From contig OX597842.1 in assembly GCA_951406725.2 (NCBI GenBank), forward strand, positions 13,888,001-13,952,000: a DNA stretch of 64,000 nucleotides, given 5' to 3'. This document shows, in pieces, positions 1-64,000 of this stretch (positions within the stretch are counted from its first letter, which is position 1; the number at the start of each line of letters is the position of its first letter). A program made the translations under genes and the position numbers. Source of the DNA: Octopus vulgaris (taxonomy: Eukaryota). The notes under the pieces are model-generated. The model was given only the letters and a program-made list of their open reading frames with translations. It was not told where the DNA came from and did no database searches.

Positions 1-159
1 ATTTATTGTCAACTGAATTAAACAACTGTGAATTTGATGATATCATTTTTTATGATTTTTGTCTGATGAAATGTGTTTATGATTTTAGTCTGATGGCATC
101 CATTCATGTGTTTACAAAGACTTTTCGTTTTCCAATAAAGAAAGAATTGTTGTACATAC

Positions 160-231
160 ATGTAAGAAATACTGGGAAGGAATAAGAACGCGCCATCCTC
201 ATAGTTTTGTATTTGGTTGTTGCTCAAATAT
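160..231 (-). CDS. LRR exon (72 nt): YLSNNQIQNYEDGAFLFLPSISY(I/M)
   Basis: Polypyrimidine acceptor ...ttttccag|, donor |gtatgt; open phase-2 frame; LRR consensus. Confidence 0.88.
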
Positions 232-565
232 CTGGAAAAAAGAAATAAGTATTCTGTAAGTTAGAATATGTACAATTAATAAGTCTGTTTTCTACTGTTA
301 ATATACTGTCTAAATTAACCAAATAAAAGCTCATATTTACTGCAAAGATGTTTATTTCTCTATGAGTTTTCTGCCTATAGTTTGGACAAGAGCAGTTTCC
401 ATTAATCTCACTTAGGTATCCTGAGGGTAGAGAAGGTTTCTGTGATAACCGATTAACAAAAGATGGACGAAAATAAGCTATAAGAATAACAAGACATCGA
501 GACATTGTTTTGTGCACGATGTTGGTTTTACATCACATTCTCACCGAATGTACAAATATTATATA

Positions 566-1004
566 CTAGCAGCATAGCCCGGCGTTGCCCGGGTATGTAA
601 GAGCCCCTAGCAGGCAACGACTAATCCCAATTTAATCATTTCCCTCTAGGGAACGAAGGCGCATGTGTAGGTTGCAATGTCTTCTCTTCACTCGAATACT
701 TCTGTGTATACGATGTTCCTAGCTGTCATTTGGGCGATAAAAAGGTCGAGTTGCGTCCCCTAGACAGAAAATGTGTTGCATATAAAAAGCTTAGATTCTC
801 GACCCCATGTCGAATTTATCGATTTTTTTCAGAACTGGGGGAACTTTTCAAAATTTTCACTGCGTTAGATTTGAATTATGATATTGGGCTATGTGTGTGT
901 CAAGTTTCATCAGAATCGGTTGAAAGCCGTGGTCAGAGTGAGGGTACAACCTGACAGACACACAGACACACAGACAGACAAACTGCCGTTTATATAGAGA
1001 GAGA
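566..1004 (-). mobile_element. Non-autonomous Helitron-like element
   Basis: Minus strand starts 5'-TC and ends with a GC hairpin (cccgggcaacgccggg) followed by CTAG-3'; inserted between A and T without TSD. Confidence 0.75.
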
Positions 1005-1208
1005 TTCCAAGAGCAATATAATGACGAAATTGCAAAAATTAATCATGAATAATTAAAACACTTATCTTAACACCAATTCACAACTTTAAGAAACATATTC
1101 AAAATATAAGTAGGAATTAATGTTTGTCTCTAAACTGTTTTGTAAAACATATATATCTTTCATATTAGGTCGTCAAGTATGAAAATTATCGAAAACCAAT
1201 GTTTTTTA

Positions 1209-2300
1209 AATACAAGGAATAGTTTTATTCTTCAATATATGCACCCATATTTTCAATACACTTTTGCCATTTCAGCGGTAGCCTGTGCAACCCGGAACTG
1301 TAAAAGCCTGGTAGTCTAGAGACAATAAATTCCTGGAAGGCTTGTTTTACAGAATCATCGGAAATAATTTGTTTTCCTAACAAAAAGCTAGCGAAATTCT
1401 GAAAGATGTGGTAGTCAGTGGGGGCAATATCGGGTGAGTAGGTAGATTAAGGAGAGCTTCCAACTCGAAACCCTGTAGTTTCGCCAAAGTTATTTTTTCG
1501 ATGTGTAATCCGGCGATGTCTTGCAGTAAAATAGGATTGATCTGTTGACTAATCTAGGTTGTTTTTTGTACTTTTCTGCATCATTTGTTCCAGTTGGCTG
1601 CAGTGTACTTCGGCTGAGATTAATGAGCCAGGGGTAATGAAATCATAACGGATCACACCTGGACCAGACCACCAAACACACACCAACAGCTTCTTTTCCG
1701 TTTTGAACTGTGTTTTGGTGGCTCGTCTTGGTCCAGTCATTGTGGTTAACCTCTACAGTTGAGGCATTGGATCGATTTCTCATCACGTTACAATCTTTTG
1801 TAAAATAATTCTTTTTTGCGATGAGAAACTAGCATAATGTAGGCATCCAAACGTTGCTATTTCTGATTTTTATTGAATACATGTCGAAGCCACTTATCCA
1901 ACGTTTTCACTTTACCGATTTGAACTAGGTGAGTCAATATTGTTTGCTAACACAAAACAACAACAATAATTCACAGGCACTTTGAGATGGATCAGACTCG
2001 ACGGTTGCTTTCAGTTCGAAAATATCCAACTTTGTTTCTGGTCGACCGCATTGCTCATTTGTAAGATCAAATTTACCAGAACTAGATTTTGCAAACCAAT
2101 TTGATACTGTCTGCTGTGTAATAACATTAGAATGAAATTCTCCATTAATATTCTGAGCTGTCAGTGATGCTGTATTTCCAAGAGAGAACTCATATTTCAA
2201 AACTGTACAAATTTCTTCTCCTGTTTTGAAACATGATACATTTACTGAATCCGGATGCCAGCATACTAAAAAAGTACTTTCAAATTAAAGTCTAGTTATA
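1209..2300 (-). mobile_element. Decayed mariner transposase
   Basis: Fragments MKYEFSLGNTAS...VSNWFAK...GRP, KKLLVCVWWS...GVIRYDF and YSPDIAPTDYHIF; stops and frameshifts; ends approximate. Confidence 0.85.
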
Positions 2301-2574
2301 CAATACACAGTACTGCTATTGGTCAAAAATGGTCAAAAACTTTGTGGCATTCGGTTAATGACAAAACTAAGCATCATTTAGAACTAACTAATGTCCACAT
2401 TGTTTAATTAACAGGTGTTCTTCCAAAACTCTTAAAGTAATAATGAAGCTTCTACCCTAGCAATCATGATATAATATATATTTGGTCACGCCCACAAGGT
2501 TCTGACTGCAAGAAAATCTGTTAATATTACAAATCTACGCACATTGAAATACTTCACAACAAATTAAAACCATT

Positions 2575-3110
2575 AACATGTTAATTGCAGACTGGTTAAA
2601 TATGGCTGATGTTGGAATATTGATGTCCAGATATCATCCATATTTGAAAAGTTCACCTGTTGTTTCAGTACCCAGTCACATTGCAGTAGCTGCTGAGTAA
2701 GACAACTCCTTCCTGGACAGAAGCCATTCTGTGTGTTAGTGAATAGGTTTTGTTCTCGAAATGTAATCAACTACTTTCCGACAACGAGTCTCATAACTTG
2801 CATAATATGTGAGATCAGAGAATTATACCTGTAATATTTAGAGTTTTCTCTACTTCCTTCTTAATCAATATAACCTCTTCTAACACTTTGGAATGTTTGC
2901 CCACATGTACGGAAGCTCTGGAAACGTATCTGCAGTAGTTCTGGAAGGGCTTTCTTGCAAATCTTTAAAAGCATTCCTAGAAAACCATTAGAGCCGTGAC
3001 TAAGTTCACATCGAAATAACAGATGTTTTCTTTCTTTTCTGTAGGAACTTATCAAGCTTGCTTATTTGCATATTTTCTAATGAGGAATTGAAAGCATTTG
3101 CGAATTGTTA
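2575..3110 (-). mobile_element. Decayed CR1-group LINE RT fragment, same family as 19531-21700
   Basis: QNGFCPGRSCLTQQLLQCDWVLKQ matches HGFRPGRSCLTQLLQHYDWVLKQ. Confidence 0.75.
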
Positions 3111-3717
3111 ATTTGAGTATTTCGCTTATCCTCCTGGCCATAGGCTGTAGCGCACTAAGGTAAATACTTTTGAAATCTGTAGAAGTCACTAGTGTTCGTT
3201 TTTATATTTTCATCTGATTTGGTTTCGCTTTTTCGCAGCTTCTTTTAACCAGAGAATCTGATGGTGGTGTTGGTGAAGGGGAGGAAGAGGAGGAGTGGTG
3301 GTGCCAGACGTCGTCGTCGTACATAGTTTTGAGTCTTAAGACAGGAAGAATGTGGTAGTGTTGAAGAAAAGGTTGCTGGTGCTGATTGTGATAATGATTC
3401 TAATGAGGATAATTATGAAGATAATGATGATGATTTTCATGTTGACGTTCGTGCTAGTGTAGTTTCTAATGATGATGATGGAGAACAGGGTAAGATTTGA
3501 TACATTCACACGCACTCGCACATATACTTAGACATAAATATATAACATATGTAACAGCAAAACTGCCATGCACAAACACTCTTGAAAAATTTTAAACTAA
3601 CACAGTTTTTGATTTTTGTTAGTTGTTTTGGACATAAGACGACTGGACATACTGACACACGTTTTTATAAGAATTAGTGAAATACTATTTGAGATATTTA
3701 GCTAGAAAGGTAACAGG

Positions 3718-4560
3718 ATGAAATCGTTTTGTGTCAGCCACACCCGACTGAGCAAGTTTGAGAGGGTTAAGATCATTCAGTCCTTCAGTAATGGTAGCGA
3801 AATTCATTCTCTAGATTCCATCTTCAATGCCCATTCAATAATTATCAAGACAATTGTGTGTACGTTTGAGAATGATGGAATAGTGGAGAGGAAAGCTACA
3901 TAAAGAGGTCATATCCTCAAGAAGGATCATTTCAATCTGGAGATGAAGAGATCGATCAGAAGAGATCCAAATCAATCCATAAGATTATTGGCATCTGGGG
4001 ACAGAAGATGTGAAAATGAAATTGCATATGAAAACTTGTGAGGAGTCTTGATACTCCAGGACAAAAGTTTAGAAGATTGGAGAGGGCGAAGTTCATCTGC
4101 GACAAAGAGAAACACAACCTTCTAGAGATATTTCACATAGATGAGAAGATATTCAGCCAAGATATGCACAGAAACTGACGCGACAGCTGAGTTCTGGCTT
4201 CAGCTCATGAGAAAGCCAAAGTGTCATTTTAGGCGCAAAAACCTGACTAAGTGATACTTTTCAACTGAATGATCTCTGATGGTAAGAGAATGTTCCTTGT
4301 CACACATGTGTAGTGAGACAAATGTTTCGCATGGATGAGTTTGCGAAAAGGTTTTAGGATAAGGACACTTGGCCTCATTCATCACCTGGCATGATCTGAT
4401 CATTAAATAAGCTCGTGAGTAGCCCCACACTTACCTGGACGTGGGAATAGGACATTGATGAGAATTTCCATAAGAAATCTTGTGGTAAGGCAGGAAAAGG
4501 GTTGATAAAGTCTTTGGCAAACAAGGAGTAGCTGATGATGCCTAAAAGCCAGAGGTTTAT
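3718..4560 (+). mobile_element. Decayed Tc1/mariner (maT/DD37D-like) transposase relic
   Basis: HTH-like N-terminus, DEKIFSQD, and catalytic-region remnants best read in the duplicate at 6259-6720 (EDVPCHTS ... *PHSSPGLSTLDVSIW, cf. QDxAPxH ... WPPSSPDLNPLD). Confidence 0.6.
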
Positions 4561-5241
4561 CCAGAATTCTTACTCAATCTTTCAAATATAACTTTAAAAC
4601 CTTCCATTTGAACTTTATTCCAATGTTTCATGAGCTCCCAATCCTGAGCTATGTTAAAACATAGAATTTCATCTCCGCCAATTCATTCATGATTATTCAT
4701 GAGAGCTTGGAGAGGAACTCACATTTCGTCTTGCTCAAAATAGGGTCCATTTGTGTTAGAAAAGCCGCTGATAGTTCTATTACCTTTAGGTGATACTGAG
4801 ACACAACGTTCCGAAGTTGTATCTAAAATTTGGACACTTTTTTTCTGATATACTCGGTATCTGTACATCCATACACAAAAACATATGAAGATTAAAAGAT
4901 AAGCTTAGAAAACTAGAATAAAGAAGTAAACAACGAGAAAAAATGATGGAATAAAGTTGAATAATGGGATTTTTTTATATTAGGTAAACGGATGTTTAGA
5001 AACAAGAACATGATTACCTATGCATAAGAAGTAAGTAAAAAAGAAGCTCATTCATCCATACACCTACACTTTCACAAACACGCATTCACACATACACTCA
5101 GAGAAAACTATGGAGAGAGTGAACGGGCGTTAGATAGATACACTCTTGAAAGAGAGAGAGAAAAAAACAAAGTTGGAGAAGATATTAACAATGTAGATAT
5201 ATGGGGAAATAGATGGTACGAACAAAAGCGACACAACTCAC

Positions 5242-5313
5242 AGTTCTTCTAAATTCGGAAGGTTTTCGAAGGTACCGCGTTGAATATACGTGATATTATT
5301 GTCATTCAAATTC
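5242..5313 (-). CDS. LRR exon (72 nt): NLNDNNITYIQRGTFENLPNLEEL
   Basis: Acceptor ttttatgttacag|, donor |gtgagt; open frame. Confidence 0.88.
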
Positions 5314-5912
5314 CTGTAACATAAAACGGAGTTCATAACAAACATATAGAAAAGATTAGTGACAAAATGTTAAATATTATGGCGAAAAAAATTAGATATA
5401 ATTAAGAAATTTAAATGGAGATGATGATGAGAGGGACGGCGAGAAGGAAGAATATGAAGAGGAGGGGAGGAAGGAAGAGAACAGAAGAAGACGGAAAATA
5501 ACAGAAAAAGAAGGAATAGAAGAGGAAAAAGAAGGAAAGTAGAGGAGATGTAGTAGAGGAAGAACAAAAAGAAAGGAGAGAATGAAGAGTTGAAGGAGGA
5601 GGAGTAGAAAAATAAGAACTAGACGAGACGAAAGAGTAGCAGAAGTAAAAGATGAAGAAGAAGAAGAAGAAGAAGAAGAAGAAGAAGAAGAAGAAAAGGA
5701 AGAAGAAGATGACAAAGAAGAACGAGAGAAAGAAAAAGAAGAGCAGAAGGAAAACAACAAAATAAATTGCGAAAGAAAAAAGAGGCGAAAGAAGACGATG
5801 ACAACAAAAGGAAAGGGAAGAAGAAGAAGCAGCAGGAGCAGAAGCAGCAGAAGAAGAAGAAGGAGGAGGAGGGGGAGGAGGGGGAGGAAAAAAGAAGATG
5901 AAGAAGAACAAG

Positions 5913-5943
<31 letters not shown>

Positions 5944-7403
5944 GCTACAACAACGGCAATGAGTAGAAGAGGCAAGAAAAGTAAAAGCCGGATAAAAAGA
6001 ACAATGAGGAAGAGGAAGCGGGGAGAGATAAATTGATAGATGCAGAGGAGAGTGTGAAGAAAATGAAATTGAAGAATAAGAGAAAGGATGGATATGAAGA
6101 ATCAGAAGGAAAAATGTAGACGAGTAAAAAGACAAGGAAGAAGAAGAAGAACAACAACAACGACAACAACTACAAGTAGAAGTATAAGTAGAGGTAGGAG
6201 GAGAAGAAGAAGCAAAGAAGAAGAAGAAAATAATAAGATGAGGAGGAGCGAGAAGAAGGATATTCACCCTCGATATGCGCACAAACTGACGCGACAGCTG
6301 AGTTCTCGCTTCAGCTCACGAGAAAGTAATAATGTCATTTTAGGGGCAAAAACCTGACTAAGTGATACTTTTCAAATGCATGATCTCTGATGGTAAGAGG
6401 ATGTTCCTTGTCACACAAGTGTAGTGAGACAAGTGTTTCCCATGGATGAGTTTGCGAAAAGGTTTTAGGATAAGGGCACTTAGCCTCATTCATCACCTGG
6501 TTTGAGCACTTTAGACGTCAGCATCTGGCATGAACTGATCATAAAAATGTTTGTGAGTAGCCCCACACCTATCTGAAAGCCCTCGAAACATCCATTCTTA
6601 GGTCGTGTGAATAGGACATTGATGTGAACTTCCATAAGAAATTTTGTGGTAAGGCAGGAAAAGGGTTGATAAAGTCTTTGGCAAACAAGGAGTAACTCAT
6701 GATGCCTAAAATCCAAGGGTTTGGCCAGAATTCTTACTCAATTTTTCAAATATAACTTTAAAACCTTCCATTTGAACTTTATTCCAGTATTTCATGAGCT
6801 CCCAATCCTGAGCTATGTTAAAACATAGAATTTCATCTTCGCCAATTCATTCATGATTATTCATGAGAGCTTGGAGAGGAACTCACATTTCGTCTTGCTC
6901 AAAATATGGCCCATTTGTGTAAGAAAAGCCGCTGATACTTCTGTTACCTTTAAGTAATACTGAGACACAACGTTTCGAATTTGTATCTAAAATTTGGACA
7001 CTTTTTTCTGATATACTCGGTATCTGTACATCCATACACAAAAACATATGAAGATTAAAAGATAAACTTAGAAAACTAGAATAAAAAAGTAAACAACGAG
7101 AAAAAATGATGGAATATAGTTGAATAATGAGAATTTGAATATTAGGTAAACGGATGTTTAGAAACAAGAACACGATTACCTATGCATAAGAAGTAAGTAA
7201 AAAAGAAGCTCATTCATCCACACACCTACACTTTCACAAACACGCATTCACACATACACTCAGAGAAAACTATGGAGAGAGTGAACGGGTGTTAGATAGA
7301 TACACTCTTGAAAGAGAGAGAGAAAAAAACAAAGTTGGAGAAGATATTAACAATGTAGATATATGGGGAAATAGATGGTACGAACAAAAGCGACACAACT
7401 CAC

Positions 7404-7475
7404 AGTTCTTCTAAATTCGGAAGGTTTTCGAAGGTACCGCGTTGAATATACGTGATATTATTGTCATTCAAATTC
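7404..7475 (-). CDS. LRR exon (72 nt), identical copy of 5242-5313
   Basis: Same sequence and splice sites, inside a ~2.1 kb tandem duplication. Confidence 0.82.
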
Positions 7476-8044
7476 CTGTAACATAAAACGGAGTTCATAA
7501 CAAACATATAGAAAAGATTAGTGACAAAATGTTAAATATTATGGCGAAAAAAATTAGATATAATTAAGAAATTTAAATGGAGATGATGATGAGAGGGACG
7601 GCGAGAAGGAAGAATATGAAGAGGAGGGAAAAAGGAAGAGAACAGAAGAAGACGGAAAATAACAGAAAAAGAAGGAATAGAAGAGGAAAAAGAAGGAAAG
7701 TAGAGGAGATGTAGTAGAGGAAGAACAAAAAGAAAGGAGAGAATGAAGAGTTGAAGGAGGAGGAGTAGAAAAATAAGAACTAGACGAGACGAAGGAGTAG
7801 CAGAAGTAAAAGATGAAGAAGAAAAGCAGCAACAAGAAGAAGATGACAAAGAAGAAGGAGAGAAAGAAAAAGAAGAGCAGAAGGAAAACAAAATAAATTG
7901 CGAAAGGAAAAAGAGGCGAAAGAAGACGATGACAACAAAAGGAAAGGGAAGAAGAAGAAGCAGCAGGAGCAGAAGCAGCAGAAGAAGAAGAAGGAGGAGG
8001 AGGGGGAGGAGGGGGAGGAGAAAAAGAAGATGAAGAAGAACAAG

Positions 8045-8075
<31 letters not shown>

Positions 8076-10577
8076 GCTACAACAACGGCAATGAGTAGAA
8101 GAGGCAAGAAAAGTAAAAGCCGGATAAAAAGAACAATGAGGAAGAGGAAGCGGGGAGAGATAAATTGATAGATGCAGAGGAGAGTGTGAAGAAAATGAAA
8201 TTGAAGAATAAGAGAAAGGATGGATATGAAGAATCAGAAGGAAAAATGTAGACGAGTAAAAAGACAAGGAAGAAGAAGAAGAACAACAACAACGACAACA
8301 ACTACAAGTAGAAGTATAAGTAGAGAGTAGGAGGAGAAGAAGAAGCAAAGAAGAAGAAAAAGAATAAGATGAGGAGGAGCGAGAAGAAGGATGAAGAAGG
8401 AGGATGGGGACGATGAAGAAGAAGAAGCAGAAATAGAAGTCTAGAATGTTAAACAATACACAAACAGACACATACACACACAACCAAAGCAGGAGAAAAA
8501 AAGAATTATGAAGGGGAAGTGGTTAGACATAAATTAACATACGCAGAAGGACATAGGGTAGGAAATGAAATAGAGAATAAGAGGAAGAATATGACGAATA
8601 AGAAGAAAAAAGAAGTCAAAGACGTTAATCAGTGTTGACGGAGGAATAAATACCGTACATGATATAGAAACCGAATTACAGATACATTTTGCTACACTCG
8701 CATACACGCATCCATGCACCAACTGATACAAACACGCACAGAGACACCATCGCACACACACACACACACGGACATAATTATTTGCACCACATTTTCTCTT
8801 CAATTGTCTCAAACTTTTATATCAGAAATCTCACGAATTTCTCCCCGCAACATTCGCAGTGTTTCACAAACAATAACACAGTTCGGATAGAGAAAGATTG
8901 TAAACATACACAGAAATACACGCGCATGCACTCACTGGGTTTCGTCTTGTATCGTGCATTAAAATTTCCCATATTTTTAGAAAGGGACCCACACTCACAC
9001 TCTCACATTTACAAAAAATAAAACTGGACTTTGGATGTATAGACAAGGGTGGTTAAAATGAAGGATAGGCACATATTACAAATTTAGAAAGATAACGTAA
9101 TGAAATATTAAAGAAGATTTAAATATAAGAGGTTTTAGAGGAATAGAGAATTCAGCGGATGATAAGGAAAGAGAAAATGATATGAAGAAATCATGAAAGA
9201 GAATTTTTACATAAAGGAGAAGAAGGAAGAAGAAGAAGAAGAAGAAGAAGAAGAAGAAGAAGAAGAAGAAGAAGAAGAAGAAGAAAAAGAAGAAGTGTGA
9301 GATTGATAGTGATGAATATGTTAATAAGGCAAAGGTGAAAATAAATGGTGGTACTATCCATAACGAAGAGATTATGATGATGATGACGAGAGTGATGTTG
9401 TTAATGCTGATTGTTATGATAATGATTGAGGATTAGCATTTCAATAGTGAACATGAATATGATATTGAGGATGATGACGATGATGGTAATGTATTTGTCG
9501 TCCAGGATCAGAATGGATTTCAAGATATTGTATCTCTATCGTGGTGCTATTTGGTAATAAATGATCTCGATGATGAAGATGGCGACGATGAACTTGATGA
9601 TGTTTATGAGGGAGAAATGTAACAATGAAGATGAGAATAATGAGTCTGATGAGGACAGAGAGGAAGACGTCCATAGTTATCACGGTGGCAATGGAGGTGA
9701 ATTAAATACAGAGTTTGGGGGAATAAGAGACTTCAGCTGATGATGGAGAAAGAGGATATTTTTACACACACGAGAAATAAAGAAAGAAGGAGAAGAAGGA
9801 GGCGAGGGTGTGAAGAGGAAGATCAGGAAAAGGTGATGATGAAGAAGAAGATAGAAGGGAGCAGGAAAAGCAGAACAAGAAGAAAAGGGGATGATGATGA
9901 AGACGATGGTAATGAGAATAAAACAGATGAAGTAGAGAAAGAACAAGAAGATGTGAAAGAAGGTTTGAAGGAGAAGAAGACGAAGTAGAAGAAAAAGAGG
10001 AAAAGTAAGAAGAAGAATAAGGAGGAAGAGGAGGAGAATAGGATGAAGAAGAAGAAAGAAGAAGAGCAAGAAGAATAGAAGTGGATGATGTTGGAGATGA
10101 AAGCGGGATAGGAAAAGATGAAAAGGAGAGTAAAACAGATGAAGTAAAGAAAGAAAAGGAAAAGGGGAAAGAAGGGTTTAAGGAGACGACCAAGAATTAG
10201 GAAAAGAAGAAGACAAGAAGAAGATGTATAAGTAAAAGGAAAAAAGGAGGAAAGGAAGAAGAAGGGGAAGGTGGAGAAGAAAAAGAAGAAAAAAAGATGA
10301 AGCGAAGAGGAGGATGAAGTGGAGCAGGAGGATGATAAAGACGAAGTAGAAAGACAGGAAATCTAAGATGTTAATCATTGGTGATGGAAAAATAAATACG
10401 GTTCATGATGTAGAGACCGAATTACCAGTTCATTTATATACTCTGCATACATACATCCATAGAAAAACAGACACATATATACACAAACACACACAATGAC
10501 AACAGCCATATCTATATATACAAACACACACACATACACACACACAAACGCACACACATACACGCATGCACACGTAA

Positions 10578-10610
<33 letters not shown>

Positions 10611-11863
10611 GATATATAGATATATATATATACATATAGATATACACAGACATAAATTGCACTACATGTTTCCCTACAATTGTCACAAACTGTTAAATCC
10701 GAAATCTCAGGAATGGCCCCCCAGAACATTAGCAATGATTTCACAAACAATAATACAGTTCGTTCAGAGAAAGATTGTAAACGTAATCAGGCATATACAC
10801 ATGCATGCAATAAATGTGTTCCATCTTGGATCGTGAACTCACATATCCAATATATAAGAAAAGCTCCCACAATCACATACTCAATTACACAAACGATAAA
10901 AGGCTTCTTTCGAAGGACGGTTGAGGGAGCTTAAAGGCGCGATGGGCACATATTACAGATTGAGAGAAATGTCGTCAATGAAATGACTAAAGAAGGAAAT
11001 AGATTCAACTTAAAGATAATGAATTCAGAGAATTCAGCGGAAGAGAAAGAGAAAGAGAAAATGTTATGAACGATTCAGGAACGAGAACTTTTACATACAT
11101 GAGGAGAAGAAGAAGAAGAAGAAGAAGAAGAAGAGAAGAAGAAGAAGAAGAAGAAGAAGAAGAAGAAGAAGAAGAAGAAGAAGAAGAGAAGGGAGAATAA
11201 TGAGATGTTGAAGGATAAGAAGAAGAAGGAATATAATTTGAAAGGAAGGAGAGAAAAAAGATGAAGTAAAGAAAGAACGAGAAGAAAGAGAGGAATGAAG
11301 GTTGCAAGAAGACAAAGAAATAGAAGAAGAAGAAGAAGAAGAAGAAGAAGAAGAAGAAGAAGGAGAAGAAAAAGAAGAGGAAGAATAAGAAGAAGGGGGA
11401 GGAGGAGGAGGAGGAGGAGAAGAAGGAGAAGGAAAAGAAGAAGAAGAAGAAGAAGGAGAAGAGGAAGAAAAAGAAGAGAAAGGAGAATAATGGGAAGGAG
11501 AAAAATAAGAAGGGGAGGAGGAAAAGGAGGAGGAGGAGATGAAGAAGAAGAAGGAGGAGGTTATGAAGTAGGAGTACAGTTTGTATAATTAGAAGTAAAA
11601 CAGAAGGAGGAAAAATAATGAAAATGAGTAGGAGGAGAAGAAGAAAACAGAGGAAGCAATAAGAAGAGAAGAGGATCATAGGAAGGGGAATAATGGGAAA
11701 GACAAAATCAAATTCGTAGGGAAAGGTTAAACATTGGTAACACCGTACATGATATAGAGACCGATTTACAAGTACATTTCCATACACTTGCATACACATA
11801 TCCATAGACAAACAGACACATACACATTTAACCACACACATAGCCACCACCCATTTGTAGATA

Positions 11864-11997
<134 letters not shown>

Positions 11998-12456
11998 CAG
12001 ATAAAGGGTGAAATATAATTAATTTAATAAAATCAACAAATTTCACCAAGTAGTATTTCGGTATGGAAAAGGACCATATTCGGTAAAAGTTTGTCGCCCG
12101 GTCGGAAATATGGAGGGAAAGATTTCCTAGCATTTCTAGATTTATTTACCGGAATATTATGTTGATAAAGGAAATGAAACTTTGATTCTAATCCAAAAAC
12201 GTATGTCCGTAATTGACCGTGGACTGTTTGATTTTTTATTCTTTTTTTTGCCACATAATGTGTTACAAATACTGTTGTCTGTGGAGGCATAATTTTGTAG
12301 TAAAAGTCCTCTGGCTGCTACTTCTAATACTTTTGGTATGTGGTGTAGCAACTTGTTGCAAAGACCCTCTTTATTATAATTATATATATTTATATATATA
12401 TATGTGTGTGTGTGTGAGTCTGTGTATAAATGTATATATATATATAAATATAAATA

Positions 12457-12502
<46 letters not shown>

Positions 12503-12584
12503 CATATATACATTTATACACACACTCACACACACACACACACATATATATATATACATTTACACATATATATATATAATATAT

Positions 12585-12900
12585 ATATATATAAAACTGA
12601 GAATGTATGTTTGTCTGTCTATCTGTCTGTCTATGTGAATCCCTAAAACTTGAGAATTACACAACCAATTCCATTCGAATTTTACACATTCCTTACTTAG
12701 GGTCCATTTAGTGTCATGGGCAAAACGATATTTTACTTCTTGCCCAGGGCGAGGCCACTGCAATATCATATATTCTCCGCTATTTCAGTATTACGTGTTA
12801 AAAGTGGAACAAAAACATCTCTCTATTGTAATGTCACATGCTTTCACTTTAATACTGAAACTATTAAATCAAACTGTTATATAAGAGGGATGAACCATTA
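12585..12900 (+). mobile_element. Helitron-like 5' segment (related stub at ~49108-49175)
   Basis: tatatataaaactgagaat...gtctgtctgtc start shared with 49108; 3' end not identified. Confidence 0.4.
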
Positions 12901-13027
12901 ACAGTAGACATGCAATTTGCAGGAAGAAGATCCGCTTATGTCTTATATGCTACGCCACATATTTTCAATTTGTATTAAACAAATTATTATTCAATTTTTG
13001 TCCCCATTATTATTTTAAATTCAAATT

Positions 13028-13072
<45 letters not shown>

Positions 13073-13092
13073 ACATATAGATGTATATATAT

Positions 13093-13129
<37 letters not shown>

Positions 13130-13215
13130 CATATATATATACATGTATATGCATAAATGTATATGTATAGATGTATTTCTATAGATATATATGTATACGT
13201 ATACTTGTATGTATA

Positions 13216-13251
<36 letters not shown>

Positions 13252-13351
13252 TGTACATGTAATATGTACACATATATATACACATATATACACCCATACA
13301 CACATACATACATCTACAAACGCAAACACACACACCTACACACACATACAT

Positions 13352-13660
13352 AGGTGCAGGTGTGGCTGTATGCTAACAAACTTGGTTCCAAAACACATGG
13401 CCCTCACTGTATGGTAACTTGGCATGTGTCTTCTGCTATAATCTCAGACCAACCAAACCCTTGTCAGTGGATTTTGTGAGCAGAAACTGAAAGAAATCAA
13501 TTGTATATATATGTATGTAGGTATATATGTAAGTGCACGTGTGTGTCTTTGTGTTTCGCCCTCATCACTGCTCCACAACTGGTGTTCGTTTATTTACATC
13601 CCCATAACTTACTGGTTTCACAAGAACAAACCAATAGAATAAGTACCAGCGTTATCAATA
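13352..13660 (+). mobile_element. Degenerate tRNA-derived SINE, same family as 40795-41191
   Basis: Colinear with the reverse complement of the 40.8-41.2 kb SINE (gtgtcttctgctata...ccttgtcagtggattt...gaaactgaaagaa...aataagtacc). Confidence 0.75.
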
Positions 13661-13737
13661 TAAAAAATCACCTGGGTGTGTCTCATATTTATGTTTGCCA
13701 ACTCAGTTGTATCTGTCAATTTATCTTTGTATGTGTG

Positions 13738-13784
<47 letters not shown>

Positions 13785-15403
13785 CTATGTATGTATGTAA
13801 GTATATATATATTTGACACCCTAATGGAGGCCTTAACTCCCAAAATTTAGTTACTTCTTTTATCATCCCAAGTTATTTCAAAGGTACTGAATGGATCTTT
13901 ATGAGATCTGTAAATTACATCCTATAAAATAGGGCCATAACCCCCATGACAATTCACATAGTTTTGCTGTTGATGAAATTTTAACCATACATATTAGATA
14001 AAAATGAAGTAATATTTATATAATTTCATTCTCTTACAAGTTACAAAGACCCCGCCGTGGGGACTTAACACCACAATTTTGTCATTTTATCTAAGCAAAA
14101 ACGAATACAGTTGTGCTCTTCGAAGCTGTAAGGTTACCCGAGCATACAAGATGAGCATTATTTGTAATTCAATGGTACAACAGTGTAACAGTTTGCTTTG
14201 TCATACACTTACATTGTGATATCTGCAATGTGGTGTCAAGTAAATGAGTTGCAAAGTGTCGAGTAAAGTTATTTGATTGCAGACCTCCTTTCAGTCTTTT
14301 TATTATCACTGAGTCACACATGGTCCCCAGATGGTAACATTGATTTCGAGGCCTTCCCAGACGTGTGACTGCTTATTAAAACACATTTATTGATTGTAAA
14401 TTTATTCTGTCCAGTTACGTATCAGTATAGAGGTCATTTGCAAACTCCAGAAGTGACACTTTCATTTCTCCTTAGCCCTCACCTCACACCTTGTTAATGT
14501 TTATTTCAGTTGGGTGACGCCCTTCCAATTGCTATAGATTCGTAATGCATCTTCCGGCTGTGCCTCTCATCTGGATGGTGAGGAAGCCTACATTGGGAGT
14601 ACTAATGATAAGGTTGGGTAACTGACTGCTTATTGTGATCATTCTTCTTTTGGTTTCCTGTAGAGTTGCTCTCTTTTACAAACCCAGTGAATATATATTT
14701 CCTATTTCAAAGAAATTCAAACAAAAGATATAAGACCCAATTTAAAAAGATTCTCAACAAATCAACTTCTCTGGTTGACATTAATATGCCCACCCCCAAC
14801 GGAAGCCTAAACTCACATTTTAGAGCTCCATGACCTTCATTTTTCAGGAGCAAAATGTTTTTATTAAATTTAATAAGACTGGAATTTTGGAATATGCACA
14901 TACAAAGCAGTAGTATGGGATACATGTGGCACGATTACAATTTTTGTGGTGTGTGTAAAAAGGGAAATAACCCTCATCTGCAATTTTGATGAAATTCGAA
15001 ACATTGATATTCCAGTCGATTACAGAAGATATAACAGAGATGCACAGATACAAATTGCACTAAAAGTATTCCTTCAATTGTCACACACTGATATATCCGA
15101 AATCTAAAGAATGGCCCTCCACAACATTATCAGTGATTCACAAACAACAAACTGTTCAGATGGAGTATAATTGTAAAAATACTCAGACATATGCTCATGC
15201 ATGCAATAAATGGGTTCCATCTTGTATCGTGAACTCGCATATCCAATATTTAAGAAATAGATCCACACTCACTCCAATTCATAAACAATAAACTCTGGTT
15301 TGGAAGGATGCTTGAGGAAGCTTAAACGAAAGATGGGTTCACATTACAGATTGAGCGAGATTTAGACAATGAAATATTAAAGAAGAAAACTGATTCAACT
15401 TAC

Positions 15404-15475
15404 AGTGTTCTTAAACTGGACAAATATCGGAAGGTGTCAGGTTTGATTACTTGGATATTATTTCTAGAAAAGGTC
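15404..15475 (-). CDS. LRR exon (72 nt): TFSRNNIQVIKPDTFRYLSSLRTL
   Basis: Acceptor ttttatgttccag|, donor |gtaagt; open frame. Confidence 0.88.
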
Positions 15476-16925
15476 CTGGAACATAAAATTGAGTTAAGAA
15501 GCAATTTTATGAGACATTTATGACAGAACTTTGGGTAAACAGTTACATGAAGGAAAGGATGAACATCAAATCAAGATGACGATTAGATTGTTACAGATGA
15601 AGTTGTCGACAATGATGTTGATGATGATGATAATAAGTCGAATGAGGGAGAAGAAGGAAGAGAGGAGGATGAGGAGGAAGGAAACCTGTGCTGATAGATT
15701 TTGTTGTAGAATATCTGGTCTTGACAGTTATTAATATGAGGTTGAAGCAGAGGTAAAAATCTATGGCGGTAGAGTTGATGAAGATATTGAGGTGATGATG
15801 ATCAGAGTGATGTTGTTAATGCTGATTGTTATGATAATGATTGGGGATTAGCATTTAAATAGTGAATATGAATATGATATTGAGTATGATGACGATGAAG
15901 GTGATGGGTCTGTTATCTATGATCAGGATGACCAGGAGATTGTGTATTCCTATCGTGGTGCTTTTTGGTAATCGATGATAACGATGATGACGAGGGCGAC
16001 GATAAAGTTGACGATGTTTATGTTCGAGAAAGGTAACAACGAAGATGAGAATAATGACGGTGATGAGGATGGAGAGGAAGACGTCAATAATTATCACGGC
16101 AGTAATTGTGGCGAATTAAATTGTAGAGATTTTAGAGGAAAAGAGAACTCAGCGGATGATTGAGATTGAGAAACTCTTATGAAGAATTCAAGAAAGAGAA
16201 TTTTTACACACACGAAACGAAGAAGAAGAAGAAGAAGAAGAAGAAGAAGAGTAGAGGAAGGGGGAGGAAGCTGAAGTATAGGAGCAGGAGGGGAAGAAGA
16301 AGAAAAAGAAGATGAAGGAGAAGAAAATAAAGAGAAAGAGAAGAAAAAGTGAAACAAGTATTAATATTCAATGACGATAGAGATTTCAATAATGTAGATG
16401 ATACCCAGATCTAATTACACATATATTTTGATGTGCTCGAATACCCGCATCTATACACAAACAAACACACAAACACCAGACGCACCACTGTTCACACACA
16501 CACACACATGTATACACACATACAAGTATACGTATAAAATCCGTAGTGTGGTCAGAGTAAGTTTGAGAAGATACACAGTTATATACATATACATGCAGTT
16601 AATGCATTCCGCCTTGTATATATCCCTTATTTCAAATTCATGATCAATAAATATAGGAGAACGATGAGGGGGAAGGGGTGAAAGAAAACTATGGTGATAG
16701 AGATGGTGGTAGGTGTGATATTTATAGTGATGAATATTATATAAGGCAGAGGTGAAAATATATGGTGTTACTATCCATAAAGAAGAGATGATGATGATGG
16801 AAATATAAATACCCTCCTTGATATAGAGACCGAATTACTAGTAAATTTTCATACACTTGCATACACATATCCATAGATAAACAGACACGTAGACACACAA
16901 CCACAAATGGCCAACACCATTATGT

Positions 16926-16967
<42 letters not shown>

Positions 16968-17068
16968 TAATATATATATGTATATAGGTATATATATATG
17001 TATATATATATATATATAGGTGAATATATACATATATATATATACACATACACATACAAACACACGCA

Positions 17069-17170
<102 letters not shown>

Positions 17171-17536
17171 CACTGACATAACACTTGCACTACATGTTTC
17201 CCTTCAATTGTCACAAACTGAAATCTCAAGAATGGGCCTCTACAACATTCGCAGTGTTTCGCAAACAAGAAAACAGTTCAGATAGAGAAAAAGAAAAATA
17301 GTTAACAAACTCAGAGCTATACACATGTAAGCAATAAATGGGTTCCGCCTTGTATCGTGACCTCACATATCCAAAATTTGAGAAATGGACCCATACTCAC
17401 ACTCTCAAATTCACAAAAAAGAATATACCTGTATGTAAGTTTGTGTGAGGGATCTTAAATGAACGATGGGTAAATATTACATATTGAGAAAGATATCATC
17501 AATGAAATACTAAAGGAGAAAACTGATTCAACTTAC

Positions 17537-17608
17537 ATATATTCTAAACTGGGCAAATTTCGGAAGACGTTAGGTTTGATTTCCGTGATGGCATTACTAG
17601 CCAAGTCT
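17537..17608 (-). CDS. LRR exon (72 nt): DLASNAITEIKPNVFRNLPSLEY(M)
   Basis: Acceptor ttttctgtttcag|, donor |gtaagt; open frame. Confidence 0.9.
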
Positions 17609-17914
17609 CTGAAACAGAAAATTGAGTTAAAAAGTAATGTTTTAGAATATTAATGACAGAGTTTAGGGTAAACAATTAGATGAAGGAATAGATGTACAGT
17701 ATATCAAATTGATGAAAAGTTTGATGACGATGTCTTTAGAGACAATGATGTTGATGATGATGACGACGAACGAGAGAGGAGATAGGCGTAGGATGAGTGG
17801 GAAAGGATGAAAGAAAACTGTAGTGATAGAGATGGTAGTAGTTGTGATATTGATAGTGATGAATATGATATAAGTCAAGGGTGAAAATATATGTTGTTAT
17901 TATCCATAACGAAG

Positions 17915-17962
<48 letters not shown>

Positions 17963-19486
17963 CGAGATTGATGTTAATATTGACTGATGTTGTTAGTGAA
18001 TATGAATATGATATTGATGATGATGACGTTGTGGCAATGTGTCTGTATGGTGTTCAAGATCGTGTATTTCTATCATGGTGCTTTTGGCAATAAATGATGT
18101 CGATGATGTTGAGGGAGATGATGAAATATACGATGTTTAAGACTGGGAGAATGTTCACAGTGAGTACGAGAATAATGACGGTGATGCGGACAGCGAGGAA
18201 GACGTCGATAACTGTTACGGTGGCAATGGAGGTGATTGAAATAGTAGAGATTTGAGAGGAACACATAATTCAGCAGAAGATAGGGAAAGAGTAATTGTTA
18301 TGAAGAGATCATGAAAGAGGATTTTGATATACAGAAGATAAAGAAGTGGAGAAGAAGAAGAAGAAGAAGAAGAAGAAGAAGATGATGATGAAGTGGGCGA
18401 CGAAGAAGAACAGAAAGAAGTAGACGAAGATGAAAGAGATGGAGGTGAAGAGGAAGGAGAAGGAGAAGGAAAGGAATAGAAGTTGAACTGAAGGAGAGTT
18501 AGAAAGATGAAGTAAAGAACAAGTAGAAATAAGGGAAAGAAGGGTTCCAGGAGACGAAGAAGTAGTAAAAGTAGAAGATAAAGCAGAGGAAGTAAAGTTA
18601 TATAATGAGAAGTAAAAAAGAAAGACGATAAGGAGGGGAAGACAAAAAGAAGAAATAGGAGGAGGAAGGGGAGCAACTTCTACTCCTTTCCTTCTCCTTC
18701 TCATTTATCATCATCATCTTTTTTCTTCCCCTTCACCTCCGTCTCCTTCATCTTCACCTAATTTTTACTATTCTTCTCCCTCTTAATCTTCCTCTACTTC
18801 ATTTCCTTCTTCGTCTTCTTCTACTACTACTACTACTACTACTACTATTACTACTGCTGCTGCGGCTACTACCATTTCCTCTTCTTCATTTCCTTCTTTC
18901 TCCTCTTAATATTCACATAAATACCGTACTCGATATACAGAGCGATTTACTAGTAAATATTTATAAACTTGCATACACATACGCACACAACTACACACAG
19001 CCAACACCATTATGTTGATGTACATATATGTATACATAAATATAAACATTATATATATATATATATATATATATAAGGAAAGAAAATCAAAAGGGGAAAG
19101 AAGGGTTGAACGAACATGAAGTAGGAAAAGAAGAAGACGATGTAGGAAATGAAGAAAAAATATATAAATAAATGTAAAAGTAGGAGGAAAAAAAAAGAAG
19201 AAGGTGGAGGAGAAAAGGAAGAAAATGAAGATGAAGGAAATGGAGTAGGAAGTGGAGCAGGTGGATGATAACGAGGAAATAGAAAAACAGGAAATCTAAG
19301 ATGTTAATCATTGGTGATGGAAAAATAAATACGGTTCATGATGTAGAGACCGAATTACCAGTACATTTTTATACACTGCATACACACGTCCATAGAAAAA
19401 CAGACACATACATACACAACCACACACAATGACAACAGCCATATCTATATATACAACGCCCCCACAAACTGAGACACACACAAACG

Positions 19487-19530
<44 letters not shown>

Positions 19531-19534
<4 letters not shown>

Positions 19535-21700
19535 CTCAAAGTAACTAGGGCGAATAACATTCTGGATCTCTGCTTCACGAACAATATGGACATCATTCAT
19601 GATGTGAAAGTGACACCGACATTAGTCTCGGATCACATCATAATAGAGCTGTCTATGCTTGGGTCGAAAATAAGCATAGACATACAGCCTAAAGGAAGCA
19701 CCCGAAATCTCTCCAATCTGAACTTCCACAAAGCATATTGGAAATCGATCCAAAAAGAGATCCTCAGAGAGGACTGGCCGAAATTTCTCTCCACACCAAA
19801 CCAACATCCCAAAAGAAGCGAAACGTCCCACCTAAAAACAACACTGATAGAGATCGAAAAAAGGCTGTAACAATTCTATGTAAGGGAGAAAGCAGACAAA
19901 GAAGCCTGGGTTATAAAACACATTAAATCAAAGGCAAAGGCCTTCTTTCATTACGCGAAAGAAACAACCTCCGTGCACTACAAGATAGGACTCCTCCTCC
20001 AAAAGGACGGCTCCCTCACAGAGAGTCCAACTAAGATCAGTGAGATGCTGAATGACCAGTTCAAAATTGTCTTTACCACCCCGTTGGAAAACAGAAAAGT
20101 GAACGAACCAGTGGACTTCTTTGCCGCCTCACCTATAACCAACGAAGCAGTTACGATAGAATACATTGACATTATCGAATAAGACGTACTACTAGCCACA
20201 GATGAAGAGGACACAAACACAACTGCTGGTCCTGATGGTTTCCCAGCAATCCTCCTCAAATTCTGAAAACATGCCCTAGCAAAACCCATCAAGATTCTCT
20301 TCCAGAACTTTCTTACAAATGGCAAACTGCCAAGCAAGCTGAAGGAGGGAATAATATGCCCAATACTTAAGGGGGTGAGTAGAGCAGATGCCAAAACATA
20401 TAGGCCTATCTCTATGACTTCACACATCAGCAAAGTCATGGAACGGATAGTTAGAGGGAAACTAATCGCATTCCTTGAAACAAATGACTTGCTAAGTGAT
20501 ACCAAACATGGTTTTCGACCAGGTAGGAGCTGCCTGACCCAGCTCTTACAACATTATGACTGGGTGTTGAAGCAGTTACTCAACAAATCAAATGTGGATG
20601 TAATCTACCTTAATTTTGCAAAACCTTTTGACAAGGTGGATCATGGCATGACATGCCACAAACTGCGTGACCTCGGCATAGCTGAAAAACTTGGAGTGTG
20701 GTTACATAACTTCCTGAAAGATAGGAGCAAGGCAGTAGTAGCTAATGGAGTCACCTCTATGAACACACAAATTGTGAGCGGTGTTCCACAGGTCACTGTC
20801 TTGGGACCACTGCTTTTTATAGTGGCCCTCTCAGATATGCCCTCAAATGCCCGGATAGCCACTCTGGCAAGCTATGTAGATGATACTAAAGTCTCACAGA
20901 AAATACAGAAGATCAGCTATGTCGTACACCAGCAGCAGGAGTTGGACTCAATTTACAGATGGGCTGAGGATAATAATATGCAGTTTAATGATGAAAAATT
21001 CCAGGCCCTGCGCTACCAGCATCCAAAACTGAATATTAAACCTACAGGGTACACCGGTCCACAGGGAATTTCAATCCCAGAGCCTAAGTCAGTGAGGGAC
21101 CGTGGTATCGACATGAGTGAGGATACCTCTTTCCAAGTGCACATTACGACTGGCTGGATGGATCCTAAGAACATTCAGAACCAGAGATAAGGAAACCATG
21201 ATGGTCCTCTGGTGGATATTCGTCCTCAGCCGCCTGGATTAGTGCCCACAGCTATGGTTACCCACCAGTGTGAGATTAACAGCAGATCTTGAAGCAATCC
21301 AGAGAAGATTCACAAAGAAGATCGTCTCTTTGCAACAGTTCAGCGACTGGGAACGGTTGAAACAGCTAAGACTCTACTCCCTGGAGAGAAGACGGGAGGG
21401 GTGTGCAGTAATATATATCTGGAAGATCCTGGAAGGAATCGTGCCAAATTTTGGCATTGAAAGCTACACCAATGCCAGAACGGCATGACACTGCATAGTG
21501 ACAAAGATCCCAGCAACGCTATCATGCATCAGGACCAGTTACTGCTAGAGCCTGGGTTTCAAGGGCCCACAGCTTTTTAATATTCTCCCAAAGAGTCTGA
21601 GGAACTTGCACAAAGAAGATGTAGGGGTTTTTATATCAAAGCTAGGCCTCTTCCAGCTGAGAGTCCCAGATGAACCTAGCTCACGGCAAGTGGTGCAAAA
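19531..21700 (+). mobile_element. 5'-truncated, decayed CR1/L2-group LINE (RT)
   Basis: GPDG, YRPISMTSHISKVMER, VDVIYLNFAKPFDKVDH, SGVPQVTVLGPLLF, YVDDTK, LEAIQRRFTK, LYSLERRR; stops and frameshifts. Confidence 0.9.
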
Positions 21701-22149
21701 CAGGCGGAGAAGAAGAAAAAAAGGCAGGGTTAGATATGCTCTGGAAGTACATCTCTGTGTTAGATGAAAAACAGAAGGGGGAAATTATGGATACAGGGCA
21801 CTGAACAGGAAGTATGGTATTGATTATTAAAAGAGTCTGACTGTGGTAATGGAGGGACTGAAATAGCACTTTGTGCAAAGAAAGCAATGATGGTATGATA
21901 GTCCCAAAAAGAAGTCGCCCAGGAGAATAGTTTATTCAGAGTAGATAAGAAGAGGTTCTACAAATATTGAGAGTATAAAGTGGAATCAAAGTATTTCCTT
22001 ATTTGACGTAATCCCTATATTTAAAGGCTTCCTTAATTCGCGAGTCGAGCGAGTATGTCTTGGCAACATATCTAATGCTTTTACTAATTCCTTCAGGTGC
22101 CTTTGTATTTCCGAGCAGACATAGATATACTTTTTTATCTCCAACCCTA

Positions 22150-22300
22150 ACCCTAACCCAGCTGTCGCATCCAACACTTGACTGGTACACATTTACAGCT
22201 GAGTAGACTGGATCATTCCTGATCAACGTCCCAAACACCGAGCTTAGTTCAAGAACTGAACCAATCACATTATGATCATGCAGCGACATGCTAATCACTG
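22150..22300 (-). mobile_element. Degenerate tRNA-derived SINE (duplicate at ~29455-29605)
   Basis: Minus strand shows A/B-box-like head (cagtgattagc...ggttcagttc) and the ccagtctactcagctgtaaatgtgtacc body motif. Confidence 0.5.
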
Positions 22301-23447
22301 TATCATATCTTTCACACACACTGAGGTACTACAAGTAGAAACTGATGCCAACAGCTCAAATGCAGCCCAAAACAATTTTCCCCTCTCATCAACAAGTCAC
22401 TGGATCCACGCTCAAATCATATCCAGTGATATGGTAGTTTTAACGGTCAAAACATCGGATTTAATCTATTGGCTGAAGCTAAAATCCCAGAGATAGGAAC
22501 AGATTGCAGAAAATGATAGAATATCATAAATTGCCTGACAAGAAATTCAAAGTTGTCTCTTGAATAAAGTCCAACATCCTTTCACACAAAAACATCTAAA
22601 AATCTAAGGATTCTGGCAGCCATAATGAATTCTCATCTCTTTTGATCATGAAGGAAGTCACTTTTGAAGAAGAACATCATTATAGGAGAAAGTAGATCCC
22701 GTGTATATCTAGGACGGAATTTATAAGACAATGTTTTTTTCTTTTTAGTACCAGAAAATATTTCAATCCTAACAACTCCCACTTTTTGACGCTCAAGTAA
22801 CCAAAGTAAGACCACTCTTTTTATTAACATTCCTTCAGTAATATTAACCGCTATGTTTATTTCTTCATCCTCAGAACATCGGATTCCGGAATGTCCTCCA
22901 TGTTCCTGTCTTCTTTCCGGCGGGGATTTATCTGTAATAATTTAAACGGAGCATTACCATCATCACTCTCACCCATATCACACAACCAGCGAAATTAATG
23001 ATCTCTACTTCTTCTTCAAAACGCAGAAAGTAAAAACAATTGGGATTTGAACTTAAAATACAAAGAGCTAGAAAATTTCCATACGAAACCCAATCCCACA
23101 TCCCTACACTTTGTTTCGTCCACTGGCCTCTTTAAGTACGCAAAAAGCCGTAAGTTAAGGACATCCTCGGCTAGATTTTAAGTTGGAATACTGAATGCCA
23201 GATTAAATACCACAAGGTGTAATTCAACTTGATGACCTGCAGGTTCGGCCAATTTTTGACTAAATTATGAATTAAAATTTCTAAATAATATATATCGTAT
23301 ATTCACCATCTGCAGATATACGGATTTCTATTTAATTCAGACAATCCCAAATGTGTAGAGAATCAAGTGAATTCGCTTGAATCGATCGAATATAATATTG
23401 GAATATTTTATTTAAACTGGAAACTTGAAATATTTATTGCCATATAA

Positions 23448-23592
23448 CTTTTTCTACTGTAGGCACAAGACCCGAAATTTTGGAGGAAGGAAAGTCGATT
23501 AGATCGACCCTAGTATGCAACTGATACTTATTTTATCGACCCCGAAAGGATGAAAGGCAAAGTCGACTTCGGCGGAATTTGAAGTCAGAACG
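23448..23592 (-). mobile_element. SINE fragment with Meta-domain-like core (duplicate at ~30764-30908)
   Basis: Minus strand ttcaaattccgccgaagtcgactttgcctttcatcctttcggggtcgataaaataagtatc. Confidence 0.7.
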
Positions 23593-24165
23593 ATTAATGC
23601 AATATAATACAAATCCTTTAATCTGAAATAATACTCAGGAAGAGTCGAACCCTCTCTGTACAATCTAGGGTACTTTTCAGTTGAACTGTAACAGAGAGAT
23701 CAGCTAAATCATAAGCTTAAAGAATTTTGTAGAATTATAACTAATGTGTTTTTATTTCGAAAAAGGTATCGGGTTTATGATATCACCCTAAATTTTACCG
23801 ATGACGTCTTTAATAAAAAATGAGTTTCACGAAGAAAACGAAAATGATGACAAGAAGAAGAAGACGATGACAGATGCAAAGTAGAAGATAAAAAAAGGAA
23901 AATGAATAAGAGTGGAAAAAAATATTAGTGTGCAGATAGTGCAAAAGAAAAATTAGAAGAAGAAGCAGAAGAAGAAGAAGAAGAGGAAGAAGAAGAAGAA
24001 GCAAAAGAAGAAGAAGAAGAAGAAGAGGTAGTAGGAGAAGAAGAAGAAGAAGAAGAAGAGGTAGGAGAAGAAGAAGAAGAAGAAGAAGAAGAAGAAAAAG
24101 AAGAAGAAGGAGAAAAAGAAAAAGAAGTAGGAGAAGAAGAAGGGGAAGAAGAAGAAGTAGAAGAA

Positions 24166-24210
<45 letters not shown>

Positions 24211-24730
24211 TAAGAATAATAATGAGAAGAAGAAGAATGAGAAAAAGAAGTAGAAGAAGAAGAAGAAGAAAATAATAAAAATAATGATAATAATAATAAT
24301 AATAACAATAACAATAATAATGAGAAGAAGAAGAAGAAGAAGAAGAAGAAGAAGAAGAAGAAGAAGAAGAAGAAGAATTAGTGTATGAATAATCTACTTC
24401 TAAATATACAATTAGATGTAATATTAAATGATGTGAATTAGCATCGATCTATCGATCTAGAGGTAATCACCGTACATAATGTGCATATCGTATTACACTC
24501 ATATATGAATGCACTTCTTCAGACACAGACGCAAATACATGCATTTGCTGAAAAGTTTCCTCTCAATTCTCACCCTTTCCTATATGCCATATCTTATACA
24601 TGGGGCTTCCCACTCTTTAACACACAATTACAGAAAGGTGGAGGATCATATAATCAAGTAAGGGACGATATTACAAATATGGAAATATATCAGCAATGAT
24701 ATACTATAAATAAAAACTGATTTGACTTAC

Positions 24731-24802
24731 AGCGTTTCCAAACTGGTCAGGTTTCGGAAGGTTTCAGGTTTTATTTCCTTCAGGTTAGTTTGGTGCAAAT
24801 AT
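24731..24802 (-). CDS. LRR exon (72 nt): YLHQTNLKEIKPETFRNLTSLETL
   Basis: Acceptor ttttatgttccag|, donor |gtaagt; open frame (consensus N replaced by T). Confidence 0.88.
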
Positions 24803-24864
24803 CTGGAACATAAAACTGAGTCAAGATAAAACTTTATGGAACAGGTTTTTGGAAGTATATAACA

Positions 24865-26529
24865 CTAGCAGTATCGCCCGGCGTTGCTCGGGTTTGTAAG
24901 GGAAATAACTATATAAGCATTTTTAGAGAGTTATAGCCAAAAAATAGCAAAAACATGCATCAAAAATGGAAAAAAATTAAGGTAAATTTTTTATTTAAAT
25001 CGTTGACACATCGTAGATATTTTTAGAGAGTTACTTCCCTTATATAATAGCGAAAAATGCATTAAAATGGAAAAATATGATGGTAATTTTTTTTTAAATC
25101 GTAGACTCATCGTAGACGCGCGCTAATACCCAGAAGGGCTCGATATGGATCACGACTAAAAGATACCCGCTTTTGGTTAAACTGCACCGCAAAATGTGGG
25201 AGTAGTTACGAATCTAAATCGTAGGAGACAGACACACAACTTCACTTTTATATATAAAGATATAAACCACGTAGTTATATACACATACTTTGTTATATAC
25301 ACATTCTTAAAAGAAAATGTTATTTTGAACACAACATTTATAAAGAATAAAATATTTTTTGGTTTTTCTTTTAAAAGGATGAATACATTTATTAATAACT
25401 ATATATAAGTGTCGTCTGTTTATACATAAACAGTGTTTCATACTGCAATTATATATACATATATCTATATATAATATTATATAATAAAATACATACAGAA
25501 TATGTGTATATATTTATGTATGTATAAATATATACTGAAAGAAGCTCGGCTCGCCAATTAATACTACCAAAATTTAACGACAGAAAGTAAATTAAAAATC
25601 AATTTACCTTTTCTGTATTGTTATGGCAATTCGACCGTCGGTGTGTTTTTGCAAATGTGTTCGAATGAGAAGTGAGTTGTGTTTGGCGCCTTTTTTACTA
25701 AGAACAAACACACACGTGTTTGTATGTAGTTGTTTGAAACGTTTGTGTTTGTCACTGTCATATATGTATGTGTATGCGTGTGTGTGAGGAATGGCAAACC
25801 AGATAGATAGCGCGCGAATTTCTTTTGAAGTTCGCGCTCCGCTTGTGTGTGTGTGTGTGTGCGTGTTTTAGGTGTACGTAGGTATGTGTACTCTCTCTGT
25901 CTCTTTACACACACTAACAAAAGCACTTCACTTAGACACCACACTTTCTGTGTCGCACAGCCCATCAAACACACACACACACTCACGCACGCACACATGT
26001 ACATCAATGCTTTCGGAGTGAAATGTTAAAGTATTGAGTTTTCTCGAATTTTGTCTTAATTGGGGGTGAAATTGAAAGAAATTTTGTATGGCATGACCGA
26101 ATGGTAGTACTTTGAAAAATCATAGGTAAACTCTAATTGAAGAAATTGTGTGAGGAGTAAATCGTTATGTATTTCTTTGTTTCTGTTTGCTGTGTTTTTT
26201 TTAGTAGTGGTTTAAGGTACACTTGCAAAGAGAAAGTGGGAGAAATTGGGGTGATAGCGTGAGTGAAGCAGATCGCTCCGTTTTTGAGGGTGTGCGTGTG
26301 TGTGTGCTGTAGCCCACACTAAGAAAAGCACTTCACTTACACACCACAATGTGAGTTTTCTCTAAATTTTGCTTAATTGGGGTTGAAATTTTAAAAACCG
26401 GACCTGGCACGACCCGATGCATTCTACTCTTAAAAATGCTAGGCAAATTGTAATGGAAGAAATCCTATATTGTAGATTTCTATAAGAGACAAAGGGAGGC
26501 AGATAAAATCTGCCTTTTATAATAAGAGA
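24865..26529 (-). mobile_element. Composite non-autonomous Helitron insertion
   Basis: 5'-TC...hairpin cccgagcaacgccggg...CTAG-3' inserted at A|T; the empty site is present in the sister duplicate at ~32590; a second 5'-end-like motif lies at ~25260. Confidence 0.82.
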
Positions 26530-27097
26530 TATTTCGACTAAAGAATTAGACTATGGAAATCATGAAGAGTTGATTACGGTTCTGTTGAAATTGATAATGA
26601 TGATGATGATGATGTTCAAATTTGTGCAACTAACTGCGGTTGTCTATGGTAATGAATAAAGTTGATGATGAACCTGACAACGTTGACGCCTGAGAGAAAG
26701 AATAGTGTTGCGGAGAATAGTCTCGGTAATAATGATGGGAACGAAGAACGTTTCGGGGACCACTACCCTGGGATGATCATGAAGCAAGCAAGCTTGTAAT
26801 TGTGCACGCACGTGTGTATGCAAGCATGTGTGTATGTGTGTGTGTTTCTGTGTGCGTGTGTGTGTTAACTCAATATTTAAACATGAAGAACGAAGACTAT
26901 TACATCTTCAAAATTTATTTGTTGAAGCATTTTCTTCATATTACATTCATTGGTTAATCAGCCCAAGATTTCCTCAGGGTGCTAAAAAGTATCTGCTCGG
27001 ATTTCAAATCCCTATTCCATTAAGTTACATATGTGTGTGTGTGTGTGTGTGTGTGTCTGGCTGTGTGTATATATGTATGTATATGCATATGTATATA

Positions 27098-27988
27098 CGA
27101 GGGGATACACAAAAGTAACCGTAAATGTTCTCTGGAAGACAAACCCGTTGTAGTTCAGGTTTCCGTCGCTAAACTCCAATTGATGCGACTGTCAGGCATC
27201 AGTCAGCCAACCGGCGTTATCCGGTAGTGTTGTACTGCCGCGTAGTTCGTCTTTGTTTTGACGTGTTTCTGCTCAGTTCGTAAGTTTTTTGCAATGGCTG
27301 GAACGAAGGAACATTGTGCATCTGTGAAATTCTCTTTACTGCTGCTGAAAACTGCAGATGAAACAATTTTCATGCATCCCATCGCAAGGATGATGCAATG
27401 GGCAAAGCACAAGTTTATGAATGGTTTTCACGATTTAGAAATGGTCACTTGTCGATTGAAAACTAACCTCATTAATGACAACCGTCGACCTCCCGAACAT
27501 CATGAAAATTCATGATCTGATCCTGGAGGACCGTCACTGAGCAATTGATAAAATTGTTGACATGTCGGTTTTGCCCTGGAGCTCCTGCCAATGAATTTTG
27601 TGCGAGGAATTGTGAATGAAAAGCGTTCCAGCAAAATCTATGCCTCGTTTGCGCATGGAATGTCAAAAACAGTCACGGCTGAATGCGTGTCGTGAGCTAG
27701 AAGAACGATTATGAGATAATACGAAATTTTTTTCGAAGGTCATCAATGGTGACGAAAGCTGGTGCTACGGAATTTGAAGATGTTGAAGTGAGGAAAGAAA
27801 ACGATGGGGGCGTTAAAAAGCATCACTTCGGAATAGGTCCAACACTGATTCCAGTAGCTGAAAAGGCGCCTGCAACGATGCATTGATTAAAATGGAAAAT
27901 ACTCTGAACACAATAAAAATATAAATATGTAAAACTAAGTGAATAATATAATACTTCAAAATTACGGTTTCTTTTGGGCACCGCCTCG
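27098..27988 (+). mobile_element. Internally deleted mariner with imperfect TIRs and TA TSD
   Basis: TA|cgaggggatacacaaaagtaaccg ... cggtttcttttgggcaccgcctcg|TA; GDESWCYG and KRRLQRCID remnants. Confidence 0.88.
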
Positions 27989-30900
27989 TATGTATGTACA
28001 CACAAGCGGCTAAGGCCGAGCTTCCCTGGGATTATTAATACCTAAAATAGATATTATCTCATCATTTCCTTATATTTTGGGTAAACTGTTGTTTAAAAGA
28101 TGCCAAGATGCCGAAAATCCTCAGTTTGTCTGTGAATCTTAATTCACTGTGAATTGCAAATACACAGAACATAACAAAAAACTAAAATACACTTTACTTT
28201 TATATTTATATTTTCTGTGGTAAATGTTTTTAGAACACGCTACAAATTTTCAAAATATCTTTAAAGTAATTGCTTTTCTAACAAGTAAAATTTACAATGA
28301 CTAACGTAGTGCTTGAAGTATACAATGTTCTTATTTTTCCCTTGGTAGCAGACAAGTGGTGAAGATCTCAATCTCGAATGTCGGCTGGCAGGCTAAGACT
28401 TCATAGTTTTTATCTTACAGAATATGACTTATTGTACTCTGTACCTTATATATCTTCCCCTTTGCAACTGTACTCCCCATAACAAGGTGTTCTACACCCA
28501 TAACCCTTTAATTACTAGATTTACTTTGATTGTGAAATGATGTTAGGCTTGCTAATCATCATCTTGTAGGGAAGATTTAATAATTGTGTTGTCATCACTT
28601 TTCATTCGACAATTCATGAGTTCTTTTGTCTTTATTGGTCCATTTCGTTATACCTAGTTTTATTAAATTCTCATGCTGTTATATATCTATAATTATAGAC
28701 ATATCGTTAAATGTCACTAATTACAATAATATTTATGTATTACTGATGCTACCGATTCACATATTAATGATAATTTAGAGCTCAGGCATTCAAAGTTGAT
28801 ATTATTTCTGTGTGCATGCATTTTTGTATTGATGACTTTTACGGTTGGCGCTGTGATTAATTGTTTGAATGATAGGCCATATTTTGGGCCACAACCGATT
28901 GTGCCTTTTGTTTATCCCCACAAGAATCGATTCCAGATGAAGAAATAATTATAGGTATAAGTCAGTTTCATTATTCGGTTGGTACATAACATCTATGTTA
29001 GCTAAGTCTAAAAGCGTTAGCGGTAATACATTTCGGAAACTACATAGAAGTCCCTTTGTCTAGCTTCGTATCATTGTCACCATTGGCCAATGACTGACTT
29101 TCTCACTGAGACTACACCGCTGTCATATTGTTTCCCACGGCTTCGCCTGTAACCGTAGACTGTGTGGAAGATGGGTGATACGCTGAGCCAAAGGGCAGCT
29201 GTGTTTGCGCCAACAAAGTATTTCCTTATTTGACGTAATCCCTATATTCAAAGGATGTTCCATTGTCCACCGCCTGGTAACCTACCGAATTGTAGATTCT
29301 CACTCAAGATTTACTCATTCACACACACATTCATAGCCATCCTTAATTCGCGAGTCGAGCGAGTAATGTCTTGGCAACATATCTAATGCTTTTACTAATT
29401 GCTTCAGGTGCCTAAGTATTTCGAGTAGGGATAGATACACTTTTATGTCTCCAACCCTAACCCAGCTGTCGCATCCAACACTTGACTGGTACACATTTAC
29501 AACTAAGCAGACTGAATCAACCTTGATCAACGTCCCAAACACCGAGCTTAGTTCAGAACTGAACCAAACACATTATTATCGTGCAGCGACATGCTAATCA
29601 CTGTGTCATATCTTTCACACACACTGAGGTACTACAAGTAGAAACTGATACCAACAGCTCAAATGCAGGCCCAAACAAGTTTCCCTTCTCATCAACAAGT
29701 CACTGGATCCACGCTCAAATCATATCCAGTGCTATGGCAGTTTTAACAGTCGAAACATCTCAGCTCAGATTTGATCTATTGGCTCAGGCTAAAGTCACAG
29801 AGATGGGAACAGATTGCAGAAAATGATAGAATATCATAAATTGCCTGACAAGAAATTCAAAGTTGTCTCTTGAATAAAGTGCAAAATCTTTTCCCACAAA
29901 AACATTAAAAAATCTAAGGATTCTGGCAGCCATAAAGAATTCTCTTTTGTTTTCTTTGGGTCATGAAGGAAGTCACTTTTGAAGAAGAACGTCACTGTGG
30001 CGGAAGATCCCATGTATATCTAGGACTGAATTTAAAGTCATTTTTTTTCTTTTTAGAACCAGAAAATATTTCAATCCTAACAACTCCCACTTTTTGACGC
30101 TCAAGTAACCAAAGTAAGACCACTCTTTTTATTAAGATTTTTTCAGTAATATTAACCACTATGTTTAGTTCTTCATCCTCAGAACATCGGCTTGTGGAAT
30201 GTCCTCCAGGTTCTTGTCTTCTTTCCGATGGGAATTTATCTGTAATAATTTAAACGGAGCATTACCATCATCACTCTCACCCATATCACACAACCAGCGA
30301 AATTAATGAGCTCTACTCCTTCTTCAAAACGCAGATTTGAAGTGGGATTTGAAATTAAAATACAAAGAGCTAGAAAATTTCCATACGAGACTCAGTCACA
30401 CATCCCTACACTTTGTCTCGTCCACTGGCCTCTTTAAGTACGCAAAATACGTACGTTAAGGACGTCCTCGTCTAGATTTTAAGTCAGAATACCGAATGCT
30501 AGGTTAAATACCACTAGGTGTTACTCAACTCGACGGCCTGCAGGTTCGGCCAATGTTTGATTAAATTATGAATTAAATATAGAAAATTAAATATTTCTAA
30601 ATTATATATATCGTATATTCACCATCTGCAGATATACGGATTTCTATTTAATTCAGACTATCCCAAATGTGTAGAGAAGCAAGTGAATTCGCTTGAATCG
30701 ATCGAATATAGTATTGGAACATTTTATTTAAACTGGAAACTTGAAATATTTAATGCTATATAACTTTTTCTACTGTAGGCACAAGACCAGAAATTTTGGA
30801 GTAAGGAGAGTCGATTAGATCGACCCTAGTACGCAACTGTTACTTAATTTATCGACTCCGAAAGGATGAAAGGCAAAGTCAACTTCGGCGGAATTTGAAG

Positions 30901-31708
30901 TCAGAACGATTAATGCAATATAATACAAATCATTTAATCTGAAATAATACTCAGGAAGAGTCGAACCCACTCTGTACAATCTAGGGTACTTTTCAGTTGA
31001 ACTGTAACAGAGAGATCAGCTAAATCTTAAGCTTAAAGTATTTTGTAGAATTATAACTATTGTGTTTTTATTTCTAAAAAGGTATCCGGTTTATGATATC
31101 AACCTAAATTTTACCGATGACATCTTTAATGAACATAGGTTTCATAATACCGGACTATTTTACATGTTTCATTTACGTAATTTCTGAGTCAGGCAATTTA
31201 AGCGGATCTCGTAATTATCTGCAGTTTAATTAGTCTAAAAGTATCACATTTAATTGTAAACGTAATAATTAACGTAATATAGACATGCAATAATTAACTG
31301 TCATTCTCTTACTAAATCACTTAATATCAATATAACTGTAACAATAAACATTTTAAGTTTAGGAAATGATGTTGCGAAATGCGGCACCCGGGGGGCAGCC
31401 CAGCAAGCCAATTTGATTAAAGTGGAGGAAATAGGCATACCCGGCCGGATTATTTGCGTAAAGTGGTTCTTCGTTGCCAGGTTCATTTCGACTCCTCACA
31501 TGGCATCATTACACCGATGTCTTCGTTGACAATTCCACACTGTATGCAGTTCAACGTCGTCTGATCTCACACCAACTGTTCAAATCACCCAACTCTCATC
31601 TGTAACCCTTCCCATCGCCTAACTCTTGTCCGATTTTTAATTACCCACAAGGGTCTAACATAGAGGGACAATACGCACGTTTGGGGACAATTAACATATG
31701 AAAGAACA

Positions 31709-31755
<47 letters not shown>

Positions 31756-32456
31756 AGAAGAAGAAAGAAGAAGAAGAAAATGGAGAAAGTGCAGGACGAT
31801 AAGATGTGGAAGAAGAGAAAGAAAAACAAGAATGGTAGGACAAAAACAACATCAAATCAACAACATTAAAACAATATTAGAGGAAGTAGAAGACGAAAAC
31901 GGAGACGAAGAATGTGTAGGAGATAATAACTAATACGATGAAACGAAGGAAACGAAATTGATGAAAAGAAGAAGAAGACGAAGAAAAAGAGGAGGAGTAA
32001 GAAGAAGAATAGGAAGGAAGAGGAGAGGAGGTAATGAAGATGAAGTGGAAGTAGAAGTTAAAGAAGAAGAAGAAGAGAAGGAAGGAGGTGAAAATAAGTA
32101 GAAGAAAGGAAGAAGAAAGGAACAAGAATAAGTCCAAGAAGAATTTTAGAAATGAGTTTTATAAATGACGTAGTTCTAAATGTACAAATGCCATCGGTAT
32201 TGAAGCATGTTATTTAGCGTAAACACCAGACATATTATCCATACCGAATGATAGACACAGGTGAATAGGGATTTGTATGTTTATAGTGATGATGAACATA
32301 GTGTTGATGCTGATGATGTTGGTGGTGAAGTTTCTCTTGTCGATGATGATGAACATACAATACCGTGTGAAAGGAAAATGACGAGAGTGAGCGAAATTAC
32401 AAACATGGAAATATATCGGCAATGATATACTATAAATGAAGATTGATTTAACTTAC

Positions 32457-32528
32457 AGTTGAGTTAAATTGGTCAAATATTGGAAGGTTTCTGGTTTGAT
32501 TTCAGTAAGATTATTACGGTTCAAATAT
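32457..32528 (-). CDS. LRR exon (72 nt): YLNRNNLTEIKPETFQYLTNLTQL
   Basis: Acceptor ttttatgttccag|, donor |gtaagt; open frame. Confidence 0.9.
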
Positions 32529-33094
32529 CTGGAACATAAAATTGAGTTAAGTTGAAACTTTATGGAACAAGCATGTGGCAGTACAAAACAATTTTCGAGT
32601 AATGAATTAGACTATGGAAATCATGAAGAGTTGATTACGGTTCTGTTGAAATTGATAATTGATAATGACGATGATGTTCAAATTTGTGCAACTAACTGCG
32701 GTTGTCTACGGTAATGAATAAAGTTGATGACGAACCTGACAATGTTGACGGCTGAGAGAAAGAATAGTGTTGCGTAGAATAGTCTCGGTAACGATGATGG
32801 GAACGAAGAACGTTTCGGGGACCACTACCCTTAGATGATCATGAAGCAAGCAAGCAAGCGTGTGTTTGTGCACGCACGTGTGTATGTAAGCATGTGTGTA
32901 TGTATGTGTGTTTCTGTATGCGTGTGTGTGTTAACTCAATAGTTGAACATGAAGAATGAAGAATATTACATCTTCATAATTTATTTGTTGAAGCATTTTC
33001 TTCATATTACATTCATTAGTTAATTAGCCCAAAATTTCCTCAGGATGCTAAAAAGTATCTGCTCAGATTTCAAATCCCTATTCCATTACGTTAC

Positions 33095-33147
<53 letters not shown>

Positions 33148-33187
33148 TGGCTGTGTGTATATATGTATGTATATGCATATGTATATA

Positions 33188-34077
33188 CGAGGGGATACAC
33201 AAAAGTAACCGTAAATGTTCTCTGGAAGACAAACCCGTTGTAGTTCAGGTTTCCGTCGCTAAACTCCAATTGATGCGACTGTCAGGCATCAGTCAGCCAA
33301 CCGGCGTTATCCGGTAGTGTTGTACTGCCGCGTAGTTCGTCTTTATTTTGACGTGTTTCTGCTCAGTTCGTATGTTTTTTGCAATGGCTGGAACGAAGGA
33401 ACATTGTGCTTCTGTGAAATTCTGTTTACTGCTGCTGAAAACTGCAGATGAAACAATTTTCATGCATCCCATCACAAGGATGATGCAATGGGCAAAGCAC
33501 AAGTTTATGAATGGTTTTCACGATTTAGGAATGGTCACTTGTCGCTTGAAAACCAACCTCATTCATGACAACCGTCGACCTCCCAAACATCATGAAAATT
33601 CTTGATCTGATCGTGGAGGACCGTCGCTGACAATGGATGAACTTGTTGACATGTCGATTTTGTCCTGGAGCTCCTGCCAAAGAATTTTGTGTGAGGAATT
33701 GTGAATGAAACACGTTCCAGCAAAATCTATGCCTCGTTTGCTCACGGAATGTCAAAAACAGTCACGCCTGAATGCGTGTCGTGAGCAAGAAGAACGGCTA
33801 TGAGGTAATCTGAATGTTTTTTCGAAGGTCATCACTTGTGACGAAAGCTGGTGCTACGGAATTTGAAGATGTTGAAGTGAGGAAAGAAAACGATGGGGTC
33901 GTTAAAAAGCATCACTTCGGAATAGGTCCATCACTGATTCCAGTAGCTGAAAAGGCGCCTGCAACGATGCATTGATTAAAATGGAGAATAATTTGAACAC
34001 AATAAAAGTGTAAATATGTAAAACTAAGTGAATAATATAATACTTCGAAATTACGGTTTCTTTTGGGCACCGCCTCG
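33188..34077 (+). mobile_element. Duplicate copy of the mariner at 27098-27988
   Basis: Same TIRs, same flanks; copied by segmental duplication. Confidence 0.88.
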
Positions 34078-34530
34078 TATGTATGTACACACAAGCGGCT
34101 AAGGCCGAGCTTCCCTGGGATTATTAATACCTAAAATAGATATCATCTCATCATTTCCTGATATTTTGTGTAAACCGTTGTTTAAAAGATGCCAAGATGC
34201 GGAAACTCCTCAGTTTGTCTATAAATGTTAATTTACTGAGAATTGTAAATACACAGAACATAACAAAAAACTAAAATACACTTTACTTTTATATTTATAT
34301 TTTCTGTGGTAAATATTTTTAGAACACGCTACAAATTTTCAAAATATCTTTAAAGTAATTGCTTTTCTAACAAGTAAACTTTTACAATGACTAACGTAGT
34401 GCTTGAAGTATACACTGTTCTTATTTTGCCCTTGGTTGCAGACAAGTGGTGAAGATCTCAGATTTGATATTTAGGATGTCGGCTGGAAAGCTAAGACTTT
34501 ATAGATTTTATTTTACAGTATATGGCTTTT

Positions 34531-36084
34531 TTGAAAGGTGATGAAGAAGGCAACTTTTGTGTGCAGAGGCAAGAAATTTGATACGGTGGAGGTTAGGTGC
34601 GCAACAAAATATTGTGCGGCCTCGCTAGCTACCACCGTACTTAGAGCCGAAAACTTCATCATGTGGCCTACTTACAAAAGGAGAAGAGGGGTACGGGTCA
34701 AAATCCCAAATATACACCCAGAATTGAAGACAGAATGGCTGGCAACAGCCATCCTAGGGTCAGCTGAGGAAAGAGATAGAAATTGGCTCGATAAAGGAGA
34801 CCAACATCGTGAAATGGAAGGGATTCGGGGTTGACGGCCACAAACAGAGATATAGAACGGATTCCCTTCCAAACAGAAGTAGAAGATGGAAAAGCCCTCA
34901 GCGTAATCGTGGAGGGGAGGAAGCCTAATTGCTACTTGTGCGGGACAAGAGGACACATAAAAAAAGAATGTCCGCTATACGAATTCATGGCGGAGTGTGA
35001 AAGAGCAGAGGAATGACAAAGAACCCGAAGACAGGAACAATACACTAAAGGAGAAAGAAAGCAAGGAAAAGTAAACAACGGTAAAAGGAAATAACAATAC
35101 ACGGAAGGAAAATGAAAACAACGGAATAAATTAATAGAAAAAGAACAAAAGTCACAGGGTAGAGAAGTAATAGAGAAAGAACCAAAGCAAAATCAAGAGA
35201 AAGAAAAAGAAAGTAAAAGAGGAAAAAAACAAGAGAAGGAACAGAATCAAGAGAAAGGAAAGGATGTTACACAAAAAGAAAAAACAGGAAAAAAATACGA
35301 CAGACAAAGAGCCAAAAAGACAAGAGAAGGAAAAAGAAAGGGAAAGAAAAAAGAGAGAAAGAGAAAAACCGGGAGAGGAAGGTAAAGAAGAAGTCAATCC
35401 GAAGAGGAAACTAAAGAGAACATAGGTCCAAATAGAAGGTATAAATTTTATGGAACATTGGTTCAATACAGACACTGTGGGGGAGATGGAGGAAATAATA
35501 AGTGAAACAGAGGGATATTCACGGGTCAGGATGGGCACGGAGTGGAGGGAAACGGGTGCACTGGTCCATGAAGACAGCGCCGATGCGTTTATCGAGGCCA
35601 CCGGTGTGAACGTAGTAAGGCATGCGAAGTGCCGACTGGTAAGATACCCACGAGAGATGCAGAATTACAACGACCTGACAAAGGTAATGGAACTGATTTA
35701 AAATTATAGGAAAAAAAAAGAATTAGAAAAGACTTTTGTTAATTTCAAATGTACTTTGAAATCTTGAAAATGTATTATGAAAGCGTTATATTTGAATTTG
35801 TGGAAAACAATTTTTCTGTAAAATATTCAATTGATAATGTATTTTGGAAATTCTCTTTGGAAATTTATTGCGATCGAATGTATTGCGAAATGCTGTAAAA
35901 TGTATTTAGTTATTTTTGAAAATATTGTAAAATGTAATTAAAAATGACGAAATGTAACCACCTGATTTCGGGGATCGGGTGGGGCATTACACCACATTTA
36001 TACATACTTCATACCTCATTAATTTAATTTTTTTCCCGATTGTACTGTCCCCTCTATGTTCACCCCTTGTGGGTAGTAATAAAA
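34531..36084 (+). mobile_element. Element A: 5'-truncated ORF1-only (half-L1/Tx1-like) retroelement
   Basis: RGKKFDTVEVR...RVKIPNIHP...VEGRKPNCYLCGTRGHIKKEC (CCHC knuckle), K/E-rich linker, stop at 35701, 3' UTR with shared tail and AATAAA; no ORF2. Confidence 0.8.
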
Positions 36085-36384
36085 TCATTCAATTTAATTG
36101 ATGTCTGATTTTTCCGGTCCTTGAAGCGTGGTATTTGGAGTAATTTGTAAGTAACTGTTTAGCGTTTGTTAAACAAATTGTTGTTTTGTTTGAACTTTGA
36201 ACGTCTGATGTAATAACGAAAAATATTGTTATTCTCTTCCGTTAGGGGGGAAAAAGTGCTACACGTTACATACAAAAACAAATATATATATAACATTACA
36301 TTTGTGAAAAAAAAAATGAACAATACATTTGAAAAAATGAACAAAATAGACATGATGTCAAAAAAATGTTGTTTGAAGTGGAAA

Positions 36385-36560
36385 CACCGTCCGCTTCAAG
36401 TGACGAAGGTTTGCCTTCAAGTGAAGCAGTTTTACCTTCAGTGAAAGTCATCGAAGGTTCGCCTTCAAGTGTAGCTGTGTCTGCAGCTAAAATTATTGAA
36501 GGTTCGCCTTCAAGTGAAGCTGTGTCTGCTGCTAACGTTATCGAAGGTTCGCCTTCGAAA
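36385..36560 (+). repeat. ~42-bp degenerate tandem repeat at the start of element B ORF1 (VIEGSPSSEAVSAA)
   Basis: gaaggtt(c/t)gccttcaagtg recurs about four times at 42-bp spacing. Confidence 0.8.
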
Positions 36561-39500
36561 GGGAAACAAGCTAAAACGTAGAACTTCGCAGCCGCCGCTA
36601 GACGGAAGACGGAATAGATTAAAATGGAGGACACAGAATACAAAAAATACAAAAATATGTTTGTAAGGGAGGAGAATAATATAAAAGCCACCCTCCCAGA
36701 AGATATTAAAAATGAAACACAAAGAAGGATAGTGATTTACAAATCATTTGTAATAAAAGAGAAAAAAATCAAAAAAGTAACTAAAGAACAGGCAGAGAAG
36801 TGCCTGCAACCAATATGGCAAGACATAGATTTCGTGACATGGGGCAAAAAGTACGCCACAATAATGGTCTATTTTAAGAGCGAGCAAATGGCATGAAAGC
36901 ACTCGCTAACCCCATTTAAGGCGAGTGATATTGTTCTCTTGCTTTCCTATTTGGGGCAGAGGTCTGCCAAAATAAGAATCGAGGTAAAGTGGTTTCTTCC
37001 AGCCTTACTAATAGGGCTGGAAGAAAAAATAAGTGTTATAGAGATAACAAAGATCAGGATGGAAAACTGGAGAGGTCAAACTCTTCAAGTGACAGTACAG
37101 GCGGCCCTAAAGACATTGGAGGAGATCGCAGAAAATATCAATTTCAGCAATGAAATAAATTTGCGCGTGGTGGTGGAGGCCCGAAAGCCTCGATGCTACG
37201 GATGTGGTGAGAAAGGCCACATCCGTATAGACTGCTCCACCCGCAAGAAGAAGAAGAAGAGAAAAAAAGGACGGAAGCAGAGGAGAAGAGGAAAAAAGAG
37301 ACGGTGGAAGAGAAAACAACAGAAGAAAATGCCTTCACACTGGTGAAGCAAAAAAAAAACACCAAAAGGAAAAAAATGAAGACTTAAACCCACCCACCCC
37401 ATGCACAAGCAAAAAGAAAAATAACACACAGGGGAGAACATTTACCCCACCCAACCACGGTTCCCCACAAAAGAAAAGAAAGAGAAGACCCTCCCAACCC
37501 AACCCGAACAACCACTCCCACCCCTACCTCCCAGTGTCGAACAATTCCCTCCCCTCCCAAACTACTCCCCACCGTCCACCCCATCACCCCCACGAAGCCC
37601 AAAGAAAAAAATGGAAGGTTTAGAGATGGTGTACATCTCAATAAACAAAGATAATGATAGGTTGGTGAAACTTATTGATGAAGTCCCAACAGCGGAAAAA
37701 ATTCAAACTTACAGGGTATTGCCCAAAAATGTAGAAGTGTGTAAGATCGACATGTTAAATTACAACATTATACATGAGGAATACCCAAAATACATTAAAG
37801 GTCCGTGTCTCGACTTGCATGAGTCGTTGTATAAAGCGGACTTCCCCCCACGACCAACGGAAAAAAGGAAAACCAACTAAAAGGTAGGTGATGGCTCGTA
37901 TTCATGTAGGGTGCATAAATGTGCGTCGCCTGGTGTCGAATTGGAAGCAAGGGCGCCCCCTAAACGACATCAGGTCACGGGATTTAGATGTTGTTGTTGC
38001 CACAGAAACCTGGTTAAAGGGGCCAAGAGATCCACTCCCGCTGTTTGGCGGTTACGAGAGAATTATCTCTCCGAGCCGTCTGTCCGGCTGAAGCGGGGTG
38101 TTGGTCCTGTGTAAAAAGAACCGGGTTTCTGAGAAAAAGTTGATTTTTTTCAGATCCAGAAGGTAGACTGGCCTTCGTTGATTTGACGTTCAGTAGTCGT
38201 AAGACAATCAGGCTGGTTGCGGTTTACGCACCCCACAGTCAAGGGGAACAAAGTGATTATTTTCGGAACCTTGGAAAGTTTCTGAGTACATCGCATCCTT
38301 TAGTTGTTTTAGGAGACTTCAACACAGTCTACGATGTGCGGGTAGACTGTGAGGGCTCGCGAAGGAAAGGAAATGCTTGCTTCCAGGATCTACTAAGACG
38401 TTTCGAGCTGGTAGATCCATATAGAATGGAACATTCGAACGCTCCATTGTGGGCATGGTCAAACAGCGACGGATCTATCAAGTCGTACATAGACAGGATA
38501 TTAATTAGAAAAGTAGATAAGACACTAGCTAGGAGTCCACAGCTCCACATGGTCAGCTACAGTGACCACAAGATGGTCAACTGTAGGCTAGACATAGATA
38601 GGACGAATAGAGGTCCTGGTTACTGGAAACTTAATACGTCCCTTTTGGCGATTAAGGATAAGGTTAATGATTCAGAGGGATTTGACTGGAACAATAATTA
38701 ACAACATATGGTGGTATGCCCTCAAGCGAGCCATCAGTTATGAGTCCATTAGATATAGTATAGATCTAGTAGCTAGAGAGGCTAGAAGGGAATCAGCACT
38801 AGTTAAGGACTTAGAGCAAGCAATACGAACTGGCACGGCAGCCCAGGTGAAGGTCAAGAGACTGGTTTTAAACCAGCACCTCGAAGCCAAACACATGGGT
38901 TGCATTGTCAGGGCTAGACAACGTGCAATGGGGAGCGAAGGAATTAATGCCGCGAGATGGGCCGCAGTGGTGGAAGCCCAACGTGGCAACGATGCCACAA
39001 TTCGATCTTTGACGAACCAACAAGGTAAGTTGATAGACGAGCCCGAGGTGATGTGTGAAGCTTTTCAGGACCACTTCGCCCAGCTCTTTAGGGGGAGCGG
39101 CGGACCGGATAGGAGGAGAGGCCTAACGGACCTCCTCGACGGGCTGCCGCGCCTCTTGGAGCAGGACGTGAAGTGTAGTGAGAAGCCGATCACGCCTGGG
39201 GAAGTAATAGAAGCCATGGCTGACTGCGGCGCGGGTAAGGCTCCAGGACTGGATGGTCTACCCTACGAGCTTTATAAAAGTATGCCGGACTTGTTCGGGG
39301 TCTTACTGGCGAACGTCTACGCGAACTGGCAGCAGAATGGGTTTATTCCCAGATATGTGCGCCGCGGAGTGGTGACACTAATCAGGAAGGACCCGGACAA
39401 GGGGGATGACATTGATAATTTTAGGCCCATCACTCTGCTTAACGCAGAGCTGAAGATTTTGGCCAAAGTGTTATCGAACAGATTGGCGCGTGTCGCGGAT

Positions 39501-40794
39501 GGACTAATAGGGAAGGCACAAACGTGTGCCGTACCTGGCAGGTCCATTCACGATAATCTCCATCTAATTAGATACACTATAGAGGGAATTAATAGCGATC
39601 CCGGCAAGGGAGGGGTAGTGGTCCATTTAGACCAATCAAAAGCTTTCGATAGGGTCGACCATCATTACCTGGTGTCTGTTCTGGCTCAGTTCGGCCTGGG
39701 TCTTGGCTTCCTCAGGTGGATCATCGAAATGTACGATAACGTCGACTCGGTAGTTCAGATGAACGGCTTTATTTCTAAGCCGTTCAGAGTCAATGCTCGG
39801 GTCGTCAAGGATGCCCACTCTCCCCGCTTTTGTACGCAGTGGCTCTCGAGCCGCTGCTGCGAAAACTGAGTGGCATCCCGAGGCATCCAGGTTGTGGAAT
39901 GTTCGTTTCGGCGTACGCGGATGACATCACTATCATCGTGACTGAAGTGGACCTCCTACGTAAAGTAGGCAAGGCCATAGAGGTTTACGAGACGGTGACA
40001 GGAGCAAAAGTTAATCGCGAAAAGTCAGTCGGCTTGCAGCTCGGCACCTGGAGAGGCAAGTCGATGCCTTCAGACAGCGTCGTGGGACGTTGGACGGAGG
40101 GTCCGATAAAGTTGCTCGGGGTTTGGTTCGGACCAAAATAGAGAAGAACTGGAGCGAGGTATCGAGCAGGGTTGCTGCGGTAGCCAAGACCTGGTGTTAG
40201 CGGTGGTTTTCCCTGAAAGGTAGGGCGGAGGTAGCCAATGTGTTTATCGCATCGGTGATCACCTATGCCTTACCGTCGTGCCTTGCCCGGATTCGTGTTT
40301 GACCAAGTTGGAAAGACAGCTCTTCCACTTTTTGGGGAAGAGCTCGAAACCCCTTGTGAAACGCTCTGTTTGTTGTCAAAACCCGTTGAAGAGTTGACTA
40401 GGGATGCCGTGGTTAATGATGCGCAGAAATGCGCTGAGGTTAAGGCATCTGTGGCTCCATCTGGTCTCCGTTGGCGAAACAGATGTTTCCCAAGTTCACC
40501 AGTTTTGGTGGACGGGAAGCCTGGTATAATCGCAGGTCGAAGTTGGATACATGGTATACGGAGTGTCGCAAGGCACTCCGACTATTCCGTCGCTCGGGCA
40601 ATGCCTGCGGCAGTGGTTCTACCGCTGTTTTCTATAGAGGGTTTGTAGAGGCCGGTTGCGATGATACGTTAGGGGAAACCCTAGGTTTCGAAGATAATCA
40701 GCTGTCCAGTCTGTTCCAACGTACATTTGGGCCGAGGTCCCTGGATAATTTTCAGAAGTCCTTAGCTTGGCAGTGTTACCGAGGAGCCTTACCT

Positions 40795-41191
40795 TTACTC
40801 TTTTACTCTCTTACTTGTTTCAGTCATTTGACTGCAGCCTTGCTGGTGCACCACCTTTAATCGAGCAAATCGACCCGGGACTTATTCTTTGTAAGCCCAG
40901 TACTTATTCTATCGGTCTCTTTTTGCCGAACCGCTAAGTGACGGGAACATAAACACACCAGCATCGGTTGTCAAGCAATACTAGGGGGACAAACACAGAC
41001 ACACAAACACACACATATATACATATACACGACGGGCTTCTTTCAGTTTCCGTCTACCAAATCCACTCACAAGGCTTTGGTCGGCCCGAGGCTATAGTAG
41101 AAGACATTTGCCCAAGGTGGCACGCAGTGGGACTGAACCCGGAACCATGTGGATGGTAAGCAAGCAACTTACCACAGAGCCACTCCTGCGC
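40795..41191 (-). mobile_element. Full-length tRNA-derived SINE resembling octopus SINEs, inserted in element B ORF2
   Basis: Head gcgcaggagtggctctgtggtaag (A box) ... gggttcagtccc (B box); short (gagtaaaa)-type tail; the RT-distal sequence resumes on both sides. Confidence 0.88.
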
Positions 41192-41853
41192 AGGCAGGGT
41201 GGCCAAGTCAGCCCGACCTGTCCGAGGTGTGGGCGAGACAGGGAAACCGTCTCGCACGCGGTCGTGCAGTGCTCGGAGGTGGCAGACATGTGGGTTTTTG
41301 CCGAACAACTGTTGTCAAGTGGAGGAAGAGTACAGCTATCGACTGAATCCATTGTAAAATCGACCCACCGGATTTCTTAACGAAAGAAGATAAGAATTGT
41401 TTTCTCTCTGTGGTTTCAATTGCGAAACAAGCAGTATGGAAGACGAGGATGAAAGAGGTGATAGCAGGCAACTTCATCTCTGGTTCTAATCTGGTGGAAT
41501 ATTTTAAATTCCACCTAAAAAGACAAACAGAACTAGAGAGGAGGGGCCTGAGAAAGAAAGTGTTCGATGAAAGATGGAAGAATGTTGTGAGTAAAAGGCC
41601 CCTCATGAATGAAAGGTAAGCCGGAAAAAAAAGAAGAAAAAACCTAAGGTCAGTTTCGTGGCGGTTATCGTGGGGTCCGTAAGCCCGCCCCACTCCATCT
41701 GTGAAATTGTTTGTGTAAAAAATGTCCTATCATCCGAATTATATAATCATGTGTAAATTTTTAATAGACCCCAACGCACATTCTTGTAAAAACATTCGTG
41801 ATGTTCTGTCTTTATATGTAAAACCGTATGGTGAATAAAGAAATAATAGTTAA

Positions 41854-43634
41854 CAATTGCAGTCTTCATTGAGTGTGTGTTGTTAGTTGTGACAAGACGG
41901 TGAATTTTTTCTGTGTGTAAATTGATTTGGTATCGCGCGAGGCGTTTGCCTCCACGTGTGGAGACCTTCCGAAGAAGGTGAATTGACCCTCTAGTCATGG
42001 CGACTTACGCGGGGGGTCACCGGAAAAAAAGCGATTCGTCGCTAATAGTAAGGGAGGTGTTCTTTGAGAAGGAGAAACTCAAAGAATATGAAAAGCTTTT
42101 CAAAAGGGAGCGTGATAGCGTGAAGCTAACCCCCCCCCCCGCGAAAGCAAAAGAGGATAAAGAAAGCAAGACGGTGACATATAGAACCCAAGACAGGAGT
42201 ACGAAGAAACTGGCAAGAGTGGAGATAGACGAAATTGAGAAATGTCTGGGAGACATAATGGGAAAAATAACTTATGTGAGTAGAGGCAAGAAATTTGGTA
42301 CGGTGGAGGTTAGATGTGCAACGGAGGAAGTTGCGGCATCACTGGCTACCACCGTACTAAGAGCCGAAAAATTCACAATGTGGTCCTCATACGAGGGAAA
42401 AAGAGGGGTTCGGGTTAAAATCCCGAATATACCCCCATAAGTGAAAACAGAATGGCTGGCAACAGCTATTCTAGGAGCAGCAGAAGAGGAAGTGGAGGCG
42501 GAATCAATTAAGGAGTCCAACGTGGTAAACTGGAGAGGATATGGGGTAGAATTGTGGCTGATGGCCACAACAGAGGATATTGAAAGGTTTCCCTACAGAA
42601 TTGAAATTGAAGAGGAATAAACCCTCAGCGTAATTGTAGAGGGAGAAAACCAAACTGTTACTTGTGTGGGACAAGGGGGCACATTAAAAGAGAGTGCCCG
42701 TTATATGAATTCGTAGCGGAGTGCGAGCAGGAACTTGAAGAAAAGAAGAATACTGTAAATAAGAAAGAAAGCATAGAAAAGGAAAGAAAACAACAAGAGA
42801 AAGGAAATAATAAGTCAATGAAGGAAAAAGAAATAAAAGAAAAGGAAGAAATAGAACCAAAACAGAGTCAAGGAAAAAAAAGGATAAAGAAACAATAGGA
42901 ATAAAACAAGAGAGGTATCAGAATCAAACGAAAAGAAAGGACGGCACACAAAAGGAAAAAGAAAATACAGGAAAGGAACATAAAGCACGAGAGAAAACAG
43001 ACAAAGAGCCAAAAAGACAAGAGAAGGAAGGAGAAAGAAAAGAAGGCAAAAAGAGAGAAAGAGAGAAACAAAGAGAGGAGAACAAGGAAGAAATAAGCCC
43101 GAAAAGGAAGATGAAGGAACACGCAGGACGAAACAAGATTACTATTACTACAAGTTAGTAACCTACCATTTCTGCCCTGTAATGAATGACTTGACAAGTA
43201 AAACGGAGGGACATGTATGGGTCAACAGGATGACCGACCGGACGGGGGAGACTGCTCTTATCCCCGAAGAAAGAGCCGCTGAGTTCTTCAGAGCTGCCGG
43301 GGAAAATGTAATATTTTTCACGAAGGCTCGAGTGAGAGAGCGGCTACCTGAGGATTCAGTGATGGACTTCAGAGAAGTAGAAACAATCATAGAATATGTG
43401 TAACATTGTGAGAGGAAAAGAAAAAATAAATTGGTGAAATATATGTGATAAAACTGACGAAAATGTAACCTCTTGATTCCGGGGATCGAGTGGACATTTT
43501 CATCTCATTGTAAATATTCTTTCATATGTCATTATTACTTTTATTTTTTCCTTTTCTTGTCATTCGCTTTCTTATTTTAAGTTCCCCGATTGTGTTGTCC
43601 ATCTCTGTGTTAGCCTTTATGGTAAATAAAAAAA
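41854..43634 (+). mobile_element. Element C: apparently complete ORF1-only (half-L1/Tx1-like) retroelement, paralog of A
   Basis: 5' UTR, ORF1 41997-43403 with stops/frameshift (RGKKFGTVEVRC, CYLCGTRGHIKREC), 3' UTR with shared hairpin, tail and AATAAA; no ORF2. Confidence 0.82.
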
Positions 43635-46600
43635 TCATTGCAGTCTTAATTGTGCAGGTCTGTTTTGTCGATTATTACCGGTTTGTGAATTTAACTTCTG
43701 TTACTTTGTTTTATATATTGTGTATTTTGTGTAAAACTGTTATTAGCCTTCGCGCGAAGGCTACGTATTAAAATCCCCCCCCTCGCGGGAATTATTACTG
43801 TGAAACAATTATTGTGGAACAATTTTAAAATACACACAATAGGCTTGCGAAGCCATTTTTTTTTGAAGGCTTGTTAAAGCCAATTGAAAGGCTTGTTAAG
43901 CCACATCCGGAGATGGATACTCCTATCTCCTATTCACCTGTATCAGATGAAGAAAGTTCACCGGCGGTTTCGCCAAAAACTGCAGAAGTCCCAGCGAAGA
44001 AGTTCGCAGAAGCTGCAGGCAAAAAACAGAAAAAAATTAACACTGAAAAAAGCAACCTAGAAAAATATGCAGCATCTTCGAAAATGGAGGGTAATGAAGT
44101 GACAGTAATACAAGACGTCAGAAAGACAGATGAAGTAGATAAAAGAAGGACAATTTACAAAACGTATAATAAGACGATGAAAACCATTCAAAGAGTGGAA
44201 GAAAAAAATCGAGAATTGTTTAAAGACAATATGGAAAGACATCACATGCATAAACCGTGGCAGAAAATTCGGAACGGTTGAGGTGAGGTTCAGGACAGAG
44301 GAGATAGCCAAGAAGCTATCAACCGAACCTCTAAAAGCGGAGAATATAGTCCTCCTCCCCCTGTACAGAGGCAGAAGGACCTCGAAGATCAAAATAAACA
44401 ACATTCCCCCAGAGACAGACGCCACATGCCTGCTGGCGGCAGTGATATTAGGCCTGGAGGACAAGATCACTATCCTCCAGGCTACAGTAGAGGAGGAGGA
44501 GTATTTGCAAGGCCAATGCATCTCAATGGCGATGCAGGCGGAGGTTCAGGCGTTGGAAGAAATTCCAGAGACATTGAGGATCAGCGAGGAGGAGAGGGTG
44601 ATAGTGTTTGTGGAGGGCAGAAAGCCGATGTGTTTCGGCTGCGGTAAAAAGGGTCACGTGAGAGCGGAATGCCAACCTACGTCGTAGGAAGCAGCACCGC
44701 CAGAAAAAGAAAAACCAGAAGCGAAAACACCAGAAACTACAGAATCAAAAGAAACCAAAGAAGCAACAGAAACAACAAGCGGCGAAGAAAAGGAAAAAGA
44801 GGAGGGGTGGTCAAAAATCACCATGAAAAAACGGAAAACAAAAACCACCCCTCAGAAAGAGAGCTAAAAAAAGAGAAAAGAAACTACGAATACATTTATA
44901 GCCATTAAGGCAGCCAACAACAGGCTAATTAACGTTTTGGCAGCTATGGAAAAGGTGGAAATAATTAAAAAAACGAAAGACTTTATTGTTTATAGAATAG
45001 GCCGGAAGGATTACGGACGGATAAAGTCCGAATTCTACCATGATGTGGGCCCTCTGAGATTGGACATATCTCCATATATATACGAGGGCCTGCGTCGGAC
45101 TCCCCCACGAACCCAGGAAAAAGAAAAAAAAAGTGAATAAAATGAACAAGGCGTACAACTGATATAAGGTAAGTCATGGATTACATTTATGTTGGTTGTT
45201 TAAATGTGCGCGGCCTGGGATCAAGCGGGAAGCAGGGTCGTTTCCTTAATGATAACAGGTCGCGTAATTTGGATGTCATTGTTGCTACAGAAACCCGGTT
45301 AGAGGGGACAAGAGGTCTGCTCCCGCTGTTCGACGGCTACGAGAGTTTTCTCTCTCCGGCCAGTCCTACCGGCGGGGGTGGGGTGTTAGTCCTATTAAAA
45401 AGAAACCGGGTTTTTGAGAAAAAGTTAATTTTTTCAGACCCAGAAGGTAGGCTGGTCGTCATGGATTCGACGTTCAGTAACGGTAAAGTTATCAGACTGG
45501 TTGCAATTTACGCACCCAACCAAAAGGGGAAAAGTGATTATTTTCGAGAGCTGGAGAACTTTCTTGGTACTTCACATTCATTAGTTGTGCTAGGAGACTT
45601 TAACACAATTTGCAAAGCGGATGTAGATTGCGTTGGCTTGCGTCCAGATAGAAAAGGTAACATTGGCTTCCTGGAACTGCTAAGACGCTTTGAGCTAGCA
45701 GATCCTTATAGGCTGGAATTTCCGAATGCTCCATTGTGGACATGGTCAAGCAGCGACGGATCTTCCAGGTCATACATAGATAGAATACTAATTAGAAAAG
45801 TAGACAGAGAAATAGCTAAATGTCCACAGTTTTACCCGGTCAGCTACAGTGATCATAAAATGGTCACCTGTAAGCTTTACATAGATAAGGCTAATAATAG
45901 AGGCTCCGGTTATTGGTAACTGAATACGTCCCTTTTGGCGATTAAGGAGTACAGAGACCGGATTAGGACTATAATTCAGAGGGCGCTATCTGGTGCCATC
46001 ATTAATAACAAATGGTAGTATGCCCTCAAGCAAGCCATCAAATTCGAGACTATAAGATATAGCATAGGATTAGTGGCTAGAGAGGCTAGGAGGGAATCAA
46101 CTTTAGTTAAGAAATTAGAGGGAGCCATGAGAACTGGCTCTGTGGATCAGGTGAAGGCCAAGAGACTGGCGTTAAACCAGCACCCCGAGGCCAAACATAT
46201 GGGCTGCATTGTCAGGGCTAGGATCCGCGCAATAGGTTGTGAGGGAATCAACGCCGTGAGATGGGCCCGAGTGGTGGAAGCTCAGCGTGGTAATGACGTC
46301 ACAATTCGATCTTTGACGAACCAACAAGGTAAGTTGATAAACGAACCCGAGGAGATGTGTGAGGCCTTTCAGGAGCACTTCGCTCAGATTTTCTGTGGGG
46401 GCGGCGGACTGGATAGAAGGAGAGTCTTTACGGACCTCCTCGACGGGCTGCCGCGCCTATCGGTGCGAGAGGCGGAGGGCTGTGAAGGGCCAATCACGCC
46501 TGAGGAATAGGCGGAGGCGATGGCGGACTGCGGCGCGGGCAAGGTACCAGGTTTGGATGGTCTACCCTATGAGTTATATAAGAGTATGCCAGACTTGTTC

Positions 46601-48942
46601 GGGCACCTACTGACGGAGATCTACGCGAACTGGCAGCAGAACGGGTTCATTCCCAGATCTGTGCACCGGGGAGTTGTGATTCTTGTCAGAAAGGACCCGA
46701 GCAAAGGGGAGTGCATTGATAATTTCAGGCCCATCACTCTGCTAAACACAGAGTTGAAGATTTTGGCCAAAGCGTTATCGAAAAGATTGGCGAGTGTCGC
46801 GAATAGTCTAATCGGGGAGGCACAGACATGTGCCGTTCCCGGCAGATCCATTCAGGATAATCTCCATCTTATGCGGTACACTATAGAGAGGTTTAATAGT
46901 GATTCTGGCAAGGGTGGGGCACTTGTCCATTTAGACCAATCTAAAGCATTCGATAGGGTCGACCATCGCTACCTGGTGTCTGCCCTGGCACAGTTTGGGC
47001 TGGGCCTTGGCTTCCTCAGGTGGATTATCCAAATTTACGATAACATCGACTCGGTAGTTCGGGTGAACGGCTTCTTTTCGAGGCCGTTCAACATCAAGCG
47101 CTCGGTTCGTCAAGGGTTTCCGCTCTCCCCGCTTTTGTACGTGGTGGCTCTTGAGCCATTACTGCGAAAACTGAGCGGCATCCCGAGACAACCAGGTTGT
47201 GGAAAATCGGTGTCAGCTTACGCGGATGACATCACCATCATCGTAACCGAAATGGATCACCTACAGAGGGTAGGCAAGGCCATAGAGGTTTACGAGACGG
47301 TGACAGCAGCAAAGGTTAATCGTGAAAAGTCAGTTGGCTTGCAGCTCGGCACCTGGAGAGGCAAGCTCGGCACCTGGAGAGGCAAGCTCGGCACCTGGAG
47401 AGGCAAGCTCGGCACCTGGAGAGGCAAGCTCGGCACCTGGAGAGGCAAGCTCGGCACCTGGAGAGGCAAGCTCGGCACCTGGAGAGGCAAGCTCGGCACC
47501 TGGAGAGGCAAGTCGATGCCTCCTGACAGCGTCGTGGGACGATTAAGTTGCTAGGGGTTTGGTTTGGACCAGACCTCCAAATAGAGAAGAACTGGGGCGA
47601 GGTATCGAGCAGGGTGGCTGCGGCAGCCAAGACGCGGTCTTAGCGGTGGCTATCCCTGAAAGGAAGGGTGGAGGTAGCCAATGTGTTTATCGCATCGGTT
47701 ATCACCTACCGCCTATCCGTCGTTCCTTGCCCTGATTCGTGGTTGATCAAGTTGGAAAGACAGCTCTTCTACTTCTTGTGGAAGGGCGGGAAACCAATTG
47801 TGAAACGCTCTACTTGCTGTCAACAACCGTTAAAAGGTGGACTAGTGATGCCTTGGCTGATTATGCGCAGAAATGCGCTGAGGATAAGACATCTGTGGCT
47901 CTACCTGGATGGTGAACGGGTGTGGTCTCCGCTAGCAAAACTGATGTTTCCCAAGTTCACTAGTTTCGGTGGATGGGAAACCTGGCTGAATCGTAGATCG
48001 AAACTGGGCACATGGTACACGGAGTGTCGCAAGGCTCTCCTGCTATTCCGTCGCTCGGGCAACGCCTGCGGTGGGGGTTCCACCATATTCTTCTATAGAG
48101 GGTTGGTAGAGGCGGAATGTGAAGATACCTTAGGGGAAGAACTAGGTCTCGACGATAACCAGCTGGCCAGTCTGTTCCAATGTACATTCGGGCCGACGAC
48201 CCTGGACAACTTCCAGAAGTCTCTGGCATGGCAGTATTACAGAGGAGCTCTACCTGTTCGGGATAAACACGCAAGGCACGGTGGTCAAGACAGTCCGATA
48301 TGTCCAAGATGCGGGCGGGATAGGGAAACCGTCCCGCACGCTATTGTTCATTGTTCGGTCGTGTTAGAGGTGTGGGTTCATTGTTCGGTCGTGTCAGAGG
48401 TGTTGGTGTACGAAGAGTACAGCTGTCGACTGAGTCTATTATAAAAATTGACCCACCAGATTTCCTCGCGAAAGAAGGTAAGAATTGTTTACTCGTTGTA
48501 GTAGCAATTGCGAGAGACGTGATTTGGAAGACTAGGATGAAAGGTTTACGGTCAGGCAAGTTCATCTCCGGCCCTGGATTGATGAATTATTTCATCTTTC
48601 ACCTAAAAAGGAATATAGAGTTGGAGAGAAAATGCCTGACTAAGAAAGTGTATGAAGAACGATGGAAGGATGTAGCACGAAAGTTGCGAATGGATGACAC
48701 CACATAAATGTAAAACAAGACGAAACCAAAGTATCAGTGGTGAGGCGGGGCTCGTGGGGTCCGAGCTAAACCCGCCCCCACTCCATCCGTAATGTCTTCC
48801 GGTCTGTTCTTCATTCGATTTTATATTTTTGCATTTTTGTGAATTTTTAATCTCATCTTTTTTGTAACTCCATCCGAGAATCTGATCCCACACCAGGTTG
48901 TATTGTCCCCTCTATGTTCGCCCCTTGTGGGTAATAATAAAA
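43635..48942 (+). mobile_element. Element D: full-length decayed L1/Tx1-clade retrotransposon (ORF1 ~43913-45140; ORF2 45176-48707)
   Basis: ORF1 CFGCGKKGHVRAEC; ORF2 CLNVRGL, LGDFN, SDHK, RQGFPLSPLLY, AYADD, CPRC; a few in-frame stops. Confidence 0.93.
47343..47512 (+). repeat. Perfect 21-bp tandem repeat x8 (agctcggcacctggagaggca; LGTWRGK) inside element D ORF2
   Basis: Single copy at the homologous site of element B (~40038-40060). Confidence 0.95.
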
Positions 48943-49304
48943 CAATTCCAGTCTGTTATATATTTTGAGTATTGTTATCACTAGAGATATCAAGATATAA
49001 CTTTGTATTTTGTATTTTATGTGTAGATGTATATATATATATAGATGTACATGTAATATGTACACACATATATACACATATATACATGCACTAGCACTAT
49101 AATTCTAGTCTATATATAAAACTGAGAATATGTGTGTCTGTCTGTTAGTCTGTCAGTCAGTCTGTCTGTCTCTCTTTTAATAGTTTCATTTCATCATTTC
49201 ACTATGTATATATATATATCTATATATATATATATACTTATTTGTATATATATTAATACATTCGCTTGTAATATTTTTACTCCTATTAGTTTCACTATGT
49301 ATAT

Positions 49305-49550
49305 ATTGGGTTGCCCGGAAAGTTCGTGCCGATTTATAGTAGCTTACCTTTCGACTCGTTCATGAGCACCTGGTAAAGCTTGGGTGCACAAATCGTTCCA
49401 ACATGATAATGCAAGACCGCACGTTTCTTTGGGAACGAGACGGAAATTGCTGCAGCTCGGCAGGGATGTGTTACCCCACCCTCCATATTCACCAGATGTT
49501 CCTCCCTCGGATCTCTACTTCTTCAGGTCTCTGCAGAATAGGTTTTTCCG
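49305..49550 (+). mobile_element. Mariner fragment
   Basis: TA|ttgggttgcccggaaagttc TIR-like start; FQHDNARPH...HPPYSPDVPPSDLYFFRSLQN. Confidence 0.85.
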
Positions 49551-49561
49551 CCTAACCTATT

Positions 49562-49620
<59 letters not shown>

Positions 49621-49954
49621 ATGTTGATTATTTTCAACCATCACCATCACCAGTACCACCACCATCACCACCACAACTGCCATACAGACACCATCATCAA
49701 TGCCTTTGACTTGGCCGCCTTCCGCTCCACCACTGTCTTTCACATCGCTAACGATCAACACTGCTCCAGCTAGCAATACAAACACCATTAACACCATCGC
49801 CTCTGCCTCTATCACAACTACGGCTTATACTATTACTATCACCTCAACAGGAGCAGCATTCGGAATGTTAATGAGTAGTGGGATGGGGATTCGAAATGTG
49901 ACTCACTGACACACGATTTTCGCATTTATTATATTAGATGTATATATATATATA

Positions 49955-50005
<51 letters not shown>

Positions 50006-50339
50006 ATAACAATATAATAAATAAATAAAATATATGCATATATACGTACATATATGTACATACTTATATCTACATGTATATATACAAGCATATATATATA
50101 TTTATGAGTACAGGATAACACAACGTGAAACGAAAACAAAATCAAACAAAAAAAACGGACTTTTTTTAACAACGAAAAAACAGAGTACAGGACAAACAAT
50201 GCAAGGAAAATTCCCCTTCATCAGCTGTCCCTGGTTCGGCTCAATGCGTGTTTCGAAGGTAAGGACAGAACACGGCCAGGCCGAAGCAGTCCTTCCTGCA
50301 AGAAAGTCGTCGCACTTTCACTTCTCTAATCCTCTATAG

Positions 50340-52800
50340 AAAGTTAAAGTGCACGTTCCACCTATTGCAGTGCCCGACTAGCTGAGAGCTGTGAGCGCTT
50401 GAAGACATTCCACCTTCCAAATGTCTCCTCTCGGTCACTCTTTTACCGAGGACTGAAGCTCTGTTAAAGAAACTAGCTGCGGAAATGTGTGTCTGGCGAA
50501 CGGTGATAACATCTCTTCACCGTCAAGCACTTGAAATGTAGCCTCAGCGCATACCTGCGCATCATTCACCACGGCTTATCCAGGACACCACGCAGCGGGT
50601 GTTGACAGCAGATATACCACCTGAACTTCGGGACGCATCCTTTCCACAAGAAGCGGGAGAGTATGCGCTCCAGCATAATCAGATAATGGCCTGGACAAGA
50701 CACGGCGGTGAAGCGATAGTAGACGGCGGACACGATATACGCGTTAGCCACCTCTGCCCGACATTTCAGGAATAGCTTTCTCTCGGCCCGTTTCCGGGTG
50801 AGAGTAGGCACCCAGCTCGTTACCTCGTCCCAGTTTCTACCCATTTGCTGGTCCGGAGCAAACCACACCTCCAACAATTTAACCGATCCGTCCGGTGCCG
50901 AAAGACGCAGTTCGATGGCATGGACTTGTTTCTCTATGGTGCCGAACCGAAAGTCCACTGATTTTTCTGGTTAATTGTCACCTCTGAAACTGCCTCGTAG
51001 ACCTTGAAAGCGGTGCGGGCCATGTTTATGTTTCATGATCCGACACCACTACGGTGACGTCACCGGCATGTCCCGACATGAATCTCCCAATTCCTAGGTC
51101 ACGCTGAATGCTTATCAAAACTTCCACTTTATGTATTAGTTGATCGAGAGTCAGTACATGCAAGAGAGTCGAGAGGGGTAACCTACTCGGACCGAGCGCA
51201 TGATGTTGAACGGTTGTGATAGGTGACATTCCACTCTGACCACTGAACCGATATCGATGTGTCGCAGCGATCCAGCCAATGAATGCAGGCCCAAAACAAA
51301 CTGCTTTGAGGAACCGCCGCCACGTATAGATTGTCGATCCGATCAAATGCTTTAGAGTGATCTAAATTAATCAGAGCGCCATGCGTGTCAGTTTCTTTAA
51401 CCACTTTCTCACAGATGTATCGCATAAGGTGGAAGTTATGGATGGATTATCTCGGGAGTGTGCAAGTCTGGGCCACCCCTACCAGATACCCGACGACAAG
51501 CGCCAACGTAGTAGCTAACACTTTAGCCAAAATTTTGAACTCTGCATTCAGCAGAGATATAGGCTTTAATCTGTCAATACATTCCCCCTTGTTCGGTTCT
51601 TTTCTCAGCAAGGCCACCGCTGCTCGGCTCTCAAAACTGGGAATCCTCCAATTCTGTTATCAGTTGCAGTAAACTTTTGCTAAAAGGTCGCAGAACAAGT
51701 TTGGTATGTAAGCATAAAGCTCGTAGAGAAGACCATCCAAACCAGGGGTTTACTCCTCATGCTGCCAGCCATTGCCTCCTGTATTTCAAAGGCAGTTATC
51801 AGCCTTTCGCAGCTCTCCGCCTATGTCGCTGAGAGCCGCGGCAGCCCTTCGAGTTAAGATGTGAAATTCATCCTGAGGTCCGGCTCGCCGCTCCTCTCAA
51901 GCATTGAACGAAGCGCAGATGAAAGGTAGCTCACGTCCATTTCGTATCAATTATTATTTGCCGGTCATGGTTCAACAAGAATCATAACGTGGATTTATTG
52001 CAACGGTGTCCTTCTGCCACTCAGGCACATTATACGGCTTTCGGCCCTTTGTGTCTAAATGTTCGTGCCTTATCTCTGACAAAGCAACCTTCGTGTTTCA
52101 CGTTGAAGAATTGGTCGACTCCTAATCTCGCTTCGAGCATGTTGGTCACAAAGCCTCTACTTTATTTCTTTCTGCTGCTGGGGACTTGTTAAATCTTATC
52201 GGTTCTAATAACCCTTTTTTAGGGCGAATCACCATTTAATGTTGATTATTGTCCCCGTCAAGGCCCTCTTAATCAGTTCACTAATCCTATCTCTGAAATG
52301 TTTGTGCGCTGGCAACGAAATGTTCAGCTTCCAGCAACCGGGTTCCTGTCTATGAAGCGTGCCTAAGTCGACAGTACAGTTCACAAATGCGTGGCCTGTG
52401 TAGTCGACTACTTTAAATTGTGGACAACCTATGCTATCCTAATCTACTACTTTACAGAATACTCTATCTAGATACGATATAGATGACCCGATGTTGCTTG
52501 ACCAGGTCCATACTGGTACATCATGGAGATCCAGTCGATATCTGCCAGACAGTTGGAATCATCTGAACAGGTTTGCAAGGCTTTTGCATCCTTCTACGTA
52601 CCATATCTTAGGTCTAAAATTCCATTCAAATACCCCATTAATACTAAAGAGCGATCGTTCCCTGGAAAGTTTCCAAACGTCTGAAGAAATCAGGTCGTTC
52701 TGCCCCTGTCGGGCAGAGAGGGCAACTGGCCTGGAAGTATGCCCTTCACTGCCTGTCACGTCGAGAACCACCGACTTAATTTCCGGATCCAGGGAGATCG
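50340..52800 (-). mobile_element. Older decayed L1/Tx1-clade ORF2 (EN-RT), related to B and D, opposite orientation
   Basis: GALINLDHSKAFDRID, PISLLNAEFKILAKVLA, VKLLEVWFAPD, RAEVANAYI, FLWKG. Confidence 0.85.
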
Positions 52801-52849
52801 TCCGTATTCCACACCAAACACATAAAAATAAACATACCCTTTAACCTAG

Positions 52850-53650
52850 CGAAAAAAATCTGCACCTTAGTTTCCGATACATACATCGTGAACATAGACT
52901 TCTTGAAATTAGATCTACACTAACTAAAAGACATTACCCAATCACATTAGTAAATGAAGGCATCAAAAGAGCTAAGTTAATAGATATACAAATGTTAAGG
53001 AAAACTAGCCGAAATACTAAACGAGACTTAAAAATACTCCTGTACATTTCCCCACATAACCCTAGAAACGACGAAGCCTTCAAAATTATCACCCAAAATC
53101 TTCCCATCCTCACAGCAGACAAAACAATGAACGAAATTTTTAGCTCATATAAAATTATAAAAAGCAAAAAGCAACCGAAGTCACTAAAAAATTATTAACC
53201 AGCCCTAGACTGTATCCACTAGCAACAGAGCCAAACGTGACAAAATGTGGACGTTCTAACTGTGGAACATACCTCCACCTCCTGGAGGGTTCAGAATTCT
53301 AATTCAAACAAGGAGAAATATTTAAGATCAAATAAAATTTCACCTGCGCCTCAGTAAATGTAATCCATGACATGACATGCATAGGATGTGGTAAACTCTA
53401 TATTGGACAAAGAGGAATTTCGCTCCGTCAAAGAATCACCATTCACAAAGAGCAAATCCTTCACCCACAATACAGACAGTTAAAGGTGAGTGAACACATA
53501 GGAGGTGTTCCAGGAATCCTAATCCCAATTCCCAAATATTTCCCTTTTACCAATGTTCACAGAACATCACAATGTAACAAAGGTTGAATACAGAGGCATT
53601 TTTCATCAATAAATTTCTCCCCCAACTAAATATGAACACACAATTCAATA
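52850..53650 (+). mobile_element. Penelope-like element 3' fragment (GIY-YIG endonuclease)
   Basis: KKQPKSLK, KCGRSNCGT, FTCASVNVI, TCIGCGKLYIGQRGISLRQRITIHKEQI. Confidence 0.8.
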
Positions 53651-54098
53651 CAGAACACCACTAATTCTTAAATTGAAACCACTAACCCCTATACACCCCC
53701 TACACCACTCACATCTCTAAATCCAGAACTACTTACCTCCCTTACAAATAATACAGAACTACTTACCTCTCTTACAAATAATCTTTTTTCTCAGGAACTA
53801 TTAGACCTGACACCGTGTATTAGCCGGTGTTTTTCAAGCGATGAATAGCTTTGAGTAAACCATAGTTCGCTTTGTTCTCTTACTTTATTATCATTTTATA
53901 ATCATCTCATAATAATGACTTTTATGAATCTAATCACTACCTCAGTCAATCAAAATGTATATATTTGTCGTTACCTGTCATAAAAAAAACTTTTTTATTT
54001 GCAATGTGCATTTTCGTTGATTTTTCATATTTTACCTTTGCATTTCCACGTGTATTTTATATTTTCTTTTTGTAACATATTTCTACTATATATATATA

Positions 54099-54150
<52 letters not shown>

Positions 54151-54344
54151 GATGAGTGTATTTTTACCTTGTTAACAATTAACCCGGGATAAATGAATAG
54201 TTACCAGGGTAGCAAAAATCTCACAAGTAAAGCGGTTGTAACTCCTTGTTTATAAAGGTAGAAACTTCATTTTTACGTGCAATTGTTTGTATAATATATG
54301 AATAAATAAATGGAGTTTAACGCTGGTATAAATCAAATATTTTT

Positions 54345-54431
54345 ACTTTCGACACATGTTTCGAAAATTCCACTGATACCATTCAAAAAGGATAAACGGT
54401 ATAAACAATGCAATTTTTTCTTCAGGAAAGT
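54345..54431 (-). ncRNA. Second hammerhead copy; the first stem II pair is G>A mutated
   Basis: Reverse complement actttc ctgaaga aaaaatt...aattttc gaaa catgtgtc gaaagt. Confidence 0.6.
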
Positions 54432-56098
54432 GAAAAAACGAAACTCGTCAATACGAAATTTTAGCAAAAGATGATGGAATTTGTATAGCAATTAACTGAA
54501 TGCTATTAATATTATTGAAAAAAACCTTATATGATATAACGTCAGAAGTAGCTTATAGAAAGAGCAGGGATATTAATAGTGAAGGTTAAATATAAAGGAA
54601 ATTAAAGTTTAAAATATATATAATGATAGAGACTACTTATATGCACTAAAGGTGCCAATGTTTACATCTGTATGCACGCTCTATTACCGTGTTTACCAGG
54701 GGATTTTTAGAAAAAATAACGAAAAATAGCTCAGAATTACAGAGAAGACAGAATTCCTTGCCTTTGTCATAAGGTATCGAGATTGAGAGAATCAACCATT
54801 CTAAATGAAATTGTTCATTGTGGTCTTTTAGATTCCAAATTTGTTTGCTGAGACCGGTACTATTACGTTTATTTCTATCTCTAAATGTTGAGTAATGGAT
54901 AGAAATTTTTTTAGATAACTCTAATGATGTGCTTCCAATGTAAAATCGTACTTTATTACGTGTACTGATTATACACTGCTATATAGAATTTTTAATCTTA
55001 AAGTTACTTGACATAAACTTAATTCTATTGGAATTGACTTCAGATACAATAACCTTGTTATTAATATTCCTAGAGGGTTGGATAATATTAGCTAAATTAA
55101 TGTTAATATTAGTAACTGTATTAATATTGAACAGTTTGTTATTATGTGAAGAGATAATTTGTAAGATATTTTTTTGTGTTGGAAAACCGATCCTAACCGT
55201 ATGTGAATTGATAATAGAGTAATACCTAGAATTTTTTGGAAAATTCCTAACAATAGCTTGACGAAACAGCAGTGGGAGACCAGATTCAATTTGTCTCCCG
55301 TAGGGAATTATTAACCAAATATTTTTACTAGTATTTATAGCGTAATTGTTTTTGAAAGTGTTATATTTACTTTTAGAACGATACTAGGGGATTAAATATC
55401 ACCCTTCATTCGCTTTGTAGCGGTACATAAGTTATGATTGTTATCAATAATTATTTTACGACTAGAAATCTTATCTACATTATTGAATTTACAATTTGAC
55501 AGAGTAGAATCAATGTAGAAAATTTTCTCTATATAACCTGCTTTAATTAAGGCAGAGTTATAGAATTCAGCATTATAATTGAAAATATAAACATTAGCAG
55601 ATAATTTAGATAATCTATATGAAATATTCTTAACTAAGTTCTTAGTAATTGCTCTAGGATGATTACTAAATTTGCTAATGTACTTAAGATTGGTCAACGG
55701 TTTACGATATGGGAAGTATGAGTCACTGTGTAAATTAAGCGTAATATCCAAAAAGTTGGCCTTCGTCATATCGTCATCAAAAACGATTTTAAGCCCATTC
55801 TACTGACAAATTTAACTAAACAATACTTAACTTTTAGTACCGTTTGGTTGGAAACATTTTGGAGGTAAAGCAAAGACACCTTTAGTGCATATAAGTAGTC
55901 TCTATCATTATATATAATTTAAACTTTAATTTCCTTTATATTTAACCTTCACTATTAATATCCCTGCTCTTTCTGTAAGCAACTTCTGACGTTATATCAT
56001 GCAACGTTTTTTTAAATACTATTAATAGCGTTTAGTTAATTGCTATACAAATCCATAATTATTTGCTAAAATGTCGTATTTTCGAATTTCGTTTTTTC

Positions 56099-56184
56099 AC
56101 TTTCCTGAAGAGAAAATTGCATTGTTTGTAATGTGTATCCTTTTGAATGTTATCAGTGGAATTTTCGAAACATGTGTCGAAAGT
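56099..56184 (+). ncRNA. Type I minimal hammerhead ribozyme (Penelope-associated)
   Basis: Stem I ACUUUC/GAAAGU, core CUGAAGA, stem II GAAAAUU/AAUUUUC, GAAA, short stem III with palindromic ACAUGU, GUC cleavage triplet ending at 56178. Confidence 0.75.
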
Positions 56185-56225
56185 ATAAATATTTGATTTA
56201 CACTGCGTTAAACTCCATTTATTTA

Positions 56226-56269
<44 letters not shown>

Positions 56270-56511
56270 AACTCATGAACTCATGTATACAGTAAATGTT
56301 ACCCGTTAATTTTCATACACCCATAAATCCCAATTCTCAGGAATTGGCCCTCATATTCCAAGACATTCATACAAAAGAGCACACACTTTGGACAGAGGTA
56401 GATAGTGAAGGTAAAGACGTGTGAAGGAGCATAAAATGAAGTATGGGAAGACTTAAACATTTAGAAATATAACGTCCATGAAATACTATAAACAAGAATG
56501 TTTCAACTTAC

Positions 56512-56583
56512 AGTATACTTAAACTCAAAAGATTTTGGAATGTTTCTGCCTTGACTTCCTTGATGTCATTACCATCCAAATCT
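56512..56583 (-). CDS. LRR exon (72 nt): DLDGNDIKEVKAETFQNLLSLSIL
   Basis: Acceptor tttattttacag|, donor |gtaagt; open frame. Confidence 0.88.
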
Positions 56584-57572
56584 CTGTAAAATAAATATTT
56601 AGCTCAGAAGAACTTGTGTGGAAGACACATGTGTAACAGAATAGCTAATCAATTATGACTAAACAATTAAAAGAAAACATGGAATATCAATCACGATGAT
56701 GATAAACTGGATGATGAAAATGATGATGATGATGATGATGATGATGAGCATGAGGATGAAGTTGACTATGATGATGAGGGTGATGACGATGGTGATGATG
56801 ATGACGATGATGATAATTGTGGTGGTGGTGTTGGTGGTGGTTGTGGTAATGATGAATATGTTGACGAGGCAGAGGAGAAGAAAATATGGTGGTGGTGCTG
56901 ATGACGAAGAAGTTATTATGCTGATGATTGAGGTGATGTTGTTAATGTCGATTCTTCTGATAATGATGGGGGTTAGTATGTCTATGATGGTGCCGAGTAT
57001 AATATGGATGATGATAATGTTGTTGGTTGGGATGTTACTGTTAGCGATGACGATGTTTGTGTTGAAGATTCTGCATCTGATCGCGGTGTTTTATGATAAT
57101 TAATGATTTTGATGATGAAACGGGCGGTGAGAAAATTGACGATGATAATTAGAAGGAAAAGGACAGAGGAAAAAGAAGAAGAAGAAAAAGAACAACAACA
57201 TGGAAAAAAAGAAGTAAAGATGATGTTTAAAAATTAGCGTATGAATAATTTAGTTCTGAATAAGCAGCTACAACGATTATACAAGGATGTTATTTAGCGT
57301 CCATCTAGAAATAAAGTTCGTACGTGTCAATATTCTCGCATACCAAGAGATATACATATGCATGCAGTCAGTGTTTTCCCTGATGTATCATGCTCTCATA
57401 TATCCCGTATCACAGAAATGGGTCCACAATCACAATCACCGACATTCATAAACAATGAAATACATCTTTGGAAAGACGGAATTGGGAGCTTAAATGGAAG
57501 GATGAGAAGATGTTGCATATTTAGGAATATACCGTCAATGAAATACTAGAAAAGAACATTGATTCAACTTAC

Positions 57573-57644
57573 AGATATGATAACCTGGAAAGATTACTGA
57601 AGGTTCCTATTTTGATTTCCTGGAGGTTATTATCCCACAAAACC
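57573..57644 (-). CDS. LRR exon (72 nt): VLWDNNLQEIKIGTFSNLSRLSYL
   Basis: Acceptor ttttatgttccag|, donor |gtaagt; open frame. Confidence 0.9.
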
Positions 57645-57765
57645 CTGGAACATAAAATTGAGGAAAGAAGAAATTTTATGTAACAGATTTGACAAAATTT
57701 ATAATATTATGGCTTATCAATTAGATAAAGGTAGAGAGGGAAAAGAAATTACGATCATGATGAAC

Positions 57766-57796
<31 letters not shown>

Positions 57797-58887
57797 TAAT
57801 AATGTTGCGGAGAAGTGATTAATATTATGATTAGGTAGAAGTGAAGAAAATATGGCGTTAGTTTTGATGACGAAGATGTTATGTTGTTGAATGGGGGTGA
57901 TGTTGTTAATGTTGATTACTCTTTTAATGATGGTGATTAGCATGTTTATAGTGATAAGGAGTATGACATTGATGCTGATGATGTTGGTGGTGATATTTCT
58001 CTTGGTGTTGATGACGATGATGTTGAAGATGTTGCATCTGATCGCCATGTTTCATGGTAATGAATGATGTTGACAATGAAGAGAACGATGAAGAACTTGA
58101 TGATGTTGAAGATTGAGGAAGATAAAAATGAAGACAACAATGATGACAGTGATGACAAGAAGGACGAAGACGTCAATAATGAAAGTGGTGGGATTGGGGG
58201 TGATGAACATTTTAGAGATATTATGTGAATGGGGAAACAAGCAAATTATGAAGAAAGCATGTAAAACAGAAAGTGAAAAGCACACCAAAAGGAAAGAAGG
58301 GGAAGGAGAATAAGAACAAGAACATGAAGAACAAGAGGAAGAGGGGGAAGGGTAGGAAGAATAAGATAAAAAAGAAGAGGAAGAAGAAGGAGAAGAAGAG
58401 AAAGAAGGAGAGGGGGAAGTAGAAGAAGAGGAAGGAAAAGAGGAAGAAAGAGAGGAGGTAGGAGAAGAAGAAGAAGAAGAAGAAGAGGAGGAGGGGGAAG
58501 AAGAAGAAGAAGAAGAAGAGGAACAGCAACAACAAACAAAGAGGAAGGAGAAGAAGAATAGGAAGAAGAAGGGAAAGTGGAAGAAGATGAAGTAGAAAAA
58601 GAAGAAGAACAGGAAGAACAGCAACAACAAAAGAAGAGGAAGAAGAAAAAGAAGAGGAAGAAGAAAAAGAAGAGGAAGAAGAAGAGGAAGTGGAAAAAGA
58701 CGAAGTAGAAGAAGAAGAATGAGAGGAAGTAGAAGGAGAAGAAGAAGAAGGAGAAGAAGAAGAAGAACAAGAAGAGGAAGATGAAGATAACAAAAGAATG
58801 TGTTTAAAAATTAGAGAATGAATTATGTAGTTCTAAATATACTTGTATTAGAGAAAGTCTGGAATGGCAATCAGTTTTGATCTAGAG

Positions 58888-61588
58888 TAGTGTCCCTTAA
58901 CCTTTATACTACCAGGAATTAGTCCTTCTTTCCACGAACCCCCTGCATCTATGATTAAAAGTCCCTCCCAGATTTTAAATAAAATATAAACTATGCTTTT
59001 AGTGATTTTCTTTAATACGATTAGTATTAGTATTCTTGAATGCTTGGTTGAATACCAGGGAGTTCACAATGGAAGTTTCTTTCGACGTTCAGCCTGTTTC
59101 TGTACTTGGCTTTGACTGCAACGAGCCTGGAAAATGCAGCCTCACATAGCCTCGTGGATCTACACATAGCTAAAATCCGAAGAATCTGATGTGAGATTAG
59201 AGGCTAAGTAAGAAGGTACTTGATCCATAACGCTTTAAGATCTCCCTTAGCTCAGGGTTTGAACTTCAGCTCAAGAAAGTGCTCTTGCACTTCATGCAAA
59301 TCATCAGTCACTTCACACTGAAATAAGTTCCTGATGAATATCCAAGCTTCACCCTTTTCATCTACATCTGAGAAGCATTTGATGAATTCAATTTTCAAGT
59401 TAGATGAGTGATTATTTGTTTCTTTAACTCAGAATCAAAGTTACCCTGGATGAGAGCAAAATCCAAGTAACTAAAACTGGCTGTATTTCCTCGCTGAATT
59501 CGATATTTTCAGAGATCGAGTTTCATCATGAAGGTTCGAATGATGTCATGGTATGTGAGAATGTTGATGTTTTACCGTTGTAGTTTAAAGTCGGGATCAT
59601 TCTCTAGCATACCTGTCCGCCAGGTATGCTAGAGATAGCTGAAAGCCTTCAGACTAGAAATTGTCATGGAGATCTGCCTTCGGTTGCAAATCTAGAAGTA
59701 TCACTACTTCTCGTCGTTCATTAAGCTGTCCAAGCATGTTCGCTTTTTGATCGCCATCGCACATGCGTGTGAAAAAGCGATGCTTCCTTTCAGAATCCAT
59801 ATCTTTACACAGCAGTTTAAAAAGACGACTGTTTAGGCTCCACCTTTAACAAAGTTGACAACCTTGATAGCCACGTTCAGGAGTTTTCTAATTTCAGTAG
59901 GGAAGGTTTTGGATAGTAAGGCTTCACGATGAAGTATGCAGTGGGTACTACAACAGATGAAGTTTTTTCCTTCACTCTAGCAATGAATCCAGACTGCAAA
60001 CCAAGCATGACCGGAGCTCCATCAGTACACACTTTTACCTGGTCCAGAATTTGATCTTTGATGTTTTCAGACAAGTCGTCGATCCTTCACTTGACTGTAT
60101 CATTTGATAGTGAAATCGGGGAAAGCTTGTATGCACTATCTTTCCCCTGAACGAGTTCTGCTGCATGTAGTAGACTTGGTTTTAGGAGAGACTCTCCGAT
60201 ATTATGGCTCTTCTTGCTCTTTGCAATCAACATGGCGATCTCATAGGAAGTCTCGACAATTATTGAAATTTGTTGCCGAAATGCCCCACTACTGTCAAAC
60301 CTAGCTTGCTTCAAGAAACTTCTTTTTGTTTCAGAGAATGTCTTGAGCTTGTCTGCAAGAGCAGGATGTGTCGTCCTCAAGTGGCATTCCAAGCGTGAGG
60401 GTCGCATTCCATCATTGATCAAAGGTTTGTAACATACCACACACTGGGGAACTTCTGTGTCACCTGTTTAGAGGGACACGAATCCAAATCGAAATATATT
60501 CGTCAAGATACTTCGATTACTCTGCACTCATTGCAAATTATTTCATGTGCAGTGGACAACAGAAATATGTGAACAAAAGGTAAGACACGCGAAAGGTTAT
60601 CTCAAGACCAAGTTGGAACATTTTGAGTAAAAAGTTCTGATTTTTTTTTTTATATTTGGAGTAAAAGAACAGTTATACGAAACATTTGTACAATAAAATG
60701 TTGTAGTTTTTGTACGAAAATATAAAAAAACGTTTCTTGAGAAAAGAACATATTTTGCATAGGTTTTAGTCTTACCTAGTACTTTCTGTAATATTTAAGT
60801 TTGATTTTAGTTTAACATTTGGCTTTATATTATAATTATTTTCTTACGAACGTGTGTACTATATCTTTCACATAAGCATTTAAAATAACAATTTTGGTTT
60901 TATTGCCAATATTTTTTTTCTAATGTGTGTTTTAATTGTTTTGAGACTTTATTAAATTGAGAAATAGTAGAATCTATTATTCCTGTTTTATTTCCTATTT
61001 TTAAATATATAATACTTTTGATCTTCCTAATATTTTAAATAGTTTTCAATTTTTAAAATTAAGTTAATATTTCTTAGTATGTTACTATAATGATTTGATA
61101 ATGTTTCAGCATGTCTCTTGATTTTTAAGAATCACATTATTTCATATATATGAAAACTGTGGATCAAACTTGTTTATAATCTATTAACTGGAAAAGATGT
61201 TAATAGTATCTATGCCTTGTAGCTGGGGTTCTTAACCTGAGACTTGTTGTAACAACACAAAAAATAAAAGGCAAAATTTAAAATGTTAAAATATAGGCAA
61301 ATGTTAAAGCTACAATTCAGAAATAAGTGAGGGTTTTGAAGGATATGAAGAGGGGTCAACAATTACAGAAAATGGTGAGTGGCGCTAAGATAGTAGAATA
61401 AGAAGACTAAGAAGGCGATAATTTTGCATTTTTTCCATAAACTTGTCATTATTTGACCATGTTCTCGTTAAGAAAATAACACATATAATTAGAGAAAACC
61501 CTACTTTTTCGCAAGCGGTCGCGCTCCTTTCAGAGTTACTAACGCACCCTCTGCCCCAGGGAGCGCGCTCCTAGTTTAAGAACCACTG
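58888..61588 (-). mobile_element. Decayed hAT (Buster/Charlie-type) DNA transposon with TIRs and 8-bp TSD
   Basis: TSD atctagag (58880-58887) / atctcgag (61589-61596); TIRs tagtgtcccttaacct / RC cagtggttcttaaact; MRPSRLECHLRTTHP, KSHNIGESLLKP, SLSNDTV, CTDGAPVMLG. Confidence 0.88.
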
Positions 61589-61803
61589 ATCTCGAGGTAA
61601 ACAACGTACATGATATAGACACTGAATTACACACTAATTTTTATACACTCCCATTCACTCATCCATACACCGAGGCAGGTATTTATATATAAACACAGGT
61701 ATGCATTAAATATGCCTCCTCAAGTGTCACACTGATATATATATATACCACCTGTCAGAAATGCTACCACACTCACAGTCACAATCATTCGCAAACATCC
61801 CTT

Positions 61804-61855
<52 letters not shown>

Positions 61856-62602
61856 TACTTTAGATATAGAGGGCTGAGGGTGCTTAAAAGGATGGATGAG
61901 AATATATCAAATATTTAGAAACCTATCGTCAATGAAATCCTGTGAACAAGACTTACACTGTTAATGAATGATGTTGATGATGATGAGGACGATGACGAAA
62001 TTGATGTTGTTGATGATCGATACAGATAACAATGACGACACGAAAGTGATCAGGACGACAACAAAAAAATCGCTATTAATAATGGGGGCGAGGAGGAAGA
62101 GAAGTAATAGAAGAAGAAGAAGAAGAAGAAGAAGAAGATGAAGAAGAGGAAGAAGAGAAAAAAGAAGGAGGAGGAGGAGAACGATGACAACAACAACAAC
62201 AAGTAAAGACTATGTTGAAGCATCAGTGTATGAATAAAATAGTTCTAAATATACAAGCACAAAGAATATTCAAAGATGTTATTTAACGTCGACCTAGATG
62301 TATTCATCGTACATAATATACACACCGTATTACAAACACACGTGTTAATACACTGCCATACACTCATTCATACACAGACATTACATATGCATGCACTAAA
62401 TATTTCTCCTCAAGTATCACACTCGCATATATCCCAAATCTCAGAAATGGGCCCACACTCACATACACACAGATTGAGAAGCAATAAAATACATCTTTAG
62501 AAAGACGGATGTCGGTGCCCTAAATGGAAGGATGGGAAAATATTACAGATTTACAAGTATATCATCAAGGAAATACTATAAAAGGAAACAGATTCAACTT
62601 AC

Positions 62603-62674
62603 AGTCTTGTTAAATTGGACAGATTTTGGAATGTTCCTACTTTTATTTCTTGGATATTATTATCCCTCAAATTC
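62603..62674 (-). CDS. LRR exon (72 nt): NLRDNNIQEIKVGTFQNLSNLTRL
   Basis: Acceptor ttttatgttccag|, donor |gtaagt; open frame. Confidence 0.9.
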
Positions 62675-64000
62675 CTGGAACATAAAATTGAGAAGAAAAG
62701 AAATTTAAGTAACCGATTTGACAGAATGTTAAAGAGAATGGCAAATCAATTCGATGATAGAAGAGATGGAAATCAGATTACGAACGTGAGGAGCTGGTAA
62801 TGACGGTGATGATAATGTTAGTGAGGTGGTATTGATAATAATGAGTCAGGGAAGAAAATTTGGTGGTAGTGACGATGAGGAAATTATGATGTTGATGATG
62901 GGGGTAACGGTGTTGATGTTAATTATTCTAATATTCATGGTGATTGGTGTGTTTCTTCTTCTGATGAGGATGATGTCTGCGGTGGTGTTTCTCTTGGCGA
63001 TGATGAAGATGATGTTGAAGCTTGTTAATAGTGGTGGCGATGAAGATGATAGTGTTGAAGATCCTGGATCTGATAGGAGTAATTTGCGAAAATAAATGAT
63101 ATTGATGATGATAAGGGCAATGATGAATTCGGCGATGGTTATTACTGAGGAGGAAGTGGAAGAGGAAGAAATGAAGAAGATGGTGGGCGGGGAAGTCAGA
63201 TATGAATATAAAGATGAAACAAAGGAGATGAAAATATTATGAGACTTCATAACAAGGATCTTATGATGCAGATGATGGGGAGATGATGTTCATTTTCATT
63301 CTTATGATAACGATGCGGATTCGCAGCTTTTGTTGTGATGATGGATATGTCTAGAAGAATAAGAATAAGTACGAGAAGACAAGGAAGGGCAGGAGGAAGA
63401 ATAATAACAAAATTCTAATTCGAACGATAGCTGAAGAAGAAGAAGAAGAAGAAGAAAGGAGAAGAAGAAGAAGAAGAAGAAGGAGAAGAAGTAGAAGAAG
63501 ATGAAGAAGGAGAAGAAGAAGGAGAAGAAGAAGACAAAGGAGAAGAAAGAACAAGGAGAAAAGTAAAAAAGAAGAAAAAAAGGAGAAGAAGAAGCAGAAG
63601 AAAAAAGAAGGAGGAGGAGAAGAAGAAGTGGAAGGAGAAGAAGAGGAAGAAGAAAGAAGAAGAAGAAGAAGAAGAAGAAGAAGAAGAAGGAGAAAAAGAA
63701 GAAGGAGAAGAAGAAGGAGAAAAAGAAGAAGGAGAAGAAGGAGAAGAAGAAGAAGAAGAAAGAAGAAGAAGAAGAAAAGGAAGAAGAAGAACAACAACAA
63801 CAACAACACACGCAACAAGTAGGAGATGTGTTCAGAAAAGTGCGTATGAAACCTCTGGTGCTAAATACACAAACTGAAGTGTTATTCAAGGCAGTTACTC
63901 AGCATCGATCTAAAGGTAAACGCCGTACACATTATACACACATGCTAATATAATATTATACACACATGATAACAAACTCGTCCTTAGACAGAGACACGTA

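Follow-up and report, generated by a model that had tools for sequence, protein, structure and literature searches.

The window analyzed here, a stretch of 64,000 nucleotides of Octopus vulgaris DNA (contig OX597842.1, positions 13,888,001 to 13,952,000), contains two 72-nt exons, e1 (24731..24802, minus strand) and e2 (32457..32528, minus strand), each of which encodes one LRR of an octopus LRR adhesion GPCR gene. Across about 140 kb of the minus strand, this gene encodes a signal peptide with an LRRNT, 12 intact phase-2 LRR exons (along with 2 broken ones), an LRRCT, a cysteine-rich region, a GAIN-like region, a GPS and a 7TM domain, all of which were mapped in this order on one strand by tblastn with named octopus LRR adhesion GPCRs. 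The GPS motif (PF01825, 56.1 bits against a cut-off of 22.5) is located at C29:13845402-13845683, and the final 7TM exon scores as secretin-like (PF00002, 7tm_2, 40.4 bits against a cut-off of 20.6); the earlier TM exons were located by tblastn. The GPS exon includes an HL/TSF cleavage-type motif, which makes autoproteolysis of the product a prediction. The junctions of the signal peptide/LRRNT, LRR and LRRCT regions are phase-compatible, with phase 2 at each junction examined. Among 5 protein matches, none is the annotated product of the host gene itself, the best showing 84% identity; 12 of 12 matches among the protein relatives are octopus proteins, and the annotation name in this group is 'adhesion G-protein coupled receptor G6-like'.

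The other LRR exons of the host gene in the window, all on the minus strand, include three of older types (62603..62674, 57573..57644 and 56512..56583), the one that follows e1 (17537..17608), another at 15404..15475, two identical exons in a 2.1-kb tandem copy (7404..7475 and 5242..5313), and the final one (160..231) ahead of the LRRCT exon, itself located beyond the window at C29:13882504.

The original prediction was that e1 and e2 differ from each other far more than the duplicated introns around them, and the measurements agree. An ungapped comparison of the two exons gives 22 differences over 72 nt and 9 amino-acid differences over 23 whole codons, the split codon being the same, and 6 codons differ purely synonymously. 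The proximal flanks are intermediate (7 of 65 positions differ on the donor side and 11 of 62 on the acceptor side). Global alignment of the far flanks gives 126 mismatches in 1773 aligned columns (7.1%) for 22019-23817 against 29329-31133 and 101 mismatches in 1901 columns (5.3%) for 26532-28433 against 32593-34531. No 72-column window of either block holds more than 12 mismatches, and the binomial probability of at least 22 differences in 72 at the pooled rate of 6.2% is 2e-10. Both exons are AG..GT-bounded, in phase 2 and on the minus strand. The donor-side introns (23818-24665 and 31134-32391) fail to align in the manner of recent copies, with 28% mismatch and 48 gap openings, and a 1.66-kb insertion parts e1 from the block on its acceptor side. 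Collinearity of the two cassettes is thus confined to separate pieces.

These pieces can be mapped in some detail. The exon e2 (framework ETFQYLTNL; LRR_8 E-value 2e-4, under the curated cut-off as expected for a single repeat) is preceded by the acceptor-side block 32593..34531 (minus strand) and followed by a donor-side intron, P2 (32131..32391, minus strand), full-length copies of which in other cassettes of the same exon type are 96-98% identical. Behind P2 lie a GAA-rich tract (31700..32143) and block L (29329..31133, minus strand), a part of the long intron that leads to the next exon and has the order P2-GAA-L0-L-J-R2-M-R in many cassettes. The acceptor-side half of the same long intron (R2-M-R; 26532..28433, minus strand) lies ahead of e1 and presumably holds a mariner-like remnant at about 27096-27971. 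Between this half and e1 is the 1.66-kb insertion (24864..26531), the ends of which we take to be Helitron-like; it occupies the same site in the cassettes C29:14512095 and C29:15621328, which are of the e1 type, and is partly present at C29:15654947 as well. The exon e1 itself (framework ETFRNLTSL; LRR_8 E-value 0.005) is followed by a different donor-side intron, P1 (24380..24665, minus strand; 92-98% identical among P1 cassettes), a GAA/AAT tract (23830..24379) with the junction between P1 and block L at its end, and a second copy of block L (21985..23817, minus strand).

Such cassettes form a family, with at least 22 copies on two contigs and one long intron common to them. Judging from the sequences, there are two old exon types, T1 and T2; e1 belongs to T1 and e2 to T2, and the two are not sisters, contrary to the original prediction, which placed them at equivalent positions in one segmental duplication. 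The tree of exon plus donor sequence for 22 cassettes splits 7 against 15 (support 98/93), with e1 and e2 on opposite sides, and the AU test rejects a clade of the e1/e2 pair (p-AU 0.0009). The closest exons to e1 and e2, at 12 and 8 nt, respectively, each belong to another gene. In codons 9-21, the difference is 4.9% within types and 21.8% between them; in block R, the respective values are 5.6% and 5.8%. When e1 is compared with its true sister, C29:14512095, 12 of 72 positions differ in the exon and 0 of 300 across the following three bins. Two T1-T2 two-exon units hold both cassettes as pieces, and among the cassettes both the T1-T2 and the T2-T1 order exist. The 60 nt ahead of the acceptor are a patchwork with a diversity of 0.08-0.13. 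In all, 34 exons were collected, 12 of which represent older types and lie outside the 22; three copies (C29:14502256, 14588254 and 15654947) are frameshifted or atypical, failed the exon pattern and were excluded from scoring. The position track is based on 10 of 14 P2 cassettes, with block R taken from 15 and block L from 11 of the 22. The 60 stretches sampled were chosen by matches to e1, e2 or their flanks or for adjoining the window and thus represent less than the whole family.

Two simple histories of the flanks do not fit these observations. Independent transposon insertions would not account for the flank match because blocks R and L match, at full length, almost only cassette loci, and because the block order is constant across cassettes. 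A fixed ancestral T1-T2 unit that lost different parts through reciprocal deletions is only one option and not the sole possible history because the arrangement T2-long intron-T1 is found too.

With high probability, in our estimate, e1 and e2 are repeats of the LRR arm of an adhesion GPCR that belong to old types, acquired their matched flanks likely by unequal crossing-over, and carry a face that is likely subject to diversifying selection. A crossover within the approximately 350 bp of T1/T2 homology at the acceptor site would place a T2 exon behind a T1 flank, and the far 2.2 kb of the e2 block are indeed only 2.7% different from the DNA ahead of the T1 cassette C29:15621328, with 59 mismatches over the first 22 bins (2198 columns), suggesting that the acceptor-side block of e2 was borrowed from a T1 cassette. 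A second crossover, at the GAA tract, would place block L behind a T1 exon; block L is missing at the equivalent place in both C9 genes with a P1 exon, so its copy behind e1 was likely borrowed from a T2 intron. The symmetric exon phase would keep the products in frame, and concave-face replacements would then be fixed by selection. This order of crossovers, deduced from a single assembly, has alternatives. The exon junction splits the beta-strand, with x2-x3 coming from one exon and x5-x8 from the next, so that an exon gained, lost or swapped would in each case create a new strand.

The 22 differences between e1 and e2 comprise 8 type-diagnostic framework changes (codons 10-21), 10 changes in concave-face codons and 4 in codons 5, 7 and 8. 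Two of the causes originally proposed, diversifying selection and exon swapping or conversion from another cassette, are each supported for a part of the differences. The replacement hotspots are exon codons 1, 3, 4 and 23, corresponding to LRR positions x5, x7, x8 and x3. Among 10 T2 cassettes, codons 22-23 reach a diversity of 0.467, as against 0.023 for codons 9-21 and 0.019 for the 66 intron bases that follow. Six concave codons were chosen before 58 held-out exons (18 clusters) were retrieved, and in these exons the concave replacement rate is 4.8 times the intron rate, with minimum changes per site of 0.272 for concave replacement, 0.057 for introns and 0.041 for framework replacement. 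Exon silent changes in the same set occur at 1.07 times the intron rate (P 0.78), and the concave codons show 72 replacements against 15 silent changes (P 1e-9), including 22 and 0 in codon 1 and 14 and 0 in codon 23. The combination of a replacement excess with a silent rate equal to that of introns argues for diversifying selection rather than local hypermutation, and the binding-face codons are likely to evolve under such selection. These values come from a minimum-change counting method, as distinct from a likelihood site model or a recombination-aware codon model, and the cluster test left out 21 singletons among 98 exons. The P values are optimistic given that membership of a cluster required donor introns no more than 6% apart, setting a ceiling on intron divergence, and that some of the clusters belong to one family. 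The T1 and T2 clusters have a silent rate 7-8 times that of introns, so that old lineages recombining with one another make selection look stronger there than it is; the ratio of concave replacement to silent change in these two is only 2.2-2.5. Other letters at the same codons are found in contigs from 4 of 4 sequencing runs (4 studies, 3 species labels). The assignment of the concave face relies mostly on the LRR consensus because the single-sequence fold of a relative, P0016, is poor (mean pLDDT 41.9, with 58-86 in the LRR part and low confidence past the first 100 residues).

Ongoing gene conversion that evens out the introns of both cassettes while selection shields the exons is an improbable alternative, although this pattern is known for the red and green opsins (PMC3924837). 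The raised silent rate in the T1 and T2 clusters would be compatible with it, and the patchwork ahead of the acceptor implies that short exchanges occur in the family. Nevertheless, the flanks of e1 and e2 are not mutual nearest copies: their distance matches the family mean (0.059 against 0.057 for block R and 0.080 against 0.082 for block L), for which reason homogenisation between these two introns, another of the proposed causes, finds no support. Moreover, the DNA upstream of e2 is closest to a different gene, and with silent changes at the intron rate in the held-out exons, extra homogenisation is not needed there. We consider it far less probable still that a single duplication produced e1 and e2 as true sisters, with all 22 differences due to accelerated exon evolution. 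The same two blocks do lie on the same sides of both exons, and strong selection acts on these exons, but in addition to the rejected clade, the 6 synonymous codon differences, the 8 framework differences common to other T1 or T2 copies and the donor introns P1 and P2, which are not mutual recent copies, argue against this history; convergence of the framework with other genes is unlikely in view of its synonymous sites.

A VLR- or AID-like targeted mutator, or templated assembly, that diversifies the exon ends deserves only marginally more credence than true sisterhood. The six-base islands of multi-base change (codons 22-23) amid near-invariant DNA would be expected under such a process, and the variable positions coincide with those of VLRs as given in the brown-algal work (PMC3341825); however, silent sites in or near the variable codons are not raised in the held-out set, and the assembly shows a complete gene whose exons can be spliced, without an empty germline gap. 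Least credible of all is a collapsed repeat or consensus error: the region is a multi-copy array with abundant simple repeats, but the differences follow both the splice sites and the codon structure, contigs of four independent runs carry the same alternative letters, and the window is free of N. Ordinary recombination together with selection covers the flagged pair, so that no new DNA-editing mechanism is required.

An octopus-specific expansion of adhesion GPCRs in tandem clusters (group 3) has been described previously (Ritschard et al., 2019; PMC6408891). Its members combine a GPS with an adhesion 7TM, contain LRRs in 5 of 22 cases and show positive selection at the branch level, with no individual site found to be under positive selection; their expression is reported for the axial nerve cord, suckers, skin and gills. 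The host gene, a candidate member of group 3, resembles it in having a GPS, an adhesion 7TM, LRRs and tandem clusters, whereas the LRR exon cassettes, their swapping and the concave-face hypervariability seen here are undescribed in the sections consulted (PMC6408891).

The nearest analogues would be the LRR exon shuffling of brown-algal ROCO genes and the divergence peaks of the opsin type. In ROCO genes, each LRR likewise corresponds to a single 72-nt exon, dead exons are found in introns, repeat number varies and the concave face is under positive selection (Zambounis et al., PMC3341825; the shuffling is also treated by Teng et al., 2024, PMC11378527). The octopus array similarly combines one symmetric 72-nt exon per LRR with dead exons and, by the counting method, positive selection on the concave face. 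In contrast to the cytoplasmic LRR-ROC-COR proteins, the octopus product is a predicted membrane adhesion GPCR: the ROC-COR domain was not seen in the relatives, and the C-terminal part of the host gene consists of GPS and 7tm_2 instead. The ROCO type I exon, as printed, holds LxxLxLxxN whole, whereas the octopus exon border cuts the beta-strand; alternative splicing is reported there for ROCO arrays, whereas the octopus arrays are known here from genomic DNA. As a further point of this comparison, the 214 kb scanned contained no LRR exon on the opposite strand. As in exon 5 of the red and green opsins, the exon diverges beyond the flanking introns and few residues are selected (PMC3924837). 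Unlike the opsins, the octopus case involves a single-exon cassette among more than 20 copies, e1 and e2 are no true pair, and the excess elsewhere in the octopus clusters stems mostly from new replacements and not from old divergence that was preserved. The VLRs share the 24-residue LRR modules, variable concave residues and conserved framework, but VLR assembly copies modules from unspliced flanking cassettes into an incomplete gene in somatic cells, whereas the octopus modules are ordinary AG/GT-bounded, in-frame exons inside a complete germline 7TM gene.

Adhesion GPCRs are usually conserved receptors. From its predicted architecture, we take the product of the host gene to be a putative recognition receptor that is encoded in the germline, evolves fast and has a varying extracellular partner. 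Exon shuffling combined with an approximately 4- to 5-fold replacement excess on the LRR face would be a sign of either an arms race or a recognition code in tissues exposed to the outside, namely skin, suckers and gills, according to the expression data of the group 3 study (PMC6408891). It is conceivable, albeit doubtful, that octopuses possess a family of variable-recognition receptors built on the adhesion GPCR, in which exons are swapped, gained and lost, the face is selected and exon skipping multiplies the surfaces; given that the binding strand is split over the exon junction, skipping would multiply the surfaces per gene. The isoforms annotated for two related genes, with 3 and 2 proteins, show no internal LRR skipping and differ only outside the internal LRR exons, which is weak evidence. 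If such a family exists, it would be a convergent cephalopod counterpart of VLR- or Dscam-type diversity, serving immunity, self-recognition or sucker sensing. The openly accessible literature searched gave no account of octopus adhesion GPCRs with LRR exon cassettes. In arrays of this kind, flanks are unreliable for pairing short exons. The present result singles out four or five codons per repeat along with specific cassettes.

The LRR exons e1 (24731-24802) and e2 (32457-32528), both on the minus strand, differ at 22 of 72 nucleotides and 9 amino acids, exactly as counted in the original prediction, which held that they are more diverged than the introns around them. Alignment bears this out. 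The far intron blocks of the two cassettes, L on the donor side (22019-23817 vs 29329-31133) and R on the acceptor side (26532-28433 vs 32593-34531), are mismatched at 126/1773 and 101/1901 aligned columns, with at most 12 mismatches in any 72-column window, against 22 in the exon (P = 2e-10). The proximal flanks are intermediate as predicted (7/65 and 11/62), and the donor-side DNA from exon to far block, with 28% mismatch and 48 gap openings, is not a recent copy. The reversal of exon and intron divergence also stands between e1 and its true sister at C29:14512095, with 12/72 exon bases different and 0/300 in the next three bins.

The view of e1 and e2 as sisters from one segmental duplication is rejected (joint clade, p-AU 0.0009). 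Copies of exon and flanks are numerous at C29 13.9-15.7 Mb and on a second contig, C9, at 114.1-114.4 Mb. Among 22 scored cassettes, 14 carry the donor intron P2 of e2 and 8 the P1 of e1; a tree of exon plus 63 donor bases splits them 7 vs 15 (support 98/93), with e1 (type T1) and e2 (type T2) on opposite sides in 200 of the 200 bootstrap trees checked. The nearest exon lies in another gene for both (12 differences for e1, 8 for e2). Codons 9-21 diverge by 4.9% within types and 21.8% between them, whereas the values are 5.6% and 5.8% for block R and 8.3% and 7.9% for block L; the flanks therefore ignore exon type, because a single long intron, P2-GAA-L0-L-J-R2-M-R, recurs in the arrays and has R and L as its two halves.

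The window holds one whole long intron between e2 and e1, with a further R half preceding e2 and a further L half following e1. The 2.2 kb upstream of e2 differ by only 2.7% from DNA preceding a T1 cassette (C29:15621328), and block L is missing at the equivalent place in two genes on C9 that have a P1 exon. At two loci T1 and T2 form a two-exon unit that includes both window cassettes as pieces; homology between the types around the exon spans 348 bp at 84% identity. The exons are symmetric, the intron halves are shared, e1 and e2 are not sisters, and replacement is in excess on the predicted binding face. Exon swaps would have come from unequal crossing-over, probably two events, one within the 348-bp homology and the other at the GAA tract. 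Further exchanges at these exons are evident from a C9 exon (C9:114391287) that joins a T2 framework to a P1 intron, and from two T1 copies with a 50-bp duplication adjoining the acceptor. A long CTT/GAA-rich tract lies on the donor side of most window LRR exons and could serve the whole array as a recombination substrate. A 2.1-kb tandem duplication at 4144-8392 (92% by blastn, GAA tracts included) contains two identical LRR exons, 5242-5313 and 7404-7475.

Across 10 T2 cassettes, diversity falls from 0.314 in codons 1-8 to 0.023 in codons 9-21, rises to 0.467 in codons 22-23 and drops to 0.019 over the first 66 bases of the intron. Matched to the LRR consensus, the exon starts inside LxxLxLxxNxL, placing codons 22, 23, 1, 3, 4 and 6 at x2, x3, x5, x7, x8 and x10 of the putative concave face; the moderate-confidence part of a model of the relative P0016 puts strands on x3-x7. 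These six codons were fixed beforehand and then scored in 58 exons of 18 other clusters, as tree-free minimum changes per site. Replacement is 0.272 at concave and 0.041 at framework sites, with 0.057 in introns. Concave replacement exceeds silent change 4.5-fold (P = 1e-9, by counting rather than a likelihood site model, in partly non-independent clusters chosen by intron similarity), and codons 1, 3, 4 and 23 hold 66 of the 72 concave replacements. Exon silent sites change at 1.07 times the intron rate, which speaks against local hypermutation. The T1 and T2 clusters differ: there silent change reaches 7-8 times the intron rate and concave replacement over silent is 2.2-2.5 (P = 0.04 and 0.008), which together show added mixing of old lineages. 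New exon junctions would create new strands, and selection on the predicted binding face may come from a varying ligand. Of the 40 differences listed over 601 bases in contigs from four independent runs (4 studies, 3 species labels; 68 more lie beyond the list), 18 fall inside the 72-nt exon, each in 4/4 runs; these variants are real, though no proof of polymorphism because paralogues and alleles are mixed. In a series of very young cassettes at C29:14878829-14888877 (L048, L049; spacing ~1.25 kb in the last part), three exons are identical and the rest differ mostly at codons 1, 3, 4 and 23. Three odd cassettes of the e1/e2 family (C29:14502256, 14588254 and 15654947), with exons of 73 or 71 nt or lacking the conserved Phe, are possible pseudo-exons that could serve as a neutral control if more turn up.

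Beside the window (G000:C29:13888001-13952000, in a genome of 2.8 Gb) lie a GPS exon and a 7tm_2 exon, both over Pfam cut-offs. A search with the 7TM exon of a neighbouring paralogue returned octopus adhesion GPCRs in 12/12 proteins, 4 of them with LRR families, and tblastn of these proteins recovered on the minus strand, in order, signal peptide/LRRNT (C29:13978146), LRR exons, LRRCT, a cysteine-rich region, a GAIN-like region, GPS and 7TM. Over 214 kb an exon profile picked up, in this gene, 12 LRR exons that are intact and 2 that are broken, and none on the opposite strand; of the broken ones, C29:13954468-13954567 (L029) is without a donor GT and 13969051-13969095 (L030) is truncated at its 5' side. 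Signal peptide, LRR and LRRCT junctions are phase 2 throughout. Exon size alone is ordinary, since it is common for animal LRR genes to have 72-nt exons of one repeat each. The 3' end of the next adhesion GPCR paralogue (C29:14026374-14030010, L036; same strand, 100% match to the annotated protein P0012) lies ~48 kb upstream of the first coding exon of the gene with e1 and e2.

The family is likely the octopus-specific group 3 of Ritschard et al. (PMC6408891), who found no selected sites there. It works like the shuffled ROCO exons of brown algae (PMC3341825; PMC11378527), yet it is not a ROCO; nor is it a VLR. Duplicated opsin genes are already known to diverge more in an exon than in introns (PMC3924837), and our literature search found no account of such LRR exon behaviour in octopus. 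Intronic reverse-transcriptase remnants (PF00078) occur at 20267-21187 and 37878-48790, including two diverged tandem copies (37878-41702 and 45163-48790), and an inverted repeat pair, 54290-54668 and 55862-56239, is 91% identical over 380 bp with its arms 1.2 kb apart.

Follow-up and report, generated by a model that had tools for sequence, protein, structure and literature searches.

Introduction

LINEs of the Tx1 clade that insert into other transposons have been described: in the excerpts of PMC4494074 used here, Tx1L targets Tx1D (piggyBac), Tx1-9_AMi targets Harbinger, and Tx1-Mar and SINEU-3 both target Mariner-N4_AMi, a target preference being recognised where more than 20% of flanks lie in one repeat. 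The non-autonomous LINEs that retain ORF1 and are listed in the portions at hand of PMC5786205 and PMC5753468 are confined to three clades, L1, Jockey and CR1. A repeat annotation of the octopus counts 13 recently active L1-Tx1 families, and its main text holds none of the words "target", "nested" and "HAL1", so far as that text represents the study, the supplements of which may hold the families described here (PMC13282606).

The trains of elements that we describe from Octopus vulgaris share with the Tx1 transposon-targeters an APE-RT LINE with dependent non-autonomous partners at one DNA-transposon site, and a target duplication sandwiched by tandem insertions, but the octopus target is a Helitron, the partners are half elements that encode ORF1 and not SINEs, and the chains are polar and reach up to 23–24 units (compared with excerpts of PMC4494074). 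Like HAL1, HeT-A and Ag-Sponge, the half elements have an ORF1 without ORF2 and the 3′ tail of an autonomous element; unlike them, at least three deep ORF1 lineages occur at one interstitial site (PMC5786205, PMC5753468, in part). The telomeric HeT-A/TART/TAHRE elements of Drosophila likewise form polar head-to-tail arrays of ORF1-only and full elements, in which ORF1-only lineages found new families; in contrast to these Jockey elements, the octopus trains are of the L1/Tx1 group, interstitial, present at many loci and accompanied by target duplications, and have no known host role (excerpts of PMC13534243). Dictyostelium TRE5-A.1 and TRE5-A.2 offer the parallel of an ORF2-less derivative that is mobilised in trans, is directed to the position-specific target of its partner and inserts in tandem where a site is already occupied; there the target lies upstream of tRNA genes, the derivative family is single and the tandems are short (PMC5391098, in part). 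Repeated insertion at one site also leaves duplications between the units of Drosophila R1 tandems and double-insertion dimers, on which unequal exchange acts later, but these arrays consist of a single family and lack half-element partners (sections of PMC5932611). Each ingredient is known (transposon-targeting Tx1, tandems with duplications, HAL1/HeT-A/TRE5-A.2) and the combination appears new, as the openly accessible literature searched did not describe trains that target a Helitron and include ORF1-only elements.

Results

Four decayed units separated by target-site remnants

The window, a stretch of 64,000 nucleotides (contig labelled C29, 13888001–13952000), contains a train of four units that we call A, B, C and D (Table 1), and family searches were made across the 2.8-Gb O. 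vulgaris genome. A previous reading of the letters alone (the sequence-only reading) had described four same-strand elements abutting with no host DNA between them, and this is correct, the only separators being spacers of 10–25 nt that are target-site remnants. It was also right that every unit closes with its own AATAAA (36083, 41839, 43630 and 48941) and that A and C are related (71% identity across 909 nt), with ORF1s distinct from those of B and D. Its delimitation of the units needs revision: A is 5′-truncated, B is interrupted, stops or frameshifts are present in all four, and what borders D on the 3′ side is no host sequence: it is a Helitron right half, from a copy in which the terminal hairpin is absent.

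Table 1. Units, spacers and flanking target sequence in the window
Feature	Position	Strand	Description
Unit A	34538..36086	+	ORF1-only (half) element, 5′-truncated, decayed; leftmost
A/B spacer	36087..36100	+	target remnant and start of B head
Unit B	36091..41844	+	full ORF1+ORF2 L1/Tx1-type element, decayed; ORF1 ~36363-37880, ORF2 37891-41620
Insertion in B ORF2	40795..41191	.	common interspersed repeat, ~0.4 kb, later than B
B/C spacer	41845..41866	+	degenerate Helitron target copy
Unit C	41867..43636	+	full-length ORF1-only element; ORF1 41997-43400, decayed
C/D spacer	43637..43647	+	11-nt duplicate of B/C spacer
Unit D	43648..48943	+	full ORF1+ORF2 element, decayed; ORF1 from 43913, ORF2 45176-48704
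Right half of target non-autonomous Helitron	48944..49108	+	48941-49100 is 95% identical to the empty element

The truncation of A amounts to ~380 nt, by which full A-family copies are longer at the 5′ end, and the A-family matches all start at query position 8–11. The 5′ end of A abuts an unrelated local repeat, and the left half of the Helitron and the 5′ duplication of A have both been lost in the window; 15–17 nt are repeated on both sides of A at two other loci, L150 and L148, with the orders Helitron-A-B and Helitron-A-D. A 3′ transduction that would have carried the entire train into this repeat was considered and rejected, as the repeat does not restart beyond the Helitron half. The insertion in B, presumably SINE-like, is a gap in the B/D alignment and has matches at many unrelated loci. 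Comparison with the empty site and with other B junctions showed that the B/C spacer holds ~10 nt of Helitron sequence from the 5′ side of the usual insertion point, and the B/C and C/D spacers agree in a single-base variant absent from the empty Helitron site. Junctions of the same kind recur at dozens of loci, far more than chance would produce. At 15.6 Mb of C29, A-B and B-C-D occur again as segmental duplicates that reach into the flanks and were not counted.

The ORF2 regions of B and D are ~80% identical, and Pfam and tblastn searches found an APE endonuclease, RT and a C-terminal zinc-binding domain (zf-RVT) in both, whereas a search of A and C for an ORF2 remnant found none (best E 0.54). 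The best PDB match of ORF2 was human LINE-1 ORF2p (E 1e-61; R2, E 1e-24). These domains, with a separate ORF1 that carries RNA-binding domains (a CCHC knuckle and, as modelled for the C core, predicted tandem RRMs), place the full elements in the L1/Tx1 group. An ORF2 homologue search and cluster look-up returned no Tx1-named reference, and the Tx1 label is one that we presume from behaviour. D elements exchange 5′ parts.

Half elements form dispersed ORF1-only families

As in HAL1, A and C represent multicopy families of constant length with ORF1 present and ORF2 absent. The A family gave at least 59 matches (40 of 462 candidates scored) and the C family at least 69 (38 of 351 candidates scored), of which 59 cover most of the query and many are in tandem. 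Further ORF1-only families, designated E, F, G and X, were found among neighbouring units, and the half ORF1s fall into three lineages, A/C, E/F/G and X, that are ~30–40% identical to one another and to the ORF1s of B and D. All 7 pairwise ORF1 comparisons inside half lineages gave dN/dS of 0.11–0.18, and a CCHC knuckle is present in 16 of 16 ORF1 cores. The predicted model of the C ORF1 core (pLDDT 83.7) resembles tandem RRM proteins; longer proteins searched with an ORF1 profile gave no match, which is weak evidence. Copy number, distinct lineages, dN/dS and the knuckle in all cores exclude a one-off deletion, therefore A and C are dispersed families. The sequence-only reading had named two outcomes that would speak against it, solitary copies with random flanks and A and C as one-off deletions of an ORF2-bearing family, and neither holds. 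The half families are old and under selection. They work like HAL1 without being HAL1 members, since HAL1 is a mammalian L1 derivative whereas A and C are non-mammalian and have an RRM+CCHC ORF1.

The last ~45–50 nt are common to half and D-type elements. The 3′ tails of A and D are 90% identical across 51 nt and those of young C copies and D 98% across 44 nt; the tail of the window's C has diverged and does not match that of D. Folding of the 3′ tails gave no structure common across families. In one G-family half unit, 83 of the 94 changes relative to the neighbouring unit are A>G, and a 5′ G is depleted at these sites (5/83 vs 102/341 in the background), which we take to be the pattern of A-to-I editing. 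These marks suggest that half elements pass through an RNA intermediate, and with the duplications and the dispersed sites they indicate independent retrotransposition of half elements. An A>G excess was absent from A, B and D of the window, from the private changes of 45 C copies (the window's C being masked by its duplicate) and from all 20 C7 units.

Half and full families share a landing site inside a non-autonomous Helitron

The landing site common to the half and full families is one site in a non-autonomous Helitron. The common left and right flanks of the trains rejoin as an empty element of ~0.9 kb, which begins with TC after an A and ends with hairpin-CTAG before a T. The hairpin-CTAG 3′ end is present in 13 of 30 copies, with T next in 12, and of the 23 5′ ends located, most show TC after A, or CT variants after T, in TA-rich flanks, in keeping with the 5′ TC, the 3′ CTRR with subterminal hairpin and the A/T insertion without duplication of non-autonomous Helitrons. 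There are 78 exact 56-nt empty sites genome-wide, and a search with the upstream flank gave at least 40 scored copies at 98–100% from 1231 first-look candidates. Scored by pattern, and in one copy by eye, 30 upstream-flank loci comprised 12 empty ones, 14 empty ones with a ~300-bp ORF1 remnant and 4 occupied ones including the query; the remnant provides a second insertion point inside the Helitron. TATA-like boxes lie 28–39 nt 5′ of the insertion points, noticed by eye only.

Among the first 30 of 222 exact 3′ tails, which were taken in coordinate order and not by similarity to the window and which cluster in trains on two contigs, 12 continue directly into the right half of the Helitron, 16 lead into another unit and 2 into other sequence, a target preference of the Tx1 type. 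The sequence 5′ of D-family copies was a half element in 15 cases, the Helitron left half in 6, a full element in 1 and something else in 5; these 27 copies remain from 30 loci after self, a segmental duplicate and a rearranged copy were set aside. The downstream flank of the window's D is common to other trains, and one upstream flank recurs in many copies; minority targets besides the Helitron site exist.

Alternation of half and full elements is incidental

Twenty-seven trains were annotated by hand, picked because they held arrays, with three duplicated loci excluded and the C7 train added later. Their 125 junctions are half-half in 89 cases, half-full in 22, full-full in 8 and full-half in 6, and some trains contain half elements only. 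The longest trains consist of 23 half units and 1 full unit (44.3 kb) and of 22 C and 1 D (44.4 kb), both flanked on each side by Helitron halves. Most trains are interstitial, and the window, 13.9 Mb into a contig of 34.6 Mb, is not at a chromosome end as a telomeric HTT-type array would be.

The sequence-only reading had put the alternation of half and full elements first, and among the 27 trains strict alternation was found solely in the window's, where it is incidental and not the rule. When termini were searched and neighbours tabulated, the half-full adjacency that it had anticipated proved frequent, but half-half adjacency dominates. It had also suggested a partner system in which half and full elements target each other's termini; the ORF1-only families are real and the 3′ tail is common, but mutual targeting of termini is not supported as the primary cause: the common target is the Helitron site, and the spacer is regenerated before each new unit.

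Spacer duplications and polarity of the trains

An exact run of at least 12 nt between left and right spacers was found for 30 of 59 half elements compared with 5.5% of cross-locus pairs, and the mean was reached by 0 of 10,000 permutations, long exact runs being inflated where neighbouring units are of the same family. Matches within a locus include rare locus-specific variants. The own right spacer was the best or tied match for only 18 of the 59 elements, and many duplications have 1–3 mismatches.

For 20 adjacent C pairs, the left copy is deeper in the tree in 12 and the right in 4, with 4 ties, which is weak by a sign test without threshold (p = 0.077); where depths differ by more than 0.01, a cut-off set post hoc, the left copy is deeper in 8 of 8. 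Along the train of 22 C units, distance to the old subfamily falls from 104–110 at the left to 72–79 at the right (20 of 22 units aligned), and the spacer variants shift stepwise. Some unit-unit junctions contain trapped sequence of the Helitron left half. Younger C subfamilies thus appear to lie leftward in trains. Not all units are separate insertions: in the C10 train a block of four units is present twice with hardly a difference, u04–u07 and u08–u11 of the G array differing by 0–1 substitutions; seven C7 units differ by 0–2.

Discussion

Proposed growth of trains by repeated insertion at the front

We propose, with a probability of about 0.85, that the chain grows by repeated single insertions at its front, with the enzyme of the complete elements likely borrowed via the common 3′ tail. 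An ORF2p encoded by a D- or B-type element would nick near the fixed Helitron position and reverse-transcribe RNA there, a chemistry established for this class of element. Insertion duplicates ~11–18 nt and thereby restores the Helitron left half and spacer ahead of the new unit, so that the next element, half or full, could enter the regenerated junction and trains would extend 5′-ward. Half elements would bring their own predicted two-RRM and CCHC ORF1p and recruit ORF2p in trans. Long trains may be enlarged further by block duplication or single-source bursts, of which the near-identical units are the observed part. The imperfect spacers require an additional step, in which RNA leaders would overwrite the spacer, as layered heads and one edited base suggest.

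For the window, junctions and trees point to the insertion order D, C, B, A, in which D was likely first and A likely last. This order fits the variant base common to the B/C and C/D spacers and the upstream Helitron sequence in the B/C spacer. The window's C is an early-branching copy, basal in the C-family tree rooted with the A family, and private divergence gives no age ranking of the four units.

The other option offered by the sequence-only reading was a bipartite "two-Gag + Pol" unit, formed by A+B and again by C+D and mobilised as a whole through read-through. Half-to-full junctions are indeed common, distances correlate over all 22 C–D pairs (rho 0.51), and one multi-unit block occurs on two chromosomes. 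The sharing, however, extends to the upstream flank of the locus in which that block sits, and the correlation vanishes in the 17 young C–D pairs (rho 0.06, p 0.26); among 13 C pairs less than 1.6% apart, the adjacent D 5′ regions are more than 15% apart in 10, although the swapping of D 5′ parts would likewise blur the pairing. Contigs from three presumed-RNA runs and one unlabelled run are neutral towards read-through at a young C–D junction: of those listed, none bridges it with 31 nt on both sides, and two X2 contigs reach over it by ~25 nt into C. With half-half junctions in the majority, full-full junctions present, trains without a full element and near-identical C units beside unrelated D units, the partners are decoupled and the bipartite unit is very improbable as the general mode. 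Spread of loaded Helitrons by rolling-circle transposition would account for a Helitron subfamily that carries the ~300-bp ORF1 remnant at the same site in 14 of 30 copies, but the contents of trains differ at nearly every locus and the two duplicated trains examined continue into flanking DNA past the Helitron ends, which makes such hitchhiking very unlikely as the source of trains.

Zepp is reportedly a self-targeting element, and the octopus elements could similarly recognise one another's 5′ ends, with the Helitron merely as the seed. Duplications often extend into the start of the head of the preceding unit, heads contain layered remnants of earlier targets, and short trains arise at non-Helitron sites too. 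Against this, the upstream flank is constant whereas the sequence 3′ of the insertion point varies between loci, growth is biased toward the junction that keeps the upstream flank, and A-, B-, C- and D-type units all enter empty Helitrons directly, so that we give self-targeting a small but real chance. Only a slim chance is left to the view that trains are chiefly satellites produced from a dimer by unequal exchange, a mechanism described in the consulted part of PMC5932611. The near-identical blocks of the C10 G array and the seven C7 units are what it predicts; most trains, however, mix families or subfamilies whose nearest relatives are on other chromosomes, the window's four units are four families, and one unit bears RNA-editing marks. 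Unequal exchange cannot account for mixed trains like that of the window; it may contribute to the longest arrays, in which assembly error could play a part too.

Possible significance of a shared landing site

If trains grow by insertion at the front, a tentative interpretation, to which we give rather less than even odds, is that the Helitron site serves as a promoter-like safe harbour, equivalent to the niche that telomeres provide in flies but interstitial, where newcomers displace older units from the front and at least three ancient ORF1-only lineages persist under selection as a guild outnumbering a single enzyme donor. The loss of ORF2 would then stem from target sharing and not from telomeric position. 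Repeated ORF2 loss has been called striking, being unseen in non-telomeric Jockey elements (excerpts of PMC13534243), and a non-telomeric L1/Tx1 case makes its cause testable. The trains document in nature, at many loci and in a form that can be dated, how full LINEs and ORF1-only parasites share one landing site, and they add a Helitron to the known targets of site-specific LINEs. Such trains are prone to mis-annotation as satellites or as chimeric consensus repeats. The system also points to an intact site-preferring ORF2p; an intact D-type ORF2 of 1131 aa exists in the genome, and Argonauta supplies one named ORF2 relative.

Probable exchange of ORF1 and capture of its remnants

Among the autonomous D-type elements, copies at four other loci of the same genome (L101, L179, L181 and L183) are 99% alike in their ORF2 regions but just 76-96% alike in their 5' UTR/ORF1 regions, which suggests that autonomous elements have swapped ORF1 repeatedly. 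At the Helitron target, locus L064 (1890-2190) and 13 more Helitron copies carry ~300 bp left over from a related ORF1. One Helitron subfamily has fixed and spread this remnant, and the remnant created the insertion point that is used by the younger subfamilies.

A train is duplicated on contigs C10 (G000:C10:43.60 Mb) and C15 (65.73 Mb), and the contents of the two copies have since diverged. It contains a ~1-kb derivative of D that arose by internal deletion, with the 5' part and the tail kept, and this derivative is possibly a nascent non-autonomous element. The five-unit train that carries the hyper-edited copy of the ORF1-only family G occupies a target other than the Helitron, and a TATA-like box lies 29 nt upstream. 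The left spacer of the edited unit itself holds one A>G change.

Features within and outside the window
Feature	Location	Strand	Remark
Hyper-edited G unit	G000:C2:158830797-158832443 (L233)		left end of five-unit train
Additional decayed L1/Tx1-like ORF2	window 50297-52804	minus	30-56% identity to D-type ORF2
Distant RT remnant, different LINE family	window 19913-20893		21% to D-type ORF2
Decayed DNA transposon, presumably Mariner-like	window 33180-34077		classed by its termini

Neighboring repeats and tandem arrays

The additional L1/Tx1-like ORF2 lies beyond the train, in the orientation opposed to that of D-type ORF2. Left of the train, the DNA transposon is contained in a local repeat with further copies at window ~27000-28450 and at G000:C29:15.62-15.64 Mb.

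A perfect 21-bp unit occurs in 8 copies in the ORF2 of D (window 47343-47512) versus 2 copies in the segmental duplicate; either the array has expanded recently or the assembly has slipped here. In the duplicate of B (G000:C29:15627066-15628387; L114, L142), a 90/45-bp unit at the ORF1 N-terminus has grown to ~15 copies.
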